DNA from: Emcibacteraceae bacterium
GTDB taxonomy: Bacteria; Pseudomonadota; Alphaproteobacteria; Sphingomonadales; Emcibacteraceae
Assembly (NCBI GenBank): GCA_041396985.1
Contig: JAWKXO010000001.1
Location: 59,778-123,777, forward strand
Length of the DNA: 64,000 nt
Reading direction: 5' to 3'
Part shown: positions 1 through 64,000 of the stretch, one piece after another
How the letters are laid out: each line of letters starts with the position of its first letter
Position numbering within the stretch: position 1 is the stretch's first letter
Translations under genes and position numbers: made by a program
Notes under the pieces: model-generated
What the model was told of the DNA's origin: nothing
The model's database searches: none
Seen by the model: only the letters and a program-made list of their open reading frames with translations

Positions 1-885
1 GAAAAGTTCAAAAAAATCACCGCCATTGGTGAATTTGATAAAGAGCCAGACTTCACCGCATAAAATTGCCGCACAGGCCATAAAAATAACCCAGCCTTCA
101 AAATAATGCAGAAGACCATCGGCCATTCCACCACCCCAATATTCAACCAGAACACCAACCATGCCAATTCTGAAACTGTTCATGAAAATTGTAATCGGTA
201 TTGTCGAAATAAAAACAATTGCCCGTTGCCAAAATGGCGCTTTAAAAAGATATGCTACCAAAAACCCAAGACTGGTAAGCGGGTATAAATAACGAAGGCC
301 ACTACAGGCATCCACCACCTGAAGCTTATAACTGCCAAGATCAATTACATTTCCTTCGAGAAAGACGGGTATACTCAAAAGTCTTATAAAAAAGACTCCA
401 AGTTCCGAAGAAATAAGCTGAAGGCGCCAGGACATAATTGAATCAAGAAAATAAGGCATCGGAATTGCAAACAGCAAAAACAGAATTGGCAATGCTGTCA
501 GACGTAATAACGCCATGCCGCCAAAGACAAGGGAAATACCAAGCAGCGAAAGAATAAAGCCCGTCTGTACCAGAATAAATATGGCGCTTAGTTCCCCGAC
601 AAGCAGCATAAAGCCGGAGACCAGAATAACAGCAAAACCTGCCCACATTGGCTTGCCTATGCTGGCTGCCAGCGCATCTCGTCTGTCCCAAAGCATCCAG
701 AGCGATATAGCCGGAATCAGAAAACCATGGCTATACTCATCCTGTGTCAACCAGCGCCCATACTGGTTTAATAATCCACCACTGAATGCCGCCAGACTGA
801 AAAACAGCGAGACGCCAAGCAGGATAAACTGAACAGGATGCTGCCTGATTATATTGGGGTGTGCCGTGTCAGAAATAATACTCAT
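1..885 (-). CDS. Exosortase (EpsH/Xrt family), N-terminal 295 codons; the C-terminus lies beyond position 1
   Basis: Missing from the ORF track because no stop codon is reached inside the window. Manual reverse-complement translation from the ATG at 885-883 stays open to position 1: MSIISDTAHPNIIRQHPVQFILLGVSLFFSLAAFSGGLLNQYGRWLTQDEYSHGFLIPAISLWMLWDRRDALAAS... It has multiple hydrophobic helices. The exosortase signature residues occur in the expected order: VVDACSGLRYL (Cys), IFMNSFRIG (Arg), LLHYFEGW (His). Confidence 0.85.
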   Translation of the reverse strand, partial: MSIISDTAHPNIIRQHPVQFILLGVSLFFSLAAFSGGLLNQYGRWLTQDEYSHGFLIPAISLWMLWDRRDALAASIGKPMWAGFAVILVSGFMLLVGELSAIFILVQTGFILSLLGISLVFGGMALLRLTALPILFLLFAIPMPYFLDSIMSWRLQLISSELGVFFIRLLSIPVFLEGNVIDLGSYKLQVVDACSGLRYLYPLTSLGFLVAYLFKAPFWQRAIVFISTIPITIFMNSFRIGMVGVLVEYWGGGMADGLLHYFEGWVIFMACAAILCGEVWLFIKFTNGGDFFELF

Positions 886-999
886 CCATTTAATTTTTTA
901 TTGCGTTTTATAATTTGACGAGATTATCACAAAGAAAAGTAAAAAAACAGTGTATGTGGGCTCGATTAAATTATTAAGTTTATTGTCTATTTTATTGAT

Positions 1000-2094
1000 T
1001 TATTTTGTTTTATTGGTAGCGATATTGAAATCAAGGCAATTAAGATGAAATATTCTTTTAATGAATTTATTTGGATTTATCAGGGTTAATTTATGCCCAT
1101 TGCTTTCCATTTCTTCATTAAATAGCAATAATTGAGCCAAAATTGACGGATCAATATAACCGACTTTTGTCATATCCAGCTCAAAATCCCCGTCCCGTTT
1201 CAGAATTTCGTTAAACATAGCGATAATCCTGTCCCGTATTTCTATCGTCAGATCACCTTTTAATATTACGGTCTTTTTCTTAAAAACCGGCAAAATATAT
1301 GGCGTTGACCGGGTGGTGTGCCTTTTGATCAGAGATCTGTATGGCAAAATATTTTTAAAAATCAATTTTAGAAAGGCACAACCGTCATTCCAATATCTGC
1401 TGAATAATTCCGGTTCTTCCTTAATCCGCCATAGCCATTCCAGATGAAAATTCTGCACCCATTCCGGTGCTCTCTTCACATTCCCGGCAATGAAATTGAC
1501 AACTGCCCCAAGATGGCTGATCACATAAGCATTTAAACTGTCACGATTATTTTCAATCCAGGCCTGGCCTTTTTTCGCACCTAGCGAAACAATGATGAAG
1601 TCGGCTTTCGCTTCATTAATTTCATCAATAATTTCGTTGCTGCTCATGTCTTCGACACTGCCAAAGCCGGGGTTCAGGTAACCGACACTTTCCAGTCCGC
1701 ATTTTTTTTCATTTAATATTTCATGGGCTTGTTCCGCTATGCCATCCTGACCGCCAAAGAAAAAAACCTTTATCGGTTTTTTCCGGCAGCGGTCATCATA
1801 TTTCAGAAAATCAATAAGACTGGACCCCGCAACCCGTTTTCTGATGGGGATATCAAGCAGTTTACACATAAACACAATCGGCATGCCGTCTGCTATGCTT
1901 AAATCAGAATGGAGGACAGACTTTCTGAAATGTTCATCATGCTGACCGGCAATCAGGAAATTCAGGTTCGGTGTCGATAAAAATAATTTATTTCTATTGT
2001 TGATAGCGTCGATTATTTTTGTGGCCGTTTCCTCCATGGTCACGGCATCAAAGCTTAATCCCAACAAATTATATATATCACGGTCAGCGTTCAT
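1000..2094 (-). CDS. WecB/TagA/CpsF-family (GT26) glycosyltransferase fused to a C-terminal STAS-like domain
   Basis: 364 aa. The first ~255 aa show GT26-type blocks: LSTPNLNFL, IADGMPIV, VFFFGG, IIVSLGAKKGQAWI, LGAVVNFIAGNVKRAP, HLEWLWRI. The last ~100 aa read as a STAS/SpoIIAA fold: ILKGDLTIE...ELDMTKVGYIDPSILAQLLLF...LTLINPNKFIKRIFHLNCLDF. It overlaps the upstream GT2 gene by 11 nt. Confidence 0.8.
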   Translation of the reverse strand: MNADRDIYNLLGLSFDAVTMEETATKIIDAINNRNKLFLSTPNLNFLIAGQHDEHFRKSVLHSDLSIADGMPIVFMCKLLDIPIRKRVAGSSLIDFLKYDDRCRKKPIKVFFFGGQDGIAEQAHEILNEKKCGLESVGYLNPGFGSVEDMSSNEIIDEINEAKADFIIVSLGAKKGQAWIENNRDSLNAYVISHLGAVVNFIAGNVKRAPEWVQNFHLEWLWRIKEEPELFSRYWNDGCAFLKLIFKNILPYRSLIKRHTTRSTPYILPVFKKKTVILKGDLTIEIRDRIIAMFNEILKRDGDFELDMTKVGYIDPSILAQLLLFNEEMESNGHKLTLINPNKFIKRIFHLNCLDFNIATNKTK

Positions 2095-3007
2095 GGTGCG
2101 CCTGCTCCCACTTTGGCTTCATTGCGTCATTGATTTCATCAATGGCCCGCTTTTTGCCAACCACCAATGCCCTTCGCTGATATTTTCTGATAAATGAAAT
2201 CAGTTTTCTGTCTGATTGTTGCGGCTTTCGGCAAATCATGCTTTTAATAAATCCCCATGCCATAGCCAGCCCGCCAATAATATAGGGTGGCCGCACCATC
2301 CGGTATGCGGCGGTTGCCATAAAATATAGTATACTGCTTCCCATATAATATTGTCCGTATCCGTGGCGCATCCGGCCGGTCAGTATGCCATTCTGACTTG
2401 ATCCCATCGGTCTCAGATGGATAAATCTGATTTTCGGGTCATCACTGCTGCAGGCGATCCAGCCAAGAAATCGGCAGCGATGACAGTCTATCGCATCCCA
2501 CATGACTTCACGGACAAAGCCGCCTATTTCCTCAAAACATTGTCGGCGGTAAAATTTTGATGCACCAACACACATTTCATCGCCGCACTTTTCACTGACC
2601 TGTCTGTCACCATCCATATAATAGGGTTTTCCGCTGAAACAGCCAAGTCTTGGATTTTCTGCCATCTTTTCCATCAGAATTTTGAAATAATCGGATGGCA
2701 GGATCAGATCCATATCCAGTTTGCAGATATAGTCAAATTCAGCGGGATTTATACTGTCATAGCCTTTATAAAAAGCTTCAATCACGCCGGGTCCAACGGC
2801 GCGGGCGCCACGGTTTTCATTGGTGATCACCGAAATCCAGGTATATTTTTCAGCATACTCGCTCAGAATGTTCGCTGTTTCATCGGTTGAGCCGTCATCA
2901 ACAATAACCCATTTTTCCGGCAATATGCTTTGCCCGGCAACGCTGTCGAGCGTCTGGCGCATAAATTTTGCCTCATTCCGGCAGGGTGATATAATTAAAT
3001 AGCTCAT
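2084..3007 (-). CDS. Family 2 glycosyltransferase (GT-A fold) with a hydrophobic C-terminal part
   Basis: N-terminus ISPCRNEAKFMRQTLDSVAGQSILPEKWVIVDDGSTDET is a typical GT2 start. There is a DxD-like LDMDL, and the C-terminus is hydrophobic. Confidence 0.8.
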   Translation of the reverse strand: MSYLIISPCRNEAKFMRQTLDSVAGQSILPEKWVIVDDGSTDETANILSEYAEKYTWISVITNENRGARAVGPGVIEAFYKGYDSINPAEFDYICKLDMDLILPSDYFKILMEKMAENPRLGCFSGKPYYMDGDRQVSEKCGDEMCVGASKFYRRQCFEEIGGFVREVMWDAIDCHRCRFLGWIACSSDDPKIRFIHLRPMGSSQNGILTGRMRHGYGQYYMGSSILYFMATAAYRMVRPPYIIGGLAMAWGFIKSMICRKPQQSDRKLISFIRKYQRRALVVGKKRAIDEINDAMKPKWEQAHHER

Positions 3008-3016
3008 ATTCTCATC

Positions 3017-4219
3017 TTATCCGTTAAACAGCACTTCCAGCCTGTCAATATTAACATCGCGACCAAATTCGCTTTGAACATGGCTTGCCGCATTATCGAT
3101 AAGACTATGCTGAATGTCACGTTTTACTATTGCTTCCGCCAGTGCATCAGCGTCTTTCGGTTCAACCAGCAGACCGGTTTTCCCATCTATAATCAGTTCC
3201 GGTATCCCCGATATCCTTGTTGAAATAACCGCTAGACCAAGCATCATCGCTTCCATCAGCACAACGGGAATACCGTCCATGTCGCCATTTTTATCTTTCT
3301 GACAGGCCAAAACAAAAATATCATGTTTTGCCATCCATCGCCCCACATCCTTATTATCAAGGGCGCCGATCATTTCCACGCAGTCGGATACATTTTTCTC
3401 AGCAATTCTTTTTTCAATCTGCGTCCGTTCGGGTCCATCGCCGGCAATGGACAGTAATACCGGTACCCCTCTATCTTTTAAAAGCGCCACGGCGTCAATT
3501 AAGGTCAGCATCCCTTTCTTTTCCACCAGACGGCCCAGTGAACAAAGCCTGATTTTCTCGCTTGCCTCTTTTTCCGCCCCTTCATATTTCAGATCGACCC
3601 CGCAGCGCACAATGCGTATTTTGTTTGCCGGGAGGCCAATTTCCATTAAAAAGCGCCTGTTGAAATCGGAAATAGTGACAAAATATTTCGCACGCTCCGC
3701 TTTTCTTTTTAAAAGAAGGCCGTGTTCAAAAATATCATTGGCATGGGACGTTACAGTAAAGGGTTTATGACTGATGACCGACGCATACATGGCAACCTGA
3801 CATGGCACATTGGCAAAATGAACATGAATGTGTTCACAACCGTTTTTTATGAATAACCGCGCCGCCCGACAGGCAGCAAAAAACTGATAAATCAGCTTAT
3901 AAGCCGCCAGATTGAAAAGCCCAACATGAAAAAAATCTGATATCAATAGCCCCAGTGCTTTCACTGTCCCCAAAGGCCTTGTGAAAAGACACTGAAAAAA
4001 AGCAATGATAAAAATAATCACCCCATCCTTATAAAGATAATGAACAGGTCCCATTTTTTCTTTTACTGCGGGCGAAACATCCACAGGTTGATGAATTGAC
4101 AGGGGAAAAATTTTGTAACCACGCTCACGTAAGGAAAAAATTTCATTATAGACAAATGTTTCCGATAATGCCGGAATTGCGGGCGCCAGATAGGCGATAT
4201 TTTTCTCCTTAAGCGCCAT
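3017..4219 (-). CDS. Group 1 (GT4-like, GT-B fold) glycosyltransferase
   Basis: The C-terminal half carries the GT-B nucleotide-sugar motif: GRLVEKKG, then DGIPVVLMEAMMLGLAVISTRISGIPELIIDGKTGLLVEP (E-x7-E type). Confidence 0.8.
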   Translation of the reverse strand: MALKEKNIAYLAPAIPALSETFVYNEIFSLRERGYKIFPLSIHQPVDVSPAVKEKMGPVHYLYKDGVIIFIIAFFQCLFTRPLGTVKALGLLISDFFHVGLFNLAAYKLIYQFFAACRAARLFIKNGCEHIHVHFANVPCQVAMYASVISHKPFTVTSHANDIFEHGLLLKRKAERAKYFVTISDFNRRFLMEIGLPANKIRIVRCGVDLKYEGAEKEASEKIRLCSLGRLVEKKGMLTLIDAVALLKDRGVPVLLSIAGDGPERTQIEKRIAEKNVSDCVEMIGALDNKDVGRWMAKHDIFVLACQKDKNGDMDGIPVVLMEAMMLGLAVISTRISGIPELIIDGKTGLLVEPKDADALAEAIVKRDIQHSLIDNAASHVQSEFGRDVNIDRLEVLFNG

Positions 4220-4726
4220 TTATTTTGTCTCAACCTTTAACGGTGCAGCGGGTATGCCCACTACTGTCTGATTTGGGGCAACATCATTAAGTACGACGGC
4301 ATTTGCCCCTACCCGCGAATGATCCCCCAATGTAATTTCCCCCAGAATTTTTGCACCACAACCGATGTCAACATGCCCGCCAACTTTCGGGGCTCCACCG
4401 ATCAATGTTCCCAATGTCACCTGCTGAAAAATCAGACAGTTTGGGCCAATCACCGTAGCAGGATGAATGACAATCCCATTGGGATGGGGGATGAGAAGCC
4501 CGCCACCAATATTGCACATAAGATCAATTTCCGCCCCTGTCACCACCGACCAGAACCGATGGGACAGGACCCAATATTTTTGTGCTGCTTTGGTGAAGAA
4601 CCCTTTATGACCTTGCTCGAGCGCCTGATATTTTCTGATTGCCCGAAGCAACCGCCTTCCGGGATCCCAGAAACGTCTTGGCTTCTCCCGGCTCCAATCC
4701 GGTATTTCCGCTGATACTTCAGACAT
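4220..4726 (-). CDS. Hexapeptide-repeat O-acetyltransferase (serine-acetyltransferase-like left-handed beta helix)
   Basis: Repeats: GGGLLIPHPNGIVIHPATVIGPNCLIFQQVTLG...GGHVDIGCGAKILGEITLGDHSRVGANAVVLNDV. Its start directly abuts the stop of the upstream GT4 gene (4219/4220). Confidence 0.8.
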   Translation of the reverse strand: MSEVSAEIPDWSREKPRRFWDPGRRLLRAIRKYQALEQGHKGFFTKAAQKYWVLSHRFWSVVTGAEIDLMCNIGGGLLIPHPNGIVIHPATVIGPNCLIFQQVTLGTLIGGAPKVGGHVDIGCGAKILGEITLGDHSRVGANAVVLNDVAPNQTVVGIPAAPLKVETK

Positions 4727-4760
4727 TTATTTCCTGTTCCCGTCTTTCAATAGTGTAATT

Positions 4761-5762
4761 TTATTTATACTCGATGATATTTTGTTTGCTTCCGCTGATC
4801 TTACCGTAGTGATACTTTAAAAATCCTAAAAATTCCGGAATTTTATCAATCATACAAAATGTTGCATATAAAAACTTGTCCCCGGATGAATAAGGCATAT
4901 TCAATCCCTTATAAATTCTCAGTATCTGAATGGGAAAAAGCGCAAGAATAAAAAGAGCCAGTAAAGGATATTTCAAAAACGTAGCGATCAGGACAAGCGG
5001 ATAAAGTCCACCCCAAATCACCAGACTTTTTCGTTCTCTGGCCCAGCGCCCCCATTCCACAGCATTGGCATAGGAAAAACCGGTCCGGACCGATCTGATC
5101 CACCACGCATTATAATGCATCATGGCCGCATCATGAAAACCCATGGGCGCGTCAAGGCACATGATCTTCTGTCCCGCTTTTCTAAGGCGATGATAAAATT
5201 CCGGCTCTTCACCCGCAATCAGGTTTGTATTAAAGCCATCATGTTTACGGAATATATCTGCTCTGATGGTGGCAATGCCGCCGCAGGAATTAATTTCACC
5301 CGGCTTGATATACCACGCCATATCACATAGCCTGTTATAGAGCGTTAAGTCACGATATTTTTCACGAAGCCTCCCGCAAATGACCGCAACGTCCGCTGAA
5401 ACTTCAAAGGCGCTGATCGCATTTTCAAGCCAGTTTTCATCCAGTTCACAATCACCATCTATAAAATGCACATAATGAAGCCCCTCAACGGTTTCATTCA
5501 GGAACTTAAAACCGGCATTTCTGGCCCGGGCGGCGGTTAAGGGGCACTCTTGATCAAGCTCAATCACATTAATTTTAAAGGATTTTGCCAGATTGGCACT
5601 GCCGTCTGACGAACAGGAATCCACATAAACAATATGTTTGACACCAGAATTTAAAACTGATTCAATACAGGCTTTAAGCCGCTGACCTTCGTTACGGCCA
5701 ATAATGACGACCCCTGCATTTTTCAACATGCCGTTCTCTGTTACTGCATCATCTTTTGTCAT
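4761..5762 (-). CDS. Family 2 glycosyltransferase with C-terminal membrane segments
   Basis: VVIIGRNEGQRLKACIESVL...IVYVDSCSSDGS, DxD-like DGDCEL, hydrophobic C-terminus (LVIWGGLYPLVLIATFL...LFILALFPIQIL). Confidence 0.8.
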   Translation of the reverse strand: MTKDDAVTENGMLKNAGVVIIGRNEGQRLKACIESVLNSGVKHIVYVDSCSSDGSANLAKSFKINVIELDQECPLTAARARNAGFKFLNETVEGLHYVHFIDGDCELDENWLENAISAFEVSADVAVICGRLREKYRDLTLYNRLCDMAWYIKPGEINSCGGIATIRADIFRKHDGFNTNLIAGEEPEFYHRLRKAGQKIMCLDAPMGFHDAAMMHYNAWWIRSVRTGFSYANAVEWGRWARERKSLVIWGGLYPLVLIATFLKYPLLALFILALFPIQILRIYKGLNMPYSSGDKFLYATFCMIDKIPEFLGFLKYHYGKISGSKQNIIEYK

Positions 5763-5811
5763 TAGAATATTTTATAATGAAGTGGTTAAAATATTGATAG
5801 TTTTAAATTTT

Positions 5812-7041
5812 TTACTGGCTCTCACGGATAACTTCAATACCCGCCTGTTCCAGAAGAGCGCAAAAATTATCCGGCAAATGTAATCCCGTTCTGAAGTCTG
5901 ACATTTTCGGCGTCGGATTACTTTCCGGATAAAATACATCGCGCCCCAAAAGTATTTTCCCGATTTTTGGCCTGATATCATTTTGACACAGGGCACCAAG
6001 ATCAGCCTTTTTAATAAGGGAAGACATATTTGGTCCATGATAGGCTGATAAAACCAGCATATCCATTAGCCCTCTCAAAAATGACATATGTCCGCCCTGA
6101 AGGCTGCTGCAGACTTCCCAAACCCGCCGAATAACAATCGGCTGAAATTTGTGACCAATTTTCTTATTAATAAACTGCGGCAGGAGATATGAGAATTTTT
6201 TATAAAGACGCCTGACTGTTCGCTGCGGTTCTACATAGGGGGTAATAAAATTTTTCCAGTTATTGGTATAATAAACATCCCCAAGCTGGCCTTTCCAGAT
6301 AATGGCTTCATGCTGATAGGTGTCAGCTATTTTCCTTAAATCCGCCCCCCATCGCCAATGGGCCAGATCGGCCCGGCAACAGGCCTCAACAATTTCATAA
6401 TCAAGTTCGCCCCGGTCATTGGTATCATCCAGTTTCAAAACGTCTATATTCAGATTATTTTGAGCAACAAACTCTTTTACCAGTTGATAATTCGGCTCGG
6501 CACTTAAGGCAACGACCGGATTTTCCCAGGGTAGTAAAAGCAGGTTCATGCTGTCCTTACCGCCGCACATAATAATATTTGTTTTGCCGGGGTTTTTATC
6601 CTCTATTATTTTAATATCTTTTTTCAGAGCGTCTGCTGTCAATCGGCAATAGTCATCAATATCGGTTATGTCAAAGCAGCAGTCATGCGGCGCACCGATT
6701 TTCACAATTTCCTGATCAATGGTGTAATTTCCGGGATGGTTCGCGAAATTTTTTGCAAAAATAGTATCAACAGCCGTTTGATTGAGCTTCATGCTATTTT
6801 TAAGCACAATGAGCGCCAGTATGGAAAATGAATAATAGTTCTTATAACGATAGACATTATAAAATGACGGCAACCCTTCAAACTTATCCGCCTGCCAGAT
6901 ATAAATATCATGATGCTGCCATACCATTTCTTCGGTAAGGCAGGGTACCTGCCGGATCTCCTTTATCCTGTTTCTTAGATTTTCAATATAGTCAGTGACC
7001 ATTTCCTGATAACCCATTCTGCCCGATAATATCCACGCCAT
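5812..7041 (-). CDS. Uncharacterised protein with a PP-loop-like ATP-pyrophosphatase motif (paralog 2 of a tandem pair)
   Basis: The ORF-track start is 7041. Alignment with the upstream paralog (MVTDYIENLRNRIKEI versus MDYIEKIREKIKTP) suggests the real start is the ATG at 7002. The motif NIIMCGGKDSMNLLLLPW resembles the S-G-G-x-D-S PP-loop. Blocks are conserved with the neighbour along the whole length. Confidence 0.7.
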   Translation of the reverse strand: MAWILSGRMGYQEMVTDYIENLRNRIKEIRQVPCLTEEMVWQHHDIYIWQADKFEGLPSFYNVYRYKNYYSFSILALIVLKNSMKLNQTAVDTIFAKNFANHPGNYTIDQEIVKIGAPHDCCFDITDIDDYCRLTADALKKDIKIIEDKNPGKTNIIMCGGKDSMNLLLLPWENPVVALSAEPNYQLVKEFVAQNNLNIDVLKLDDTNDRGELDYEIVEACCRADLAHWRWGADLRKIADTYQHEAIIWKGQLGDVYYTNNWKNFITPYVEPQRTVRRLYKKFSYLLPQFINKKIGHKFQPIVIRRVWEVCSSLQGGHMSFLRGLMDMLVLSAYHGPNMSSLIKKADLGALCQNDIRPKIGKILLGRDVFYPESNPTPKMSDFRTGLHLPDNFCALLEQAGIEVIRESQ

Positions 7042-8203
7042 GCTTTTTTAGCAGGTCAATAAACTTTTCCGGTTTATGAGACCCTTCCCTAAAGCCCGAC
7101 AATTTCGGCGACGGGTTACTGGATGGATATATAACCGGTTTGCCATGAAGCATTTCCCCTATTTTCATTCTGACATCCTTTTGAACCGCTTTTGCCAGAT
7201 CAACAGAGGACAGGACTTTCTGCACATTTTTTCCATGGTATGCCGATAATACGAGAGTATCCGTTAACGCCCTGATAAAGGCCATATGATCCCCCTGCGA
7301 AATTGCCCCTTTATTCCATACTGTATCCGCAACCATCCTGCTTATCAAGTGTCCGAAAGGGACAGATAAAAACATGGGCAGATAGGGTGACAGTTTATTA
7401 TAAACTTTACAGAAAAAGAGCCTAGGTTCATTTTCCGGATAAATATAAGTCTTCCACCGTGGCGCGAAGTAAGCATCGGCCATCTGCCCTTTCCAGATAA
7501 TAAGCTTCTTCGAATAATCGTCCGTTATTTTTTTTATATGGTGTCCCCAGCGCCAATGAACGCTATCAAGCCTGCAGCATAATTCAGCGATTTCATCCTG
7601 CAGATAGTTTTCGTCAAAACTGTCTTCCAGAAGACGCACCTCTATATCAAGATTATTCTCTTTCACAAAGTCGCACACCAGCGGATAATTCGGTACAGCA
7701 CTATAGGCAACGACCGGATTTTGCCAGGGCAGCAATAGCAGGTTCAGGCTATCCTTGCCCCCGCACATAATCACATTGATAAATCCGGGATTAAGCTTTT
7801 CAATTTCAGCAATGTCCGTTTTAATGGCTTCAACCAGCATCCGGCAATAGTCTTCGGCATCCGTAATTTTTTCCGTAAAACCATGTGAAGCGCCAATTCG
7901 TTCAACATCCTGATCAATGGGTGTATCGTGTCCGAGCAAAATGAAGTCTTTTGCGTTTAATTTTTTGACAGCCGCCGGGTTTAAATGGAGAGTGTTTTTA
8001 TGAAGTATAAGTGCCAATGGCGAATAGGAATAATAGTTATTATATCGATAAACCGGATAAAAGGCGGGCATGCCATCAAACCTGTCTGCTTTCCAAAGCA
8101 ACGGTCCTTGATGCTGCCACATCATATCCTCCGTCAAAACGTCAACGGATTTTGGGGTTTTAATTTTCTCTCTGATTTTTTCAATATAATCCATAAGGAA
8201 CAT
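6992..8203 (-). CDS. Uncharacterised protein with a PP-loop-like ATP-pyrophosphatase motif (paralog 1 of a tandem pair)
   Basis: 403 aa. Motif NVIMCGGKDSLNLLLLPWQNPVVAYSA. Blocks shared with 5812..7041: YRYxNYYS, DYCR, CCRxDxxHWRWG, IIWKGQ, LVLSAYHG, YPxSNPxPKxSxFRxGxH. Confidence 0.7.
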   Translation of the reverse strand: MFLMDYIEKIREKIKTPKSVDVLTEDMMWQHQGPLLWKADRFDGMPAFYPVYRYNNYYSYSPLALILHKNTLHLNPAAVKKLNAKDFILLGHDTPIDQDVERIGASHGFTEKITDAEDYCRMLVEAIKTDIAEIEKLNPGFINVIMCGGKDSLNLLLLPWQNPVVAYSAVPNYPLVCDFVKENNLDIEVRLLEDSFDENYLQDEIAELCCRLDSVHWRWGHHIKKITDDYSKKLIIWKGQMADAYFAPRWKTYIYPENEPRLFFCKVYNKLSPYLPMFLSVPFGHLISRMVADTVWNKGAISQGDHMAFIRALTDTLVLSAYHGKNVQKVLSSVDLAKAVQKDVRMKIGEMLHGKPVIYPSSNPSPKLSGFREGSHKPEKFIDLLKKHGVDIIGQNGLSGNGH

Positions 8204-8220
8204 TCTTACCGAGGGACAGT

Positions 8221-9096
8221 TTAATGCCTGTCCTTATTTTTGGCCAAATAGTCTTTGATACCTTCCCGCATTTCATCACGGTCCATTGCAAAGGCAAGGT
8301 TTGCCAAAATAAATCCGGTTTTGTCCCCACAGTCAAAGCGCTCACCTTCAAAAAGCAGTCCGTGAAACGGAATATGACCCAGCATTTGTGCCATGGCGTC
8401 CGTTAATTGGATTTCCCCGCCAGCACCGATGACTTTTTTCTCAAGGTGGCTAAAAACTTCCGGCTGGAGTATATATCTGCCGATGATGGAAAAAGTGGAT
8501 GGCGCGTCTTTTGGATCCGGCTTTTCTACCAACCCTTTGACTTCAATAACCTTTCCTTCCCTGCTTGCAACATCAAGAATACCGTAGCTTGAGGTTTTTT
8601 CCCGCGGCACTTCCTCAATCGCCACCACATTGCCGCCTTTTTCATTATAAAGATCCATCATTTGCTTAAGGCAAGGACTTGAAGAATTTACCAGGTCATC
8701 CGCAAGCAATACTGCGAATGGTTCGTTACCGACAATATTCTTGGCACAGTATATTGCGTGTCCAAGTCCAAGTGCTTCCTGCTGGCGGGTATAGGATATG
8801 CTGCCCTCATTTGGCAAAAGATTTATCAGCTGATCCAGAATTTCCGTTTTATTTTTCTTGGCCAGCATATCTTCAAGTTCATAGGAATGATCAAAATGAT
8901 TTTCGATGGCAGCTTTTCCGCGGCCGGTCACAAAAATAATTTCCTCAATTCCGGCGGCTCTTGCTTCCTCAACCGCATATTGAATAAGCGGCTTATCAAC
9001 AACCGGCAACATTTCCTTGGGCATTGATTTTGTTGCCGGCAGGAACCTTGTACCCATACCACCGACCGGAAAAACGGCTTTTCTTACCGGTTTCAT
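8221..9096 (-). CDS. galU: UTP-glucose-1-phosphate uridylyltransferase
   Basis: KAVFPVGGMGTRFLPATKSMPKEMLPVVDKPLIQYAVEE is the canonical GalU N-terminus. 291 aa. It overlaps the pgi stop by 4 nt. Confidence 0.9.
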   Translation of the reverse strand: MKPVRKAVFPVGGMGTRFLPATKSMPKEMLPVVDKPLIQYAVEEARAAGIEEIIFVTGRGKAAIENHFDHSYELEDMLAKKNKTEILDQLINLLPNEGSISYTRQQEALGLGHAIYCAKNIVGNEPFAVLLADDLVNSSSPCLKQMMDLYNEKGGNVVAIEEVPREKTSSYGILDVASREGKVIEVKGLVEKPDPKDAPSTFSIIGRYILQPEVFSHLEKKVIGAGGEIQLTDAMAQMLGHIPFHGLLFEGERFDCGDKTGFILANLAFAMDRDEMREGIKDYLAKNKDRH

Positions 9097-10487
9097 TTTA
9101 CTTTCCCCTTATTTTTGGCGGACTGTTTCTTTCCACCTTTTTTTGGCAAAATATTGGCACCGGGAACAGAAATGGTCTGATTGACGTTATGAAGTCTCGA
9201 CAAATATTCCTTGGTCAGGTTCTTTCCATATTCAACGGATGGCTGATCATGCGGGTTAACCCCAAGCAGTTCCGCTGTTATGATTGTTTCCAGAATGAAA
9301 TGCATAATCAGCGCCCCTAATATGCGCTCATTAATTTCACGAATTTTAATCTGCCGGACGGGTTTGCCCCGCTCTCCCAAAGCTTCCACTGTGCTGTCTG
9401 CTTCTGCTTCTACCAGATCACCAATGGTTGAGCCGGCCATAAAATAAAAATCTTTATCATCAATCAGCATTGAATCGATGGTTGGCCCCTCACCCTTGCT
9501 CGAAACGGTGATGACGGTGAAATATTTATCATTTGGGCCATCAAGAAATAATTGAAGCTGGCTATGCTGATCCATCGGACCAAGCGCACTGAAAGGTGTT
9601 GTCCCCTTGCCTTTTTTACCAAGACTTTCCGCCCATAGTTGCTTGTACCAGTTTGAAAAGCCGGTCAGCCGGCATTCATACGGCATCATGACATTGATAT
9701 TAATATTGCGGCTTTTCTGTAGTTCATAAACTGCAATTGCCCCCATTGCCGGGGCCATTTCGGTAATTTTCTCTGCATTCATCATTCTGGTGAGAACCTG
9801 CTGTGCCCCATCACGCAAGGCAACAACGTCTAGCCCAACGATCATGGCCGGCAACAGTCCGACAATTGATAATACTGAAAACCGTCCTCCCAGATCAGGG
9901 TCATGATAATGTATAGGGAGCCGCCATTTAACCGCAAAATCGTGAAGGAAACTTTTCCCCGGCTGCACAATGACGGTAAAATGGTTCTGTACTTCATTAT
10001 CCCCAACAAGGGCTCTCATATAAGAAAAACAGGCCAGCATCTGGGCTATTGTTTCCGCTGTCCCACCGGATTTTGAAATGACCAGGAAGTGGGTATTCCC
10101 GAGGTCCAGCTCTGAAATAAGCTGATGCATTGTGTGGGGGCCAAGATTATCAGGAAAGTGAATTCGCGCCTTGCCATTTGGCACATAGAGCTGCTCACCG
10201 GTCAGCGCGACAAGCATTTGTGCACCAAGACTTGATCCCCCTGTACCAAGCACCACAACATCCTTAAATCGTTTTGAAATCCTGTCAGCGGTTCTGCGAA
10301 TATCCGTCAGGTCATCCCGCTCACTGGGAAGCTGAAGATAGGGGTATAAAAATTTACGTCTGTTGTTCCCATATTTGCGCTTTTCACGCAGCGTTGCTAA
10401 AAATTCTTTTACACGCTTTTCATAGCTGCTCAGATTAATATCATCATTGGCGTCAAAGATATTTTCAAACTGGGTTTCATATAACAT
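9093..10487 (-). CDS. pgi: Glucose-6-phosphate isomerase (short form) with a Lys-rich C-terminal tail
   Basis: SIS-domain motifs VLGTGGSSLGAQ and VISKSGGTAET, then a typical PGI C-terminal half. The tail reads ...ILPKKGGKKQSAKNKGKVK. Confidence 0.85.
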   Translation of the reverse strand: MLYETQFENIFDANDDINLSSYEKRVKEFLATLREKRKYGNNRRKFLYPYLQLPSERDDLTDIRRTADRISKRFKDVVVLGTGGSSLGAQMLVALTGEQLYVPNGKARIHFPDNLGPHTMHQLISELDLGNTHFLVISKSGGTAETIAQMLACFSYMRALVGDNEVQNHFTVIVQPGKSFLHDFAVKWRLPIHYHDPDLGGRFSVLSIVGLLPAMIVGLDVVALRDGAQQVLTRMMNAEKITEMAPAMGAIAVYELQKSRNININVMMPYECRLTGFSNWYKQLWAESLGKKGKGTTPFSALGPMDQHSQLQLFLDGPNDKYFTVITVSSKGEGPTIDSMLIDDKDFYFMAGSTIGDLVEAEADSTVEALGERGKPVRQIKIREINERILGALIMHFILETIITAELLGVNPHDQPSVEYGKNLTKEYLSRLHNVNQTISVPGANILPKKGGKKQSAKNKGKVK

Positions 10488-10620
10488 TTTCAGACTTTCA
10501 TACGCTTATGATCTTTGAACCCTATTAATAATAGGGATTTCTTTCATTTATATTAATATGCTTTGCTTATATACGCGAATTGATCAAATAAATCATTGTT
10601 TTAAATGAATTTTGAATATT

Positions 10621-11997
10621 CTAAACAATCAACGAAACCAATTTATTAAATATATATCCCGCTGCGCCGCCCACCAGCATAATCGGCAACATATAAAACT
10701 CTTTTAAGATATTTAAGACCCCAAGTTTATTTTTGAGGTAAAAATCCAATGGCAAGCTGCCAATTAGATATAATGCCAAAAGCCAGACTGCCCATTCAAA
10801 TCCCCCGACATTAAAAATAAACGGCAACCCGCCAAGCAAAATAACAGTATTAATGACGGCTTTAATTGATGGATATTTTGGTTTATCAACAGAAAAATAA
10901 AGTGCGTCTGAAATGCTGGTCCCTGTAAAAATAAGGGAAAATGAAAGTACAGAGAGCATCCAGCCGGCATCATGATAGCGCTGATCGAAAAGTAAGTTGA
11001 CGATTGCTCCTCCGGAAACAAATAAAAAACCTGCCAGCGACATTGATATGCCATCAGACACCCGCCTGACTTTATAGTAAATTGAGGCGATTTCCTTTTC
11101 ATTGTCGCGATTGATTTCACTGAACAGCGGAAAAAAGACGGTGAAATTTAATTTGAAAATAGCCTGATTGACAGCGGACGCCAGAAAATAAGCAATGGCA
11201 TAAATTCCAAGAATTTCTCCGGAGACCAGATTTCCCAGAATCAGCCTATCCCCCTGAGCCAGAAATGCTGATATTAAACTGGAAACCAGTATCCATTTAC
11301 CGTAATGAAAAATTTCCCAGAATACATCGCTTTTCCATTCAATCCGGCTTTTGGCCCCCGGAAACGAGGTATGGGACATAATTGTCATGATCAAGGAAGA
11401 CAGAACTGCCCCGGAGACAAGTGCCCAGACAGACCGTTCAATTAATAAAGCCCAGGCAATCATAATAAAAATACCGGCAATCTGGGAAAAGATCTGAATA
11501 ATCGTCAGCCTGCCCAGCAGCATTTTTCTGTTGGCGATAATAATGTTCATAGAAGAAAAGCCATTAATCAGTGACGTCAAAGACATCACGGCAATAATCA
11601 TAGGAAGCTCGGGCGCCGTATAAGCCGAGTTTTCAGAAAACAGTCCAAATTCATTTGCGACTTTTATAATAAGGGCAACCAGAAGAACCAGAACTGTAAC
11701 GATAGTCCCTCTTATAATCTGAATAGTCCAGGCCGTATTGATAAATTGTGGATCATCGCCGCGTCTGCTTCTTATGATGCTGGGTTTGATACCGATATCG
11801 GAAATCAGTGTCATCATAAATAAAAAAACCTGGGCCAAAGCCATAATTCCGAACATTTCCGGCACAAGCAACCGGGTCATTATCAGATTATTTGCCAGTC
11901 TTATTACCTGACTCATACCAAAACCGGTAAGCGCCCATAGTCCGGCTTTTATGACACGCGACCACAGGTTATTTTTATTTTCCAACCCATTTTCCAT
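10621..11997 (-). CDS. Wzx-like polysaccharide flippase (MOP superfamily)
   Basis: 458 aa and hydrophobic throughout, with about 12-14 helices. Its length, topology and position in an EPS locus fit Wzx-type oligosaccharide flippases. No catalytic motif can be verified. Confidence 0.7.
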   Translation of the reverse strand: MENGLENKNNLWSRVIKAGLWALTGFGMSQVIRLANNLIMTRLLVPEMFGIMALAQVFLFMMTLISDIGIKPSIIRSRRGDDPQFINTAWTIQIIRGTIVTVLVLLVALIIKVANEFGLFSENSAYTAPELPMIIAVMSLTSLINGFSSMNIIIANRKMLLGRLTIIQIFSQIAGIFIMIAWALLIERSVWALVSGAVLSSLIMTIMSHTSFPGAKSRIEWKSDVFWEIFHYGKWILVSSLISAFLAQGDRLILGNLVSGEILGIYAIAYFLASAVNQAIFKLNFTVFFPLFSEINRDNEKEIASIYYKVRRVSDGISMSLAGFLFVSGGAIVNLLFDQRYHDAGWMLSVLSFSLIFTGTSISDALYFSVDKPKYPSIKAVINTVILLGGLPFIFNVGGFEWAVWLLALYLIGSLPLDFYLKNKLGVLNILKEFYMLPIMLVGGAAGYIFNKLVSLIV

Positions 11998-12144
11998 GTC
12001 TGAACATCATTCCCGTTCTAAATTTTTTATTCATTAGACTTTTGTTTATCCGGCTCATATATAACATCAATTACCAATATATAATTGCAAATGCCAACTT
12101 TATATATCAATGTAGTGTTAATTTAATTAACGGACTGGAATTTA

Positions 12145-13671
12145 ATGTCAGAAGAAATTAGAGCGCTGATATTTATTGCTGTTATTGTCAGCGTTCCTCT
12201 CTTCCTGTTTTTACGCTATTCTTCTTCGGAAGGATTAAAACGGGACGTTAAAATCTGGATTTCTGTTTGGGTTTTTACCACGCTCCTCGCGTTTCTTGCG
12301 CCTAATTTCTGGATATATGCAGTCATCCTATCAATTTTTCTGATCTTTCTGACCAGGAATAAGCCCATTCTGAAATTATGCCTGTTTTTTCTGCTTTTGC
12401 CATCAATTCCTGCTGCTACGGTTATGGTGCCCGGCTTTGGCATAATCAATTATTTTATTTATACCGGACCGCATCATGTTATCATTCTGGTTCTGCTGTT
12501 ACCTCTGTTGATCAGCGGCAGACGAGGGTTAAATGCCACTAAATCAGTAAATATACTGGCGTTTGTTTATTTTTTGCTGCTCGCCGGCATTGCTTTCAGA
12601 GACACAAACGTTACCAATGCTCTTAGATTTACCACCATTACAGCACTGGCAACCATCATACCCTTTTATGCTGTTGGCAGATCGGTGCATAACACAGATG
12701 ATCTGAAGAAAATAATGTTTGCCGCCATATTGGGTATTTTTCTCCAATCCGTCATTGGCATCGCCGAAACCTTAAAAGGCTGGCATCTTTATAATGGGGC
12801 GATTAATTCCCTTGGCTTGAGATGGGGTGTGGGCAATTATCTTAGCCGAAATAATTTGTTACGCGCCTCTGCGGCTTTGGGCCACCCTATAGTACTAGGG
12901 TATATTTCAGCAATCGGCCTTGGGCTCTTTTTATATTTTTATCCGAAAGCACAAAAAAGAATGCGACAGCAGTATTGGATTGGTGTTGCTGTCTTTATTG
13001 GCGGTCTGCTTGCCAGTCTATCCAGGGGACCATGGGTTGGTGCATTTACCATGATACTGGTATTTTTCCTGACCGGGCAAAAAGCGGTCGGAAAACTTTC
13101 GAAATTTTTGGTTGCCGGTTTTTTAATACTTGCCTTATTATCAACAACCCAAGCCGGGAAAAGTTTCGTAGAGCTTATTCCCTTTGTCAGCAGTGATGAG
13201 AATATCCATGCGGTCAGCACGATTAGTTATCGTCAACAACTTCTTGACCAGTCATGGATTGTTATAAAAAGAAACCCGTTCTTTGGGTCTGCCAATTATA
13301 TGGATGCCCCCGAAATGGAAACAATGCGACAGGGCGAAGGAATTATCGATATTGTGAACAGCTATCTGCAGATAGCCCTTTCAAACGGACTGATCGGGCT
13401 AGGTCTGTTTTTATCAATTTTCGCCTCTATTCTTTATAAAATGTATAAATTAATGCCCACACTCAAACAAAATATAAAGTTCAGGGATCTGCTCCTGATG
13501 GACAGGGCCCTTTTTGCCACGATTATTGGTGTGATGGTTACGATCTTCACAATGAGCAGTATCAGTATTTCTCAGCAATATTATTGGAGCCTGCTCGGAC
13601 TGGCCTGTGCTTTCATCAGGATAGCCAAAACAGAACTGCTCAACCATATTCTGGAAACAAACCGAAGATAA
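12145..13671 (+). CDS. O-antigen-ligase/Wzy-like polytopic membrane protein (EPS polymerase or exosortase-associated O-glycosylation ligase type)
   Basis: 508 aa with 10 or more hydrophobic helices and a Wzy_C-like block LLASLSRGPWVGAF. It is the only plus-strand gene inside the minus-strand EPS operons. Confidence 0.7.
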   Translation: MSEEIRALIFIAVIVSVPLFLFLRYSSSEGLKRDVKIWISVWVFTTLLAFLAPNFWIYAVILSIFLIFLTRNKPILKLCLFFLLLPSIPAATVMVPGFGIINYFIYTGPHHVIILVLLLPLLISGRRGLNATKSVNILAFVYFLLLAGIAFRDTNVTNALRFTTITALATIIPFYAVGRSVHNTDDLKKIMFAAILGIFLQSVIGIAETLKGWHLYNGAINSLGLRWGVGNYLSRNNLLRASAALGHPIVLGYISAIGLGLFLYFYPKAQKRMRQQYWIGVAVFIGGLLASLSRGPWVGAFTMILVFFLTGQKAVGKLSKFLVAGFLILALLSTTQAGKSFVELIPFVSSDENIHAVSTISYRQQLLDQSWIVIKRNPFFGSANYMDAPEMETMRQGEGIIDIVNSYLQIALSNGLIGLGLFLSIFASILYKMYKLMPTLKQNIKFRDLLLMDRALFATIIGVMVTIFTMSSISISQQYYWSLLGLACAFIRIAKTELLNHILETNRR

Positions 13672-13677
13672 AAAACG

Positions 13678-14490
13678 TCAGGTATATCCGCGCCATTCAT
13701 CGTCGGATTTATTCAGGACGGTCCCAAGCAGTTTTTTGCTGCTTAAAAGGCGCATACTTTCTTCAATTTCCGATTTGGAGCACATCCCATTGCCCACCAC
13801 CAGCAAAACACAATCAACATTTGGCATAAAGGCAATAGCATCATCAGTCGCAAGAAGTGGCGGCAAATCAAATATAATAATTCTCGAAGCGTAGCGGTCT
13901 TTTACTTCCTCAACAAAGGCTGACATTTTTCTGGATGACATTAAAGCAGAACTATCCTTATAGGCTTTGTTATTTGGCAGCACTACAAGCCTTTGAATGC
14001 CTGGATTAACCAGCATTTCTTCCAGTTCTACCTTACCGTCAAAATAGTCCATTATTGAATGTTTGGTTATAAGTCCGAGATTCTTGGAAACTTCCGGTTT
14101 CTTAAGATCAAAATCGGCAAGCATGATTGAGAAATCATTATACCTTGCCATCGAAATCGCCAGGTTGACAGAGATAACCGTTTTTCCGCAGCCTTGCGTC
14201 GGTGATGTAACCGCAATAGTTTTCCAGCCGTTTTCCTGCATCTTTGATAATATTTTGGTTCTCAGAATGTCAAAAATGGTCGACTTTACATCCTGTTGAT
14301 TATAAACGATTATCCGGTGCTTTTCCAGATGAGCGGGGTCAAGGTCAACCGTTTTCGTATTGACATACGAAAATTCATCAAGACCTTTTGAAGCGCCATT
14401 TGACCTTTTATGCTTGCCGTTTTTCGGAGTAATGCCAGCAGCAAGGTTCTGTTTTTTTACTTTTTCAATGGCCTGTTTAATTCGCTCCAT
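13678..14490 (-). CDS. BY-kinase-like P-loop ATPase (exopolysaccharide / PEP-CTERM-locus tyrosine autokinase type)
   Basis: Walker A VTSPTQGCGKTVISVNLA, Walker A-prime MLADFDLKKP, Walker B RIIIFDLPPLL. The C-terminus ...KSDDEWRGYT holds one Tyr only. Confidence 0.8.
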   Translation of the reverse strand: MERIKQAIEKVKKQNLAAGITPKNGKHKRSNGASKGLDEFSYVNTKTVDLDPAHLEKHRIIVYNQQDVKSTIFDILRTKILSKMQENGWKTIAVTSPTQGCGKTVISVNLAISMARYNDFSIMLADFDLKKPEVSKNLGLITKHSIMDYFDGKVELEEMLVNPGIQRLVVLPNNKAYKDSSALMSSRKMSAFVEEVKDRYASRIIIFDLPPLLATDDAIAFMPNVDCVLLVVGNGMCSKSEIEESMRLLSSKKLLGTVLNKSDDEWRGYT

Positions 14491-14517
14491 TAAGCTTCCC
14501 TTTCAAATTGCTGGAAA

Positions 14518-16104
14518 TCAACTGATCCTCGACCAAACTTTAAAAAAGAAGATATCGAGCGGTAAATATAGGAAATGTACCAACACCAACGCACACACAA
14601 TACTGGCAACAGAAAACCCGGCAATTATCTTAATTCGGTTTTTGCTATGGGCTGTCTCTTCCCAGGTTTCAATATATGGAATATTAGCAAGCGGTTGCTG
14701 TTGGACTGCTTCGGTAAGTCGCGCCATGCCATAAACACTTCCATCAATCATTTCAATAAGGAATATGGCACCAACACCAGCCGCTACTGCGAGAAGGAAC
14801 CCCAGCATAATTATTTTCTGTCTGTTAGGGCGGATCGGTTTTTCTGCCAGAACCGGTGGCTCAAGCACCAGAAAGCGTTCCGCTTTCTTTTCCTCTTCCA
14901 GACTTTCAGAAAGCTGCGCATCCATAAGTTTTGCTTTGATGGATTCGTATTGCGCCAAAGCATTTTCATAATTCCGGTTAAGAGCCCTGAGCCCTCTTTC
15001 GACCTGAGGTGTCTGGATTATTGTTTTCTCCAGATCAGCGATATTTTTTTCCAGTTCTTTTTTAAGCGCCAATTGAGTTTTGATTGTATCGTCAATTGAT
15101 GCAATTCGCGCCTGTATTTTTGCTGCAACCGGGTCGCCAACAATTTCCGGTGAACCATCACCGCCTCCGCCTCCGGCAGCAATTTTTTCCTTTAGCTGAC
15201 TGATTTTTCGTTTCAGGGAAACAATATCAGGGTGGGCATCACCATAAATTGTTGATTTTTCTGCTAGCTGTGCCTCAAGTTTTGCCAGTTCCTGTTCCGG
15301 GTTGGCGGAAATTTCATTTTGGCCATTATCTGTGCTATATGTCCTTGAGGATAGATCAATTTCAAGCAGACTTTTTTGTGATTCAAGTGTTTTAATGGAA
15401 AGATCAATATCCTCAGCGGCCCGGACCGCACGCTCACGCTGATTAATGCGAAGGTCAAGATGTTCCGGCAATGCACTGCTATTTTGCTGTTTGTAGTCGG
15501 CTACCTGATTTTCAATATCTTCGAGCTGGTCTTTTAGCTTTGTTGTTTCGTTATTCAAAAAATCAGTTGTTTCAGAAGCGCGGGAAATTCTGTTTCTGAC
15601 ATTTTCATCCAGGAAAAGTGTCACAAATTCATTGGCAACACTAAACGCAAGATTGGGTTTGCTGTGCTCTACGGATATTCTAAAAGCAATTGCCGTTTTG
15701 CCATTATTCTTCTGGCCCTGAACGTCAGCGCTTATTATTTCCACTGAAACCATATTGCGCATCCGCTCAACCAGATCCGATGCCGGAATGCTTCTTCTGG
15801 CATCACCAAAAAGATTAAATTTATCAATTATTCTCAGAAGATTTTCCCGGATCATAACCCTTTGGGTAATCACGCCAATTCTTTCATCAGCATAACTGGT
15901 GACTGTTGATTGAACAAAATTATCCGGTATCTGTTGCGATTCAACCATAATTGTACCGGTGGACTGGTAAACCGGAGCCATAAGTAGCGCCACACCAATA
16001 CTCACTGCTAACACAAGTACAAACGGAATAATCAGAAATAGATATCGCCGCTTCAATATTGCGAAATAATCTCTTAACGTTAACTCTGCTTCAGAATATT
16101 CCAT
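14518..16104 (-). CDS. Polysaccharide chain-length determinant (Wzz/GumC-like, PEP-CTERM-locus type)
   Basis: N-terminal Wzz block LRDYFAILKRRYLFLIIPFVLVLAVS...PVYQSTGTIMVE. A long coiled-coil periplasmic region follows, with a GGGGGDGS run. C-terminal TM segments are present. Confidence 0.85.
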   Translation of the reverse strand: MEYSEAELTLRDYFAILKRRYLFLIIPFVLVLAVSIGVALLMAPVYQSTGTIMVESQQIPDNFVQSTVTSYADERIGVITQRVMIRENLLRIIDKFNLFGDARRSIPASDLVERMRNMVSVEIISADVQGQKNNGKTAIAFRISVEHSKPNLAFSVANEFVTLFLDENVRNRISRASETTDFLNNETTKLKDQLEDIENQVADYKQQNSSALPEHLDLRINQRERAVRAAEDIDLSIKTLESQKSLLEIDLSSRTYSTDNGQNEISANPEQELAKLEAQLAEKSTIYGDAHPDIVSLKRKISQLKEKIAAGGGGGDGSPEIVGDPVAAKIQARIASIDDTIKTQLALKKELEKNIADLEKTIIQTPQVERGLRALNRNYENALAQYESIKAKLMDAQLSESLEEEKKAERFLVLEPPVLAEKPIRPNRQKIIMLGFLLAVAAGVGAIFLIEMIDGSVYGMARLTEAVQQQPLANIPYIETWEETAHSKNRIKIIAGFSVASIVCALVLVHFLYLPLDIFFFKVWSRIS

Positions 16105-16118
16105 TTCAATTCGGCCTT

Positions 16119-17264
16119 TTAATATGCTATGGAAATTGAGAAAAGATTAGAAATGCCCCAGTCATTGCTCAGGCCAATTCTTTGTCGGCGCAGCTGATAA
16201 CGCAGCCTTATGTTCAGATCTCTCATCACTTCAAAACTTACCCAGGGGCTAACCCCAAAAAACTCATTATTCAGCTGGGTAATATTATTCAGATCCTTAC
16301 TGCGTCGCCAGGATGCCGAGAGCCCGTAATTTACTGATTCAGAGAAATTATAAGTCGTGTTAAACTCAACAGAATCTGACTGTCTTACACCACCAAGACC
16401 ACTGGGCAGCAATTCCCGTGCGCCCCGCAGTGATATTTGGTTATTTTCAAGTTGATGATTGAGCTCGACAATCGCACTCCAGCGGTAATCACCTGAAAGA
16501 TACGTTGCTCCGCCGGTCACTGTGACAAGTGTATTTTCATCAAATTCATAACTAAATCCGGCCAGATAGCTATAGCTGTTTAAGGGTCTCATAAATATAT
16601 TATCGGGTTCATAGCGAAGGTAAGAGAAATTCTGAACCAGTGAAGTTCTTTCATTAAGAGCCACGTCGAGGCCAACTCCAGCAACGTTGCTCCAATAATT
16701 ATTATAATTTATTGTCGAATAGTCGAGTATTTGAAAGCTGTCTGAAAATCTTAATGACCAGGTTTCATTTAAACTGGTTTTTAATCCGAATGAGACATTC
16801 CCACGATCCCTCCATCCATTGTTCCCGGCATAAATGCCGGTATCAAGAAACTCGGTTTCAAAAACGGACTGACGATCAAATCCGCCGCCCAATGTTAACG
16901 TCGAATATTCATATTCATAAACACCATTTACATCAGCACCGAAATTAAATCTGTCTTTCTGTATCGCCTGGTCAGATGATAATGCATAAGCACCATAGGC
17001 GGTAAAGGTTGTTTGTGAGCCTTCATCCTCTATCGTTAAACCAACGGTTGGTCTTATGTTTAAAATATAGACTGATTGTTTATTAGTGCTGCTGAGGTAC
17101 CGGTTATCATCATAAGATCCTTCGGCGGAAAGCCCAAAAGTCGTATCCGTTACTGCCGCATTGGTATATTGTGCCGACAATAAGGCTGCAGAGCAAACAC
17201 CAAGAAACAGCCGTCCTTTGACAGCCTTCAGTGGCTTTTTAGTTATTATTTTTTTTCTGGACAC
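16119..17264 (-). CDS. Predicted outer-membrane beta-barrel protein of the EPS export module (EpsL-like)
   Basis: Signal peptide (...LLSAQYTNAAV), alternating beta-strand-like pattern rich in Y/S/N/G, and a C-terminal aromatic residue (...LFSISIAY). It sits between the Wza-like gene and the chain-length determinant. Confidence 0.6.
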   Translation of the reverse strand: MSRKKIITKKPLKAVKGRLFLGVCSAALLSAQYTNAAVTDTTFGLSAEGSYDDNRYLSSTNKQSVYILNIRPTVGLTIEDEGSQTTFTAYGAYALSSDQAIQKDRFNFGADVNGVYEYEYSTLTLGGGFDRQSVFETEFLDTGIYAGNNGWRDRGNVSFGLKTSLNETWSLRFSDSFQILDYSTINYNNYWSNVAGVGLDVALNERTSLVQNFSYLRYEPDNIFMRPLNSYSYLAGFSYEFDENTLVTVTGGATYLSGDYRWSAIVELNHQLENNQISLRGARELLPSGLGGVRQSDSVEFNTTYNFSESVNYGLSASWRRSKDLNNITQLNNEFFGVSPWVSFEVMRDLNIRLRYQLRRQRIGLSNDWGISNLFSISIAY

Positions 17265-17296
17265 TTTTGATCACCCTTATCTGATTTTAAAATAAT

Positions 17297-17860
17297 TTAC
17301 GGAACAATAACCACATCACCGGCTTTTAAAATAAAGCTCATTGAATCAATAGTTTTACCGGACAGCAAATCATCATAATTATACTGGAAATATCTGACTT
17401 TGCCATTTTCAATTCTTTGCACTTTTATTCCGCCACCATCAGCGAAACGGTCTAGCCCGCCGGCAAGGCTTAAAACCTGTGCAATGGTCATTTGGGAACT
17501 CATAATAAATTCCCCCGGCTTAAGAACTTTCCCGATGACATAAACCCTGTTTCCCGTTACAGACAATACGAGAACGGTTACCTCGGCCCCTGGAATAGTG
17601 TCAGAAAGTTTTTCTTCAATAATCTTTTCAAGTTCGACACTTGAAACCCCGACAACATTAACGCTACCAATCAGCGGAAAAGTGATATGTCCATCCGGAA
17701 GTACCGTTACTTCCTTATCCAGAGTATCTTCGCGCCAGACAGATATATGAAGCTGATCACCGGGATTTAATGTATACCCGGTCAATGCCTGCGCCTGCAA
17801 AGAAGATGTCCCAATCAGCAATCCGGCAAAAGCCAATATGAGCAGTGATATAGATTTCAT
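17297..17860 (-). CDS. Polysaccharide export protein (Wza/EpsE-like, Poly_export plus SLBB)
   Basis: Signal peptide, then PGDQLHISVW...VLPDGHITFPLIGSVNVVGVSSVELEKIIEEKL and a soluble-ligand-binding beta-grasp-like C-terminus. Confidence 0.85.
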   Translation of the reverse strand: MKSISLLILAFAGLLIGTSSLQAQALTGYTLNPGDQLHISVWREDTLDKEVTVLPDGHITFPLIGSVNVVGVSSVELEKIIEEKLSDTIPGAEVTVLVLSVTGNRVYVIGKVLKPGEFIMSSQMTIAQVLSLAGGLDRFADGGGIKVQRIENGKVRYFQYNYDDLLSGKTIDSMSFILKAGDVVIVP

Positions 17861-18224
17861 TTATATTTCAACCAGTTCTCTTTATAATTTTCACTAAGTT
17901 ATAATATTTTACCCTTTTATAAAATAAAATAATTAACAATTGATAATTATCATTTTTTTCTTTGCCAATAAGTTGCCTGTAAGTATGTCACTTTCTGACT
18001 TTTTCCAGTCACAATTTTACAGAATTTTATAGAAAAGCTAAAAAGACAAATTGAATTTTTCTATAGTCAAAATCAATTTTAACAGGATTGAAAACCGGCT
18101 GATTGAAAATTTAACTGTCCGGATCTAATAAAAAAACTCCGGCCCGGTGGCGACACAGACTTTCCCAAAACAACTCCAGACGCAAAAAATCAGGCGCAAA
18201 GCACCTGACATTATACTATTAGCC

Positions 18225-18248
18225 AAAAAATAAACCCCGAAACCGGGG
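18225..18248 (-). terminator. Rho-independent terminator after the PEP-CTERM-like gene
   Basis: The minus strand reads CCCCG-GTTT-CGGGG followed by TTTATTTTTT. A second hairpin (CGTATAA-N6-TTATACG, 18250-18269) lies between the stop codon and this one. Confidence 0.6.
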
Positions 18249-18286
18249 ACGTATAACTTTGATTATACGCCCCGGGAGGAATTTAA

Positions 18287-18808
18287 TTATGCAAATACAG
18301 CTTTAGTTTTTCTTCTGCGGCGAGCAAGGAAACCAACACCAAGCATCGCTGTAGAGAAGGCAATCAAAGCTGGTGGAAGTGGAACAGCAGCCACTGTCAG
18401 TGTATAACCACCACCATTTGAAAGGAAGTTACCTGTTACAGTCATTGTACCAGTTTGACCTGTTGTCAAAGCATGGAAGAACTCAGGAAACGGATTTGAA
18501 AGCATAACACCCAAACCATTTGTAACTATCTGTACACCACCCAGATCCCAAGTAAGGACCAGGTTTGAAATACCATAGTTATTAAGTGCTGTAGGATGGT
18601 TTACGCTGACAGCAAAGCTGAGATTTGTATCTTCAGATGCAGTAAATGAGTAAACATCATTAATGGCTGTTCCGCCTTGTCCGGCACCAACATCGTTATT
18701 GTAACTGGCAAAAAAGCTCGGATCTACTGATACGGCCTGTGCACCACTTACTGCCATAAATGTCGATACGACTAGAGCACTTAGTACAATATATAATTTT
18801 TTAAACAT
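18287..18808 (-). CDS. Secreted protein with a PEP-CTERM-like (VPLP-variant) C-terminal sorting signal; putative exosortase substrate
   Basis: Sec signal MFKKLYIVLSALVVSTFMAVSGAQA. The C-terminus ...TVAAVPLPPALIAFSTAMLGVGFLARRRRKTKAVFA gives a Pro-containing motif, a hydrophobic helix and an Arg cluster. A GAGGA RBS lies upstream of the ATG. Confidence 0.8.
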   Translation of the reverse strand: MFKKLYIVLSALVVSTFMAVSGAQAVSVDPSFFASYNNDVGAGQGGTAINDVYSFTASEDTNLSFAVSVNHPTALNNYGISNLVLTWDLGGVQIVTNGLGVMLSNPFPEFFHALTTGQTGTMTVTGNFLSNGGGYTLTVAAVPLPPALIAFSTAMLGVGFLARRRRKTKAVFA

Positions 18809-18890
18809 AACTTTCGTTCCTCAACGGTTATTTCGAATTTTTTATAATAATTGGCTAAAACTTATTACCAAACTTATCACACACAATATT

Positions 18891-18906
18891 AGCAATAATC
18901 ATGCCA
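18891..18906 (-). promoter_or_regulatory. Sigma-54 (-24/-12) promoter upstream of the PEP-CTERM-like gene
   Basis: The minus strand reads TGGCATGATTATTGCT. The consensus is TGGCACG-N4-TTGCW. GG/GC spacing is exact and there is one mismatch. It lies about 85-100 nt upstream of the ATG at 18808. Confidence 0.65.
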
Positions 18907-19239
18907 ACTTTATTTTACCCTTTATTTTCAACACATTAATCATGGTCTATATATAACCGGCATATCCAATTGTAAAGATTTTTAACAGTTTTAAATTACC
19001 AATCCTACTTTGGGACACATGGTTTTTTTCAGTCACATAACCAATTTGCCATACAGCAATCACTTATATAGCAAAATGAATCTTTTGAACATAAAATTTT
19101 TTATAAATTTTAACTATTGTTCATTTATAGGGGTCTTTTAAAAAAAATCGGAACTATTAATTGCTTATTCATGAACTGCGCATAATATAGCACTCAATTT
19201 TTTATAGGCTTTTAAGCAAAAAATTTAAAAGGTAAAATT

Positions 19240-20688
19240 TTGACGCAAAATAAAACAATATCAAAGGATAAACACGGCTCCGTGAGAAATATTCCTATTT
19301 CCAATGCGGTTCTGACCGTGCTTTATGTCATGTTTGATGGCCTCTGGATAATTGCGAGCGGAGCAATCTGTTATTACCTTATTTTCAATTTTTCCGTTGT
19401 GAACTCAAAAATTTATTCATCTGCCATCATTTTTGTCGTTTTCTGTTCCTGGTTCCTTTCCCATTTTGCAAGCCTTTATACATTTGAAACATTTATTAGC
19501 CCATATCAGAATATGCTGAAATTTATTGTGGTGCTGGCGACAGCATTCTGCCTGTTTATATCAATTGCCTTTTCGCTCTCTGTAACCGACTATTTTAACA
19601 AACAATGGGTTTATTATTTTATTGCCAGTTCTATCACGTTGGTCATTCTGGGGCGGGTTGTCGGGTACTACGTCATAAAAACAATGGCGAAAAACAGGCT
19701 TTTCTCCAGAAATGTGATCATCGTCGGCAGTGATCGCCGTGCCGAAATGCTTATAGATAAAATTGAAAGTGAATATCCCAAGTTAAATAATATCATTGGC
19801 ATTTTTGATGACCGAAAAGAACGGGCCGGACCGGAAGTTTGTGGCTATCCGGTTCTGGGGGACCTTAATGAGCTAACGCGGTATATCAGGAATAATAAAG
19901 TTGATGATGTTATTATCACCCTGCCCTGGAGCGCCGATGACCGGCTTTATAACATTGCAAGAAAACTGCGGGAATTACCGGTACATATCTATTTAAGTTC
20001 CGATCTGGTCGGCTACCGCATACCCTATAAGCCCTCAACCAATCATTTTATCGGCATTCCGATGATTGAAGTGGTCAAAACCCCCTTCTCCGACTGGATG
20101 ATTTTTATCAAAAAGGTTGAGGATATTATCTTCTCACTGGTTGCCCTCATCATTTTTGCTCCGCTGATGCTAATCATAGCCGCTGCAATCTGGATCGAAA
20201 GTCCCGGGCCCGTCATTTTCCGCCAGAAAAGATATGGCTATAACAATAAAATTTTCGAAATTTATAAATTCCGATCAATGACCCATAACCCGGTTCAGGA
20301 AGGAAAAACCCAACAGGCCACCAAAAATGATGCGCGGGTAACCCGGGTTGGTAAATTTATCCGAAAAACCAGCCTCGATGAACTGCCACAGATTTTCAAT
20401 GTGCTAAACGGCAGCATGTCGCTGGTGGGTCCCCGCCCCCATGCGGTTGACCATAATGAAGATTATGCAAAAGTGATTGATGGTTATTTCGCCCGTCACC
20501 GGGTTAAGCCCGGCATTACCGGCTGGGCCCAGATTAATGGCTTCCGCGGGATCACTGACACCGTTGATAAAATGGAAAGTCGGGTAAAATATGATGTTTA
20601 TTATGCCGAAAACTGGTCCTTATTTTTTGATCTTCAAATATTGATCGGCACCGTTTTTGTCGGTTTCATCAGTAAAAACGCACATTAA
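19240..20688 (+). CDS. Undecaprenyl-phosphate sugar phosphotransferase (WbaP/ExoY-type priming transferase)
   Basis: N-terminal TM helices, a central linker domain, and a C-terminal bacterial sugar transferase domain ([13 protein letters not shown]...FEIYKFRSM...[22 protein letters not shown]). The ORF-track start is TTG. Confidence 0.9.
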
Positions 20689-20695
20689 AATTCAC

Positions 20696-22033
20696 CTAAC
20701 TCCGGGCGTGCCGTTCTGCCTTCATGGTTAGGGACACAAGAATGATCGCAATAATGCAGGATCCGACAATTAGCATAAATCCGGCATCCCATCCCGCCCT
20801 GTCGACCGCATAGCCAATCGCAATATTGGCTGATACCGTACCACCGACATATCCGAAAAGGCCGGTAAATCCGGCAGCGGTTCCCGCCGCTTTTTTAGGG
20901 ACAAGATCAAGCGCGAAAAGACCAATCAGCATTACAGGACCATAAATAAAAAATCCGATCGCAATCAGCATGGCAATATCAAGGCCCGGATTAGCCGCCG
21001 GATTAAGCCAGTAAACCAGCACACAGACCATCGTAATCGCCATAAAAATAACCAGTACCGGCGAACGATGTGCCTTAAAATATTTATCCGATATCCAGCC
21101 GCAGATAATGGTTCCCGGTATTCCGGCCCATTCATAAAAAGCATAGCCTAAGCTACTATCATCAAATGAAAAACCCTTGACTTCGCGCAGGTAAGTCGGG
21201 GCCCAGTCAAGCACCCCGTACCTGACCAGATAGACAAACGCATTGGCCACCGCAATTGCCCAGAGCAGTTTATTATTCAGGACATATTCCAGAAAAATCT
21301 CTTTTGCTGAAAATTCCTTTTCATGGCTTTTATTATATTCAAATGCGGTCGGGTAATTATGATGATATTCCTCGATCGTCGGCAAGCCTTGCGACTGCGG
21401 CGTATCCCGCACCATATAAAGAATGAACAGAGAAATCGCGACGGCAATCATACCGTGAAAATAAAAAACCGAATGATAATCGTTAAAAATCTTCATTCCC
21501 CAGATTGCCAGTATGCCGACCATGCCTCCGCCAACATTATGGGCAACATTCCAGATCGCCATTTTTGTCCCGCGTTCGTACGGAGAAAACCAATGAACCA
21601 TCACCCTGCCCGACGGCGGCCAGCCCATACCCTGAAACCAGCCATTGATAAGAAGTAATGTGAACATTATGGCAACCGAACTAGTGGCCCAGGCCATCGT
21701 TCCCATCATAATCATCGTCAGCGCCGATGCCATTAGGCCAAGTGCCATAAAATAACGGGCATTACTGCGGTCAGATACGCTGCCCATAATAAATTTGGAC
21801 ACGCCGTAAGCAATGGCAACACCGGACAAGGCAAAACCCAGTTCAGTTCTTGAATAACCTTCCTCAATTAATGACGGCATCGCCAGGGTGAAGTTTTTCC
21901 GGACCAGATAAAAACCAGCATATCCAATGAATATGCCGATAAACACCTGAAGCCTGAGGCGGCTATATTCACTATCCACGTTGGCTTCATCAATTGCCTC
22001 GATATGTGCCGCGGGCTTTAAAAATCCTATCAT
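20696..22033 (-). CDS. glpT: Glycerol-3-phosphate/phosphate antiporter (MFS, organophosphate:Pi antiporter family)
   Basis: N-terminus FLKPAAHIEAIDEANVDSEYSRLRLQVFIGIFIGYAGFYLVRKNF is typical of GlpT/UhpT. 12 TM. It sits in an operon with glpQ and glpD. Confidence 0.9.
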   Translation of the reverse strand: MIGFLKPAAHIEAIDEANVDSEYSRLRLQVFIGIFIGYAGFYLVRKNFTLAMPSLIEEGYSRTELGFALSGVAIAYGVSKFIMGSVSDRSNARYFMALGLMASALTMIMMGTMAWATSSVAIMFTLLLINGWFQGMGWPPSGRVMVHWFSPYERGTKMAIWNVAHNVGGGMVGILAIWGMKIFNDYHSVFYFHGMIAVAISLFILYMVRDTPQSQGLPTIEEYHHNYPTAFEYNKSHEKEFSAKEIFLEYVLNNKLLWAIAVANAFVYLVRYGVLDWAPTYLREVKGFSFDDSSLGYAFYEWAGIPGTIICGWISDKYFKAHRSPVLVIFMAITMVCVLVYWLNPAANPGLDIAMLIAIGFFIYGPVMLIGLFALDLVPKKAAGTAAGFTGLFGYVGGTVSANIAIGYAVDRAGWDAGFMLIVGSCIIAIILVSLTMKAERHARS

Positions 22034-22049
22034 TGTCCCTTACCCTTTT

Positions 22050-23063
22050 TTATTTTTTATGTAAAAACCTGACAACCCGATCCGGAAAATCACTGAATAG
22101 GCCATCAACCCCGACTTTATTATAAAATATGTCTAAGAGCTCCTCAAAACTGCCGACAAATTTTGGCATAGCAAAGCGCTCAGCCCGAAAAGTATATGGA
22201 TGAACCACTAGTCCCGCATCATGGGCATTCTTTACCAGATCGGTAATATGATAACCGGCGGCACTGTCATCCGCTTTGGTGATCATGGATATGCTCGGGC
22301 CAATACCGTCGGCGTATTTTGATAGGGCTATGAGGCCATCTCTCGTTATTATATCTTTGTAATCATCCTCTTCCCCCATAAGCTGAACCAGTTTGATATC
22401 GATCCCCAGTTCTGGCAGAAGTTCATCATGAACCCGTTTCAGATCATCAAATTCAAAGGTCTGATAGTAAGCGTTGCTGTTTTTACTGTCATAACCATAT
22501 TTTTTAAATGTCTGTAAAATGGCTTTGCTTAAATCCTTCCCTTCCGAAAGATGAAATGCGGCGCTTTTTGATTCTGTATAAATCCCGATATTTTGTCCGG
22601 TTGATTTATTAAGTCCCTGTATCATTTCAATTTCATCTTCCAGCGTATGAACTTTGAATATTGATTTCCCCAAGGGAAAACGCCCGGGGAAATAAGCAAC
22701 CCTTTTTCCGCCGTCATCAATATGAAACCTCTCAAGCACATTAAGGGTCAGGATTTCTGCAAGTGTAAAATCTATCACATAATAGCGCCCATCCGCGCGC
22801 TTGCGGCTTGGAAATTTTTCCTGAACGTCAGTGACCTGATCAAGAAAATGATCATGCAGCACGACCAGCCGGTTATCCTTGGTCATCACAACATCCTGTT
22901 CAATATAATCAGGGCCCATGGCATAGGCCATTGCCTTTGCCGGCATGGTATGCTCAGGAAGATACCCACTGGCCCCACGGTGGGCAACGACGATTTTTTC
23001 TGCGGCAATTGCTGTTGTCATTGTAATAACCACTAATGATAAAATTAATGTGATAAGACGCAT
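22050..23063 (-). CDS. glpQ: Periplasmic glycerophosphodiester phosphodiesterase
   Basis: Signal peptide, then VVAHRGASGYLPEHT...EQDVVMTKD...VLHD and HPYTFR, which are GDPD-family motifs. Confidence 0.9.
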   Translation of the reverse strand: MRLITLILSLVVITMTTAIAAEKIVVAHRGASGYLPEHTMPAKAMAYAMGPDYIEQDVVMTKDNRLVVLHDHFLDQVTDVQEKFPSRKRADGRYYVIDFTLAEILTLNVLERFHIDDGGKRVAYFPGRFPLGKSIFKVHTLEDEIEMIQGLNKSTGQNIGIYTESKSAAFHLSEGKDLSKAILQTFKKYGYDSKNSNAYYQTFEFDDLKRVHDELLPELGIDIKLVQLMGEEDDYKDIITRDGLIALSKYADGIGPSISMITKADDSAAGYHITDLVKNAHDAGLVVHPYTFRAERFAMPKFVGSFEELLDIFYNKVGVDGLFSDFPDRVVRFLHKK

Positions 23064-23158
23064 TATTCCATTCTCCCGATTTTGCGCAAATCACAGTGCA
23101 TGGATTAATCGGTATTTGCAATAAACAATTTTGTGAACAACAGTTTATGTCACTAATT

Positions 23159-24640
23159 TCATATTTCGTTAAACCGGTTTTTAATTTTCTTTATCTCTTC
23201 TTCTGTCATGTGAAGGCCAAGTTTACTTCGCCGCCAGAGCAGGTCATCGGCTGATCTGACCCACTCATATTTGCTCAGATAGACCACTTCCTTCTCGTAA
23301 AGGCCCGCACCATAATACTGACCCAAGTCGTCAACCGATCTCACTTTTTCAAGGACGGTCCAGGCAAGCGTTCCGTAACTTCGAAAAAGTCTGGTGGCCA
23401 TTTCCGGTTTTAGAAATGGATAATCAACACAGAATTTCTGATATTTTTGATCATAGTCGGCGAATTTAAAATCGCCCCCGGGAAGCGAACTTCCCGCTGT
23501 CCAATGTCCCGGCATGTCAGGGAAAAAATGCTTTAACTGATCAAGGCTTTTTTCCGCCAGCGCCCGATAAGTGGTGATCTTGCCACCGATAATATTCAGC
23601 AGGGCATTTTTCTTATCAAGCTTTAGAACAAAATCCCTTGTGGCCGCCTGTGCCTTGCTTGCGCCGTCATCATAAAGCGGGCGGACACCGGCATAATGGC
23701 TGATCACATCGTCGGGCGAAATATCTTTCTGAAAATAATCATTGGCCAATTCACATAAATACTCAATTTCGCTCTGGTCGATATGAATATCTGACAGATT
23801 GCCCTTAAAATCCTGATCAGTCGTCCCGATCAGGGTAAAATTTTTCTGATAGGGAATGACAAAAATAATCCTGCCCTGCTTTCCCTGAAAAACATACGCC
23901 CGGTCATGATCATATAATTTTTTGATGATGATATGGCTGCCTTTTACCAGCCTGATCATTTTCCTGTCATGATGAAGAAAAACATCGCTTAGAACCTGAT
24001 CAACCCATGGGCCGGCGGCATTAACAATCACTTTGGCCTTTATCTTTTTTTCAACATTACCCACTGTGTCCAGCAGGGTGATTTGCCATAATCCGTCCTC
24101 ACGCACAGCTTTTATACATTTATGCCGGGTCAGGATTTCCGCGCCATGATCACGGGCAACAATGGCGTTAAGCAGCACAAGACGCGCATCATCAACCCAG
24201 CAGTCTGAATATTCAAAAGCCTTGTTATACCCCGGTTCAAGAACGCCTGAGAATGGTTCATTTTTTAAGGAAACCGTTTTTGTCGGCGGCAATATTTTTC
24301 GCCCCCCGAGATGGTCATAAATAAACAGCCCAAGACGCAGGAACCATGCCGGGCGAAGACCTTTCTGCGGCAGCAAAAAGCGCATCGGTTTAATGATATG
24401 GGGCGCCGCATTCAGCAGGACTTCGCGTTCAGTAAGGGCTTCATGAACAAGGCGAAATTCAAAATATTCAAGATAACGAAGTCCGCCATGAATAAGCTTG
24501 GTGCTGGCTGATGATGTGCCGCTGGCCAGGTCATTCTGTTCGGCCAATATAACTTTAAGTCCCCGCCCTGCGGCATCCGCTGCAATACCACAGCCATTAA
24601 TACCGCCACCTATAATGAAAATATCGGCGGCTTCAGTCAA
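23159..24640 (-). CDS. glpD: FAD-dependent glycerol-3-phosphate dehydrogenase
   Basis: DIFIIGGGINGCGIAADAAGRGLKVILAEQNDLASGTSSASTKLIHGGLRYLE is the canonical GlpD N-terminus. 493 aa. Confidence 0.9.
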   Translation of the reverse strand: MTEAADIFIIGGGINGCGIAADAAGRGLKVILAEQNDLASGTSSASTKLIHGGLRYLEYFEFRLVHEALTEREVLLNAAPHIIKPMRFLLPQKGLRPAWFLRLGLFIYDHLGGRKILPPTKTVSLKNEPFSGVLEPGYNKAFEYSDCWVDDARLVLLNAIVARDHGAEILTRHKCIKAVREDGLWQITLLDTVGNVEKKIKAKVIVNAAGPWVDQVLSDVFLHHDRKMIRLVKGSHIIIKKLYDHDRAYVFQGKQGRIIFVIPYQKNFTLIGTTDQDFKGNLSDIHIDQSEIEYLCELANDYFQKDISPDDVISHYAGVRPLYDDGASKAQAATRDFVLKLDKKNALLNIIGGKITTYRALAEKSLDQLKHFFPDMPGHWTAGSSLPGGDFKFADYDQKYQKFCVDYPFLKPEMATRLFRSYGTLAWTVLEKVRSVDDLGQYYGAGLYEKEVVYLSKYEWVRSADDLLWRRSKLGLHMTEEEIKKIKNRFNEI

Positions 24641-24770
24641 TTCATGGTTCCTTTATATATTTGGCAAGAAATTTTTCAATTTCCTGATAAAATTTTACTG
24701 TATATTTTTCCCTTTCTTCTCACAAGCCTATATAGTCTGAACATGACTTTTTTTCATAAGGATAACTGAT

Positions 24771-25025
24771 ATGAATAATCTTAAATTAATAATGGATAGT
24801 ATTGGCTGGATCGGGGCATTGTCCTTACTGATTGCCTATCTGCTTATCTCAAACGGAAAACTGGATGCCAGCAAAAAGCTCTATCAGTATTTAAACCTGA
24901 TCGGCAGTTTTTGTCTGATCAGCAACACTTATTATTATGGGACCATGGCACTGGTTTTTCTGAATGGCGTATGGGCACTGATCGGAATAAACAGCTTGCG
25001 AAAAATGTTCACAGAAGAAAATTAA
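24771..25025 (+). CDS. Small membrane protein (two or three helices), function unknown
   Basis: 84 aa, hydrophobic (IGWIGALSLLIAYLLIS...LIGSFCLISNTYYY...LVFLNGVWALIGI). It occupies an otherwise empty interval. Confidence 0.5.
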   Translation: MNNLKLIMDSIGWIGALSLLIAYLLISNGKLDASKKLYQYLNLIGSFCLISNTYYYGTMALVFLNGVWALIGINSLRKMFTEEN

Positions 25026-25128
25026 CTATTTTAAAAATAACATATTAACTTTAGCTTATCTTAATCATTTATCATTAGTATTTTTTCAAAATAACGCTAC
25101 GATATATTCATTAAATAACGGATGCCCA

Positions 25129-27528
25129 GTGATCTCGGAAAAAAGAACAAGTTTACCATTTAAGCAAATATTGCCTTTTATAGGCATCATAACCCTGTTG
25201 TTGACAGGATGTGGTGGCGGAGCAAGCAGCGGGGGCAGCACGACCGGCCCAACTATCGTTAACCCGCCTGCGCCAGTTCCGGATCCTAATCCAACACCAA
25301 CACCAATTGCCTATAACACAGCGGAATACCGCCAGAATCCGTCGCTGGCACAGATGAATGTGCAGGCAGCATATTTAAACTGCATCACAGGTGATGGTAT
25401 TTTGGTTGCTGTTATTGATTCAGGCGTTACTGAAGTACCGGAGCTTCAGGGTAAACTTCATCCAAGCAGTACAAACATAGTAACGGGTGACCCAAATGAT
25501 GGTGATGACTTTAACGGCCATGGAACAGCAATGGCAGGGATCATTGCCGCCAACCGTGATCAGGATACAAATTTTAATAGCTTTAATATGCATGGCTCGG
25601 CCTTTAATGCCCAAATTTTAAATATAAATTCAACAACGTCCGCTGATTGCACCGATTTTACCGATTGCTCCTTTTATCATTCAAATATTGCCGCTGCCTA
25701 TGATTATGCCGTTGCTCATAATGCCAGAATCATTAATGAAAGCCTTGGGTCTGATACCCCAAGCAGTCCTTCATTACAGCTTGCCGCGAAAAATGCTGTT
25801 GAAGCCGGACTTTTAATTGTTCTGCCTGCAGGAAATATATCTGCCGGTGATCCTCCGGGAACAGGCGACAGTATTGAAAGGTCATCAGAAGTTGCCTATG
25901 CAGACTGGGCAAACGGGCAGATCATTGTTGCCGGTTCCGTTGATGAAAATAATGTCATTTCCGACTTCAGCTTTAAGGCTGGTGACGCCGCCAAAAATGT
26001 TTATCTGATGGCACCGGGCAGTGGAATCATTGCCCCGGATCATGATCTGGATAATGATTATCAGTATGTTGAAATTCAGGGCACTTCAGCCTCAACAGCG
26101 CAGATTTCAGGTATCGCTGCTTTGCTGATGGAAGCTTATCCAAACCTTACTGCTGCCCAGGTTGCTGATCTGCTCTTTACAACAGCAACGGACCTTGGCG
26201 ATCCTGGCGTAGATGCCATTTATGGTCGCGGACTTGTCAATGTTGCTGAAGCCTTTAGCGCCCAGGGCACGCTATCAATTGCCGGAACAGGAATAGCAGC
26301 AGGCGTGGACATAGGCACAAAAGACAGCATTGCCCAGCAGAACCTTATTTTTTCAGGGGGCGCATTCGGGGCGGATATTTCTTTTTCTGGCGAATTTAAC
26401 GATATTATGGTGCTGGATAAGTATCAACGATCTTTTCAAATTGATTTTTCCGGCGGCATATATGCCCCTGAGCCGGTGATGGCACTTGATACTTATTTAG
26501 AAAATAATTTAAGCAGCCGCAATCAGCAGATGCGCCTTAATGACCGCACAACATTAAAACTCGGCTGGCAGCATGACACAAGATTCAATCAAATTGATAA
26601 AAGCATTTTTAGCGGTCATCTTGGGCGTGAGAGACGAGCAGAAAACCTTCGTATGTCCCTTGCCTATGACTTAAGCGATAAACAAATTGCAAAAATTTCG
26701 GGTGGCATGTCAATTGCCGAAATGATGGAGGATTACCGCCCTGACGATTATATTGCCCAGGGAAAATTCGGATATAGTTCCCTTTTAAATGCACATGGTC
26801 TTCGTGCTCTTTCCTATAAAACCATGCTTGGTAAAAACAGCACATTTGAAACCGCTTATGCCAGCAGCAGAATGACATTTAACGAAAATCTCTTTGGTTT
26901 TAATATAAAAAGCGAAAGCACACTGCTTATGAACCGTTATTCGCATTTTGTATCCGATAAGTTTTTGATCAGTGTTGATCTTGGCCTTCTAAATGAAAAA
27001 GGCAGCGTCCTCGGGGCCGTTTCAACGGGTGCTCTCGAAATCGGGTCCGGTGCCCGGACCGCGTTCAGCGGCACCAATATGGATTACAGACTTTCAGATA
27101 ACAGCAGCTTTTTTGCCCGGGCATCATTCGGTCTTACCAATGTGGATCAAAGCGGCAAAAGCCTCATAAGCAATATTTCAACATTAAAATCAATGAGCTA
27201 TCTTGTCGGGTTTAAATCAAGCGGCCTGATATTTGAAAACGATCAGGTCTCGCTGACAATGAGCCAGCCACTCAGACTTCAAACGGGTTATGCAACAATC
27301 AGTCATGCCATTGACCGAAATTACCTTACGAACGATTTTACAATGGCCTATAACCGCTTTTCCCTCACTCCCGGAGGGCGTGAGCAGGATTTTGAGCTCT
27401 CCTATTCCATTGTTGATTTTCATGGTGCCAGACTTCAGTTTAATTTGCTGCACCAGTTAAATCCCGGGCATTTAAGAAGCATTAAAAGTGCAACCAGTCT
27501 GTTGTTCAGGGTCGGATCGGCATTTTGA
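25129..27528 (+). CDS. Subtilisin-family (S8) serine protease autotransporter with an N-terminal lipobox
   Basis: GTG start. Lipobox LLLTGCGG. Catalytic triad blocks VAVIDSGV (Asp), NGHGTAMAGIIAA (His), GTSASTAQISGIAALL (Ser). The C-terminal ~300 aa are beta-rich and end ...LLFRVGSAF, which is autotransporter-barrel like. Confidence 0.85.
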   Translation: MISEKRTSLPFKQILPFIGIITLLLTGCGGGASSGGSTTGPTIVNPPAPVPDPNPTPTPIAYNTAEYRQNPSLAQMNVQAAYLNCITGDGILVAVIDSGVTEVPELQGKLHPSSTNIVTGDPNDGDDFNGHGTAMAGIIAANRDQDTNFNSFNMHGSAFNAQILNINSTTSADCTDFTDCSFYHSNIAAAYDYAVAHNARIINESLGSDTPSSPSLQLAAKNAVEAGLLIVLPAGNISAGDPPGTGDSIERSSEVAYADWANGQIIVAGSVDENNVISDFSFKAGDAAKNVYLMAPGSGIIAPDHDLDNDYQYVEIQGTSASTAQISGIAALLMEAYPNLTAAQVADLLFTTATDLGDPGVDAIYGRGLVNVAEAFSAQGTLSIAGTGIAAGVDIGTKDSIAQQNLIFSGGAFGADISFSGEFNDIMVLDKYQRSFQIDFSGGIYAPEPVMALDTYLENNLSSRNQQMRLNDRTTLKLGWQHDTRFNQIDKSIFSGHLGRERRAENLRMSLAYDLSDKQIAKISGGMSIAEMMEDYRPDDYIAQGKFGYSSLLNAHGLRALSYKTMLGKNSTFETAYASSRMTFNENLFGFNIKSESTLLMNRYSHFVSDKFLISVDLGLLNEKGSVLGAVSTGALEIGSGARTAFSGTNMDYRLSDNSSFFARASFGLTNVDQSGKSLISNISTLKSMSYLVGFKSSGLIFENDQVSLTMSQPLRLQTGYATISHAIDRNYLTNDFTMAYNRFSLTPGGREQDFELSYSIVDFHGARLQFNLLHQLNPGHLRSIKSATSLLFRVGSAF

Positions 27529-27529
27529 T

Positions 27530-27706
27530 ATGGCAGAAATTCTCAGTCTCAGTAAAGCAAGAAAGAAAAAGACCCGCGCCGAGAAAGAAAATCGCGCCAC
27601 TGAAAATCGTGTTAAATTCGGCAGGACAAAAGCGGAAAAGAAACTGACTGAAGCAAAAAAAGCAAAGCGTGAAAAGGATTTGAGCGCCCATAAACGCGAC
27701 GATTAA
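27530..27706 (+). CDS. Small highly basic protein (DUF4169-like)
   Basis: The likely start is the internal ATG at 27530 (MAEILSLSKARKKKTRAEKENRATENRVKFGRTKAEKKL...). This pattern matches small alphaproteobacterial DUF4169 proteins as I remember them. Confidence 0.55.
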   Translation: MAEILSLSKARKKKTRAEKENRATENRVKFGRTKAEKKLTEAKKAKREKDLSAHKRDD

Positions 27707-28320
27707 GCGTCACTTTCTTCACCGGGCTTATAATAATCCGGCAAATGCATTTTGACCACTTCACTATCCTCCGCCCAGGCATGACAGCTATTGAGCACTA
27801 CTGGCTTCACATGGTCTTCATGATCCTGCTTTCTGGCGGCATTTTTCTGAATATTGCCCATCAATGTCTGAAAGGACACTGTTGCGAGTGGCTGAAGCAG
27901 TTCCGTGATATGGGTGCAGCCATTCCTGCCTTTAACCTTTTCATTTATGGCGCGGCGCCATCCGGGACCAATACGGATACCGATCAGCTGTTTATAGGCA
28001 TCTACGATGGCCGGACACATTTCAAACGGGCTATTGTCAGTTGCCGCCTCAACATCACGGATTAAAAACCGGTCATCCACTGTCAGTCGCACCCACATTT
28101 CATGGATTGGCTCGCCTGCTTTGATCCCCTGCCGCCAGCGGTTTTCAATGTCATAGCTTTTGATATCCGTCATATGGGCTTCAATATCCCATAGCCCGTC
28201 TTCACGGTGAAAACCGTTCAGTTCGATGCTGCGGGTATGGATTTTTTTTCGTGCGGCCGGTGCTGATAATGGCATTGAGCGTTCCCAAATATTACTTAAA
28301 CTGTCTAATTTATATCCCAT
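27703..28320 (-). CDS. DUF2889-like protein
   Basis: 205 aa. Blocks [16 protein letters not shown]...[21 protein letters not shown]...CP...GCTHITELL resemble the DUF2889 family. Confidence 0.65.
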
Positions 28321-28388
28321 TAAATGAATTTAGTCATGGTATTTACTGTGCTAATGGGTTATTTCAGGAAAAAATCCGGGAAGATGAT

Positions 28389-29075
28389 ATGACGAAAAAA
28401 GCGGTTGTTTTACTTAGTGGCGGTCTTGACAGCTCAACCTGTGTGGCGATTGCACAGGATCAGGGCTTCGATGTTTATGGGCTCAGCTTCCGTTATGGGC
28501 AGCGTGATACCCATGAACTGGATGCCGCCGAAGCGGTGGCAAAGGCCATGAACATCAAAAAGCATGTGATTATAGATATTGATCTGCGTGCCTTTGGCGG
28601 CTCGGCCCTGACCGATAATATAGATGTCCCAAAAGGAAGAACGTCGGAAGAAATGGATAGTGAAATTCCGGTCACATATGTCCCTGCCCGCAATACGATT
28701 TTTCTGTCCTTCGCTCTCGCCTTTGCTGAAACCTTAAAAAGTGATGATATCTTCATCGGTGTCAATGCTCTGGATTATAGCGGCTATCCCGATTGCCGCC
28801 CCGAATATATTGCTGCGTTTCAGGATATGGCCCGGCTTGCCACCAAAGCCGGTGTTGAAGGCGCCGGGGTTAGGATTAACACACCACTCATAAATATGAG
28901 CAAGGCCGAAATCATTAAAACCGGTCTGTCGCTAGGCGTAGATTATGGCCTGACCACCAGCTGTTATGACCCGGATCAGGACAGCATTGCCTGCGGTCAA
29001 TGTGACAGCTGCCTGCTGCGCCTTAAGGGCTTTGCTGAGGCCGGCACTAAAGACCCGATCAGGTATCAGTCGTGA
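28389..29075 (+). CDS. queC: 7-cyano-7-deazaguanine synthase
   Basis: The in-frame ATG at 28389 gives [18 protein letters not shown] (PP-loop). The C-terminal zinc cluster is [20 protein letters not shown]. The longer ORF-track start at 28251 is unlikely. Confidence 0.9.
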
Positions 29076-29704
29076 CCTATTCAGTAAAGGAAATATTCTA
29101 TACATTACAGGGCGAAGGGGCCCAAAGCGGTCGCCCGGCCGTTTTTTGCCGCTTTTCCGGCTGCAATCTCTGGTCCGGGCTTGAGCGTGACCGGGAAAAC
29201 GCCATCTGTAACTTCTGCGACACCGATTTTGTCGGCACAAACGGCGAAAATGGCGGTAAATTTAAAGATGCTGATGCGCTTGCCGATAAAGTTGCCAGCC
29301 TCTGGCCCCATGCGGATCAGGGAAAACCCTATATTGTCTGCACCGGTGGCGAACCGCTTTTACAGCTTGATGTACCACTCATCAAAGCCTTTCAGGCACA
29401 CGGGTTTGAAGTCGCGGTTGAAACCAACGGCACCATAAAAGCCCCTAAGGAACTGGACTGGGTCTGTGTCAGCCCGAAGGATATGAGCCAACTGGTTCAG
29501 ATATCAGGCGATGAACTGAAACTTGTCTATCCGCAGGATAATGTGCAGCCACAGGATATTGAAAAGCTGAAATTTACCCATTATTACCTGCAGCCGAAGG
29601 ATGAAGCGGGTATTGATCACACAAAAGAGGTCGTGGACTACTGCCTTCATCATCCGAAATGGAAATTAAGTCTTCAAACTCATAAGATTATTGGTATTTC
29701 TTAA
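29072..29704 (+). CDS. queE: 7-carboxy-7-deazaguanine synthase (radical SAM)
   Basis: IFYTLQGEG...[12 protein letters not shown]...CNFCDT is a QueE-type cluster. It overlaps the queC stop by 4 nt. Confidence 0.9.
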
Positions 29705-29710
29705 AGTTAT

Positions 29711-31105
29711 TTATGAAGTTTTTTCATTTGGATCTATTCTGAATATAGCCAGTCCCAACGCTGCCATGATCAGTGCGACTATGAAATTCAGGTAATTAAG
29801 AAACGCCCAGGGCGCATAATCAAACACAGCGACCCCCATCGCCCCCGAATAAAAGGCACCCCCTAATGACCAGGGCATCAGTGGCGTAATTAGCGTCGTG
29901 CTTTCTTCAATGGTTCGGGAGAGCATGCGCCGCTTTAGTCCCATTTCCCGGTATTTATTATTGAAAAGCTGGGCTGTTAAAACAATGGAAATATAGGACT
30001 GACCGGTTGCGATACTGGCAACAATCCCGGTCAGCATTGTCGCCGCAAGCAGTGAGAGTATATTTTTTAAGTGATTGAGTATTCCGGAAAGCAGTGCCGT
30101 CAAATACCCGACTTTGTCCAGCAGACCACCCAGTGCCATGGAAAAAAGCGCGATCGAAAAAGTGCCCATCATGCCCATAATGCCACCGCGGTTTAGAAGC
30201 CGGTCAAGGTCCGCATTGCCTGTCGCCGCCTTATAGCCTGTTTGAAGGCTGCTGAGTATTGAAATGATATTATGATGTTGCTGTAAAAGCGCAATGATAA
30301 TAGCCGTAAGCGACGCCAAAATCATTGTCGGCTCAGCCGGCACCCTTTTAAAACTGAGCCCGAACAAAACAACAAGCGGCAAAAACCCCCAAAGACTGAC
30401 AGTGTAATGATTTTCAATGGCCGCTTTAAATTCGATGATCCCTTCAGGCGAAAAGGCCTGTTCCGTATAGTTCATCCCGATCATTGTAAACAGGACCAGA
30501 CAGATAATATAAGTGGGAATGGTGGTATAAAGCATTGATTTTATGTGGGTGTATAGGTCCGTCCCCGTCGTCAGCGCCGCCATATTGGTGGTGTCCGACA
30601 CCGGCGACATTTTATCGCCGAAGCTGGCCCCGGCGATGACCATCCCGGCAACGATGGGAAGTGGTACCCCCATAGCGGCCCCAATGCCGATCAGGATCAC
30701 CCCGACTGTTGCCACCGTCCCGACCATGGTCCCGACACAGACCGACATAAAACTGCATAAAATAAGCCCCATTGGCAGGAACACGGCCGGATGGACCAGG
30801 TCAAGACCATAATAAACAATACTGGCAATTGTTCCGCTTTCCAGAAAACTGGCGACGACCACGCCAATCAGAATAAAAACATAGGCCGCCCCAAGGGCAT
30901 TATAAATGCCATCAGACATGATCTGCTTAATTTCCGAAAATTTAAAGCCAAGAAAATAGCTGTGAAGACTGGTCCAGATAATGCTTAAGATAAGAAGCAC
31001 CTGAATGCTGATCCGAAATGCGACAACACCGGTAACGATCATCACCAAAATACCGCCAAAACAGATCAACGCATGCCAGAATCCTGGTGTTTTTTGTGAA
31101 CTCAA
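29711..31105 (-). CDS. nhaC: Na+/H+ antiporter, NhaC family
   Basis: 464 aa polytopic protein. Its length and sequence pattern fit the NhaC family (GFKFSEI...GI..ALGAAYVFILIGVVV...). The call rests on overall resemblance. Confidence 0.75.
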   Translation of the reverse strand: MSSQKTPGFWHALICFGGILVMIVTGVVAFRISIQVLLILSIIWTSLHSYFLGFKFSEIKQIMSDGIYNALGAAYVFILIGVVVASFLESGTIASIVYYGLDLVHPAVFLPMGLILCSFMSVCVGTMVGTVATVGVILIGIGAAMGVPLPIVAGMVIAGASFGDKMSPVSDTTNMAALTTGTDLYTHIKSMLYTTIPTYIICLVLFTMIGMNYTEQAFSPEGIIEFKAAIENHYTVSLWGFLPLVVLFGLSFKRVPAEPTMILASLTAIIIALLQQHHNIISILSSLQTGYKAATGNADLDRLLNRGGIMGMMGTFSIALFSMALGGLLDKVGYLTALLSGILNHLKNILSLLAATMLTGIVASIATGQSYISIVLTAQLFNNKYREMGLKRRMLSRTIEESTTLITPLMPWSLGGAFYSGAMGVAVFDYAPWAFLNYLNFIVALIMAALGLAIFRIDPNEKTS

Positions 31106-31412
31106 CGATAATTCCCTTTATTTCCCATAGTTTTACAGTTTGATGCCATTTGATCAAAAGGCCGGATCTTTTTTTAAAAACACTACAGCGATAAAAATTT
31201 TTATTCAATTGTTATTCTTTTAAAATCAGATATGGGAATATGATTTATCAATTATTCCAACCTCATTATTCAATATTTATTTTTCTGAAAATCACCCTTA
31301 AATTTCCGCCCCAATAGTCTACAACCTAGAGAATAAGCGGCTTACAGACTATTTCACCATTTGCTCTACATTGACTTTTTGGCAAAAATAATGTTTAATA
31401 CCAAGATATTTT

Positions 31413-32420
31413 ATGACTTTAATTAGCTTAGTTTTTAAGTTGAAGCATTTTTTTAAGTATGTTTCACTTTATGGAGTATCGAGTATGATATTTAAAAAGC
31501 TAATTGCTGCGTGTAGTCTAATTGCCTTCCCTACAGCATTCATTGTGACCTATTTTCTTAAAGTTTATGAAATCGGCTATAGTCTCCGTGTGCTCATTCC
31601 CGGCCTGATATTTATGCTCACCCTGCTGTCCATGTTTATTCTGGAGCAGCTTTATCATTATAAAAATGCGGTATCACAACGAAGGGTTCTGACCAGAGAT
31701 ATTGCCTCAACTATATTAAACGGTTTCTATACCAGCTCCATTCTTCATGGACTGCTAGGACCGTCTATTCTGTTCCTGCCAAATATGATTTTTGGACGCG
31801 ACGTGATCTTCAACTCATCCGATAAGCTTGGTCCCTTCTGGCTTCAGTTAATTCTGGTCTTTTTCTTTTATAGCTTCATCCGCTATGCCGTCCATCGGCT
31901 TCAGCATACAATTCCGTTTCTGTGGGAACTCCATTCCTATCACCATTCGGTTACCGATATCCGTATGCTTAATCTGTTTGTTTCCCACCCGTTTGACTAT
32001 GGTTTACGCAATGTGTTACCGGGGATGATCCTCGGACTGGTCGGGTTTGATGAAGGGGCTGTTTTTTTCAGTGCCGGGCTTCTAAGCACAGCAAGCATTT
32101 TTTCTCACTGTGGCTCGGGCGCCCCATCAGGAAAGCTGCTCAATTCCATTTTTATGACACCCGAAGTGCACCGCTGGCATCATTCCACAGTCACCCCTGA
32201 AGGGCATAAATATGCCGTCAATTATGGTGTCGGCCTAAATCTGTGGGACAAAATACTGGGTACTTACTATATGCCGGAGAAGGACGGCATTCCTGTGCCG
32301 CCCGACCATATGGGCCACCCTGAAGGCCTGCCGGATGAGCCAAATTATCTTAAGATACTTTTTCTCACCCGTTACTGGCCAAAATTTTTAAAGACGATGG
32401 TTGCCGGCAAAGAGGGCTAG
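31413..32420 (+). CDS. Fatty acid hydroxylase / sterol desaturase family membrane protein
   Basis: Three His boxes: HRLQH, HSYHH, HRWHH. N-terminal TM helices. The real start may be the ATG at 31485 (MIFKKLIAA...). Confidence 0.8.
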   Translation: MTLISLVFKLKHFFKYVSLYGVSSMIFKKLIAACSLIAFPTAFIVTYFLKVYEIGYSLRVLIPGLIFMLTLLSMFILEQLYHYKNAVSQRRVLTRDIASTILNGFYTSSILHGLLGPSILFLPNMIFGRDVIFNSSDKLGPFWLQLILVFFFYSFIRYAVHRLQHTIPFLWELHSYHHSVTDIRMLNLFVSHPFDYGLRNVLPGMILGLVGFDEGAVFFSAGLLSTASIFSHCGSGAPSGKLLNSIFMTPEVHRWHHSTVTPEGHKYAVNYGVGLNLWDKILGTYYMPEKDGIPVPPDHMGHPEGLPDEPNYLKILFLTRYWPKFLKTMVAGKEG

Positions 32421-33433
32421 GACCAGCCCTCCAGCACGAATTTGCCGATGGCCCGGCCCTCTTCAATGGTTCTGTGGACCTTTCGGATATTGTCGGCGTT
32501 AATCGGGCTGATCACTTCGCTTAAAGTTGTGATCAGCTCGTCACTGTCAATCATGGCTGCCGTTTCAGAAAGCAGTGCATTGATTTCGCCCATGTCCTCG
32601 GTTTGAAACATCGAACGGGTAAACATAAATTCAAAAGCAAATGTCGCGCTTTTTGGTTTTAAAAGATCAAGATTGCTGTCGCCGAAGAAATCAACGATGG
32701 TGCATATTTTGCCTTGCGGTCTGATTACATCGGTTATGGTTTTCCAGTATCCGGCAATATTGGTCAGACAAAGGACATAATGAACCTGCGGATGACCCAG
32801 CGTATCAAGCTGTTCGGGGATATCCTCATAATGATTGATGACATGGTCGGCCCCGCGCGCTTTACACCAGTCCGCGCTTTCCGGACGCGATGCCGTGGCA
32901 ATAATCGTCAGGTTACCGAGTTTTTTTGCCAATTGAATGGCGATTGAGCCAACACCCCCAGCCCCGCCAATCATCAGAATTGTTTTTCCGGCATCTTTTC
33001 CGCCCAGTGACACGCCAAGACGCTCGAACAAGGCTTCCCACGCGGTAATAGTGGTGAGCGGCAATGCGGCACTTTCCGCAAAGCTGAGCTTAGCCGGTTT
33101 TTTGGCGGCAATCCGTTCATCAACAAGCTGATATTCACTGTTTGACCCCGGCTTTGTAATGCAGCCGGCATAATAAACCTCGTCACCAACCTCAAACATG
33201 GTGACATCATCGCCAACTGCTGTAACCACACCGGCCGCATCCCATCCCAGAACTCTTAAAGTTTCATCAGGATGCGGGCGTTTTCTGACCTTTGTGTCAA
33301 CAGGGTTTACCGAAACCGCTTTAACAGCGACGAGAAGATTGCGTCCTGTCGCCTCCGGTACGTCCAGTTCCACATCAAGAAAAGCTTCCGCTTCGTCAAC
33401 AGGCAGCGCTTTATATGATCCAACAGCTTTCAT
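32417..33433 (-). CDS. Zinc-type alcohol dehydrogenase-like / quinone oxidoreductase (MDR superfamily)
   Basis: GroES-like N-terminal domain (VAVKAVSVNPVDTKVR, GWDAAGVV), then Rossmann LMIGGAGGVGSIAIQLAK. Confidence 0.85.
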   Translation of the reverse strand: MKAVGSYKALPVDEAEAFLDVELDVPEATGRNLLVAVKAVSVNPVDTKVRKRPHPDETLRVLGWDAAGVVTAVGDDVTMFEVGDEVYYAGCITKPGSNSEYQLVDERIAAKKPAKLSFAESAALPLTTITAWEALFERLGVSLGGKDAGKTILMIGGAGGVGSIAIQLAKKLGNLTIIATASRPESADWCKARGADHVINHYEDIPEQLDTLGHPQVHYVLCLTNIAGYWKTITDVIRPQGKICTIVDFFGDSNLDLLKPKSATFAFEFMFTRSMFQTEDMGEINALLSETAAMIDSDELITTLSEVISPINADNIRKVHRTIEEGRAIGKFVLEGWS

Positions 33434-33553
33434 ATTGTTTCCTTATTTCCAATTTATTTTTTATTGCCGTATTTATATACAGATTCTACATTAAAACATT
33501 AGAGTTTTTTATAAAACCCTTTTTTAAAAGCATAATTTCTGCATAATTATGCA

Positions 33554-34972
33554 ATGGAAAAGATAATAATACAGGATCATTTCATCATTATGAAAAAATT
33601 ATTGATATCTCTCTCTTTGTTATTTCTGATCAGTAGTCAGGGTAATGCACAGGTCATCGACACCCCAAATCAGGCTCCAGAAATTTTACCGCTGCGCGAA
33701 CGGGCAACCCAGATGGATGAGATGACAAAATACCGTCTGGATACTTTGATCCCCGAACTGATGAGACGGGAAAGAATCACTGCCTGGGTGATCATATCAA
33801 GAGAATATAATGAAGACCCGGTGATGAAAACCATGCTGCCGGCGACATGGCTCAGTGCGCGGCGACGGACGGTTCTGATATTCCTTGACCATGGTCCGGA
33901 TGAAGGGGTCGAGCGACTTGCCGTTTCCCGTTATGATGTTGGGGACCTGTTCAAAGGAAGCTGGAACCCGGATGAGTTTCCAAACCAGTGGCGGCGAATT
34001 GCCCAGATACTTGATGATTTTGACCCAGACACAATTGCCCTTAACTATTCTGATGACTGGGCACACGCTGACGGGCTTACCTATAGCGAACAACGGGATT
34101 TTGTCTCCAACATTCCGGACCGCCTTAGAACCCGCATTGTATCAGCCGAGCGACTGGCCGTTGGCTGGCTGGAAACCAGAACCGACCGGGAACTGGCCCT
34201 TTATAATAATGTGATGGACATTGCCCACGCGATCATAGCCGAAGGCTTTTCAGGCAAAGTTATAACCCCGGGTGTCACCACAAGTGAAGATCTTGCCTGG
34301 TGGTACAGACAGCGGATTAACGATCTTGGCCTGTCCACCTGGTTTCATACAAGTATAGATATGGAACGCTCAGACGCCTCAAAGGATACTATTGAAAAAA
34401 ATAATCTTGACCCATCTGTCCTTTATAAGGGCGATCTGGTCCATATTGATTTTGGTATTTCCTATCTCGGCCTTCAAACCGATACCCAGCAACTGGCCTA
34501 TATCCTTCTGGACGGGGAAAGTGACGCACCGGAAGATTTAAAAATTGCCCTCAGAGGGGGAAACAGCCTTCAGGATATGTTGACCGGCAATATACAGGTT
34601 GGCCGAACCGGCAATGAAATTCTTAAAATGACCCGGGATCAGGCTATCGCCAATGACATAGGCCCGATTATATATACCCACCCGATTGGCCTTCATGGTC
34701 ATGCCGCCGGCACAACAATCGGCATGTGGGACCAGCAGGACGGCGTGCCGGGCAGTGGCAATTATCCAATACATGCAAATACCGCCTATTCCATTGAGCT
34801 GACAGCCGAGGTTAAAGTGCCCGGTGGCTGGAGCAAAGACCCGGTCAAAGTAAAACTTGAGCAGGACGGATATTTTGACGGCACCGCTTTTCATTATTTT
34901 GGCGAACGCCAGACAAAATTACATATCATTGACCCAAAACCGGGGCAGCCAGATGAACAGAATATGCCATAA
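33554..34972 (+). CDS. Secreted M24-family metallopeptidase (Xaa-Pro aminopeptidase-like)
   Basis: The probable start is 33590 (MKKLLISLSLLFLISSQGNAQ signal peptide). The C-terminal pita-bread domain has metal ligand blocks GDLVHIDFG, HPIGLHGH, SIELTAEV. Confidence 0.7.
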   Translation: MEKIIIQDHFIIMKKLLISLSLLFLISSQGNAQVIDTPNQAPEILPLRERATQMDEMTKYRLDTLIPELMRRERITAWVIISREYNEDPVMKTMLPATWLSARRRTVLIFLDHGPDEGVERLAVSRYDVGDLFKGSWNPDEFPNQWRRIAQILDDFDPDTIALNYSDDWAHADGLTYSEQRDFVSNIPDRLRTRIVSAERLAVGWLETRTDRELALYNNVMDIAHAIIAEGFSGKVITPGVTTSEDLAWWYRQRINDLGLSTWFHTSIDMERSDASKDTIEKNNLDPSVLYKGDLVHIDFGISYLGLQTDTQQLAYILLDGESDAPEDLKIALRGGNSLQDMLTGNIQVGRTGNEILKMTRDQAIANDIGPIIYTHPIGLHGHAAGTTIGMWDQQDGVPGSGNYPIHANTAYSIELTAEVKVPGGWSKDPVKVKLEQDGYFDGTAFHYFGERQTKLHIIDPKPGQPDEQNMP

Positions 34973-36500
34973 AACCAGGGCCTTAATCGCTGCGCTCGTA
35001 TGTTGCCTTTTTCACGGCACAGTTTGGGCAAAGGAATTAAAATCATCCGATATTGATGCCATGGTTGGCGAAGTGATGAAGACATTTTCCATACCCGGCA
35101 TGGCCATCGGCATTATTCAGCATGGTCAGGTAAGCCATGCAAAAGGCTATGGTGTCAGATCCCTTAATGATGGCGGCGCCGTCGATGAAAACACCTATTT
35201 CGGGATTGCCTCGAACAGTAAAGGCTTTACCGCCACGGCCCTTGCCCTACTGGTCGAAGAAGGAAAAATAAGCTGGGACGACCCTGTTAAAAATTATCTG
35301 CCGGATTTTGAAATGTGGGATCCATATATCACGGATCATTTTATGATACGTGACCTGCTATCCCATCATACTGGTTTGCCGCTGGGCTCTGGCGATCTTA
35401 TGTGGTGGCCGGATGCCAATTATTCCCCGCAGGAAGTCATTTCAAAAATGCGGTTCTTGAAGCCGGACCGTGAATTTCGCACGACTTATGCCTATAACAA
35501 CCTGCCCTTTATTGTGGCCGGTGCCCTTATTCCGGCGGTGACTGGTCAGTCCTATCAGGATTTTCTGCAAAAGCGTATTTTTGACCCGCTTAATATGGAC
35601 CGCTGCACCGCCAATACACCAATAATGGCCAATGATCCCAATGTGGCCGAACCCCATGCAATTCTTGAAGCAAAACTGCAGCAGATCAAAAGATATCTTC
35701 AGCTTGACACTGTCGTAGGCGGCGCCGCAGCAGCAGGTATTGAATGCTCGGTCGATGATCTTCTCAAGTGGGAAAAAATGCATCTTGAAGGTGGCGAGCC
35801 CCTTATGAAAAAAGAAACCCATAACGCCCTTTGGCAGGTCAATACCGCCATGGATGTTACGCAGGATCAGATCAATCGCGATAAAACCCATTTTCGTGGA
35901 TATGGTCTTGGCTATAATCTGAATGACTATCACGGTGTTAAAATAATTTCCCATGGCGGCGCACTGGTCGGAATGTATTCCTATCTGGCAATGATCCCGG
36001 AACTTGATTTTGCCATTGCCATCGTTACCAATCAGCAATCCGGCGATGCCTATACTGTCTTAAAGACCATGATGATTAATTTTGTCATGGATGTGAAAAA
36101 TACTGAAACACCGGCAGAAATTCATGAAAAAAGCGAAAAAGCCCGTCTGACTGAAGTTAAAAGACTGTCTGAAATTAAGGAAAGCGGCAATCCTCCACTG
36201 CCTTTAAATTCTTATATTGGTACTTATAAGGATGACTGGTGGGATGATATTAAAATTACAGAACATGAAAACGGTCTTTATTTTACCTCAATACGCTCAC
36301 AGTCACTTCGCGGCAAAATGGTCCATTTTAAGGAAAATACCTTCATTGTCCGCTGGGATGATCGCACCCATGAAGCCGACAGTTATGTCATGTTTGAGAG
36401 TGATAAAAATGGAAAAATTGCCGCCTTTACCATGAAAGCCCTGTCAAACCGGACTGATTTCAGCTATGATTTTCATCATGTTCACCCAATAAAACAATAA
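34953..36500 (+). CDS. Beta-lactamase-related serine hydrolase (class C/PBP-like) with a DUF3471-like C-terminal domain
   Basis: The probable start is 34953 (MNRICHKTRALIAALVCCLF signal). Motifs: S-x-x-K in ASNSKGFT, Y-x-N in YAYNN, and HGG. The C-terminal block is YIGTYKDDWWDDIKITEHENGLYF. Confidence 0.85.
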   Translation: MNRICHKTRALIAALVCCLFHGTVWAKELKSSDIDAMVGEVMKTFSIPGMAIGIIQHGQVSHAKGYGVRSLNDGGAVDENTYFGIASNSKGFTATALALLVEEGKISWDDPVKNYLPDFEMWDPYITDHFMIRDLLSHHTGLPLGSGDLMWWPDANYSPQEVISKMRFLKPDREFRTTYAYNNLPFIVAGALIPAVTGQSYQDFLQKRIFDPLNMDRCTANTPIMANDPNVAEPHAILEAKLQQIKRYLQLDTVVGGAAAAGIECSVDDLLKWEKMHLEGGEPLMKKETHNALWQVNTAMDVTQDQINRDKTHFRGYGLGYNLNDYHGVKIISHGGALVGMYSYLAMIPELDFAIAIVTNQQSGDAYTVLKTMMINFVMDVKNTETPAEIHEKSEKARLTEVKRLSEIKESGNPPLPLNSYIGTYKDDWWDDIKITEHENGLYFTSIRSQSLRGKMVHFKENTFIVRWDDRTHEADSYVMFESDKNGKIAAFTMKALSNRTDFSYDFHHVHPIKQ

Positions 36501-36509
36501 GGCTAACAG

Positions 36510-37010
36510 GTGAAAGACAAAACAAAAAGGCTTCTCTATCTTGGTTTTGGATGGCTGATGTTTGCTGTCGGCTTTATCGGCGCTTTCCTGCCTGGCCTGC
36601 CGACGACTGTCTTCATGATCATCGCCCTTTGGAGCTTTTCCAAAGGCTCTGAAACCATGCATCACTGGCTTTATCATCATCCGCGGTTCGGCCCTGCCCT
36701 TCGTGACTGGGATAAATATCGGATGATCCCGATAAAAGCAAAAATTACCGCCTATGTTATGATGAGCCTGAGTGCAATTTATATGACATTCTTTGCTGAT
36801 ATTAATCCGATTTTACTGATTTGTGCTTTTGGCATGATGCTCTGGGGGGCCATTTATATTATGATTAAACCCAGCCGGCCATCAGAAGAAATAGAGCCTG
36901 AAACGCAGGAGCAGACTGAACAACAGAACGAAAAATCAGATAGTGAATTAAATCAGCCTTTTTCAGCCGGCAATCCGGAAGAGCCGACTACTCCTCCGCC
37001 AGCTCCATGA
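36510..37010 (+). CDS. ybaN: DUF454/YbaN-family inner membrane protein with an acidic, Pro-rich tail
   Basis: GTG start. LLYLGFGWLMFAVGFIGAFLPGLPTTVFMIIALWSFSKGSETMHHWL is the typical YbaN N-terminus. Confidence 0.75.
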   Translation: MKDKTKRLLYLGFGWLMFAVGFIGAFLPGLPTTVFMIIALWSFSKGSETMHHWLYHHPRFGPALRDWDKYRMIPIKAKITAYVMMSLSAIYMTFFADINPILLICAFGMMLWGAIYIMIKPSRPSEEIEPETQEQTEQQNEKSDSELNQPFSAGNPEEPTTPPPAP

Positions 37011-37932
37011 AATAATCTGCACGGGCATAAGGCGTATTTTCAGGTGGTGGCACTTCCTTGAAACCATATTTTTTATAAAGCGTAATAGCAGGAACCAAAC
37101 TTGAGTTGGTTTCAAGGAATAGTTCTCTCCCTCCCCTTGCCTTAAATCGCTCAAGAACTTTTTCAACGAGAAGATTTCCAATGCCATGGCCACGTGCTTC
37201 CTCAAGAACACCCATTTTGCTTAATTCAAATCGTGTTGGTGTAAATTTTTTAAGGGCAATGGCCCCTACCGGCTCCCCATCAAGCAGTGCAAAATATATT
37301 TCCCCACCCTTATCCAGAACATATTTTTCCGGATCATTGAGATTTATGATGTCTTCCTGTTCCATTTCGAACAGGGTTTCTATCCATTTCTGATTAATGA
37401 TACGCCAATATTCGCGGTATTTTACATCATAGGCAATGATCTCTATTTTTCTCTCGGAGTGTTCAGATTTTTGTTCATAATATCTTTGTGAGAATGATTT
37501 TTTTGCAAGTGCTGCTTCATAATCGGCAAGAGCATCCAGAATATTTGTATTGCATTCATCCAATACTGTCTTCATCGCGTCCTTAGCCGTTGACCAAATA
37601 GGATTAAGTTTTTCCATAAGTCTATTGCCGACGTCCGTGAGTGCTACAATTTTACTTCGGGCGTCGTCTCCCGGTTCAAGAAATAGAATATCCTTGGTAA
37701 CAAGTTTTTTGACTGTTTGACTGACGGCTGAATGTGAAAGACCGGAAAGCTGTTGAATGTCTGCTATAGTTAACGGGCCACGTTTCAGAACACAATAAAC
37801 AATCGGGAACTCTCGCCCGCTCATATCTACTTTTTCTGCTTTATAGATTTTATCGATTTCCGATGACAAATATTCAAAATTTCGTCGGCAACGGGTTCCT
37901 ATGCCAATTTCAAGAAACAATTCATCGCTCAT
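36988..37932 (-). CDS. MarR-type winged-helix regulator fused to a GNAT N-acetyltransferase
   Basis: N-terminal wHTH: LTIADIQQLSGLSHSAVSQTVKKLVTKDIL...DARSKIVALTDVGNRL. C-terminal GNAT: VGAIALKKF...LEEARGHGIGNLLVEKVLERFKARGGRELFLETN...AITLYKKYGF. Confidence 0.8.
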   Translation of the reverse strand: MSDELFLEIGIGTRCRRNFEYLSSEIDKIYKAEKVDMSGREFPIVYCVLKRGPLTIADIQQLSGLSHSAVSQTVKKLVTKDILFLEPGDDARSKIVALTDVGNRLMEKLNPIWSTAKDAMKTVLDECNTNILDALADYEAALAKKSFSQRYYEQKSEHSERKIEIIAYDVKYREYWRIINQKWIETLFEMEQEDIINLNDPEKYVLDKGGEIYFALLDGEPVGAIALKKFTPTRFELSKMGVLEEARGHGIGNLLVEKVLERFKARGGRELFLETNSSLVPAITLYKKYGFKEVPPPENTPYARADYFMELAEE

Positions 37933-38005
37933 AATGTATCACCATTTATATTAATATTAATATAAATACTTATATATCGAAATAAAAATGAATTTCAAGT
38001 GTAAG

Positions 38006-38665
38006 TTAACTACTGGGTTTCCAGCCATCAATCCATTCATCAAGCAACACGACATCCGGTGCTACCCCATTGGCACGAAACCAGCTGTCAATCGCATAAG
38101 ATACACCGCTTTCACGGTCAATCAGTGTTGCTGTGTTATGAAGGAGCATCAGACCAAACCTGTTTCCTCTTATGGCAATTGTGCCTATATCATGAAATCT
38201 CACATGCCCGGCTTTATTCAGCATCTGTAAATAGGTTGTTGTATTTATGCTTTCGTCAATACAGTCAAGCTGTCCTTTCGGGGCAAAGGTAAAAAGCCAT
38301 GATTTGGCGATATCATCGCTGGTACCGGTTTTAGGGCCAATAAATTTTTCCATTAGCCCGATTGCTTTCGGAATCCTTTCCCGTTCTTCAATTGCTGTAG
38401 CAGGTGGAGTGTCGAAAATTGCTTCGATCTGTGCCCATTCATCAGGGTCAAAAGAAGTCTGCTGTACTACATGGCACCCATAGGAAGAACAGTGGCTGAA
38501 CATGGTTGTTTCCGGTTCCGGGGCTCCTACTTCGGATTTAACCTTTTCTGCGGTTGTATAAGCACATCCACTGGTCATGAGAATACTCATGACCAGTGAA
38601 ATAAAATACTGTACTTTTCGTTTAATTTGACAATAAGTCGCTTGTGCTTGAACTATCATTACCAT
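38006..38665 (-). CDS. Predicted lipoprotein, function unknown (possible Cys-His-Asp hydrolase fold)
   Basis: Lipobox SILMTSGCAY. No family recognised with confidence. See findings for the LDCIDES / LLHNTA / AIDSW pattern. Confidence 0.5.
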   Translation of the reverse strand: MVMIVQAQATYCQIKRKVQYFISLVMSILMTSGCAYTTAEKVKSEVGAPEPETTMFSHCSSYGCHVVQQTSFDPDEWAQIEAIFDTPPATAIEERERIPKAIGLMEKFIGPKTGTSDDIAKSWLFTFAPKGQLDCIDESINTTTYLQMLNKAGHVRFHDIGTIAIRGNRFGLMLLHNTATLIDRESGVSYAIDSWFRANGVAPDVVLLDEWIDGWKPSS

Positions 38666-39137
38666 CGAAACATCCGGCAGCCCAACAAATGCCCCCTGCT
38701 ACAAGCGCAAGGCCCAAGGTCCAAAGTATAACATTACCGTTACCGTTACCGTTGCCAAAGATATTTTTACGCTGACTTTCATCAAGAAACTCATAATTTG
38801 CAAGGCTCAGACTTTTGACGCCGTTATTGTTAATTCCGGTACTGAATAGATTTAAATCACGGGTATAGCCATATTGAAACGGATTGGAATTTCTCATTTC
38901 CTGTCCATAAGTCATTTTAAAACCGTAAAATGCTTTTTTCTTCGTTGTATTTCTATCCCCAAAAGGTATTGTCAGCCCTACCTGACCGGTTAATCCACGG
39001 GAATTAATCTTACCCTTGAAATAACTGTCTTTCATTTGATCAAATGCACTGTAATGAAGGTTCTGCGCAAATGCGATTGATGTTTGCCCCCAGACAAATA
39101 TGGTGGACAGACTTAAAATTATCAATTTTTTTAGCAT
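38622..39137 (-). CDS. Secreted or membrane-anchored hypothetical protein
   Basis: Signal peptide MLKKLIILSLSTIFVWGQTSIAFAQ, a beta-rich middle part, a GNGNGNGN run, and a C-terminal hydrophobic segment with two Cys (VILWTLGLALVAGGICWAAGCF). Confidence 0.5.
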   Translation of the reverse strand: MLKKLIILSLSTIFVWGQTSIAFAQNLHYSAFDQMKDSYFKGKINSRGLTGQVGLTIPFGDRNTTKKKAFYGFKMTYGQEMRNSNPFQYGYTRDLNLFSTGINNNGVKSLSLANYEFLDESQRKNIFGNGNGNGNVILWTLGLALVAGGICWAAGCFDGNDSSSTSDLLSN

Positions 39138-39393
39138 AATATCCCCTTACTATATTCTGTTGATTGGTCAAGTTAATGTTGCCCAGATATAAGGCTTATT
39201 TCGCCCGATAACGCATACATAAAGAACAAAAGCGGGGGTCCTTTCCCTCAAAAGGACAACGGCTCAATATAACAAGAAATGTAATAAATTACAACTAGCC
39301 TAAAATTTGGCAGATTAATTGTGATTATTCTTTGCAACTTGGTGAGAACCAACTATACAGGCGTAAAGTTTAATTTATTAATTTGGATTTTCA

Positions 39394-40362
39394 TTGGCTT
39401 ATTTAACCGTTATCGCCGGACTGATTTTATTGGTCGTTGCTGGTGATATTATGATCCGCGGGGCCGTATCGATTGCTGAAAATCTGGGACTCAGCAAACT
39501 TGTCATCGGCCTGACCGTCATTGCCTTTGGTACATCAGCACCAGAACTGGTTGTTGGCCTCCAGGCAGCCTACGAAGGTGTGCCGACAATGGCACTCGGG
39601 AACGCGGTGGGCAGCAATATTGCCAATATTCTTCTGGTGATCGGCCTCCCTGCTGTATTTTATCCCTTTGATTGCGATAGCAGCGAAATTAGACGAAACT
39701 ATTATATTATGCTCGGCGGCACCGCTCTTTTCATCATTCTTTGCTGGATGGGGCCTATTACCTATATTGAAGGAATTTTACTGTTTATCCTGCTTGGGGC
39801 CTTTTTAATCAATTCCTATAAAGTCGGGCGGCTCGATGAAAGCCAGCATAAGGAGAGTAAGAAAGTTTCCGAAAAAGCTTATGAGGATCTGGACGAGCTT
39901 CCCGAAACACCGCTACCGACAGTCCGGTCCGGAATTTATCTGCTTGCCGGTTTGTCTGGCCTGATTTATGGTGCAAAAATGCTTGTTGATGGTGGTGTCG
40001 AAATTGCCCGAACCTACAATGTATCAGAAGCCATCATCGGTCTAACCATCATTGCCATTGGCACCAGCCTGCCGGAACTTGTCACCTCTATTATTGCTGC
40101 CAGAAAAGATCATGGTGATGTTGCCCTGGGCAATGTCATAGGCAGTAACATTTTTAATCTTTATGCCATCATGGGCGGAACTGCATTTATCAGTGATATT
40201 CCCATCCCGATAAGTTTTCTTCATCTTGATTTATGGGTTATGGCACTCTCATCCGTCATACTCATTCCATTCCTTGTTTGGAAATTACGCTTTTCCCGTG
40301 TAATAGGACTGGTATTTACAGGCGGATATATTATATATCTACAGATGCTGGGCAGTAGTTAG
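39394..40362 (+). CDS. yrbG: Ca2+/Na+ antiporter (CaCA family, YrbG-like)
   Basis: TTG start. The two alpha-repeat signatures are FGTSAPELVV and IGTSLPELVTS, in a 10-TM protein of 322 aa. Confidence 0.85.
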   Translation: MAYLTVIAGLILLVVAGDIMIRGAVSIAENLGLSKLVIGLTVIAFGTSAPELVVGLQAAYEGVPTMALGNAVGSNIANILLVIGLPAVFYPFDCDSSEIRRNYYIMLGGTALFIILCWMGPITYIEGILLFILLGAFLINSYKVGRLDESQHKESKKVSEKAYEDLDELPETPLPTVRSGIYLLAGLSGLIYGAKMLVDGGVEIARTYNVSEAIIGLTIIAIGTSLPELVTSIIAARKDHGDVALGNVIGSNIFNLYAIMGGTAFISDIPIPISFLHLDLWVMALSSVILIPFLVWKLRFSRVIGLVFTGGYIIYLQMLGSS

Positions 40363-40377
40363 ACAGGACATCCGGAC

Positions 40378-40797
40378 ATGACAAGCAAATTTTATAAAAG
40401 TAACCTTTCCCCCATCAAATATGCCGACGCTTCCCGCAGCTTACGTCATGTATTTGTTCGTGATTTAATTTTGAGCAGTTCAATCGGCATATACGACCAT
40501 GAAAAAGAAAAAGAACAAAAAATAAGAATCAATATTGATCTCAGTGTTAAAGAAGAACAAGGTCCACTCAATGATGATTATGCAAACGTGGTCTGTTATG
40601 AAAAAGTCGTCGAAGGTATTAAGAACATTGTCCATTCCGGACATGTTCATCTTGTCGAAACACTTGCCGAAAAAATTGCCGATCTTAATTTAATTGACCC
40701 CCGCATTTTATCGGTCAGGGTCCGTGTTGAGAAACTGGAAGCAATAGAAAACACCACCAGTGTCGGCGTTGAAATTGAAAGACATAAAAGCTTGTAA
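40378..40797 (+). CDS. folB: Dihydroneopterin aldolase
   Basis: VFVRDLILSSSIGIYDHEKEKEQKIRINIDLSV...DYANVVCYEKVVEGI...HLVETLAEKIADL...VRVRVEKLEA matches the FolB tunnel-fold pattern. Confidence 0.75.
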   Translation: MTSKFYKSNLSPIKYADASRSLRHVFVRDLILSSSIGIYDHEKEKEQKIRINIDLSVKEEQGPLNDDYANVVCYEKVVEGIKNIVHSGHVHLVETLAEKIADLNLIDPRILSVRVRVEKLEAIENTTSVGVEIERHKSL

Positions 40798-40864
40798 TTT
40801 TTCCGGACTTTCATATGAAATATATATTTCATTTTTGTTAAATCATTGAAAAATCAGCATATAT

Positions 40865-40884
40865 TTTTTTGTTCTTTTTTGTTC
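40865..40884. repeat. Tandem direct repeat TTTTTTGTTC x2 in an AT-rich intergenic region
   Basis: Read directly: ttttttgttc ttttttgttc, followed by tttctg. Confidence 0.9.
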
Positions 40885-41082
40885 TTTCTGAAAAGTTGTC
40901 AACAGCAATGAAAAATTCAATTTTTTAATCCTACCCGGAAAAAAATTATTTAAAATTATATTGAAAAAGTTTATTGACAATAAAAAGTGTATTTGTTTTC
41001 AAAGCCTTAGATTATTTGCCTAAAATTTGTGCAATTTGCTGAATCCTCAACAGTTCCGCCATCTTTTACTGCCAATAAAAAG

Positions 41083-41117
41083 TTATACACCAGTTTATCC
41101 ACAGCTTTCGTGGATAA
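41083..41117. promoter_or_regulatory. Cluster of three DnaA-box-like 9-mers, including a perfect inverted pair
   Basis: TTATACACC (41083-41091), TTATCCACA (41095-41103, perfect consensus) and cGTGGATAA (41109-41117, reverse TTATCCACg). The last two form TTATCCAC-N7-GTGGATAA. Confidence 0.6.
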
Positions 41118-41262
41118 GTTTTTCACGAATCCGAGCGCTTGGCGTTAGTCCTTGAATCTGTTGAATATTTATAAACTGTTAAGCATATTTATCAAAAAAG
41201 TTACATATGAAACCGAATAATGAACGTAGACATTGAGATGTGAATTGATATAAATATTTACT

Positions 41263-43101
41263 ATGAATGAAGGCATTGAAACCATAAAATCCTATTTGAA
41301 AAACCTTGGGAATAATCCCGGGGTTTACCGCATGATTGATGGCGATGAAAATGTTCTTTATGTCGGAAAAGCCAAAAATCTTTCAAACAGGGTCAAAAGC
41401 TATACGAACCTGCGCGGCCAATCATACCGGATTGCCAAAATGGTTTCCCTCACCCGGTCAATGGAGTTTGTCAGCACCCATACAGAAGTAGAGGCTTTGC
41501 TCCTTGAAGCCAATCTGATCAAACGCTATAAGCCGCGCTATAATATTCTGCTACGCGATGATAAATCCTTTCCCTATATCCTGATTGATAAAACCCACCC
41601 AAGCCCCCGTGTCCTCAAGCATCGGGGGGCCAAGAAAAAGGATGGATATTATTTTGGTCCCTTCGCTTCGGCGAGTGCCGTCAATGCCTCTTTAAATATT
41701 TTACAGAAAGCTTTTTCCCTTAGAACGTGTAGTGACAGTATCTTTAATAGCAGAAGCCGGCCCTGCCTGCTCTATCAGATCAAAAGATGTTCGGCCCCAT
41801 GCGTCGGCAAAATATCAGAAGAGGATTATGACGCGCTGGTCAATGAAGCCCATGATTTCTTAAGTGGCAGAAGCGACTCCATAAAACGGCGGTTCACTGA
41901 AAAGATGAATGAAGCCAGCTCGCACCAGCAATATGAACTTGCCGCCGTTTATCGTGACAGGCTCAAAGCTCTTGTCGCTGTACAAAGCCGCCAGGATGCG
42001 ACCAACGGCAAACTTGAAGAAGCCGATGTGATTGCCGCCTATAAGGACGGCGGTCAGACCTGTATCGAGGTTTTTTTCTATCGCGCAGGACAGAACTGGG
42101 GCAATAAGGCCTATTTTCCGCGTCATGACAAGGATCAGCAGGTTGGTGAAATCCTTCCCGCCTTTATTTCCCAGTTTTACGACAATAAAATGCCCCCTAA
42201 AAAGATACTGATCAACAGCAGTATAAAACAAAAAGCCCTGCTTGAAGAAGCGCTTTCCATGAATGCAGGACATAAAGTCAAAATCACTATGCCGCAACGG
42301 GGCGCCAATCTGCTATTGGTGGAAATGGTAGAAAAAAATGCCCGTGAAGCGCTTGAACGCAGAGTTGCCGAAACATCATCCCAGGCAAAATTGCTGGCGG
42401 GTGTGGCTGATCTTTTTGACCTTGATGCCCCGCCAAACCGGATCGAAGTCTATGATAACAGCCATATTTCAGGAACAAGCGCTCTTGGTGCAATGATTGT
42501 TGCCGGGCCGGAAGGGTTCGAAAAGAATGCCTACAGAAAATTCAATATAAAATCTGAAGATCTGGTCCCGGGAGATGATTTCGGTATGATGCGCGAAGTC
42601 ATGACCAGACGCTTTAAACGCCAGCTTCGGGAAGATCCGGACCGAAATGCGCCAACCTGGCCTGATCTTCTGCTGATTGATGGCGGCAAAGGGCAGCTTT
42701 CAGCCGTTTGCAGTGTCCTTGAGGATCTGGGACTGACCGATATTCCTGTCGTTTCCATTGCCAAGGGACCGGACCGAAACGCCGGAAGAGAGGATTTTTA
42801 TCTTCCCGGCAAGACCCCGTTTAAGTTACCGCCCAATGATCCTGTTCTTTATTATCTTCAGCGTTTGCGCGACGAATCTCACCGCTTTGTAATTGGGTCC
42901 CACCGCAGCAAAAGGGCACAGAAAATGCATAAATCATTGCTTGATGGTCTGCCCGGAGTCGGTGCCGTTCGTAAAAAAGCCCTGCTTATGCATTTCGGGT
43001 CTGCCAAAGCGGTTTCAGACGCCGCTATAAATGATCTGCAAAGGGTGGATGGTATTTCACAGGCACTGGCGACGCAGATTTATGATTATTTTCATCCATA
43101 A
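41263..43101 (+). CDS. uvrC: Excinuclease ABC subunit C
   Basis: GIY-YIG N-terminus PGVYRMIDGDENVLYVGKAKNLSNRVKSY, a UVR domain, an endonuclease V-like domain, and a C-terminal (HhH)2. 612 aa. Confidence 0.95.
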   Translation: MNEGIETIKSYLKNLGNNPGVYRMIDGDENVLYVGKAKNLSNRVKSYTNLRGQSYRIAKMVSLTRSMEFVSTHTEVEALLLEANLIKRYKPRYNILLRDDKSFPYILIDKTHPSPRVLKHRGAKKKDGYYFGPFASASAVNASLNILQKAFSLRTCSDSIFNSRSRPCLLYQIKRCSAPCVGKISEEDYDALVNEAHDFLSGRSDSIKRRFTEKMNEASSHQQYELAAVYRDRLKALVAVQSRQDATNGKLEEADVIAAYKDGGQTCIEVFFYRAGQNWGNKAYFPRHDKDQQVGEILPAFISQFYDNKMPPKKILINSSIKQKALLEEALSMNAGHKVKITMPQRGANLLLVEMVEKNAREALERRVAETSSQAKLLAGVADLFDLDAPPNRIEVYDNSHISGTSALGAMIVAGPEGFEKNAYRKFNIKSEDLVPGDDFGMMREVMTRRFKRQLREDPDRNAPTWPDLLLIDGGKGQLSAVCSVLEDLGLTDIPVVSIAKGPDRNAGREDFYLPGKTPFKLPPNDPVLYYLQRLRDESHRFVIGSHRSKRAQKMHKSLLDGLPGVGAVRKKALLMHFGSAKAVSDAAINDLQRVDGISQALATQIYDYFHP

Positions 43102-43170
43102 GATTTATTTCGTTGCCTTCCAGCACTATTTTACTACAATTGCCGATGATGAATTAAAGACAATTATATT

Positions 43171-43716
43171 ATGAATAATCTTGCCAATATACTGACATTT
43201 TCAAGGATCCTTCTTATTCCGCTGATGGTGGCGGCCTTTTATATTAAAGGCAATGTCAGTTACTGGCTTACATTTGCTATTTTTGTGACAGCCGGTATTA
43301 CCGATTTTTTTGACGGCTATATTGCCCGCCGTTTTAATCAGACATCAAAGCTTGGGGCCTTTATGGACCCGATCGCCGACAAACTCCTGATTGCAACCGC
43401 TCTGATGATGATGGTCGCTTTTGACCGGATTGAAGGATATACAGTACTTGCTGCCGTCGTTATCCTTTGCCGTGAATTTGCGGTTTCGGGTCTGCGTGAG
43501 TTTCTCGCTGACTTAAAAGTTGGCATTCCGGTGACCTATCTTGCCAAATGGAAAACAACCCTTCAGATTTTTGCCCTTGGGTTTTTGCTGGTCGGCAAGG
43601 CTGCTCCTGCGATCATTCCGGCCGTCATGATTGGTGATTTTTGCTTATGGGCTGCCGCTATTCTGACCCTTTATACCGGTTATGATTATCTGCGCGCCGG
43701 TCTAAAACATATGTGA
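43171..43716 (+). CDS. pgsA: CDP-diacylglycerol-glycerol-3-phosphate 3-phosphatidyltransferase
   Basis: CDP-alcohol phosphatidyltransferase motif DFFDGYIARRFNQTSKLGAFMDPIADK. 181 aa with 4 TM. The uvrC-pgsA synteny is conserved. Confidence 0.9.
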   Translation: MNNLANILTFSRILLIPLMVAAFYIKGNVSYWLTFAIFVTAGITDFFDGYIARRFNQTSKLGAFMDPIADKLLIATALMMMVAFDRIEGYTVLAAVVILCREFAVSGLREFLADLKVGIPVTYLAKWKTTLQIFALGFLLVGKAAPAIIPAVMIGDFCLWAAAILTLYTGYDYLRAGLKHM

Positions 43717-43723
43717 GAAAAAT

Positions 43724-43975
43724 ATGAATATTTTCTATTTTGCGCGCATTCGTGAAAATATCGGCATTAGCTCCGAAGAATTAACCCTGCCATCCGGGGT
43801 AGTGACCGTCAGTGATCTCATCCGTTTTCTTGAAGATAAAGGCGATCAGTACAAATCCGCATTTGCAGAAAGTGATCTGATACGGGTTGCTGTAAATAAC
43901 GATTATGTCGGGCTAGATTATAAAATCACTGATAAAGATGAAATTGCCCTCTTCCCGCCAATGACCGGGGGTTAA
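43724..43975 (+). CDS. moaD: Molybdopterin synthase sulfur carrier subunit
   Basis: 83 aa ubiquitin-like protein ending ...FPPMTGG. It lies immediately upstream of moaE. Confidence 0.85.
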   Translation: MNIFYFARIRENIGISSEELTLPSGVVTVSDLIRFLEDKGDQYKSAFAESDLIRVAVNNDYVGLDYKITDKDEIALFPPMTGG

Positions 43976-43976
43976 A

Positions 43977-44426
43977 ATGCGTATTTCCGTTCAGGCTGAA
44001 GATTTTAATATCGGCGAAGAAATTGAGAAAGTTCGACAGGGCCGCACCGATCTTGGCGCAATTGCCACTTTTACCGGACTGGTTCGTGATATTCATGGTG
44101 ATCAGGTTATCCGAAAAATGACCCTTGAACATTTCCCGGCCATGGCGGAAAAAGAACTAACAAAAATCGCTAAGCAGGCAAAAGCCCGCTGGCCCCTCGA
44201 AGAGCTGACCATCATTCACCGCTTTGGTCCTTTATATCCCGGTGACAATATCGTTTTGGTGATTACCGCTTCTCACCACCGAGAAGCGGCATTTGAAGCG
44301 GCACAGTTTATGATGGACTGGCTTAAAACCGACGCTCCCTTCTGGAAAAAGGAAGAAACTGATAAGGGCGAACACTGGGTAGCCGCCAAAGAAGACGATG
44401 ATATAAAAAGAGATCGCTGGACCTGA
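43977..44426 (+). CDS. moaE: Molybdopterin synthase catalytic subunit
   Basis: GAIATFTGLVRD...LEHFPAMAEKEL...IIHRFGPLYPGDNIVLVITASHHREAAFEAAQFMMDWLKTDAPFWKKE matches MoaE. Confidence 0.9.
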   Translation: MRISVQAEDFNIGEEIEKVRQGRTDLGAIATFTGLVRDIHGDQVIRKMTLEHFPAMAEKELTKIAKQAKARWPLEELTIIHRFGPLYPGDNIVLVITASHHREAAFEAAQFMMDWLKTDAPFWKKEETDKGEHWVAAKEDDDIKRDRWT

Positions 44427-44457
44427 AAATCCTATTCAAGTCCAGCTCATTGTCTTG

Positions 44458-45711
44458 TTAATGATGATCTGTTTCTTTTTTGGTTGATCCGGCAAACCAT
44501 TCACTGCCTTTCAGCATCAGGTTCCAGTAAACCCAGGGCAAAATATTTGCCTTTAGTATCCAGCCGAAGATCGTTGCCTTTAGACTGTTGTTGACCCATT
44601 TGGGGAAGGTCGGCATCAGTTTTCCGCCATAGCCGAATTCAGCCAAGATCACCCGCCCCCGCGAAACCGTCAGTGGGCATGAGCCATAGCCCATATAAAG
44701 CGAGGTAAGCTCTTTGCCATCAACCTGCGCCAACAAATTCTCTGCCACGACAACGGTCTGTTTGCGGGCAGCAGCAGCCGTTTTGGCATTTGTCGTTGCA
44801 ATCGCATCACCAACCCCGAAAACATTGGCAAATTTCGGATGCTGCAAAGTATGGTCATCCACGGCCATAAAGCCACTTTCATTTGCCAGCGGGCTTTTTG
44901 CCAGAAAATCAAGGGCGCATTGCGGCGGGCTTACATGCAGCATATCAAATTTCTCATCAACCTGACTGACTTTTCCGTCCGCGCCGGTCACATTGAATGT
45001 GGCAATTTTTTTATCGCCATCAACGGCAACAAGATTTTTGGAAAAACTTAAATTCGCGCCATATTTCTGAACCCATTCCATAAGGGGCGGAACATAGTCA
45101 GCCACCCCGAAAAGCGATGGTGCCGCCGTGCAGAATTCAACATCAATTTTATCAAGCAATCCTTTCTTCTGCCATTCATCACAGGAAAGATACATGGCTT
45201 TCTGCGGTGCACCGGCACATTTAAAGGGGGGTGGCGGCTGCGTAAAAATTGCCTTACCCGAATGAAGATGTTCAACCAGATGCCAGGTATATGGCGCAGT
45301 TTCGCGCAGGTAATTGGTGGTTACGCCATTTTTTCCCAGCGTTTCCTTTAATCCCTTAACCGCATCAAGATTAATTTTAATGCCCGGTGCCACCACAAGC
45401 GATTTATAGCTAACACTTGCGCCAGAAGCCAGTCCGACACTGTTCTTTTCAGGGTCAAATGTTGCCGCCTCTTCCTTAATCCAGGTCACGCCTTCCGGCA
45501 TTACACTCTGTTCCGGACGAATTGTTTCATCCATAACAAAAATGCCGCCGCCAACCAGTGTCCAGCCCGGCTGGTAATAATGTTCCTCTTTCGGTTCGAT
45601 AACGGCAATTTTCAGCCAGTGACGTCGTTTCAGAAGACTTGAAACTGTTGATATACCTGCTGATCCGCCCCCGACAACAACAACATCATAGGAATTATTC
45701 TGATCACTCAT
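44458..45711 (-). CDS. sqr: Sulfide:quinone oxidoreductase, type II (SQOR-like)
   Basis: FAD fold VVVVGGGSAGIS. HYYQPGWTLVGGG is typical of type II/mitochondrial-like SQR. Both redox Cys contexts are present: FKCAGAPQKAMY and YGSCPLTVSRG. Confidence 0.8.
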   Translation of the reverse strand: MSDQNNSYDVVVVGGGSAGISTVSSLLKRRHWLKIAVIEPKEEHYYQPGWTLVGGGIFVMDETIRPEQSVMPEGVTWIKEEAATFDPEKNSVGLASGASVSYKSLVVAPGIKINLDAVKGLKETLGKNGVTTNYLRETAPYTWHLVEHLHSGKAIFTQPPPPFKCAGAPQKAMYLSCDEWQKKGLLDKIDVEFCTAAPSLFGVADYVPPLMEWVQKYGANLSFSKNLVAVDGDKKIATFNVTGADGKVSQVDEKFDMLHVSPPQCALDFLAKSPLANESGFMAVDDHTLQHPKFANVFGVGDAIATTNAKTAAAARKQTVVVAENLLAQVDGKELTSLYMGYGSCPLTVSRGRVILAEFGYGGKLMPTFPKWVNNSLKATIFGWILKANILPWVYWNLMLKGSEWFAGSTKKETDHH

Positions 45712-45905
45712 AATAGGCCCCTTTAGAATTTGAATAATATAGTTTTTTAATTTGATTTATTAATAATTTTATTTGAAAAATAGATTTTATAGGAAAGATT
45801 AGAAACATAAAAGCTAAAAAATATTACGGCTATATCTATAGTTACAAATATTCAATTGTCGTAATCCGTAAATTCCATCAACCAAATTACAAAGGAAATG
45901 TAACA

Positions 45906-46361
45906 ATGTTCCGTCAGTTTATCATTTATTTTGGTATATATTTAAGCTGTCTATCAATGACCAACGGACAGCCAGTTTCATATGATAATAAAAAAGACAT
46001 TGAAACAGCTTCGCGCGCTTTTGATGATGCCCAGTTTTATAAAGACAAAGCTTTACTGGATGTGTTTCTTGCCAAGGATTTCAAATTTGTGAAAAGTACC
46101 GGTGAATTTACTGACCGAAACGGTTTTATTTCAATTTTCATTGACCCCGAGGTTACATTTGAAAAATTCATAATTACAAACCGTGAAATTTTAGAATTTG
46201 GACCTGATGTTGCAACAGTCATAGCGGATGGCATTATTCTGGGTAAAACAAATAACGATCCGTTCAAGCAACATTTTCGGTATGCTGATACCTTCGAAAA
46301 ACGAAACGGTGAATGGAAAGTTGTTTATGTGCAGGTGACACCAATTTTGGAAGACAACTGA
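45906..46361 (+). CDS. Secreted NTF2-like (SnoaL/DUF4440-type) protein
   Basis: Signal peptide, then FDDAQFYKDKALLDVFLAKDFKFVKSTGEFTDRNGF...RYADTFEKRNGEWKVVYVQVTP, typical of DUF4440-like folds. Confidence 0.6.
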   Translation: MFRQFIIYFGIYLSCLSMTNGQPVSYDNKKDIETASRAFDDAQFYKDKALLDVFLAKDFKFVKSTGEFTDRNGFISIFIDPEVTFEKFIITNREILEFGPDVATVIADGIILGKTNNDPFKQHFRYADTFEKRNGEWKVVYVQVTPILEDN

Positions 46362-46467
46362 TTTCATTGTTTGTGCATAAAAAAATGCATTATTTACTAG
46401 GCAGAGACTTCTATGCCCGCTATATTTTCACCTAATCTGGAATAAAACAAAAGGGAGCATTATTTCC

Positions 46468-48879
46468 ATGTTTCGCACAGTCATCCTATTCGTTTCATTA
46501 AGCCTTTCAATGTCAGCATTTACCAGTGCGCAGGTACAGCAGACCAAAGGGGATTTTGTTGATAAATTCAGACAACTGGATGAAATTCTGCCGACGGCCA
46601 ATACATACAGAACCGCAGGTGGTGAGCCCGGCCATGAATATTGGCAGCAGCGTGCCGATTATGTAATAAAAGCAACGTTGGACGAAAAAAAACACCGCAT
46701 TGATGGCAATGTTGAAATTACCTATCATAATAACTCTCCTGACACGATGCGCTTTTTATGGGTTCAGCTTGACCAGAACCGTTTTAAAAAAGACAGCATG
46801 GAAAATAGCACGGCGACCTTTGCCTCTCCTGCCAGTTTAAAAGGCTTTGATGCAGACCCGGCCCGTTTAAGCCTTGGTCAGCTTCGTAAACAACAGCAAA
46901 GTGAAGACCAGACGTTCGGCTTTGAAATTAAAGAGGTCAAATCGTCAGGTCGTGATCTGAAATTTACCATAGTCGGCACCAAAATGCGGGTTGATCTGCC
47001 CTCGCCTCTTGCCTCCGGTTCAAGTTACACATTTTCTGTCGGTTACGGCTTTAATATTATTGAAAGCGATGTTATGGGCGGCCGGGGCGGCTATGAACAT
47101 TTCCCGGATGATGAAATTGAAGGTGGCGGCTATATATATGAAGTATCCCAGTGGTATCCACGGATGGGCGCCTATACCGACTATGAAGCCTGGACCGCCA
47201 AGGAATTTCTGGGCAGCGGCGAATTCACGCAGGAGTTTGGAAATTTTGATGTTTCCCTCACCATTCCGGATGACCATGTGGTTTCGGCAACCGGTGTGCT
47301 GCAAAACCCCAATGCTGTATTAACACAGGAACAACGCGATCGGCTTGAGCGGGCGAAAACGGCCGACAGACCGGTTTATGTTGTGACCCCTCAGGAAGCC
47401 CTTGAAAATGAAAAAGAAGGCACCAACGGCACCAAGACATGGCATTTCAAAGCGGATAATGTCCGCGATTTTGCCTGGGCATCCTCCCGCAAATTTGCCT
47501 GGGATGCCAAAGGATATAATCAGGGCGGTGCCGCTAATCCATTCGTAATGGCCATGTCTTTCTTCCCGAAAGAAGGTGGCGAGCTTTGGGAAAAATATTC
47601 AACGGAACTCGTTATCCATACTTTAAAAGTCTATTCCCGCTTTACATTTGATTATCCCTACCCTGTTGCCCAGTCCGTCAACGGACCGGTCGGCGGCATG
47701 GAATATCCGATGATCACCTTTAACGGCCCCAGAACCATTCTGCATGATGATGGCAGCCGCACATATACAGCCGCGGAAAAAGAATTTCTGATCGGCGTGG
47801 TGATCCATGAAATCGGCCATCAGTATTTCCCGATGACCGTCAATTCCGACGAACGGCAATGGACCTGGATGGATGAAGGACTGAACAGTTATCTTGATAG
47901 CGTCGGTGGCCGTGAATGGGATTATAATATGGGCTCAACCGAACCGATGGATGTCATTGACTATATGAAATCCCAGGATCAGGTTCCGGTCATGACCCAG
48001 TCGGACAGCGTCCTTCATCTTGGACCAAATGCCTATACTAAGCCGGCCGTGTCCTTAAATATCCTACGCGAAACCATTTTGGGCCGGGAATTATTCGACT
48101 TCGCGTTTAAAGAATATGCCCGCCGCTGGATGTTCAAGCGCCCGACCCCGTCCGATTTCTTCCGCACGATGGAGGAAGCCTCCGGTGTTGATCTCGACTG
48201 GTTCTTCCGAGGCTGGTACTATACAACGGATCATGTTGATATTTCGCTTGATCATATTTACCAGATGCGTCTGGACACCAAAGATCCGGATATTGATTTT
48301 TCCCGTCGGCGTAATGAATTTAATCAGAAACCGGCTTCCCTTTACATCACCCGCAATCAGGAAGCGGGAATGAAGTCCTGGGTTGAAAGCAACCCGGATG
48401 TCCGTGACTTCCATGATGAAAATGATCAGTTCACCGTCACCAATAAGGAACGTAATGAATATAATGACTTCCTGAAGGGACTGGATGATCGGGACCGTGC
48501 CGTTTTTGAACGTGCGGTCAAGGAGGACAAAAAATATTATGTGCTTGAATTTTCCAACAAGGGCGGTCTTGTTATGCCGATCCTGCTTGAATTTACCTAT
48601 GCGGACGGCAGCACAGAATTTATGAATATTCCGGCCGAAATCTGGCGGCGAAATGCACATTCAGTCAAAAAACTGTTTGTTTTGGATAAGGAAATTGAGC
48701 AGGTCGTTATTGACCCACGCTGGGAAACAGCTGATGTTGATATTGAAAACAATTATTATCCGCGCCGCATCATTCCAAGCCGTATTGAAGCCTACAAAGC
48801 CAAGCCGAGAACAGGTCTTAAGCGTCGTGATATCATGCATGATATTAAAACCGAACTTAAAAAGCCAGATCAGGATTAA
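46468..48879 (+). CDS. Secreted M1-family zinc metallopeptidase
   Basis: Signal peptide, GGMEYP (GxMEN-like exopeptidase motif variant), zinc motif VIHEIGHQYF (HExxH), and downstream WMDEGLNSY (the third ligand Glu). Confidence 0.85.
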   Translation: MFRTVILFVSLSLSMSAFTSAQVQQTKGDFVDKFRQLDEILPTANTYRTAGGEPGHEYWQQRADYVIKATLDEKKHRIDGNVEITYHNNSPDTMRFLWVQLDQNRFKKDSMENSTATFASPASLKGFDADPARLSLGQLRKQQQSEDQTFGFEIKEVKSSGRDLKFTIVGTKMRVDLPSPLASGSSYTFSVGYGFNIIESDVMGGRGGYEHFPDDEIEGGGYIYEVSQWYPRMGAYTDYEAWTAKEFLGSGEFTQEFGNFDVSLTIPDDHVVSATGVLQNPNAVLTQEQRDRLERAKTADRPVYVVTPQEALENEKEGTNGTKTWHFKADNVRDFAWASSRKFAWDAKGYNQGGAANPFVMAMSFFPKEGGELWEKYSTELVIHTLKVYSRFTFDYPYPVAQSVNGPVGGMEYPMITFNGPRTILHDDGSRTYTAAEKEFLIGVVIHEIGHQYFPMTVNSDERQWTWMDEGLNSYLDSVGGREWDYNMGSTEPMDVIDYMKSQDQVPVMTQSDSVLHLGPNAYTKPAVSLNILRETILGRELFDFAFKEYARRWMFKRPTPSDFFRTMEEASGVDLDWFFRGWYYTTDHVDISLDHIYQMRLDTKDPDIDFSRRRNEFNQKPASLYITRNQEAGMKSWVESNPDVRDFHDENDQFTVTNKERNEYNDFLKGLDDRDRAVFERAVKEDKKYYVLEFSNKGGLVMPILLEFTYADGSTEFMNIPAEIWRRNAHSVKKLFVLDKEIEQVVIDPRWETADVDIENNYYPRRIIPSRIEAYKAKPRTGLKRRDIMHDIKTELKKPDQD

Positions 48880-48890
48880 GACTTTATGAA

Positions 48891-49397
48891 ATGAAAAGGC
48901 TCTTCCTTCTTATTCTGATGGTTGCGGGTGTGCTGGTCACACCCGTATCCGCCCACAGGCAACGGGCGGCCCTCACCAAAGTCCTCTTTAATGAACGCAC
49001 CGGCAATATTGAAGTCATGCACCGTTTCTATCTTCATGATACTGAGCATGCTGTAAAAATACTTTTTGATAAAAATGCTGACATCAGAAATTCGGCAGAG
49101 ACCCAGGAACTGTTTGCCAATTATGTCGACTGGCGTTTTGCTCTTAAACCACTGGACGGACCGGAACTGAAATTAAATTCTGTCGGTTTTGAAATTGAGA
49201 GGATTTATTTCTGGGTCTATCAGGAAGTGAAGGCACCAGAAAATATTAAAGGCTTGACGATCATCGACAATGCCCTTAGAGACATCTGGACAGACCAGAT
49301 CAATACAGTCAATGTCGAAGGGCGCGGTGACTTAAAAACGGCCACATTCAGTGGCGATGTGGAAGCGTTATCAGTCGTTTTCGATGACGGGAAATAA
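48891..49397 (+). CDS. Secreted hypothetical protein (possibly a DUF6702-type partner of M1 peptidases)
   Basis: Signal peptide MKRLFLLILMVAGVLVTPVSA. It starts 11 nt after the M1 peptidase stop. The family assignment is from memory only. Confidence 0.5.
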   Translation: MKRLFLLILMVAGVLVTPVSAHRQRAALTKVLFNERTGNIEVMHRFYLHDTEHAVKILFDKNADIRNSAETQELFANYVDWRFALKPLDGPELKLNSVGFEIERIYFWVYQEVKAPENIKGLTIIDNALRDIWTDQINTVNVEGRGDLKTATFSGDVEALSVVFDDGK

Positions 49398-49400
49398 AAT

Positions 49401-49967
49401 ATGACAATAAAAGATCAGTTGCTTGAACGAAGCAACCATAAATGCGAACTTTGTGGTTCCATAGATGAGCTGGATATATTTGAAGTCGGTCCTGACAGCG
49501 ATGCTACCATTGATCAGACTGTTCTGCTTTGTGACGTATGCAGACATCCGGAAAAAGCCGATGTCCATCATTGGCGCGCACTTGCTGACAGTATGTGGAC
49601 CCCAGTTCCGGCTGTACAGGTTCTTGCCTGGCGCAAGTTAAAAGACCTGAGTGACGAAGCCTGGGCCCGGGATCTGCTGGATATGCTCTATCTTGACGAG
49701 GAAACAGCCGCCTGGGCTGCTGCCGGACCGGAAACGAACGCCGCAGATGATGGCCTTCGTCATATTGACAGTAACGGCGCCCAGCTCAGTGCCGGTGACA
49801 CTGTTATCCTGATAAAAGACCTCAATGTAAAAGGCGCAAATTTTACGGCCAAACGCGGCACCGCCGTCCGCAATATTTCGCTTGATCCAAATAATGAAAA
49901 ACACATAGAAGGCCGGGTTGAAGGTCAGCAGATTGTTATTTTAACCGAATTTGTGAAAAAGAAATAA
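49401..49967 (+). CDS. phnA: PhnA/YjdM-family zinc-ribbon protein
   Basis: N-terminal CxxC...CxxC (KCELCGS...LLCDVCRH). The C-terminal domain is DSNGAQLSAGDTVILIKDLNVKGANFTAKRGTAVRNISL...EFVKKK, as in YjdM. Confidence 0.8.
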   Translation: MTIKDQLLERSNHKCELCGSIDELDIFEVGPDSDATIDQTVLLCDVCRHPEKADVHHWRALADSMWTPVPAVQVLAWRKLKDLSDEAWARDLLDMLYLDEETAAWAAAGPETNAADDGLRHIDSNGAQLSAGDTVILIKDLNVKGANFTAKRGTAVRNISLDPNNEKHIEGRVEGQQIVILTEFVKKK

Positions 49968-49988
49968 ACACTTACAAATTCAGTCAGA

Positions 49989-50483
49989 TTAATATTTTCC
50001 GTGTTTTGGGAGCTCAATGACCACTTTCTTGCGTGACTCACTGAGTGGGTCTCCCCCCATCAGCACCTGTCCATCATCGGTATAACGGATTACACCTGCT
50101 GCAGGTTTTTTATGAACTTTCTGTTTCTTTTGGTGGGGGTCCACAAAACTGTCATGATCATGGGCTTTTCTTATTTCATGATTTCTGACAATTTTCTGGC
50201 ATTTACCGACAACGCTCTGCACTTTTTCATGCATGCGTTCAAATTCTTCCACTTTCTTTTTATAATCACTTAAGATATCCGGTGCTTTCGCAAGAACGAC
50301 CTTATTGGCCGCGAAATCCATTATTTCCCGTTCTGAAAATAACTCAGGCTGTTCACGCATTGCTTTCTCTGCCTCAGCAATACCGCTCTGCGCATAATGG
50401 AGCAGTAAATCCATTGTCTGCTCCCCTTCAACAAAATTTTTGCTTTGATTGTTGTCAAAAGTAATTGGCTGTTTTTTTGTCAT
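49989..50483 (-). CDS. Hypothetical protein, paralog of 50505..50930
   Basis: 164 aa. Shares the block D(L/M)LLHYA..G...AE......PELFS..EI..F..NK..L..AP with its neighbour. Predicted helical. The C-terminus is basic. Confidence 0.5.
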   Translation of the reverse strand: MTKKQPITFDNNQSKNFVEGEQTMDLLLHYAQSGIAEAEKAMREQPELFSEREIMDFAANKVVLAKAPDILSDYKKKVEEFERMHEKVQSVVGKCQKIVRNHEIRKAHDHDSFVDPHQKKQKVHKKPAAGVIRYTDDGQVLMGGDPLSESRKKVVIELPKHGKY

Positions 50484-50504
50484 TATTATCCCTGCCTGAA
50501 CTGA

Positions 50505-50930
50505 TCAGGATACCCCTCTTTTAAGCACCAGGTCTCCATCTTCGTTGTAACTGAAGACCTTTGCTTCTTTCAGAACCTTGTTGATTTCCTGCTTTGCCTG
50601 TTCATCGCCAGCGGCAACGATCTCCTCACATTTCCTTAAGATACCGATCATTTTTTTATGAAGGGCATCATATTCAGCCATTTTAGATTTATAGCTGTTA
50701 ATAAGATATGGTGCCTGCTCAAGCATATTTTTATTCTGATCAAAGGCAGCAATTTCGGCAGGACTGAACAGCTCCGGAGAGTCTTTTAAAGACTGTTCTG
50801 CATATTCCATCCCCGCCTTGGCATAATGAAGCAGCATATCAAGAGTATCATCATCCTGACTGTCCCCGACAACCTGCTTTTTGCGACCAAAAATGACCGG
50901 TTTTTTTGCTCTAAAATTATTCAGTGCCAC
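50505..50930 (-). CDS. Hypothetical protein, paralog of 49989..50483
   Basis: 141 aa. See the shared blocks above. The C-terminal VFSYNEDGDLVL parallels VIRYTDDGQVLM in the neighbour. Confidence 0.5.
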   Translation of the reverse strand: MALNNFRAKKPVIFGRKKQVVGDSQDDDTLDMLLHYAKAGMEYAEQSLKDSPELFSPAEIAAFDQNKNMLEQAPYLINSYKSKMAEYDALHKKMIGILRKCEEIVAAGDEQAKQEINKVLKEAKVFSYNEDGDLVLKRGVS

Positions 50931-51015
50931 GTTACATTTATCCTTAAACTGATCTATAAAATCAGCTTAAGACTAAATTCTTAGAAAAGTGTAAACAAAT
51001 GAAGAATTTAATATG

Positions 51016-51234
51016 CTATTTTAAGATCGGATGTTTATCCTGAAATTTCTTGATTTCATCACTTGACGCTTCCCTGTATAAATTCCTGCCAACAGCCAGA
51101 AACAGCAGCGCCTCTTTCGACTTGCTCACCAATCCCCCATATTCAGAATATCCACTAGTGACAATGAAATAGTCCCCCAATTTAACCGACATATTCATAC
51201 TAACTCCCATACCAACTTTGATAATATTGTTCAC
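51016..51234 (-). CDS. Small hypothetical protein
   Basis: 72 aa ORF with a GTG start, or internal ATG alternatives. It is co-oriented with the two paralogs. No motif recognised. Confidence 0.3.
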   Translation of the reverse strand: MNNIIKVGMGVSMNMSVKLGDYFIVTSGYSEYGGLVSKSKEALLFLAVGRNLYREASSDEIKKFQDKHPILK

Positions 51235-51540
51235 CGGTTGATTATGCAGAATAATTTGTCATCAGTATGTCAAAAATATGTTTATTTAATTGCCTACCCC
51301 TGACAGCATAATGCAAACCCCCTTAACCCTTTGTATTTTGATCATGAATATAATACAAAAAGTTGTACTCTTGGAAATATAACTCTATCTATAATATTAT
51401 ACATCGTCAACACATAAAAAATAAATTTTTTAATATATTCTACTATTAGTTTTGATATATTTTTAAAACATTTATTTTTTTATTTATTATTTCAATATAT
51501 TATGGTATATTTATAGAAATTATTCTACGGATATATTATA

Positions 51541-52161
51541 ATGAAATTTATAAACATACTACTTTTTAGTGTATTTTTATTTGTCGCAATTATAACAATG
51601 AACAGCTATAGTTTTGGCAGTCATTCCGATCCACTTTATGGTATAAAAATCCGCGCCATAAATTTGTCTGTTCCCTATGAAAGACGCCTTTATGCCTATG
51701 GTGAGGACAGTGACCATGATGGCCAGAATACGAGAGCAGAAATCCTGATCAGGAAATCACTCTCTCCTGTCACTTTCACCAATGACAAAAAAAGAACGGT
51801 AAAGTCCGGACGATGGTTTGACAGTTATACCGGTGTTACCTTTAAATCGGCAAAGGATGTCGATATTGATCATCTGGTCCCTCTTTATGAAGTTCACATC
51901 AGCGGCGGCTATGCCTGGAGTGCTGAGAAAAAGCAATCCTATGCCAATGATCTTGGGCCGCAAAGCCCACTTAGGATCACACATCGCTGGACCAACCGCA
52001 TCCCAAAAAATACCGATGATCCAAGCCGATATTCACCGTCTTATGTTCCTGGCCGCTGTGCCTACTTACAGGACTGGATAGATATAAAAAGAAAATGGAA
52101 TTTAAGCATGGATGCAGCAGAAGCCGATGCCATCAGAAAACAATTTAGTGCCTGTCATTGA
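51541..52161 (+). CDS. Secreted HNH-type nuclease-domain protein (DUF1524/GmrSD C-terminal-like)
   Basis: Signal or anchor MKFINILLFSVFLFVAIITM. The pattern DSDHDGQNTRAEILIR...GRWFDSYTGVTF...VDIDHLVPL...W...YANDL..PLRITHRWTN is typical of DUF1524 His-Me finger proteins. Confidence 0.7.
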   Translation: MKFINILLFSVFLFVAIITMNSYSFGSHSDPLYGIKIRAINLSVPYERRLYAYGEDSDHDGQNTRAEILIRKSLSPVTFTNDKKRTVKSGRWFDSYTGVTFKSAKDVDIDHLVPLYEVHISGGYAWSAEKKQSYANDLGPQSPLRITHRWTNRIPKNTDDPSRYSPSYVPGRCAYLQDWIDIKRKWNLSMDAAEADAIRKQFSACH

Positions 52162-52951
52162 ATTCCAGAGTAATTTCTTTTTCCTGCCCGTCTTTTAGCA
52201 TCGACAACACGACTTTTGTACCGTTGACATCAAGAGCCTGAATTTTTGAGACGGCATCGTCACCATTTATTATTTTACTTCCGTTAATTGCCAGAAGAAC
52301 ATCCCCACGGACGATATCCGCCAGAAAAGCGGGTGAATTGCTCAGCACGACGTCAATGACAGCGCCGGTATTTCGCTTATAAGTCATCCGGTCTCCAGGA
52401 TTTAAATCACGCATAAGTATACCGAGCTTATGTCGCTGCAAAGATTTAACCATGTAAACCGCCCACTGATCAAACTTATCATACTGACGCATATAAGGTA
52501 CCGTTACCGTGTCCCGAACGGTGACGGCTTCCGTAACATTGACCGTTTTGCCGTTTATAGTTCTTACATTGTTTACAAAAACCGTGTGATATACATCCTG
52601 ATAATCATAATCCAGCCTGCTTTCCGTTCCGGTATAGGCGGAAGAGACAATAACATGGGTAGCCCTGACCTCCTTCGCCTGCTTTACCGCATTTTGCGGA
52701 CTTTCCTGAAGACCATTAAAAGCACTTTCGCCAATGACGATATAATTATGTTCACGGTAGCTTTGCACATCCCGGTCCAGATTATTCGAAAGGATCAGAT
52801 TAGGGTCTTGATCATCCCCCAGCATAACGACATCAGCCGCCATGTCCGGCGTCAGATAACCCTGGTAAGATGATCCGTATGACCCTGCGCCACAGGCGCC
52901 AAGCAACAGTATAAGAGATAAACTGAACAATAGTCTCATGACACACCTCAA
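52145..52951 (-). CDS. Lipoprotein with a C-terminal PDZ domain
   Basis: Lipobox LILLLGACGA. The C-terminal PDZ-like block is ADIVRGDVLLAINGSKIINGDDAVSKIQALDVNGTKVVLSMLKDGQEKEITLEF. Its 3-prime end overlaps the convergent nuclease gene by 17 nt. Confidence 0.65.
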   Translation of the reverse strand: MRCVMRLLFSLSLILLLGACGAGSYGSSYQGYLTPDMAADVVMLGDDQDPNLILSNNLDRDVQSYREHNYIVIGESAFNGLQESPQNAVKQAKEVRATHVIVSSAYTGTESRLDYDYQDVYHTVFVNNVRTINGKTVNVTEAVTVRDTVTVPYMRQYDKFDQWAVYMVKSLQRHKLGILMRDLNPGDRMTYKRNTGAVIDVVLSNSPAFLADIVRGDVLLAINGSKIINGDDAVSKIQALDVNGTKVVLSMLKDGQEKEITLEFNDRH

Positions 52952-53003
52952 TTAATATATCCTCAGCTTATCAGGGAAACCTTAATCATGGCTGAATAGC
53001 CGT

Positions 53004-53507
53004 CTAAAGAGCACTTAAATAGTGTTCAAGAAGTATTTTCCACTCCTTGATAAAGGCCACAAAATCTCCCTGCCCATGGTCTTCAATAAAATCTCGCCCT
53101 TTTTGCGAAAGCCCAATATATTCGTAACATACAGTCACTCTGGTGCGTTGGTTTTCCATCTGTTCACATTTAACAGAGACAATGGCAATTTTATCTTCCG
53201 GTTCAATTTTATAAAACTGCACTAAATAATTCCCGGGGTCATAGCGTTTGACCAGCCAAATGGCATTTGTGGTGGCAAAATCATGATTTGATGTCATAAA
53301 GACATAGTCTTCATGGAGCTCTGTCCCTTCCGAAACGGCAATATAATCCCAGTCCGGCACCCAGAGTTTTTCTCCTTCTGCCGAAAAAAGCGGAAATAAA
53401 ATCTCTGCCTGTTCCATTATCTCAAAGTGGGACTCAAATTTTTTTCTGCTCATTTCGGGATCTCCTGCATTTTTACAGTATATGACAAAACTATTTCCTT
53501 TTCCCAT
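53004..53507 (-). CDS. Hypothetical cytoplasmic protein (possibly SRPBCC-like)
   Basis: 167 aa ORF. The real start may be the internal MSRKKFESHF. The fold guess rests only on length and a beta-rich pattern. Confidence 0.45.
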   Translation of the reverse strand: MGKGNSFVIYCKNAGDPEMSRKKFESHFEIMEQAEILFPLFSAEGEKLWVPDWDYIAVSEGTELHEDYVFMTSNHDFATTNAIWLVKRYDPGNYLVQFYKIEPEDKIAIVSVKCEQMENQRTRVTVCYEYIGLSQKGRDFIEDHGQGDFVAFIKEWKILLEHYLSAL

Positions 53508-53588
53508 CCCTTACAAGAAAAGCTTCAACAAATAAGAATTTAGCACTTGAATAAATCGGGGGAGTATGCGAAATACTCACTTCCTAAT

Positions 53589-53662
53589 GGTGCGGTGGCG
53601 GAGAGGCTACGCAGCGGATTGCAAATCCGTGTACACCGGTTCAAATCCGGTCCGCACCTCCA
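53589..53662 (+). tRNA. tRNA-Cys (anticodon GCA)
   Basis: Manual cloverleaf. The acceptor GGTGCGG pairs with CCGCACC. The anticodon stem is GCGGA/TCCGT and the loop TTGCAAA gives anticodon GCA. The T arm is ACCGG-TTCAAAT-CCGGT. The discriminator is U, followed by an encoded CCA. Confidence 0.9.
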
Positions 53663-53715
53663 TTTTCCCAGAAGTCCAAAAATGCCGGATATTGATCTAC
53701 GGGACCTTTTATCCC

Positions 53716-54891
53716 CTATGAATTAATGGGGAAGGAGAGCTTTACTGTGGTGCCCACATGCTCTTCACTCTCAATTTCCATCTGTGCATCATGTTCACTA
53801 ATCAGTGATTTTACAATGGAAAGGCCAAGGCCAGTGCCGGGGGCCGTTATATCCGCTTCTGCCTGACCCCGGAAAAATGGTTTGGCGATATCTTTCATAA
53901 ATTCCTTGGAAATTCCAATGCCTGTATCCTTGATATTGATTTTTAGAAATTTACCATTGTCATATATGCTTAATATGACCACTGAACCATCATGAGAAAA
54001 CTTAACCGCATTGGAAAGCAGGTTAATCAAAATCTGCTTTATGGACCGCTTGTCAGCATAAATCCTGGGCAGGTTGGCTCCGATGTTGGCTGACATTATA
54101 ATCTGCTTTTCCTGCGCCAGTATATTGACCGTACTCAGACATTCGAGTGCAACATCTTCGAGGTCAATTTCCTCCTTTAGAAAAATCCGCTTCTTTGCCT
54201 CAATCTCGGAAATGTCCAGAACATCATTGATAATATCAAGCAGGTGTCTGCCGCTATTATAGATATCTTCAATATATTCTTCATATTTCGGAATGCCAAT
54301 TTCACCCAGGCTTTTAGATTTGATGATTTCACTGAACCCCAAAATGGCGTTAAGGGGCGTTCTGAACTCATGAGACATCGTTGCCAGAAAATTAGATTTT
54401 AGCTTGCTGGCTTCCTCAGCCATAATTTTTGCATCTTCAAGGGAAGCAAGGGTTGCATGTTTATCACTGATATCACGGGTCACAGCAACCATTTCAATGA
54501 CATGGTCCGGATTATCCCGGTCAAAAATGGGCGCTGCACGCTGACTCATACGTCTTTTGCTTCCGTTTAACCCGGTGATATTAAATTCAATTTCGGATGG
54601 CTTTCCACGATACGCCAGATCAACGCTCTCTTTAAAGAGTTCATGAAACTCAGGATCAACAAGATCAAGAAGACAGGCCCCCTTCACGTCTTCCAGTGAG
54701 CCGGCATCCACCATTTCCAGACCGGCTTCATTCATATCTATGAGTTTATAATCTGAACTGACAATTTTTACGCAATCCGGCTGACTATGGACAATCGCTT
54801 CAAGACGGGCCGCTTGCTTGCGGATTCTGGTCAGTTCCTCAAGATTTTCGGAAGCCTGGTCAATATTTGCTGTTAAGCGGTGGCGCGTCAT
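53716..54891 (-). CDS. Cytoplasmic PAS-domain sensor histidine kinase
   Basis: No TM segment. A PAS region precedes the H-box LATMSHEFRTPLNAILGF, the N box LINLLSNAVKFS, G1 DTGIGIS and G2 GTGLGLSIVK. Confidence 0.85.
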   Translation of the reverse strand: MTRHRLTANIDQASENLEELTRIRKQAARLEAIVHSQPDCVKIVSSDYKLIDMNEAGLEMVDAGSLEDVKGACLLDLVDPEFHELFKESVDLAYRGKPSEIEFNITGLNGSKRRMSQRAAPIFDRDNPDHVIEMVAVTRDISDKHATLASLEDAKIMAEEASKLKSNFLATMSHEFRTPLNAILGFSEIIKSKSLGEIGIPKYEEYIEDIYNSGRHLLDIINDVLDISEIEAKKRIFLKEEIDLEDVALECLSTVNILAQEKQIIMSANIGANLPRIYADKRSIKQILINLLSNAVKFSHDGSVVILSIYDNGKFLKINIKDTGIGISKEFMKDIAKPFFRGQAEADITAPGTGLGLSIVKSLISEHDAQMEIESEEHVGTTVKLSFPINS

Positions 54892-55022
54892 AAAACTACC
54901 TTTTTTATGCTGATAGACTAGACTAACGCCAATTCATTAAAAAAAACTTACCCCTAACGGTCAAATCACTTGTACTTGGCCATTGCCTGCCTTAAAAATA
55001 ACGAAAAGCTTCGAGGTACATT

Positions 55023-55511
55023 ATGCAAAAAGTCATCATTATCAGTTTTATTTACCTGCTCGCGATCTCAACTCTCATGGCCAAACCCAGTGATCAGGAT
55101 ATTGATGCTTCTGTCAAAGAATATGACCTTGCAAACATTGCCATGATGAAAGAGCAGGATCAGGACGCCTATGAGCATTTAAAATCCGCTGTCAAACTTG
55201 ATCCCGGCAATTCTACCTATTTAAATGGGGCGGGCTATATGGCCATGAAACTGGGTGAGTACAACAATTCATTGGATTTTTTGCATAAAGCTCTGGAAAT
55301 AGACAAAAAGGATTTTGGCGATAATCATCCCAATGTGGCCTCTATCCTCAACAATATCGGCTCAGTAAACAGTAAAATGGGAGAACACGATAAAGCTCTG
55401 GAATATTATAACAAAGCTTACACAATCATGGAAAGCAGCCTGGGAGAAAATCATCCGCAGACACAGACGGTAAAAAAAATAAGAGACGAGGAAAAAAAGA
55501 AAACCCTCTAA
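55023..55511 (+). CDS. Secreted tetratricopeptide-repeat protein
   Basis: Signal peptide, then TPR_12-like repeats (YEHLKSAVKLDPGNSTYLNGAGYMAMKLGEYNNSLDFLHKALEI...HPNVASILNNIGSVNSKMGEHDKALEYYNKAYTI). Confidence 0.8.
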   Translation: MQKVIIISFIYLLAISTLMAKPSDQDIDASVKEYDLANIAMMKEQDQDAYEHLKSAVKLDPGNSTYLNGAGYMAMKLGEYNNSLDFLHKALEIDKKDFGDNHPNVASILNNIGSVNSKMGEHDKALEYYNKAYTIMESSLGENHPQTQTVKKIRDEEKKKTL

Positions 55512-55541
55512 AAAATTTCCAGGCAATCAATTGCCAGATCA

Positions 55542-55555
55542 TTGATTGTTATCAA
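55542..55555 (+). promoter_or_regulatory. Perfect FNR/FixK-type box TTGAT-TGTT-ATCAA upstream of the first USP gene
   Basis: Read directly. A TATAAT hexamer at 55578-55583 places the box centre about 41-42 nt upstream of the expected transcription start, which is class II geometry. Confidence 0.7.
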
Positions 55556-55613
55556 TGCATGGATACTGATAAACTGCTATAATTCCTTCAAAAATAAATA
55601 AAAAGGAAGCAAA

Positions 55614-56429
55614 ATGTATAAAACAATTCTCATCCCTGTAAATGGTGTCGAAAGATCAATGCCTTTACAAAAAGCGGCAATGGAGGTCGGAAGCCTGTTT
55701 ACGTCACACGTGACCGGACTTCATATTGTTCCAAGTCTACAGTCACTTCAGAGTATAGCGGATCATCAGTTTGTCTCATTTGAAATTTATCAGCAGCTTA
55801 TGGAAAATGAAACCGAACTGGCTGAAAAAGACAAAGCCGCGTTTAACGCGTTTTTTGGTGGCTCAACTGTAAATTATGAATGGGTGGAAACAGAAGGTCA
55901 TTTTGGGCATATTATGAAACATCATGCCAGAACATCTGATCTTGCCATCGTTCCCCAGGGAGAGGACCAGCTGGGCGATGTCATGGGCGATATTCCGGAT
56001 TTTATTCTTAACAGCGGCATAGCCAGTCTAGCCGTCCCAAGAGAAAGACGGGAAAAATCTTTTGCCCAGAATATATTTATTGCCTGGAATAGCAGCAAAG
56101 AAAGTATTCAAGCCATTCATGCGGCCCTGCCGCTACTTAAACTGGCAAAAAATGTAACTGTCCTATCCGTCTGTGAAGAAAATAAGGATGAGGTCAAAAC
56201 GGCTGATATCTGTAAAAACCTTGCCCGACATGATGTAAATATATCTGGCATGACCATTCCGCTTCATGTAAATCCGGGGGCAAAAATACTGGAAGTCTGT
56301 CTGGAAAAAAGAGCAGATCTTATCGTTTCAGGAGCCTGGGCACATAGCCGGCTGACCGAACTGATCTATGGCGGTGTTACGAAAACTTTGTTCAACAATC
56401 AGCAGATACCTGTACTCTTTGCCCATTAA
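55614..56429 (+). CDS. Tandem-domain universal stress protein (UspA family)
   Basis: 271 aa. MYKTILIPVNG start. The second domain ends ...DLIVSGAWAHSRLTELIYGGVTKTLFNNQQIPVLFAH, a USP ATP-binding-like G-2x-G-9x-G(S/T) region. Confidence 0.85.
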   Translation: MYKTILIPVNGVERSMPLQKAAMEVGSLFTSHVTGLHIVPSLQSLQSIADHQFVSFEIYQQLMENETELAEKDKAAFNAFFGGSTVNYEWVETEGHFGHIMKHHARTSDLAIVPQGEDQLGDVMGDIPDFILNSGIASLAVPRERREKSFAQNIFIAWNSSKESIQAIHAALPLLKLAKNVTVLSVCEENKDEVKTADICKNLARHDVNISGMTIPLHVNPGAKILEVCLEKRADLIVSGAWAHSRLTELIYGGVTKTLFNNQQIPVLFAH

Positions 56430-56437
56430 AGGCATAT

Positions 56438-56806
56438 TCAGGTAATGTCACTCCAGACACCAAGTTCGTTACCACTTGGTTCACGAAACTGAAACCGGCG
56501 GCCACCGGGAAAGTCAAATATTTCCCGAACAATTGTGCCGCCTGCTCTTATGATGCGTCGTTCACTCTCTTCCAGGTTTTCGCTGTAAAAAACCGGTAAT
56601 GCCGCTCCATTAGAAGAGTCGGATACTTTTTCAGCCTGATAAAAACCGCAATCAATGCCACGTCCTTCATAAGCCGTATAGTCTGGTCCGTAATCTGTGA
56701 ATTCCCAGCCGAATACGTCATTAAAAAATTTCTTTGTCGCTTCAAGATTGGTTGCAGCAAATTCGATATAATTAATCTTATGATGCCGCGCACGTTTATC
56801 CAGCAC
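56438..56806 (-). CDS. VOC/glyoxalase-family protein
   Basis: 122 aa. INYIEFAATNLEATKKFFNDVFGWEF...GGTIVREIFDFPGGRRFQFREPSGNELGVWS is a typical beta-alpha-beta-beta-beta module pair. Confidence 0.8.
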   Translation of the reverse strand: MLDKRARHHKINYIEFAATNLEATKKFFNDVFGWEFTDYGPDYTAYEGRGIDCGFYQAEKVSDSSNGAALPVFYSENLEESERRIIRAGGTIVREIFDFPGGRRFQFREPSGNELGVWSDIT

Positions 56807-57067
56807 GTTTTCCCTCCATTTATAGACAACAGGCTCAAAACCATTTTGAGAGAATAAAATATACCGACTTTGACTTTATTTCAGTCAGCGCCCTCGCAGT
56901 AGTATTTCTTCCATTCACCCTGATTCTTTTCCGAACCATAATCAGAATAATAAAATGTTTCCGTTTTTCAAATTATTTTTACTCATAGTTGAAAGATTTT
57001 TATAAAATCAATCCATTCAGAAAATTCTCTTTATATCGCTACCTTAAAACGCACCGTGGCCAGAACC

Positions 57068-60000
57068 TTAATCAGCGCCCATTACAATCAGCAAATCCTT
57101 GGCATCCACCTGGTCGCCAACACCGACGAGCAATTCAGCAATTCTGCCGTCTTTTTCAGCGTGAAGGGTGGTTTCCATTTTCATCGCCTCAATGCTGAGC
57201 AGCAAATCACCCTTGGTCACTTTCTGTCCAGCCTGAACGGCAATATTTGAAACCATCCCCGGAAGCGGTGCACCGATATGGTTGGCATTGCCGCTATCGG
57301 CTTTTTTATTGACCTTGATCGCTACAGTCGCATCGTTCTTTCTGACCCTGATAACCCTCGGCTGACCGTTCAGTTCAAAAAACACTTCGACAGTGCCATC
57401 TTCATGAACACCGCTTATCGCCTGACAATGAATGACAAGGGTTTTCCCGGCTTCAAGGTCAACCATGATTTCCTCAAACGGCTCCATACCATAGAAAAAT
57501 ACTTTGGTCGGAAGATGGCTGATCGGTCCAAACTGATTACGGGTTTCGGCAAAATCCGTATAGACCTTCGGATACATCAGATAAGAGGACAGATCAAAAT
57601 CGTTTATTTCATTGCCGGTCGCTTTTTTTGCCTCGGCCCGCAGTTTTTCCAGATCCGCTGGCGGTAGACTTTTTCCCGGCCGTTCGGTCAGCGGCTTTTC
57701 CCCTTTCAGAATTTTTTTCTGTAAGTCTTTTGGAAATCCACCGACTGTCTGTCCCAGCTCACCCTTAAACAGGCTGACAACGCTGGCCGGAAACGCAATA
57801 TCCTTGTCCGGGTTTTCCACGTCTGCACGGGTCAAGTTTCCTGACACCATCATAATCGCCATATCCCCAACCACTTTTGAAGACGGGGTTACCTTGACAA
57901 TATCCCCAAACATCTGGTTCACTTCGGCATAGGTTCTTGCCACCTCATGCCAGCGTTCTTCAAGCCCCATGCTACGGGCCTGTTCCTTAAGATTGGTAAA
58001 CTGCCCACCCGGCATTTCATGCAGATAAACTTCTGAAGCACCGGCACGAATATCACTTTCAAATGCCATATACTGACGGCGGACCAGTTCCCAATAATCA
58101 CTAATTGTGCGGATTGTCGCACTGTCAAGTCCGGTATCACGGTCACCACTTTTAAGTGCCGCGACTATTGATCCAAGATTTGGCTGTGAAGTAAGTCCAC
58201 TGAAACTGTCCATCGCGGCGTCCGCCGCATCAACACCTGCTACGGCCGCGGCAAGGACACTCGCCGCACTGATCCCGCTGGTATCATGGGTATGGAAATG
58301 AACCGGTATACTGACCTCATTTTTAAGGGCGGTGATCAGCCTTGTCGCTGCCGCCGGCTTTAAGAGACCGGCCATATCCTTAAGTCCAAGAATATGTGCC
58401 CCGGCTTTTTCAAGCTCTTTTGCCATATTGACATAATATTTGAGGCTGTATTTTGCCCGGTCCGGGTCATCAATATCCCCGGTATAGCAGACGGTTCCTT
58501 CACAGATTTTACCGCTTTCAATGACCGCATCCATGGCAATGCGCATATTTTCAACCCAGTTCAGGCTGTCAAATACCCTGAAAATATCAATACCGGATTC
58601 TGCTGTTTTTTTAATAAAATACTGAATGACATTGTCCGGATAATTTGTATAGCCGACACCGTTGGATGCCCTAAGCAGCATCTGTGTCAGAATATTGGGG
58701 GCTGCGGCGCGAATTTCCCTGATCCGCTCCCACGGGCTTTCATTTAAAAACCGCATCGCCACATCAAATGTTGCCCCGCCCCAGCATTCAAGACTGAGAA
58801 GCCCTGACATTTTCTGGGCATAGGCCGGGGCAATTTTTACCATATCATAGGTACGCATCCGTGTTGCCAGCAGTGACTGATGGGCATCCCGCATCGTGGT
58901 GTCGGTCATAAGCAGCCGTTTTTGATCGAGCATCCATTTGGCAAACCCTTCCGCACCCAGTTTTTCAAAAATATCCCGGCTTCCTTCCGGAATATCCGCA
59001 CTGACCGGTGGCGGCGCTTTAGGGGTCGGGCTTTCAATCGGAAGCCGTCTTCCCTTCACTTCCTTATTCCCGTTTACCGTGACTTCGGCAATGAAATTCA
59101 GAAGCTTTGTTGCCCGGTCCTTACGCGGTTTGAAATTAAACAGCTCAGGCGTCTGATCAATAAATCTTGTGGTATAGGTCCCGTCCCTGAATGTGGGGTG
59201 ATTGATCAGATTTTCCAGGAAGTTCAGATTGGTGGCAAGACCCCGAATTCGGAATTCACGAAGCGCCCGTCCCATTCTTTTTACTGCCTGCTCCGGGTCC
59301 GGCGCCCAGGCCGTAATTTTTTCAAGCATACTGTCATAATAGCGGGTGATCACTGCCCCGGAGTAAGCCGTTCCCCCGTCAAGTCGAATGCCAAAACCGG
59401 TCGCCCCGCGATAGGCGGTAATCCGGCCATAATCAGGCACAAAATTATCTTCCGGATTTTCCGTGGTTATCCGGCACTGAAGGGCAAAGCCGTTAAGCTT
59501 GATATTTTTCTGTTTTGGAATACCGGATCTTTTACTGCCAATTTCTTCACCATCGGCGATTAAAATCTGCGCCTTGACAAGATCAACACCGGTTACCACT
59601 TCTGTTACAGTATGTTCGACCTGAATTCTCGGGTTTACTTCGATAAAATAAAACTTGCCCGTGTCGGCATCCATCAGAAACTCAACGGTTCCTGCATTGG
59701 AATAACTGACTGATTTAGCAAGCTTTATGGCAAGGCCACATAAATATTCCCTTTGCTCCGTGGTCATGAAAGCGGCCGGCGCCCGCTCAATCACTTTCTG
59801 ATTGCGGCGCTGAACCGAACAGTCCCGCTCGAAAAGATGAACAAGGTTTCCGTGTGTATCCCCCAGTATCTGAACCTCGATATGGCGGGCCCGTTCAATC
59901 ATTTTTTCAAGATAGACTTCATCCTTGCCAAAGGCATTGGCCGCTTCACGCTGGCCTTCATTGACCTGGTTTTCAAGTTCTTTTTCACTGCGGATAATAC

Positions 60001-60514
60001 GCATACCGCGGCCACCGCCACCCCAACTGGCCTTAAGCATGATCGGGTAGCCAATTTCATCAGCAAGTTTATGAACTTTTTTCATATCTTTTGGGAGTGG
60101 CTCTGATGCAGGAATAACCGGAACACCAGCGCTGATTGCCATGTTACGCGCGGCAACTTTATTGCCAAGATCACGCATGGCCTGTGCTTCAGGGCCAACA
60201 AAAATTAACCCGGCATTACGGCAGGCATCAGCAAATTCAGGATCCTCAGATAAAAAGCCATATCCCGGATGTATGGCATCAGCACCAACCGATTTGGCAA
60301 TTCGCAATATTTCGTCTCCGGCAAGATAGGCCTTTACCGGCCCGAGCCCTTCCCCGACCAGATAGCTTTCATCAGCTTTAAAACGGTGAAGCGCCAGCCG
60401 GTCTTCATGTGAATATATTGCAACAGTTCTTATTCCAAGTTCCGTCGCTGCCCGCATTATCCGGATAGCAATTTCGCCCCGGTTTGCGATCAGTATTTTC
60501 TTAATTTTATTCAT
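57068..60514 (-). CDS. pyc: Pyruvate carboxylase (single-chain)
   Basis: 1148 aa. Biotin carboxylase N-terminus KILIANRGEIAIRIMRA, a central carboxyltransferase TIM domain (MDTTMRDAHQSL), and a C-terminal biotinyl domain with LSIEAMKMET. Confidence 0.95.
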   Translation of the reverse strand: MNKIKKILIANRGEIAIRIMRAATELGIRTVAIYSHEDRLALHRFKADESYLVGEGLGPVKAYLAGDEILRIAKSVGADAIHPGYGFLSEDPEFADACRNAGLIFVGPEAQAMRDLGNKVAARNMAISAGVPVIPASEPLPKDMKKVHKLADEIGYPIMLKASWGGGGRGMRIIRSEKELENQVNEGQREAANAFGKDEVYLEKMIERARHIEVQILGDTHGNLVHLFERDCSVQRRNQKVIERAPAAFMTTEQREYLCGLAIKLAKSVSYSNAGTVEFLMDADTGKFYFIEVNPRIQVEHTVTEVVTGVDLVKAQILIADGEEIGSKRSGIPKQKNIKLNGFALQCRITTENPEDNFVPDYGRITAYRGATGFGIRLDGGTAYSGAVITRYYDSMLEKITAWAPDPEQAVKRMGRALREFRIRGLATNLNFLENLINHPTFRDGTYTTRFIDQTPELFNFKPRKDRATKLLNFIAEVTVNGNKEVKGRRLPIESPTPKAPPPVSADIPEGSRDIFEKLGAEGFAKWMLDQKRLLMTDTTMRDAHQSLLATRMRTYDMVKIAPAYAQKMSGLLSLECWGGATFDVAMRFLNESPWERIREIRAAAPNILTQMLLRASNGVGYTNYPDNVIQYFIKKTAESGIDIFRVFDSLNWVENMRIAMDAVIESGKICEGTVCYTGDIDDPDRAKYSLKYYVNMAKELEKAGAHILGLKDMAGLLKPAAATRLITALKNEVSIPVHFHTHDTSGISAASVLAAAVAGVDAADAAMDSFSGLTSQPNLGSIVAALKSGDRDTGLDSATIRTISDYWELVRRQYMAFESDIRAGASEVYLHEMPGGQFTNLKEQARSMGLEERWHEVARTYAEVNQMFGDIVKVTPSSKVVGDMAIMMVSGNLTRADVENPDKDIAFPASVVSLFKGELGQTVGGFPKDLQKKILKGEKPLTERPGKSLPPADLEKLRAEAKKATGNEINDFDLSSYLMYPKVYTDFAETRNQFGPISHLPTKVFFYGMEPFEEIMVDLEAGKTLVIHCQAISGVHEDGTVEVFFELNGQPRVIRVRKNDATVAIKVNKKADSGNANHIGAPLPGMVSNIAVQAGQKVTKGDLLLSIEAMKMETTLHAEKDGRIAELLVGVGDQVDAKDLLIVMGAD

Positions 60515-60628
60515 AATGCCTGTATTGTTTATTTATTACCCGGCGCTAGCATAACTTTTTTATTCTTTCTGTAAACTAAAATATAAAAACCTTAAGGCAG
60601 TCGGCCGTTTTTTCAAAATTTCCATTCC

Positions 60629-60642
60629 TTGATGCAAATCAA
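60629..60642. promoter_or_regulatory. Perfect FNR/FixK-type box TTGAT-GCAA-ATCAA in the divergent pyc / USP intergenic region
   Basis: Read directly. It lies about 80-95 nt upstream of the USP ATG (60723) and about 115-130 nt upstream of the pyc ATG (60514). TATACT/TATACG -10-like hexamers follow at 60658-60668. Confidence 0.65.
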
Positions 60643-60722
60643 TTTATGAAAAATATCTATACTATACGATCTGACGATAAAAAAACACGGTCTGACATCT
60701 AAAAGATATAGGAGAGCTGAAA

Positions 60723-61538
60723 ATGTTTAAAACCATTTTGATACCCATTGGCAGTGACGAAGAAGCGGAAACAAGGATAAAGGCGGGCGTTATTCTGGGA
60801 AAGAAATTTTCTTCACATCTAAAAGGCTTCCATGCCGTCCCCACTCTTAAATCTTTGGAACAGCTCACACCCTATGCCTATTATTCATACGATCTTTACA
60901 CGCAAATATGGGAAACCCAGAAACAAAAGGCGGAAGAGCAGAAAAAACATTTTCTCGATTATATGAAGAAAAATTATGATGATTATGAATGGCGGGAAGC
61001 ACAAGGCGATTTTATGCGGTCCTTTAAACTCGTCTCCAGATCATGTGACCTGACCATTATAAGCCAGGGAGAAGACACCTATTCCGATGTTATGGGATCA
61101 ATGGCCCGGTTTATGATGGAAAGCTCCCTTCCCGTTCTTGCTGTTCCCTCGGGCGGACTTGATAAAAAAGTGGGCACCAATATCATGATAGCCTGGGATG
61201 CCAGCGCAGAAGCCGCCCGCGCCGTACATGATGCCATGCCATTTCTTTTGAAATCAGAAGAGGTTACAGTTGTTACAATTAATGAAGATCGCAAACATAA
61301 TAGCCAACTGGACGATATCTGCTCTATGCTGGAACGGTCAGGCGTAAAGGCAAAAGGCGTGGAAGAAGGTGAATATCCGGACCGTTCTGAAAGACTGCTT
61401 CAACTGGCCAATGAATGGGATATTGATCTGATTGTTGCCGGAGCGTGGGGACATAAACGCCTGCTTGAAATAATTTTTGGGGGTGTTACCAAAGCACTCT
61501 TTACCAATCAGGAAATAGCCGTTTTCTTTTCCCATTAG
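60723..61538 (+). CDS. Tandem-domain universal stress protein (UspA family), paralog of 55614..56429
   Basis: Also exactly 271 aa. MFKTILIPIGS start and ...DLIVAGAWGHKRLLEIIFGGVTKALFTNQEIAVFFSH end. Colinear with the other USP. Confidence 0.85.
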   Translation: MFKTILIPIGSDEEAETRIKAGVILGKKFSSHLKGFHAVPTLKSLEQLTPYAYYSYDLYTQIWETQKQKAEEQKKHFLDYMKKNYDDYEWREAQGDFMRSFKLVSRSCDLTIISQGEDTYSDVMGSMARFMMESSLPVLAVPSGGLDKKVGTNIMIAWDASAEAARAVHDAMPFLLKSEEVTVVTINEDRKHNSQLDDICSMLERSGVKAKGVEEGEYPDRSERLLQLANEWDIDLIVAGAWGHKRLLEIIFGGVTKALFTNQEIAVFFSH

Positions 61539-61543
61539 GGATC

Positions 61544-61574
61544 AATAACTAGATATAATTTTAGTTATTTTTTG
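61544..61574 (+). terminator. Putative rho-independent terminator after the second USP gene
   Basis: AATAACTA-N10-TAGTTATT stem followed by TTTT. The stem is AT-rich, so it is weak. Confidence 0.4.
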
Positions 61575-61622
61575 GCTAATTATTAAGAACATATTAACAG
61601 TCTTCTGTTAGCTTTTCCTAAA

Positions 61623-62273
61623 TTGAGTATTTATGGAAAATTTTACAAAATGGCTGCTAATCTGACAAAGTGGTTTACCAAATTTGCAAGAAATGAAAAA
61701 GGGGCAACTGTCGTTGAATATGCCCTTATACTTCCTGTTTTTCTTGTTCTTACGTTAGGGTCAATGGAAATAGGGCGCATTCTGATGGTTTATTCGGCTC
61801 TTGAGGGGGCCGTAACAGAATCCACACGGATTTCCATTACCGGTAATATTCCGGATGGCTACGCAACGACAGAAGACTATATCAAGGATTATGTCAAAGA
61901 TTCCCTTGAAAATTTCGGCATAGATGCCGGTGTCAATATAAGCATGAAAGTCTATGACAGTTTTTCCGACATTGGATCTGCTGAACCCTTCACTGATGAA
62001 AATGCTGACCTCATTTGCAATAACGGTGAATTTTATACCGATGTCAATGGAAACAACACCTGGGACGAGGATATGGGGGCAAATGGTGCCGGCGGCGAAG
62101 AAAATATTATGGTCATGGAAATTGACGTCGCCCTTCCCTATATGATGCACGGCATTATTGATGCTTTCAGTCATGAAGAAAATATCAATCTGTCTACGTC
62201 AACCGCTGTCCGAAATGAACCATATGGTGGCATCGCCTGGGAACCAAGCGATACCGTAAGATCATGCAACTAG
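61623..62273 (+). CDS. TadE-like pilus assembly / pseudopilin protein
   Basis: The probable start is the ATG at 61650. NEKGATVVEYALILPVFLVLTLGSMEIG is the TadE N-terminal signature. An acidic insert reads DENADLICNNGEFYTDVNGNNTWDEDMGANGAGGEEN. Confidence 0.75.
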   Translation: MSIYGKFYKMAANLTKWFTKFARNEKGATVVEYALILPVFLVLTLGSMEIGRILMVYSALEGAVTESTRISITGNIPDGYATTEDYIKDYVKDSLENFGIDAGVNISMKVYDSFSDIGSAEPFTDENADLICNNGEFYTDVNGNNTWDEDMGANGAGGEENIMVMEIDVALPYMMHGIIDAFSHEENINLSTSTAVRNEPYGGIAWEPSDTVRSCN

Positions 62274-62283
62274 GGACAGTCAC

Positions 62284-62937
62284 ATGATATCAAAATCAAA
62301 ATTTTTAAAAAAAATCGGTTTCCGCCAAAATAAAGGCCTTCAGGACAATGTCAAACTGTCTCGGGACCAGAAAGGTGTTGCCCTGATTGAATTTGCGGTT
62401 GTGACACCGTTCCTTACTGCCCTGCTGATGGGCTGTATTGATCTGACCTATTATCTTGTGGCTCACCAGCGTATTTCAAGATCAGCCTACACCATGTCCA
62501 ACCTGATGACACAAATGGATAAGGGACTGACTGAATCCCAGGTAAGCGATATGATGCTCGCCCTTGATCAGGTGAGCAAGCCATTTAATATTTCGGATAA
62601 CGGCAGAGCAACCATTACCGCCATTATCGGCGAAGGTGTTGATGGCGCTGCTGCCACCAGCTATTCCGTCGCCTGGCAGCGCTGCTATGGTCCGAATTCG
62701 TCAACGCCATCATTTGGTGCTGCCGGCAGTACCGTTGATAGTGCCGATATACCGACCAATTCGATTGTAACAACATCGCAAATTCTTGTGGTGACGGAGG
62801 TTGACTATACGTTTGAGCCAATCCTCGGCATCCTACCCCTGGAAGGTCATATTAAATATGATGCCTATTTCCGTCCACGCCGGGGAACAATTGAAAATAT
62901 TGTTGCTGACGGGTCTGCCCCGAACAGCTGTTCCTAA
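62284..62937 (+). CDS. Second TadE-like pilus assembly protein
   Basis: DQKGVALIEFAVVTPFLTALLMGCIDLTYYL is a TadE-type N-terminus. 217 aa. Confidence 0.7.
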   Translation: MISKSKFLKKIGFRQNKGLQDNVKLSRDQKGVALIEFAVVTPFLTALLMGCIDLTYYLVAHQRISRSAYTMSNLMTQMDKGLTESQVSDMMLALDQVSKPFNISDNGRATITAIIGEGVDGAAATSYSVAWQRCYGPNSSTPSFGAAGSTVDSADIPTNSIVTTSQILVVTEVDYTFEPILGILPLEGHIKYDAYFRPRRGTIENIVADGSAPNSCS

Positions 62938-62972
62938 ATTACCTTATCTCTGTAATTAAAAGCTAAAAGAAA

Positions 62973-63006
62973 AGCCGGCAATGGAAGTGGAGTTTCATTG
63001 CCGGCT
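62973..63006. terminator. Bidirectional terminator hairpin between convergent Tad genes
   Basis: The 11-bp perfect stem AGCCGGCAATG-N12-CATTGCCGGCT is flanked by AAAAGAAA on the plus strand, which is a T-rich tail on the minus strand. Confidence 0.6.
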
Positions 63007-63066
63007 CAAGTTACCATTTTATTTTATCAGGAAAATAAAATGAGGGTTGTTAGATATTCCCCGGAT

Positions 63067-64000
63067 TTACTTACTCAATCTTAAATCAGCAAGATCGTTT
63101 GCAATTGCCTCAAAGGCACCGTCAAGCTCCGCTGCATCCGGCGCATGAAAATATTTACCGCTGTCTGTGGCGCACCCTTCATAAAGGTTTTTAAGAGTTG
63201 TGTTGGTTGCACCGCTGCCAAAGGTAATTGTATAAACAGTAATCCCCATCCCTTTCATGGCCGAACAGACATAGGCTAACCTTTTATTAATGGCGCTACT
63301 TGAGGAAGACTGAGTTGTCGCACCATCAAGGCGGCCCTCATCCCGAACACCATAGCCCGAATAATCCCCACTATACCTACGATCATACCCGAATGTTTCA
63401 TCGCCACCATCATATTGAGCATTTACACATTGCGGACATTTGCCATCACCGTCATCATCCCAGGCATCATCATTATCACTATTACGGTCTTGCTTATCAT
63501 AATAGGGATTGGTTGAACTTCTATCTATTACCCAATTCTCACCGTCGGTCATAAGAACCACAGCTTTAACCATTTTGTCATCATCATAGGCGATATCGTT
63601 AAAAAACGGTGATCCGGTATGGAGCATTCGCCAGCCCCAGATCATCCCGATATTGGCAATAGTACCGCCACGGTTATAGGAATAATAAAGACTGTCGATA
63701 TAGGTATTCAGATCCGCTTTGGTGGATGTAAAATCCAGCACCGGCGCCGGGCAGTTAATATTGGGCCCGCCATCCGCATTGACATTTTCCCCACTGCCGC
63801 CTTCGTGCTGATAATCCGGTGCGGGCCAGACTTCACCATTTGGACCGTTCAAGTCCGATAAGCTATAAACATTGTCATAATGCGGCCGCCACAGGAATGG
63901 AACCCAGTCCACCCCTTCATGTTCCACTTTGACGTCATAGGCATCAGCAGCGCTTAAATCGCTGTTGGTATGACGCGCTTCAACGCAGCCGTTCCATTTG
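63067..64000 (-). CDS. TadG-like von Willebrand factor A domain protein; the N-terminus lies beyond the window end
   Basis: The reading frame stays open upstream of the ORF-track start (63927) to position 64000 (...KWNGCVEARHTNSDLSAADAYDVKVEHEG...). The WNGCVEAR block, VVLMTDGEN and ITVYTITFG are typical of TadG-type vWA proteins. Confidence 0.75.
   Translation of the reverse strand, partial: KWNGCVEARHTNSDLSAADAYDVKVEHEGVDWVPFLWRPHYDNVYSLSDLNGPNGEVWPAPDYQHEGGSGENVNADGGPNINCPAPVLDFTSTKADLNTYIDSLYYSYNRGGTIANIGMIWGWRMLHTGSPFFNDIAYDDDKMVKAVVLMTDGENWVIDRSSTNPYYDKQDRNSDNDDAWDDDGDGKCPQCVNAQYDGGDETFGYDRRYSGDYSGYGVRDEGRLDGATTQSSSSSAINKRLAYVCSAMKGMGITVYTITFGSGATNTTLKNLYEGCATDSGKYFHAPDAAELDGAFEAIANDLADLRLSK

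Follow-up and report, generated by a model that had tools for sequence, protein, structure and literature searches.

Does the gene cut off by the first base of the 64-kb stretch of DNA analysed here (hereafter the window) encode an exosortase and, if so, of which type and for which protein? Exosortases are membrane enzymes thought to clip the C-terminal anchor from secreted proteins. We consider it very probable that 885..1 on the minus strand is the 5' part of an XrtD gene within a Wzx/Wzy exopolysaccharide cluster of a marine, Emcibacteraceae or Kordiimonadaceae-like alphaproteobacterium, and that its product acts, in the manner proposed below, on a 173-residue protein encoded in the same cluster.

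Exosortase gene at the window edge

Reverse-complement translation of 1..885 yielded a minus-strand frame of 295 codons and zero stops, running from an ATG at 885..883 to base 1, as the earlier note on this DNA had described it. An in-frame TAA is located on its 5' side at 900..898, and no start codon lies between this TAA and the ATG. The frame is absent from the ORF track because that track omits any ORF that extends past the sequence ends. Three other ORFs of at least 60 aa cover the same bases, at 106..288 (+), 443..691 (-, in a different frame) and 515..832 (+). They had been taken for shadows in the earlier note, and since each of them overlaps a frame that matches a Pfam model at 228 bits, we likewise regard them as shadow ORFs.

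The 295-residue fragment was recognised by three family models above their curated cutoffs, which places it in the exosortase superfamily: Pfam PF09721 Exosortase_EpsH (228.4 bits for a cutoff of 25.7, profile positions 5-254 of 254), TIGR02602 (167.9 bits, cutoff 105.55) and the exosortase/archaeosortase signature TIGR04178 (70.6 bits, cutoff 23, residues 188-281). The complete catalytic Exosortase_EpsH domain is contained within 1..885. The E-values of 1.2e-67 for Exosortase_EpsH and 6e-92 for XrtD, together with 2232 homologs detected at E <= 1e-20, indicate that the frame is not a chance one. The lack of any exosortase match, which the earlier note had named as evidence against its own reading, is thus not what the profile searches returned.

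The same note had pointed to an N-terminal W..QDEYSHGFLIP block followed, in the right order, by the contexts of a catalytic Cys, Arg and His. All are present in the frame: RWLTQDEYSHGFLIP corresponds to residues 44-58, and VVDACSG, MNSFRIG and HYFEGW follow. They hold the three motifs described as invariant in the exosortase family, Cys-x-Gly, Asn-x-x-Arg and His-x-x-x-Gly (PMC1569441), which here read C194-S-G196, N236-S-F-R239 and H260-Y-F-E-G264. The codons of Cys194 (the proposed nucleophile), Arg239 and His260 lie on the minus strand at 304..306, 169..171 and 106..108, respectively. Across 53 aligned XrtD-type proteins the three motifs are invariant, as is E263, so that none of the Cys, Arg and His residues is lost on alignment, a loss that would have counted against the first reading of this frame.

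That reading also held the protein to be polytopic, and the predictions agree. In a hydropathy scan, 10 overlapping windows exceeded the threshold; they form 6 distinct regions, too coarse a result to give a count of transmembrane segments. The AF2 model of the fragment is all-helical and polytopic, with a pLDDT of 88.3 and a pTM of 0.81. No sequence homolog was found in the PDB, and the exosortase model retrieved no fold match (best E 1.1).

Assignment to the XrtD subtype

Throughout, XrtD is defined by the name of the NCBIfam model, which designates a VPLPA-CTERM-specific exosortase, and by its cutoffs. On the fragment, TIGR04152 (XrtD) was the best subtype model with 309 bits over positions 3-247 of 486, compared with 191 bits for XrtW and 178 for XrtA. 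The score stays under the XrtD cutoff of 400 bits because half of the profile is covered. A full-length ortholog is available in L008, which is collinear with the window at 92 % DNA identity over 10.9 kb. This protein of 526 aa reaches 574.6 bits on the XrtD model and carries an EpsI domain at residues 348-524 (TIGR02914, 137.6 bits). A fused EpsI-type domain (PF11984) is present in most of the exosortase homologs, orthologs typically measure 515-526 aa, and many homologs are labelled exosortase D by JGI or NCBI. The subtyping by HMMs that the earlier note had called for therefore leads to XrtD by way of the full-length ortholog. Neither of the two other subtypes could be assigned, XrtA scoring 178 bits on the fragment and 175 on the full-length ortholog (cutoff 208) and XrtW 191 and 311 bits (cutoff 425). 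Judged by its own sequence and that of the ortholog, 1..885 (-) very probably encodes the catalytic portion of an XrtD-type exosortase, which is a known type.

By comparison with the ortholog, the remaining 231 codons or so, for the linker and the EpsI domain, would be found past base 1. The missing C-terminal part leaves room for the idea that this copy is a pseudogene, or that its truncation belongs to the genome and does not stem from the cut of the window, and exact-protein matches for five genes of the window come from two Logan contigs at most (2.4 and 3.6 kb), which end short. Against this, the 295 codons are free of stops and their product is 97 % identical to the L008 ortholog, with 10 substitutions over 295 aa, all outside the catalytic motifs, and no indel; the stop or frameshift that the earlier note had envisaged is not found there. 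The prevalence of full-length orthologs argues in the same direction, as does the source contig of about 956 kb, in which the locus tag of the candidate substrate gene, R3D86_00330, suggests that roughly 50 genes lie past the window edge. We consider a defective copy most improbable.

The exopolysaccharide cluster

NCBIfam and Pfam matches identify bases 1–20.7 kb as a Wzx/Wzy exopolysaccharide (EPS) cluster with XrtA-system-like parts. The exosortase gene stands at one of its ends and the gene of the candidate substrate 17 kb away in the same cluster. Between them, genes for EPS biosynthesis and export occupy 1000..17860. They encode a WecG/TagA-type glycosyltransferase fused to a STAS domain, GT2 and GT4 enzymes, an acetyltransferase and another GT2, followed in our inventory by two PP-loop-like paralogs, GalU, PGI, a Wzx flippase and a Wzy_C polymerase (+ strand). 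The export side comprises a Tyr autokinase, a chain-length determinant, a 381-aa OMP-like protein and a Wza-like exporter. For the kinase, the chain-length determinant and the exporter the best models are those of the XrtA system, all with scores below cutoff (156/231, 254/279 and 111/180 bits, respectively). The gene order of the cluster is kept in L083-L086. At the other edge of the locus, a divergently transcribed gene at 19240..20688 (+) encodes a WcaJ-type undecaprenyl-phosphate glucose phosphotransferase, the priming enzyme (TIGR03023, 497 bits, cutoff 411); glpT, glpQ and glpD follow from 20696. In L008, a PrsT-like TPR gene (271 bits, cutoff 312) and an ATPase gene adjoin the sortase gene on its far side. 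Neither PrsK/PrsR nor rpoN nor another sigma-54 activator was detected among the window genes examined or in the 10 kb past XrtD in L008.

The first 20 kb had been interpreted, in the earlier note, as an exosortase/PEP-CTERM protein-sorting locus rather than a generic EPS cluster. The sorting part of this interpretation stands, with a sorting enzyme, one candidate substrate and accessory genes. The opposition does not, the region being a genuine Wzx/Wzy EPS cluster as well, and the PEP-CTERM label has to be amended too: the tail of the candidate substrate belongs to the VPLPA class instead of the PEP class, and the scores of the accessory genes stay under the equivalog cutoffs of the XrtA system. 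It is possible to read the first 20.7 kb as a single unit combining polysaccharide production and protein sorting.

The candidate substrate

The candidate XrtD substrate is a 173-aa protein encoded at 18287..18808 (-) and annotated as hypothetical in the source record. It starts with a signal peptide (MFKK...AVSGAQA), continues with a predicted beta-sandwich and ends in a tail that opens VPLPPALIAFSTAML and is made of VPLPP, the helix ALIAFSTAMLGVGFLA and RRRRK, 7 residues from the end. The protein thus combines an N-terminal signal peptide with the tripartite architecture of a sorting signal, and its tripartite tail is the only one found across the 64-kb window. The motif is P-L-P-P and not P-E-P; a PEP-motif tail is absent from the whole window. 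In the AF2 model the core has a pLDDT above 90 and residues 149-172 are helical. The fold matches of this model are generic beta-sandwiches only (PPC, ColG collagen-binding, CBM6/35, BcsB) with low TM-scores, and on such matches we make no claim of carbohydrate binding.

None of the curated sorting-signal models reaches its cutoff with this tail. VPLPA-CTERM (TIGR03370) has no match at E <= 10 on either the whole protein or the tail, and PEP-CTERM (TIGR02595) gives 12.4 bits on the whole protein and 15.3 on the tail alone, both below the cutoff of 16. Weak matches were obtained with the FxDxF PEP-CTERM model NF038126 (26.2 bits, cutoff 50) and with PepA NF033554 (24.5 bits, cutoff 80). A paralog in L083 scores 12.4 bits on TIGR03370 for a cutoff of 25.35, which only 1 of the 5 tails taken as controls at other XrtD loci exceeds. 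The case illustrates how a cognate sorting signal can sit just under every curated C-terminal-domain model. Among 100 wider relatives, 28 match VPLPA-CTERM at E <= 0.01 (best 8.5e-8), 70 match FxDxF and 80 match PepA; the wider family shades into these three models.

The tail is unchanged over 26 residues in 18 homologs sharing 36-82 % identity with the protein. A member of the substrate family and an XrtD share a contig in at least 3 other genomes, as judged from identical contig names and lengths, and tails of the VP[LIV]P[AG] type occur within 10 kb of the enzyme gene in about 17 of 81 XrtD-type loci. L083 and L084 contain a second paralog with an NPLPPS tail, of which no remnant was found in the window.

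Instead of a sorting substrate, the 173-aa protein could be a C-terminally anchored inner-membrane protein or the substrate of another protease, the exosortase having some other part in EPS assembly. The sub-cutoff scores on all sorting-domain models are compatible with this alternative, and so is the literature that we searched, in which exosortase cleavage of a VPLPA-class protein was not shown. A generic anchor, however, would not keep 26 residues unchanged in homologs whose passenger domain drops to 36 % identity. Moreover, relatives of the protein bear recognised VPLPA-CTERM and PEP-CTERM-family tails, and its gene has both the architecture of the PEP-CTERM regulon (see below) and a fixed position in an XrtD-containing cluster. 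We hold this alternative to be very unlikely; the protein is probably the target of XrtD, as far as sequence comparison can tell. Since the contig measures at least 956 kb and the window spans 64 kb of it, further exosortases or substrates may be encoded elsewhere in the genome.

The control region of the candidate substrate gene

The gene of the 173-aa protein is monocistronic and preceded by a spacer of 431 nt. A predicted sigma-54 type -24/-12 promoter element, TGGCATGATTATTGCT, is located at 18891..18906 (-) and ends 82 nt upstream of the ATG. It is the only TGGCAY-N5-TTGCW match in the window; 0.34 are expected per window by chance and 26 of 100 shuffles contain at least one, so the pattern alone is not statistically rare. 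Conservation adds to it, TGGCAC-N5-TTGCW being found at -84 to -111 in all the orthologous spacers (n=4). About 63 nt upstream of the box, the block AACTGTTAAAAATCTTTACAA at 18970..18990 (-), which ends in TTTACA, is near-invariant in the 4 orthologous spacers and constitutes a putative binding site for a PrsR-type enhancer-binding protein. A second conserved block, GTGTCCCAAAGTAGGA at 19003..19018 (-), is kept in all four. On the 3' side of the gene, the terminator scan detected two intrinsic-terminator-like hairpins with T runs at 18189..18248 (-); 3 terminator-like sites were found in total for 0.7 expected from shuffles.

This layout is that of the PEP-CTERM regulon (PrsK/PrsR/sigma-54), in which single-gene operons stand behind long upstream spacers containing a 17-nt element that ends in TTTACA (motif 1), at a mean distance of 62.8 nt from a -24/-12 sigma-54 site (motif 2) itself placed some 71 nt before the start codon (PMC1569441). 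The agreement was judged by the TTTACA ending and the spacings. In the VPLPA-tail genes of other XrtD loci, the strict sigma-54/TTTACA arrangement was found once in 20 genes; it is therefore not a general feature of XrtD, keeping in mind that divergent sites would escape a strict pattern. A c-di-GMP riboswitch in the 431-nt leader, an idea taken from a report on Methylophaga, was discarded since no Rfam match was obtained at E <= 1 over 17800..19300; over the whole window Rfam matched a tRNA only.

A control region of the type described for PEP-CTERM genes, accessory proteins (chain-length determinant, Tyr kinase and exporter, with PrsT and the ATPase past the edge) that score best on XrtA-system models, and the 178 bits of the fragment on the XrtA model could together mean that the enzyme is of the XrtA type (or XrtW type) and acts on PEP-CTERM proteins encoded elsewhere, its 173-aa neighbour being incidental. 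Yet both subtypes fail their cutoffs on the full-length ortholog, on which XrtD passes, there is no PEP-motif tail in the window, and an invariant tail beside a co-inherited XrtD argues for a specific pairing. We consider such an arrangement very unlikely.

Proposed pathway and related systems

In the pathway that we propose for XrtD and the 173-aa protein, a sigma-54 promoter and a PrsR-like enhancer-binding protein would switch on the monocistronic gene at 18287..18808. The protein would be exported by Sec, with its C-terminal helix and Arg cluster keeping it anchored in the inner membrane. XrtD would recognise the VPLPP motif and the helix at the periplasmic face and cleave there through its Cys194/Arg239/His260 site. 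Cleavage would free the beta-sandwich passenger or pass it on to an acceptor, after which it may associate with the exopolysaccharide that the cluster produces and help to retain the polymer on the cells. This last step is suggested by analogy with PepA of floc-forming bacteria: pepA is RpoN-dependent, and overexpression of PepA restores flocs and turns soluble EPS into bound EPS (PMC9850573). Cys-dependent cleavage of a C-terminal signal is known only for ArtA (PMC9263693). Haft's preprint also asserts it for XrtA and XrtB, and the literature searched contained no experiments on an XrtD.

Among the described systems, the enzyme resembles XrtD (TIGR04152) by its best-scoring subtype, by the passing score of its full-length ortholog and by the fusion of exosortase and EpsI domains in that ortholog. 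It differs in that the window holds the first 295 of about 526 residues, that the tail of its neighbour lacks a VPLPA-CTERM match and that its accessory genes and regulation look XrtA-like. With the XrtA/PEP-CTERM/PrsK-PrsR-PrsT system (Haft 2006, PMC1569441) the locus shares an exosortase within an EPS cluster, a PrsT-like TPR gene and an ATPase gene adjoining the sortase of the ortholog, and a single-gene substrate operon with a long spacer and a TTTACA motif about 63 nt above the sigma-54 box. In contrast, its sortase fails the XrtA cutoff, its signal is P-L-P-P instead of P-E-P, its accessory proteins stay below the equivalog cutoffs, and PrsK and PrsR were not seen among the window genes examined or in the L008 flank.

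PepA (NF033554) of Aquincola and Zoogloea (PMC9850573) is likewise a small secreted protein with a tripartite signal, an RpoN-type promoter and a terminator, encoded in or beside an EPS/prsT locus. The similarity to PepA and to the FxDxF proteins (NF038126) extends weakly over the full length of the 173-aa protein, which is nevertheless far below both cutoffs and has a different signal motif. ArtA of Haloferax volcanii, which acts on PGF-CTERM proteins, belongs to a homologous enzyme family and recognises a tripartite signal; its equivalent Cys173 and Arg214 are essential by mutagenesis, whereas its third critical residue is Arg253 and the third invariant motif residue is His260 here (PMC9263693). 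Unlike the present system, ArtA is archaeal, leads to lipid anchoring and has neither an outer membrane nor an EPS context.

A recent survey reported many exosortase-bearing alphaproteobacterial genomes without a PEP-CTERM model match, and divergent signals such as the VPLPP tail may be part of the reason. More tentatively, the Emcibacteraceae/Kordiimonadaceae clade could possess a minimal dedicated XrtD system, with one enzyme and 1-2 substrates, in which the signal is the whole 26-residue VPLPP-plus-helix segment frozen across species and grafted on XrtA-type regulation (PrsR/sigma-54) and EPS machinery. We give this possibility rather less than an even chance. If true, it would provide an unusually clean natural model for intramembrane signal recognition by an exosortase, and many genomes thought to have an exosortase without PEP-CTERM proteins would have substrates missed by current models. 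The understanding of how exosortase systems work is unchanged by the present findings. Its single sortase, its single, strongly conserved candidate substrate and a promoter that can be recognised would make this small locus a convenient place to start the study of XrtD. For annotation, a gene lost at an edge was recovered and subtyped, and a hypothetical protein becomes a probable exosortase substrate.

Identification and subtyping of the exosortase

The minus-strand frame running from the ATG at 885..883 to base 1 was translated from the reverse complement of 1..885 and comprises 295 codons with zero stops. The frame is bounded by a TAA stop at 900..898, and since the stretch from there to 885..883 has no other start codon, translation cannot begin before this ATG; the orthologs begin at the matching position. 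All the sequence blocks quoted in the earlier note as exosortase hallmarks (RWLTQDEYSHGFLIP, VVDACSG, MNSFRIG and HYFEGW) were found in the translation. The three ORFs of at least 60 aa listed over the region, 106..288 (+), 443..691 (−, in a different frame) and 515..832 (+), overlap this frame of very strong family support and are thus shadow ORFs, as had been proposed. The exosortase gene is missing from the ORF track solely because the lister omits ORFs running off the source end.

The Pfam profile Exosortase_EpsH matched the fragment with 228.4 bits (E = 1.2e-67) over profile positions 5-254 of 254, so that the entire catalytic domain lies inside the window. In NCBIfam, the general exosortase model TIGR02602 scored 167.9 bits (cutoff 105.55) and the exosortase/archaeosortase signature TIGR04178 70.6 bits over residues 188-281 (cutoff 23). 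Subtyping with the exosortase HMMs, which the earlier note had suggested as a check, ranked XrtD first (TIGR04152, 309 bits), followed by XrtW (191 bits) and XrtA (178 bits, cutoff 208). Truncation at the window edge limits the XrtD match to profile positions 3-247 of 486, which keeps the fragment below the cutoff of 400 bits.

By scanning reference genomes, we recovered a Kordiimonadaceae MAG contig (L008, JACKKT010000001, 345 kb) collinear with window 2..10881 at 92 % DNA identity. Its full-length ortholog of 526 aa passes the XrtD cutoff with 574.6 bits and scores 137.6 bits with the EpsI C-terminal domain. The XrtA and XrtW subtypes were rejected, this ortholog failing both models. The fragment differs from it at 10 of 295 residues and contains neither stop nor indel relative to it. 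The XrtD call for the window copy is based on the best-subtype score of the fragment together with this near-identical ortholog. Other homologs are mostly 505-517 aa long with a PF09721 + PF11984 architecture, and those that carry a name in their source are called exosortase D (VPLPA-CTERM-specific). XrtD is a curated family, and a standard NCBI pipeline would name the gene by that family's model. L029 (JAEORV010000233.1, 4.5 kb), assigned to a 'Promethearchaeota archaeon' MAG but most likely a mis-binned bacterial contig, also encodes an XrtD-type exosortase, with 58 % identity to that of the window.

Catalytic residues and structure model

Three motifs, Cys-x-Gly, Asn-x-x-Arg and His-x-x-x-Gly, are invariant in the family and sit close to the outer ends of three successive helices (PMC1569441). 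The window protein keeps them in the family order, with a single CxG (C194-S-G), an NxxR (N236-R239) and a single HxxxG (H260-Y-F-E-G264). Across 53 aligned XrtD-type proteins that share 54-90 % identity with the query, C194, S195, G196, N236, R239, H260, E263 and G264 are invariant, so that the Cys, Arg and His contexts pointed out in the earlier note hold; the N-terminal E50-Y-x-H-G...I-P58 block is likewise invariant. Mutagenesis of the archaeosortase ArtA found Cys173, Arg214 and Arg253 to be critical (PMC9263693), which gives the Cys and Arg roles experimental backing within the superfamily. A catalytic role of the His is proposed from its conservation alone. The AlphaFold2 model of the 295 residues (pLDDT 88.3, pTM 0.81) predicts a polytopic α-helical protein, in line with the first reading, with a small β-hairpin immediately before the Cys194 helix. 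Neither a sequence search nor a fold search (best E about 1) found a solved structure resembling the exosortase.

The exopolysaccharide cluster and its flanks

NCBIfam and Pfam searches identified the region from 1000 to 20688 as a Wzx/Wzy-type exopolysaccharide (EPS) cluster. The earlier note had re-read the first 20 kb as a protein-sorting locus rather than a generic EPS cluster; the sorting locus stands and the exclusion does not, the region being both at once, and exosortase-EPS loci are well described. Past window base 1, L008 (11591..14992) encodes a PrsT-like TPR protein (811 aa, 271 bits, cutoff 312) and, next to it, an XrtA-system-like AAA ATPase (312 aa, 287 bits, cutoff 324.5), so the sorting locus extends past the window edge. 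These two genes lie directly downstream of XrtD and are followed by two convergent 869-aa genes, one of them acyl-CoA-ligase-like. Within the window, the best models of the kinase, chain-length determinant and exporter are those of the XrtA/PEP-CTERM system, all below cutoff (156/231, 254/279 and 111/180 bits, respectively). This pairing of an XrtD-type enzyme with XrtA-type regulation and accessory genes is a modest novelty. Taken jointly, the XrtD assignment and the sorting-locus reading are very probably correct.

The cluster opens with a WecG/TagA/CpsF-type glycosyltransferase-STAS fusion at 1000..2094 (−), with the transferase at residues 63-233 and a C-terminal STAS at 278-358; the fusion is also present in the L008 ortholog (364 aa). 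STAS domains are of the anti-sigma-antagonist or sulfate-transporter type and are not usually attached to such enzymes. GT2, GT4, acetyltransferase and second GT2 genes are also present, as are two tandem paralogs of 409 and 403 aa at 5812..7041 and 6992..8203 (−), overlapping by 50 nt, for which neither Pfam nor NCBIfam gave a match. Their PP-loop-like MCGGKDS motif, kept in L008, suggests sugar-modifying enzymes of the ATP-pyrophosphatase type (amidotransferase-like). The cluster also encodes GalU, PGI, a MOP flippase, a Wzy_C polymerase, a tyrosine autokinase, a chain-length determinant, a short Wza-like exporter, a small secreted protein and a divergent WcaJ-type priming transferase.

The 381-aa product of 16119..17264 (−), which has a signal peptide and ends in ...SISIAY, had no family match at E <= 10. 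In all orthologous loci a counterpart (370-380 aa, no Pfam match) separates the Wza-like gene from that of the chain-length determinant. The protein looks like an outer-membrane β-barrel and may be the part of the export or sorting route that sits in the outer membrane.

From 20696 onwards we found glpT, glpQ and glpD, then unrelated housekeeping genes. A 799-aa subtilase (Peptidase_S8) is encoded at 25129..27528 (+), a few kilobases beyond the end of the EPS cluster, and the relative's contig L083 also carries a 782-aa S8 peptidase near its cluster. Of the Rfam families, only tRNA was matched in the window, by a single gene at 53589..53659 (+, 62 bits).

A candidate substrate and its sorting signal

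Two independent six-frame scans of the 64-kb window for C-terminal motif-helix-basic tails yielded a single credible candidate, the 173-aa ORF at 18287..18808 (−). It is composed of a Sec-type signal peptide (…AVSGAQA|VSV), a passenger of ~120 residues and the tail VPLPP-ALIAFSTAMLGVGFLA-RRRRK-TKAVFA. The identical NCBI protein is annotated 'hypothetical protein R3D86_00330 [Emcibacteraceae bacterium]'; that the probable cognate substrate is unannotated is a modest novelty. Across 18 homologs from Emcibacteraceae-like MAGs, passenger identity falls to 36-40 %, while V142-P-L-P-P146 and I149 through R164 are invariant except at one S/G position, a pattern more in keeping with a recognised signal than with a generic anchor. 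The AlphaFold2 model predicts a β-sandwich core at residues ~30-140 (pLDDT above 90), with generic fold neighbours only in the PDB.

The 173-aa family and XrtD occur on one contig in at least 3 other genomes, as judged from matching contig names and lengths. The gene order is fixed: priming transferase, spacer of ~410-450 nt, 173-aa gene, Wza-like, ~375-aa protein, Wzz, kinase, Wzy. In two relatives' contigs, L083 (10661..11164) and L084 (10698..11207), a second small paralog, 28-30 % identical to the window protein and ending NPLPPSV..FMSAM...RRRR, directly follows the first and is preceded by a terminator-like hairpin; it is absent from L085, L086 and the window, where no remnant was found. 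Taken alone, the specific pairing of XrtD with the 173-aa protein is reasonably likely.

The tail did not match TIGR03370 (VPLPA-CTERM). This model is narrow, as only one of five control tails from other XrtD loci passes it. The tail fell narrowly under the cutoffs of PEP-CTERM (15.3 vs 16 bits) and IPTL-CTERM (20.4 vs 20.5 bits), both matches being confined to its helix and basic part. When a profile built from the 18 homologs was run on 1.84 billion cluster representatives (E <= 1e-3), it retrieved 825 proteins, nearly all of 170-220 aa and ending [VT]P[LIV]P[PAG]A..LFG[ST]AL...RRRR. Among 100 of these relatives, 80 matched PepA weakly, 70 matched the FxDxF PEP-CTERM family and 28 matched VPLPA-CTERM (best E = 8.5e-8); VP[LIV]P[AG]-type tails were found within 10 kb of ~17 of 81 XrtD-type loci. 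The 173-aa protein is thus a remote member of the PepA/FxDxF-like small β-sandwich group, and its tail carries a clade-specific version of the signal class after which XrtD is named. A variant escaping all curated models is likewise a modest novelty.

The analysis shows which gene this is and its subtype, the motifs, how the substrate is built, the conservation, the synteny and the cis elements. A mechanism can be proposed on the model accepted for exosortases, archaeosortases and PEP-CTERM proteins. The 173-aa protein would be exported by Sec and tethered by its C-terminal helix; on the periplasmic face, the Cys194/Arg239/His260 site would then recognise it and cut at VPLPP or close by. The protein would subsequently be released or passed to an acceptor, and would end up associated with the polysaccharide from its own cluster.

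Putative control of the candidate substrate gene

The 173-aa gene stands alone, with a 431-nt AT-rich spacer upstream and two hairpin-plus-T-run terminators downstream. The σ54-type −24/−12 pattern TGGCAY-N5-TTGCW has one match in 64 kb, at 18891..18906 (−), which leaves 82 nt to the ATG; the count is not significant by itself (0.34 expected). Every orthologous spacer contains a perfect TGGCAC-N5-TTGCW, placed between −84 and −111, and a nearly invariant block, AACTGTTAAAAATCTTTACAA, lies ~63 nt further upstream. Proteobacterial PEP-CTERM genes have been described with an upstream 'motif 1', an element of 17 nt that ends in TTTACA and is predicted to bind PrsR, followed by a mean spacer of 62.8 nt, and a σ54 site at a mean 71 nt from the start codon (PMC1569441); judged on spacing and the TTTACA end alone, the likeness is close. 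In Aquincola, pepA transcription is RpoN-dependent, and pepA overexpression restored flocs and shifted EPS from soluble to cell-bound (PMC9850573).

A search for a riboswitch in the leader of the 173-aa gene found none, nor was a σ54 activator gene present among the genes examined in the window or in L008 beyond XrtD. The σ54/TTTACA arrangement is not general for XrtD loci, a strict pattern being found in 1 of 20 at other such loci. Two further spacer blocks are invariant across four genomes: ATGAATAAGCrATTAATA at 19155..19172 (−), 364 nt upstream of the substrate ATG and near the priming-transferase start, and GTGTCCCAAAGTaGGA at 19003..19018 (−). They may serve as an additional activator site, as an IHF site or as the promoter from which the divergent gene is transcribed.

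Follow-up and report, generated by a model that had tools for sequence, protein, structure and literature searches.

Beta-lactam and carbapenam synthetases carry out ATP-dependent acyl-adenylate chemistry without glutamine, and their N-terminal domain is inactive. They combine a PP-loop synthetase domain with a full-size N-domain (about 200 aa) and serve small-molecule cyclisation in antibiotic pathways. TsnB9, an AsnB-type hydroxyamidotransferase of 576 aa, also has a full N-domain and belongs to a secondary-metabolite context. Homologues of AsnB itself are found in EPS and exosortase loci (PMC11340318). The NASAT family (WbuX, WbpG, LpNASAT) likewise consists of PP-loop enzymes from LPS and EPS loci, which have about 370-400 aa and no glutaminase domain of their own (PMC10607449, PMC11340318), and its tetracysteine motif CxxC...[GN]xCxxC binds zinc (PMC10607449). 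The tandem gene pair described here belongs to an undescribed and unnamed protein family, which the predicted structure places within the AsnB/beta-lactam synthetase superfamily, as a very distant and shortened offshoot. No description of this family was found in the literature.

The window, i.e. the whole stretch of 64,000 nt that was analysed, starts within an exosortase gene and contains an extended polysaccharide locus (Table 1). Pfam, NCBIfam and the translation agree with the preliminary description that the pair lies inside an EPS operon with an exosortase. This operon is tightly packed, with partly overlapping genes in the order phosphoglucose isomerase, GalU, paralog A, paralog B, glycosyltransferases and exosortase, and the order phosphoglucose isomerase-GalU-family gene is kept in three loci (L010, L011, L012). 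The exosortase scores 309 bits with the XrtD model, 178 bits with XrtA and 168 bits with 8TM_EpsH, which exceeds the cut-off of 105.55, while the genes between 1000 and 5762 have EpsC-like and EpsA-like NCBIfam matches under the cut-off.

Table 1. Features of the polysaccharide locus and of the paralogous pair, in positions of the window; domains and PP-loops are predictions
Feature	Position	Strand	Basis or remark
Exosortase	1..888	-	N-terminal 296 aa, cut by window start; translation, NCBIfam
WecG-family GT fused to STAS	1000-2094	-	downstream of the pair; Pfam
GT2	2084-3007	-	downstream; Pfam
GT4	3017-4219	-	downstream; Pfam
Hexapeptide acetyltransferase	4220-4726	-	downstream; Pfam
GT2	4761-5762	-	downstream; Pfam
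Paralog B	5812..7002	-	396 aa from ATG at 7002; clade B of family
PP-loop CGGKDS, paralog B	6550..6567	-	A/B alignment; starts at Cys146 in 396-aa numbering
Paralog A	6992..8203	-	403-aa ORF; clade A of family
AsnB-type synthetase-like domain, paralog A	7019..7858	-	residues ~116-395; Foldseek, hhalign
PP-loop C147-G-G-K-D-S152, paralog A	7748..7765	-	conservation, hhalign, AF2 model
N-terminal domain, paralog A	7868..8203	-	residues 1 to ~112; P.FY / YS.S / L.LI / ID motifs conserved
GalU-type UTP-glucose-1-phosphate uridylyltransferase	8221-9096	-	upstream; Pfam NTP_transferase
Phosphoglucose isomerase	9093-10487	-	upstream; Pfam PGI
Wzx flippase	10621-11997	-	Pfam/NCBIfam
Wzy_C	12145-13671	+	Pfam/NCBIfam
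Tyrosine autokinase	13678-14490	-	Pfam/NCBIfam
Chain-length determinant	14518-16104	-	Pfam/NCBIfam
Gene without assignment	16119-17264	-	polysaccharide locus
Wza-like exporter	17297-17860	-	Pfam/NCBIfam
VPLPA-CTERM protein	18287-18808	-	C-terminal sorting signal read directly
Und-P glucose phosphotransferase	19240-20688	+	Pfam/NCBIfam

Paralog A is 100 % identical to P0001, annotated as 'hypothetical protein R3D86_00285, Emcibacteraceae bacterium', and its NCBI version comprises 400 aa with the start ATG at 8194. The mechanical ORF of paralog B reaches further upstream (5812..7041, 409 aa). Since homology to paralog A only begins at codon 14 of this longer ORF (MVTDYIENL, ATG at 7002), the start of B and the stop of A overlap by 11 nt (ATGGTCACTGA) rather than by 50 nt. 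The full-length similarity noted previously was recovered by BLASTP with 194 identities over 395 residues (49 %), zero gaps and an E-value of 1e-135. The alignment contains all of the conserved blocks quoted earlier, namely WxADxFxGxPxFY..VYRY.NYYS, DYCR, MCGGKDSxNLLLLPW.NPVVA.SA.PNY.LV, CCR.D..HWRWG, IIWKGQ, LVLSAYHG and YP.SNP.PK.S.FR.G.H. Judged from the sequences, this similarity is not a product of chance or low complexity, as the family recurs in 165 database proteins. The maximum 19-residue hydropathy is 1.2, and the paralogs are predicted to be soluble cytoplasmic proteins.

The AlphaFold2 model of paralog A has a pLDDT of 95.2 and a pTM of 0.92. In a Foldseek search of the PDB, all 21 matches with an E-value of at most 1e-3 were chains of the AsnB superfamily, covering 260-456 aligned columns with moderate TM-scores (query) of 0.36-0.55 and a high rmsd. 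The E-values range from 4e-7 to 1e-4 for 1q15, 7ylz, 1mc1, 1jgt, 8sue and 1ct9, led by carbapenam synthetase (1q15, 4e-7) and TsnB9 (7ylz, 4.5e-7), which has the highest TM-score (0.55) at an identity of 10 %. Beta-lactam and carbapenam synthetases (1jgt/1mc1, 1q15) are the best structural match with a probability of 1.0, but their identity to the family is 9-15 % and their TM-score 0.37-0.51. Further matches include the beta-lactam synthetase entry 1mbz, human ASNS and E. coli AsnB, and the synthetase-domain fold is also seen in the AsnB-type structures 1ct9, 8sue, 9b6c and 6gq3. Generic PP-loop enzymes, such as NAD/NMN synthetase, TtuA and GMP synthetase, scored lower, with E-values of 3e-3 to 4e-2. 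Residues ~116-395, including the C-terminal half that the preliminary description could not place, are thus predicted to adopt the synthetase fold of the AsnB superfamily, with its helical subdomain behind the nucleotide-binding core. Consequently, the pair would not replace the asparagine-synthase-like enzyme of exosortase loci, as had been proposed, but would be a very distant member of that enzyme class.

Within this predicted domain, the CGGKDS motif of paralog A is flanked by a strand (142-147) and a helix (150-155). In both sequence and model, an SGGxDS-type loop and a Rossmann-like alpha/beta/alpha arrangement were found, so that the motif can be regarded as a PP-loop, as first suggested. 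All 41 diverse family members share G148, G149, D151 and S152, and a sister family likewise keeps G149, D151 and S152 without exception; overall, the motif takes the form C/x-G-G-K/R-D-S. In total, 45 positions are invariant among the 41 members, including GG.DS, W.GQ, H306, R311, D343, R345, NP.P, S369 and R372, and both copies in the window retain all of them. Other motifs of the domain are W237-K-G-Q-x-x-D243 after strand 234-238 and the C-terminal N363-P-x-P...R372.

Profile alignment with hhalign sets CGGKDS on SGGLDS (234-239) of E. coli AsnB, and on the same colinear path KGQ..D corresponds to S346-G347-E348..D351 (SGEGSD), with AsnB E348 aligned to the invariant Gln of the family, and R372 approximately to the catalytic lysine K449. 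These matches to AsnB profiles are weak (E 0.006-0.05); in a column-shuffle control with one profile, 2 of 30 shuffles scored equally high, and R372 is not conserved in the sister family. Because the links to AsnB are weak at the sequence level, the superfamily assignment depends on the predicted structure.

The N-terminal domain differs from its counterparts in the superfamily. With about 110 residues (to ~118), it is shorter than the ~150 residues initially estimated, but the view that it resembles no known family holds at the structural level: folded separately, the domain of paralog A reaches a pLDDT of 91, and Foldseek found no fold match for it in the PDB (best E 6.7). Among the hhalign alignments to AsnB, the N-domain motif match alone was clearly above noise. 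Here, family residues 42-68 weakly match residues 135-165 of E. coli AsnB, the end of the glutaminase domain, through the AsnB motif RD.xG.xPLYY...FASE.KAL (a possible glutaminase remnant), without structural support. This match scored 31.3, a value that no column shuffle attained in 30 trials (17.5±3.7). Relative to AsnB, the family lacks the Cys nucleophile and the initial ~100 residues of the glutaminase domain. The N-termini (MFLMDY in A, MVTDY in B) lack Cys2, the first 110 residues contain no conserved Cys, and Pfam GATase_6/7 had no match in the two window proteins or the 41 members, in agreement with the earlier conclusion that there is no glutaminase domain. As the N-terminal catalytic cysteine is missing, the enzyme is probably unable to hydrolyse glutamine; the lack of a working glutaminase nucleophile is, besides the PP-loop synthetase domain, the property it would share with beta-lactam and carbapenam synthetases. 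The absence of a zinc ribbon was likewise borne out, since the CxxC motif occurs in neither paralog and in none of the 41 members. The family may accordingly represent a further trimming of the AsnB scaffold, in which a stump of ~110 residues next to the synthetase domain replaces the glutaminase domain.

Pfam, NCBIfam, PADLOC and PHROGs provided no meaningful match for the window pair, the 41 members or members of the sister family. At E ≤ 10, neither window protein matched the Pfam model PF00733 (Asn_synthase), which also had no match in the 41 members, or any NCBIfam model, including those of the exosortase-associated amidotransferases. In sequence-profile searches of the PDB with two different alignments, the sole matches were to designed helical proteins, all with E > 0.05. 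The preliminary description had also failed to assign the proteins to a known family, and because none of the curated model libraries tested detects the family, its members are annotated as 'hypothetical'. The family is rare: it accounts for 221 among 1.84 billion cluster representatives and occurs at 45 loci in 185,579 species genomes.

The family is associated with glycan loci. Among the genes at most two positions away (n=136, 36 loci) are 12 GT2 and 10 GT4 genes, plus acetyltransferases, nucleotidyltransferases and Wzy, and the genes at positions 3-4 (n=125) include 13 GT2, 11 GT4 and 6 Wzx. Glycosyltransferases therefore make up about 16-19 % of the neighbouring genes, across distant phyla; of the 36 loci, 19 contain a GT4 cluster and 14 contain one of GT2. 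One protein of 1010 aa (P0229) fuses the family domain to GT2 and GT4, and genes of the sister family adjoin GT4, epimerase and sulfotransferase genes. About 40 % of the loci, e.g. L001, L005 and L054, have no obvious glycan genes close by. An all-against-all clustering of 366 neighbour proteins yielded generic GT4, GT2, Wzx, acetyltransferase and epimerase clusters and no recurrent single partner gene. In the same clustering, PKD/beta-helix lipoproteins formed a cluster present near the family gene in five loci. Only three distinct loci (L006/L023, L019, L053), the window not among them, have an AsnB homologue close to the family gene; in L006 a true AsnB homologue directly adjoins the family gene, indicating that the two are not simply interchangeable. 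An expected co-occurrence with exosortase or EPS loci held in part: glycan loci are a general setting of the family, while the link to exosortases is lineage-specific, as among the window and the fetched loci an exosortase lies within 10 kb of a family gene only in the window, L004/L010, L007, L008, L012 and L041. Two other associations were considered and rejected. A link to sulfation was dropped because sulfotransferases occur in just three annotated contexts, and a role in a defence system, suggested by 'GT4-conflict' matches, was dropped because these overlap ordinary GT4 matches and PADLOC finds nothing.

The reading preferred here, to which a probability of roughly 0.5 is given, is that the family comprises cytoplasmic enzymes that adenylate a carboxylate of a glycan or glycan precursor and form an amide without glutamine. 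By analogy with characterised members of the AsnB superfamily, the PP-loop of the ATP-pyrophosphatase (synthetase) domain at residues ~116-395, which follows the small conserved domain formed by the first ~110 residues, would bind ATP. The substrate carboxylate would then be adenylated with release of pyrophosphate, and a nitrogen nucleophile from a source other than glutamine, either free ammonia or an amine, would attack the acyl-AMP to give the amide. Based on the genomic setting, the substrate is taken to belong to a surface or secreted polysaccharide, as either one of its sugar precursors or its lipid-linked repeat unit, and the enzyme would act on it alongside the glycosyltransferases, prior to flipping of the unit. 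We infer carboxylate adenylation, amide formation and the identities of both substrate and nucleophile; PP-loop enzymes are also able to adenylate non-carboxylate groups. Sugar carboxylates usually come from a UDP-sugar 6-dehydrogenase; a phmmer search with E. coli Ugd, covering 56 sequences (the window and the loci fetched up to that point), detected none at a distance of up to 10 kb from the family gene.

Several other explanations have to be weighed against this reading. Acetamidino formation as in WbuX, WbpG or PseA, in which an N-acetyl carbonyl is adenylated and replaced with ammonia, would be compatible with the PP-loop, the location in polysaccharide loci and the similar size and glutaminase-less architecture of NASAT proteins. 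Nevertheless, it is unlikely, since there are no NCBIfam matches at E ≤ 10, the defining tetracysteine zinc motif is found in none of 41 members, and the best 50 Foldseek matches do not include the NASAT structure 8WEX. The zinc site, the open basin and the closest folds of NASAT proteins (TtuA, NadE and LarE, not AsnB) were not seen in the family, and HisH/HisF-type partners are not among the 25 commonest neighbour Pfam families. The WbuX/WbpG-type match that had been named as evidence against a new enzyme did not appear in the NCBIfam, CxxC and 8WEX comparisons. Other PP-loop chemistry, i.e. sulfur insertion as by TtuA and LarE or sulfate activation for sulfotransferases, is very improbable. 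TtuA is among the fold matches, sulfotransferases lie near the genes of L006, L052 and L058, and cysteines C147 and C209-C210 are conserved in the core family; they are, however, not conserved in either the sister family or some of the core members, the TtuA matches are about 10,000-fold weaker than the AsnB-type ones, the CxxC iron-sulfur motif is absent, and sulfotransferases are outside the 25 commonest neighbour families.

A role in small-molecule or other non-glycan metabolism, for example cyclisation as in beta-lactam and carbapenam synthetases, hydroxamate formation as in TsnB9 or peptide macrolactam formation, with coincidental glycan neighbours, is suggested by the best folds, all of which work without glutamine-derived ammonia, and by the loci without glycan genes. 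The glycosyltransferase share across distant phyla, the direct fusion to GT2 and GT4, the position of the window genes within an operon between GalU and glycosyltransferases, and the absence of secondary-metabolite families from the 25 commonest neighbour Pfam families make this as doubtful as acetamidino formation. Only slightly better is the prospect that the functional unit is an obligate A/B heterodimer whose subunits split the catalytic and structural roles; a heterodimer had been raised as a possibility in the preliminary description. The genes are adjacent and translationally coupled by their 11-nt overlap, related genomes keep the same order of A followed by B, and solved AsnB-superfamily entries were deposited with at least two chains. 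However, the family is single-copy in every lineage outside one alphaproteobacterial group (Emcibacteraceae/Kordiimonadaceae), so that a heterodimer is not a family property. In this group, three orthologous clades (A, B and C) are found, with orthologues of paralog B in L007_2, L008_2, L010_3, L011_3 and L012_1; one relative has three copies, and the MAG OFTM144 carries the clades on three separate contigs, with B alone in its EPS locus. Neither window copy resembles a degenerate subunit, as both keep all invariant residues. By sequence comparison, the tandem copies are old lineage-specific duplicates with catalytic motifs retained in all, and the likeliest reading is that each has its own substrate or nucleophile.

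Amide substituents on surface polysaccharides, such as uronamides and amides of amino acids or amines, alter charge, antigenicity and susceptibility to phages and lyases, and for many of them we know of no ligase. If amide formation on a glycan applies, the family is a candidate ligase for such substituents. More tentatively, it may constitute a new class of glycan amide ligases that use ATP but not glutamine and attach ammonia, a specific amine or an amino acid to an acidic repeat-unit sugar, with each Emcibacteraceae/Kordiimonadaceae paralog adding a different substituent. To our knowledge, the acceptor to which exosortase attaches VPLPA-/PEP-CTERM proteins is still unknown, and it is pure speculation that an amine-bearing substituent might be this acceptor in exosortase loci, an idea weakened by the fact that exosortases are missing from most family loci. 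The function of the family is directly testable because several cultivable hosts, namely Acinetobacter faecalis YIM 103518, Nannocystis species including N. exedens DSM 71, Tranquillimonas rosea DSM 23042, Sphingosinicella terrae KCTC 52780 and Cecembia lonarensis, carry a single copy.

Two adjacent minus-strand genes of the EPS operon in the window, here called paralogs A and B, carry the PP-loop motif CGGKDS. They align over 395 residues with 49% identity and zero gaps (BLASTP, E 1e-135), as expected from the preliminary description, in which two ORFs aligning throughout had been noticed, and all motif blocks quoted there were found in the alignment. Homology of the downstream copy to A begins at codon 14 of its longer ORF, and the start of B and the stop of A overlap in ATGGTCACTGA, as is typical of translationally coupled genes. 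The placement of the pair inside an EPS operon also held. Frames without large gaps encode phosphoglucose isomerase, GalU, A, B, GT2, a hexapeptide acetyltransferase, GT4, GT2, a WecG-family transferase and an exosortase, the last of which is cut by the window start.

Coordinates of features in the window and in loci with a family gene from other genomes or contigs (L numbers)
Sequence	Feature	Position	Strand	Remark
Window	Paralog A	6992-8203	-	ORF, 403 aa
Window	Paralog B	5812-7041	-	mechanical ORF, 409 aa; 396 aa counted from ATG at 7002
Window	GalU	8221-9096		operon gene before A
Window	Phosphoglucose isomerase	9093-10487		operon gene before GalU
Window	Exosortase fragment	1-888	-	best model VPLPA-CTERM-specific XrtD, 309 bits despite truncation
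Window	WecG/TagA/CpsF-family glycosyltransferase	1000-2094	-	STAS domain at C-terminus
Window	ORF	16119-17264	-	381 aa
Window	Secreted protein	18287-18808	-	173 aa; C-terminus AAVPLPPALIAFSTAMLGVGFLARRRRKTKAVFA, VPLPA-CTERM-type sorting signal
L004	WecG-STAS fusion	16155-17249
L006	Family gene and direct neighbours	6656-10628
L054	gatC-gatA-gatB and family gene	4667-9233
L057	P0229 (representative protein)	8001-11033		1010-aa fusion
L014	Lipoprotein	7671-9851
L018	Lipoprotein	11229-13568
L021	Lipoprotein	11227-13392
L030, L041, L042, L017, L035	Family gene	~10001-11140 each		high-GC hosts
L044	Split or frameshifted family gene	9944-11497
L047	Split or frameshifted family gene	9971-11160
L051	Split or frameshifted family gene	2270-3455

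The family is rare yet widely scattered. Neither A nor B matched Pfam or NCBIfam at E <= 10, the same was true of 41 diverse family members, and PADLOC and PHROGs gave no match to the family. Among 5.8 billion proteins, a word-indexed search identified 165 relatives; each is annotated as hypothetical, and Pfam domains are absent from all of them. Paralog A is 100% identical to a protein of an Emcibacteraceae MAG. Of 1.84 billion cluster representatives, only 221 matched the family at E <= 1e-3 in an exhaustive profile search. They comprise a core family of homologues of A and B (about ninety full-length representatives), fragments, and a sister family, equally unannotated and of similar length, which has the central region and the C-terminal motif in common with the core family. 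A pattern-seeded scan of 185,579 species, with one genome per species, identified 45 loci in Emcibacteraceae/Kordiimonadaceae, Sphingomonadales, Rhodobacterales, Burkholderiales, Nannocystis, Gemmatimonadota, Planctomycetota, Nitrospirota, Acinetobacter faecalis, Pseudoalteromonas and Cecembia. In several hosts the family gene lies below the local average in third-position GC, and in five high-GC hosts it does not exceed the locus average, which suggests lateral acquisition along with glycan islands. Three split or frameshifted copies may be pseudogenes or assembly errors.

The AlphaFold2 model of A, built from a 41-sequence alignment, is of high confidence (pLDDT 95.2, pTM 0.92), and the protein is computed from its sequence to be soluble. 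All 21 PDB chains matched by Foldseek at E <= 1e-3 belong to the asparagine synthetase B superfamily, including carbapenam synthetase (4e-7), the hydroxyamidotransferase TsnB9 (4.5e-7, TM 0.55), beta-lactam synthetase, human asparagine synthetase and E. coli AsnB, while generic PP-loop enzymes (NAD/NMN synthetase, TtuA, GMP synthetase) scored at least three orders of magnitude weaker. An AsnB-type synthetase fold with a PP-loop nucleotide site is therefore predicted with a probability of about 0.9. The C-terminal half, previously regarded as unplaceable, is assigned by the model to this superfamily, which makes the family a predicted distant and shortened relative of the asparagine synthase class. 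Sequence criteria did not place it in the curated Asn_synthase family.

The model puts CGGKDS between a strand (142-147) and a helix (150-155), which, together with the lack of a curated-family match, agrees with the earlier proposal of an uncharacterised, putatively ATP-dependent PP-loop enzyme. G149, D151 and S152 (numbering of A) are invariant in both families. The motif cysteine is not essential, since L, T, M, V or A replaces it in the sister family. In a weak but colinear profile-profile alignment, CGGKDS falls on SGGLDS 234-239 of AsnB, K238-G239-Q240..D243 on S346-G347-E348..D351, and the invariant R372 on K449. These alignments are only corroborative for the fold class, which rests on the predicted structure; in a column-shuffle control, one of the two profile comparisons with AsnB was not clearly above noise.

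The N-acetyl sugar amidotransferases (WbuX/WbpG/NASAT) are defined by a PP-loop and a zinc-binding tetracysteine motif, and one structure, 8WEX, has been solved (PMC10607449). In contrast, CxxC occurs in none of 41 members of the paralog family. The full-length match to this group that had been named as counter-evidence did not appear: NCBIfam gave no match for A or B at E <= 10, and 8WEX is missing from the best 50 Foldseek matches of the A model. By these criteria the enzymes are not WbuX-like.

The first ~110 residues are conserved in core and sister families (P.FY, YS.S, L.LI, ID). They lack any cysteine that could serve as nucleophile, and no glutaminase domain was matched in them. Neither a glutaminase nucleophile nor a zinc ribbon is present, in agreement with the lack of a glutaminase domain and a zinc ribbon reported earlier. 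Modelled by itself, this N-domain reached a pLDDT of 91 and matched no PDB fold. The best local hhalign match of the whole family to AsnB falls in this domain and pairs family residues 42-68 (FDG..PAFYPVYRYNNYYSYSPLALI) with AsnB 135-165 (RDHLGIIPLYMGYDEHGQLYVASEMKAL); the score of 31.3 was not reached in shuffles (17.5 +- 3.7), and the two proteins have a similar spacing between this segment and the PP-loop. This match, which the structural search did not support, is a hint that the N-domain may be a glutaminase-domain stump that lost its first ~100 residues.

Genes were called in 36 non-redundant loci and the neighbours scanned. Within two positions of the family gene, GT2 accounted for 12 and GT4 for 10 of 136 neighbours, accompanied by hexapeptide acetyltransferases, nucleotidyltransferases, ABC-2 transporters, methyltransferases, DegT aminotransferases and Wzy. 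Further out (positions three and four), GT2 made up 13, GT4 11 and Wzx 6 of 125 genes. Neighbour clustering recovered a GT4 group in 19 of the 36 loci, eight of which have it as immediate neighbour of the family gene; a GT2 group was recovered in 14 loci. Pfam-annotated examples are an Acinetobacter cluster that combines GTs with an ABC transporter, Glf and a PglL-like ligase, and a contig with a Wzx/Wzy/Wza cluster. P0229 combines the family domain with GT2 and GT4 domains in one polypeptide, and another GT4 precedes its gene. Sister family genes adjoin GT4, epimerase and sulfotransferase. In a Nitrospirae contig (L006), the family gene has a sulfotransferase directly on one side and, directly on the other, a full-length homologue of glutamine-dependent asparagine synthase, so the family enzyme and a true AsnB homologue coexist in one cluster; AsnB homologues occur near the family gene in three distinct loci only.

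Glycan genes were not seen nearby in about 40% of loci. One metagenomic contig (L054) carries the tRNA-dependent amidotransferase genes gatC-gatA-gatB immediately followed by the family gene, which here is not part of any glycan cluster. In five loci from different phyla (L014, L018, L021, L024, L025), the family gene adjoins a ~720-780-aa lipoprotein with PKD domains, a beta-helix-like C-terminus and a terminal (D/F)xGAxE motif, which may be a polysaccharide-degrading or -modifying enzyme. Co-occurrence with glycan and EPS loci was found across genomes, whereas the exosortase link is lineage-specific, being confined to Emcibacteraceae/Kordiimonadaceae-type loci and one Alcaligenaceae contig. 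Since no specific partner gene recurs either, the association is with glycan assembly in general rather than with exosortase systems.

Both operon structure and a gene fusion link the family to glycosyltransferases, and a role in glycan biosynthesis is quite likely. AsnB, beta-lactam synthetase and carbapenam synthetase use ATP to adenylate a carboxylate, which a nitrogen nucleophile then attacks. By analogy, the family enzyme would adenylate a carboxylate, probably on a nucleotide sugar or polyprenyl-linked repeat unit, for attack by a nitrogen nucleophile; as this cannot derive from glutamine, free ammonia or an amine would take the role. Carboxylate-to-amide chemistry specifically is a tentative assignment, somewhat short of an even chance. 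Its main weakness is that the loci contain no obvious sugar-carboxylate source; no UDP-sugar dehydrogenase was found in any locus searched. The family is rare and unannotated; its fold is confidently predicted and its function can be tested, but the enzyme type is one expected in such loci.

The heterodimer suggested earlier is not supported as a family feature, because tandem copies are confined to loci of the Emcibacteraceae/Kordiimonadaceae type. The window, L007 and L008 carry two copies each, L004/L010 carries three, and L011 has two together with a fragment. A neighbour-joining tree separates the copies into three orthologous clades with the conserved gene order C-A-B; orthologues share 55-67% and paralogs 43-51% identity, closely related genomes left out. 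In the MAG OFTM144, the clades lie on three contigs and the EPS locus holds clade B only, and every invariant residue is kept in all copies. This pattern fits subfunctionalised enzymes differing in substrate or nucleophile, and fits an obligate heterodimer of A and B less well.

Farther along the window locus lie Wzx, Wzy, a tyrosine autokinase, a chain-length determinant, a Wza-like exporter and a glucose-1-phosphate priming transferase. The ORF between the chain-length determinant and the exporter matches neither Pfam nor NCBIfam. The C-terminus of the secreted protein consists of AAVPLPPA, a hydrophobic stretch and RRRRK, which fits the exosortase fragment, as the best match of the latter is XrtD. 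For the other components of the locus, in contrast, models of the XrtA system give the best scores. The WecG-STAS fusion recurs in the syntenic locus L004.
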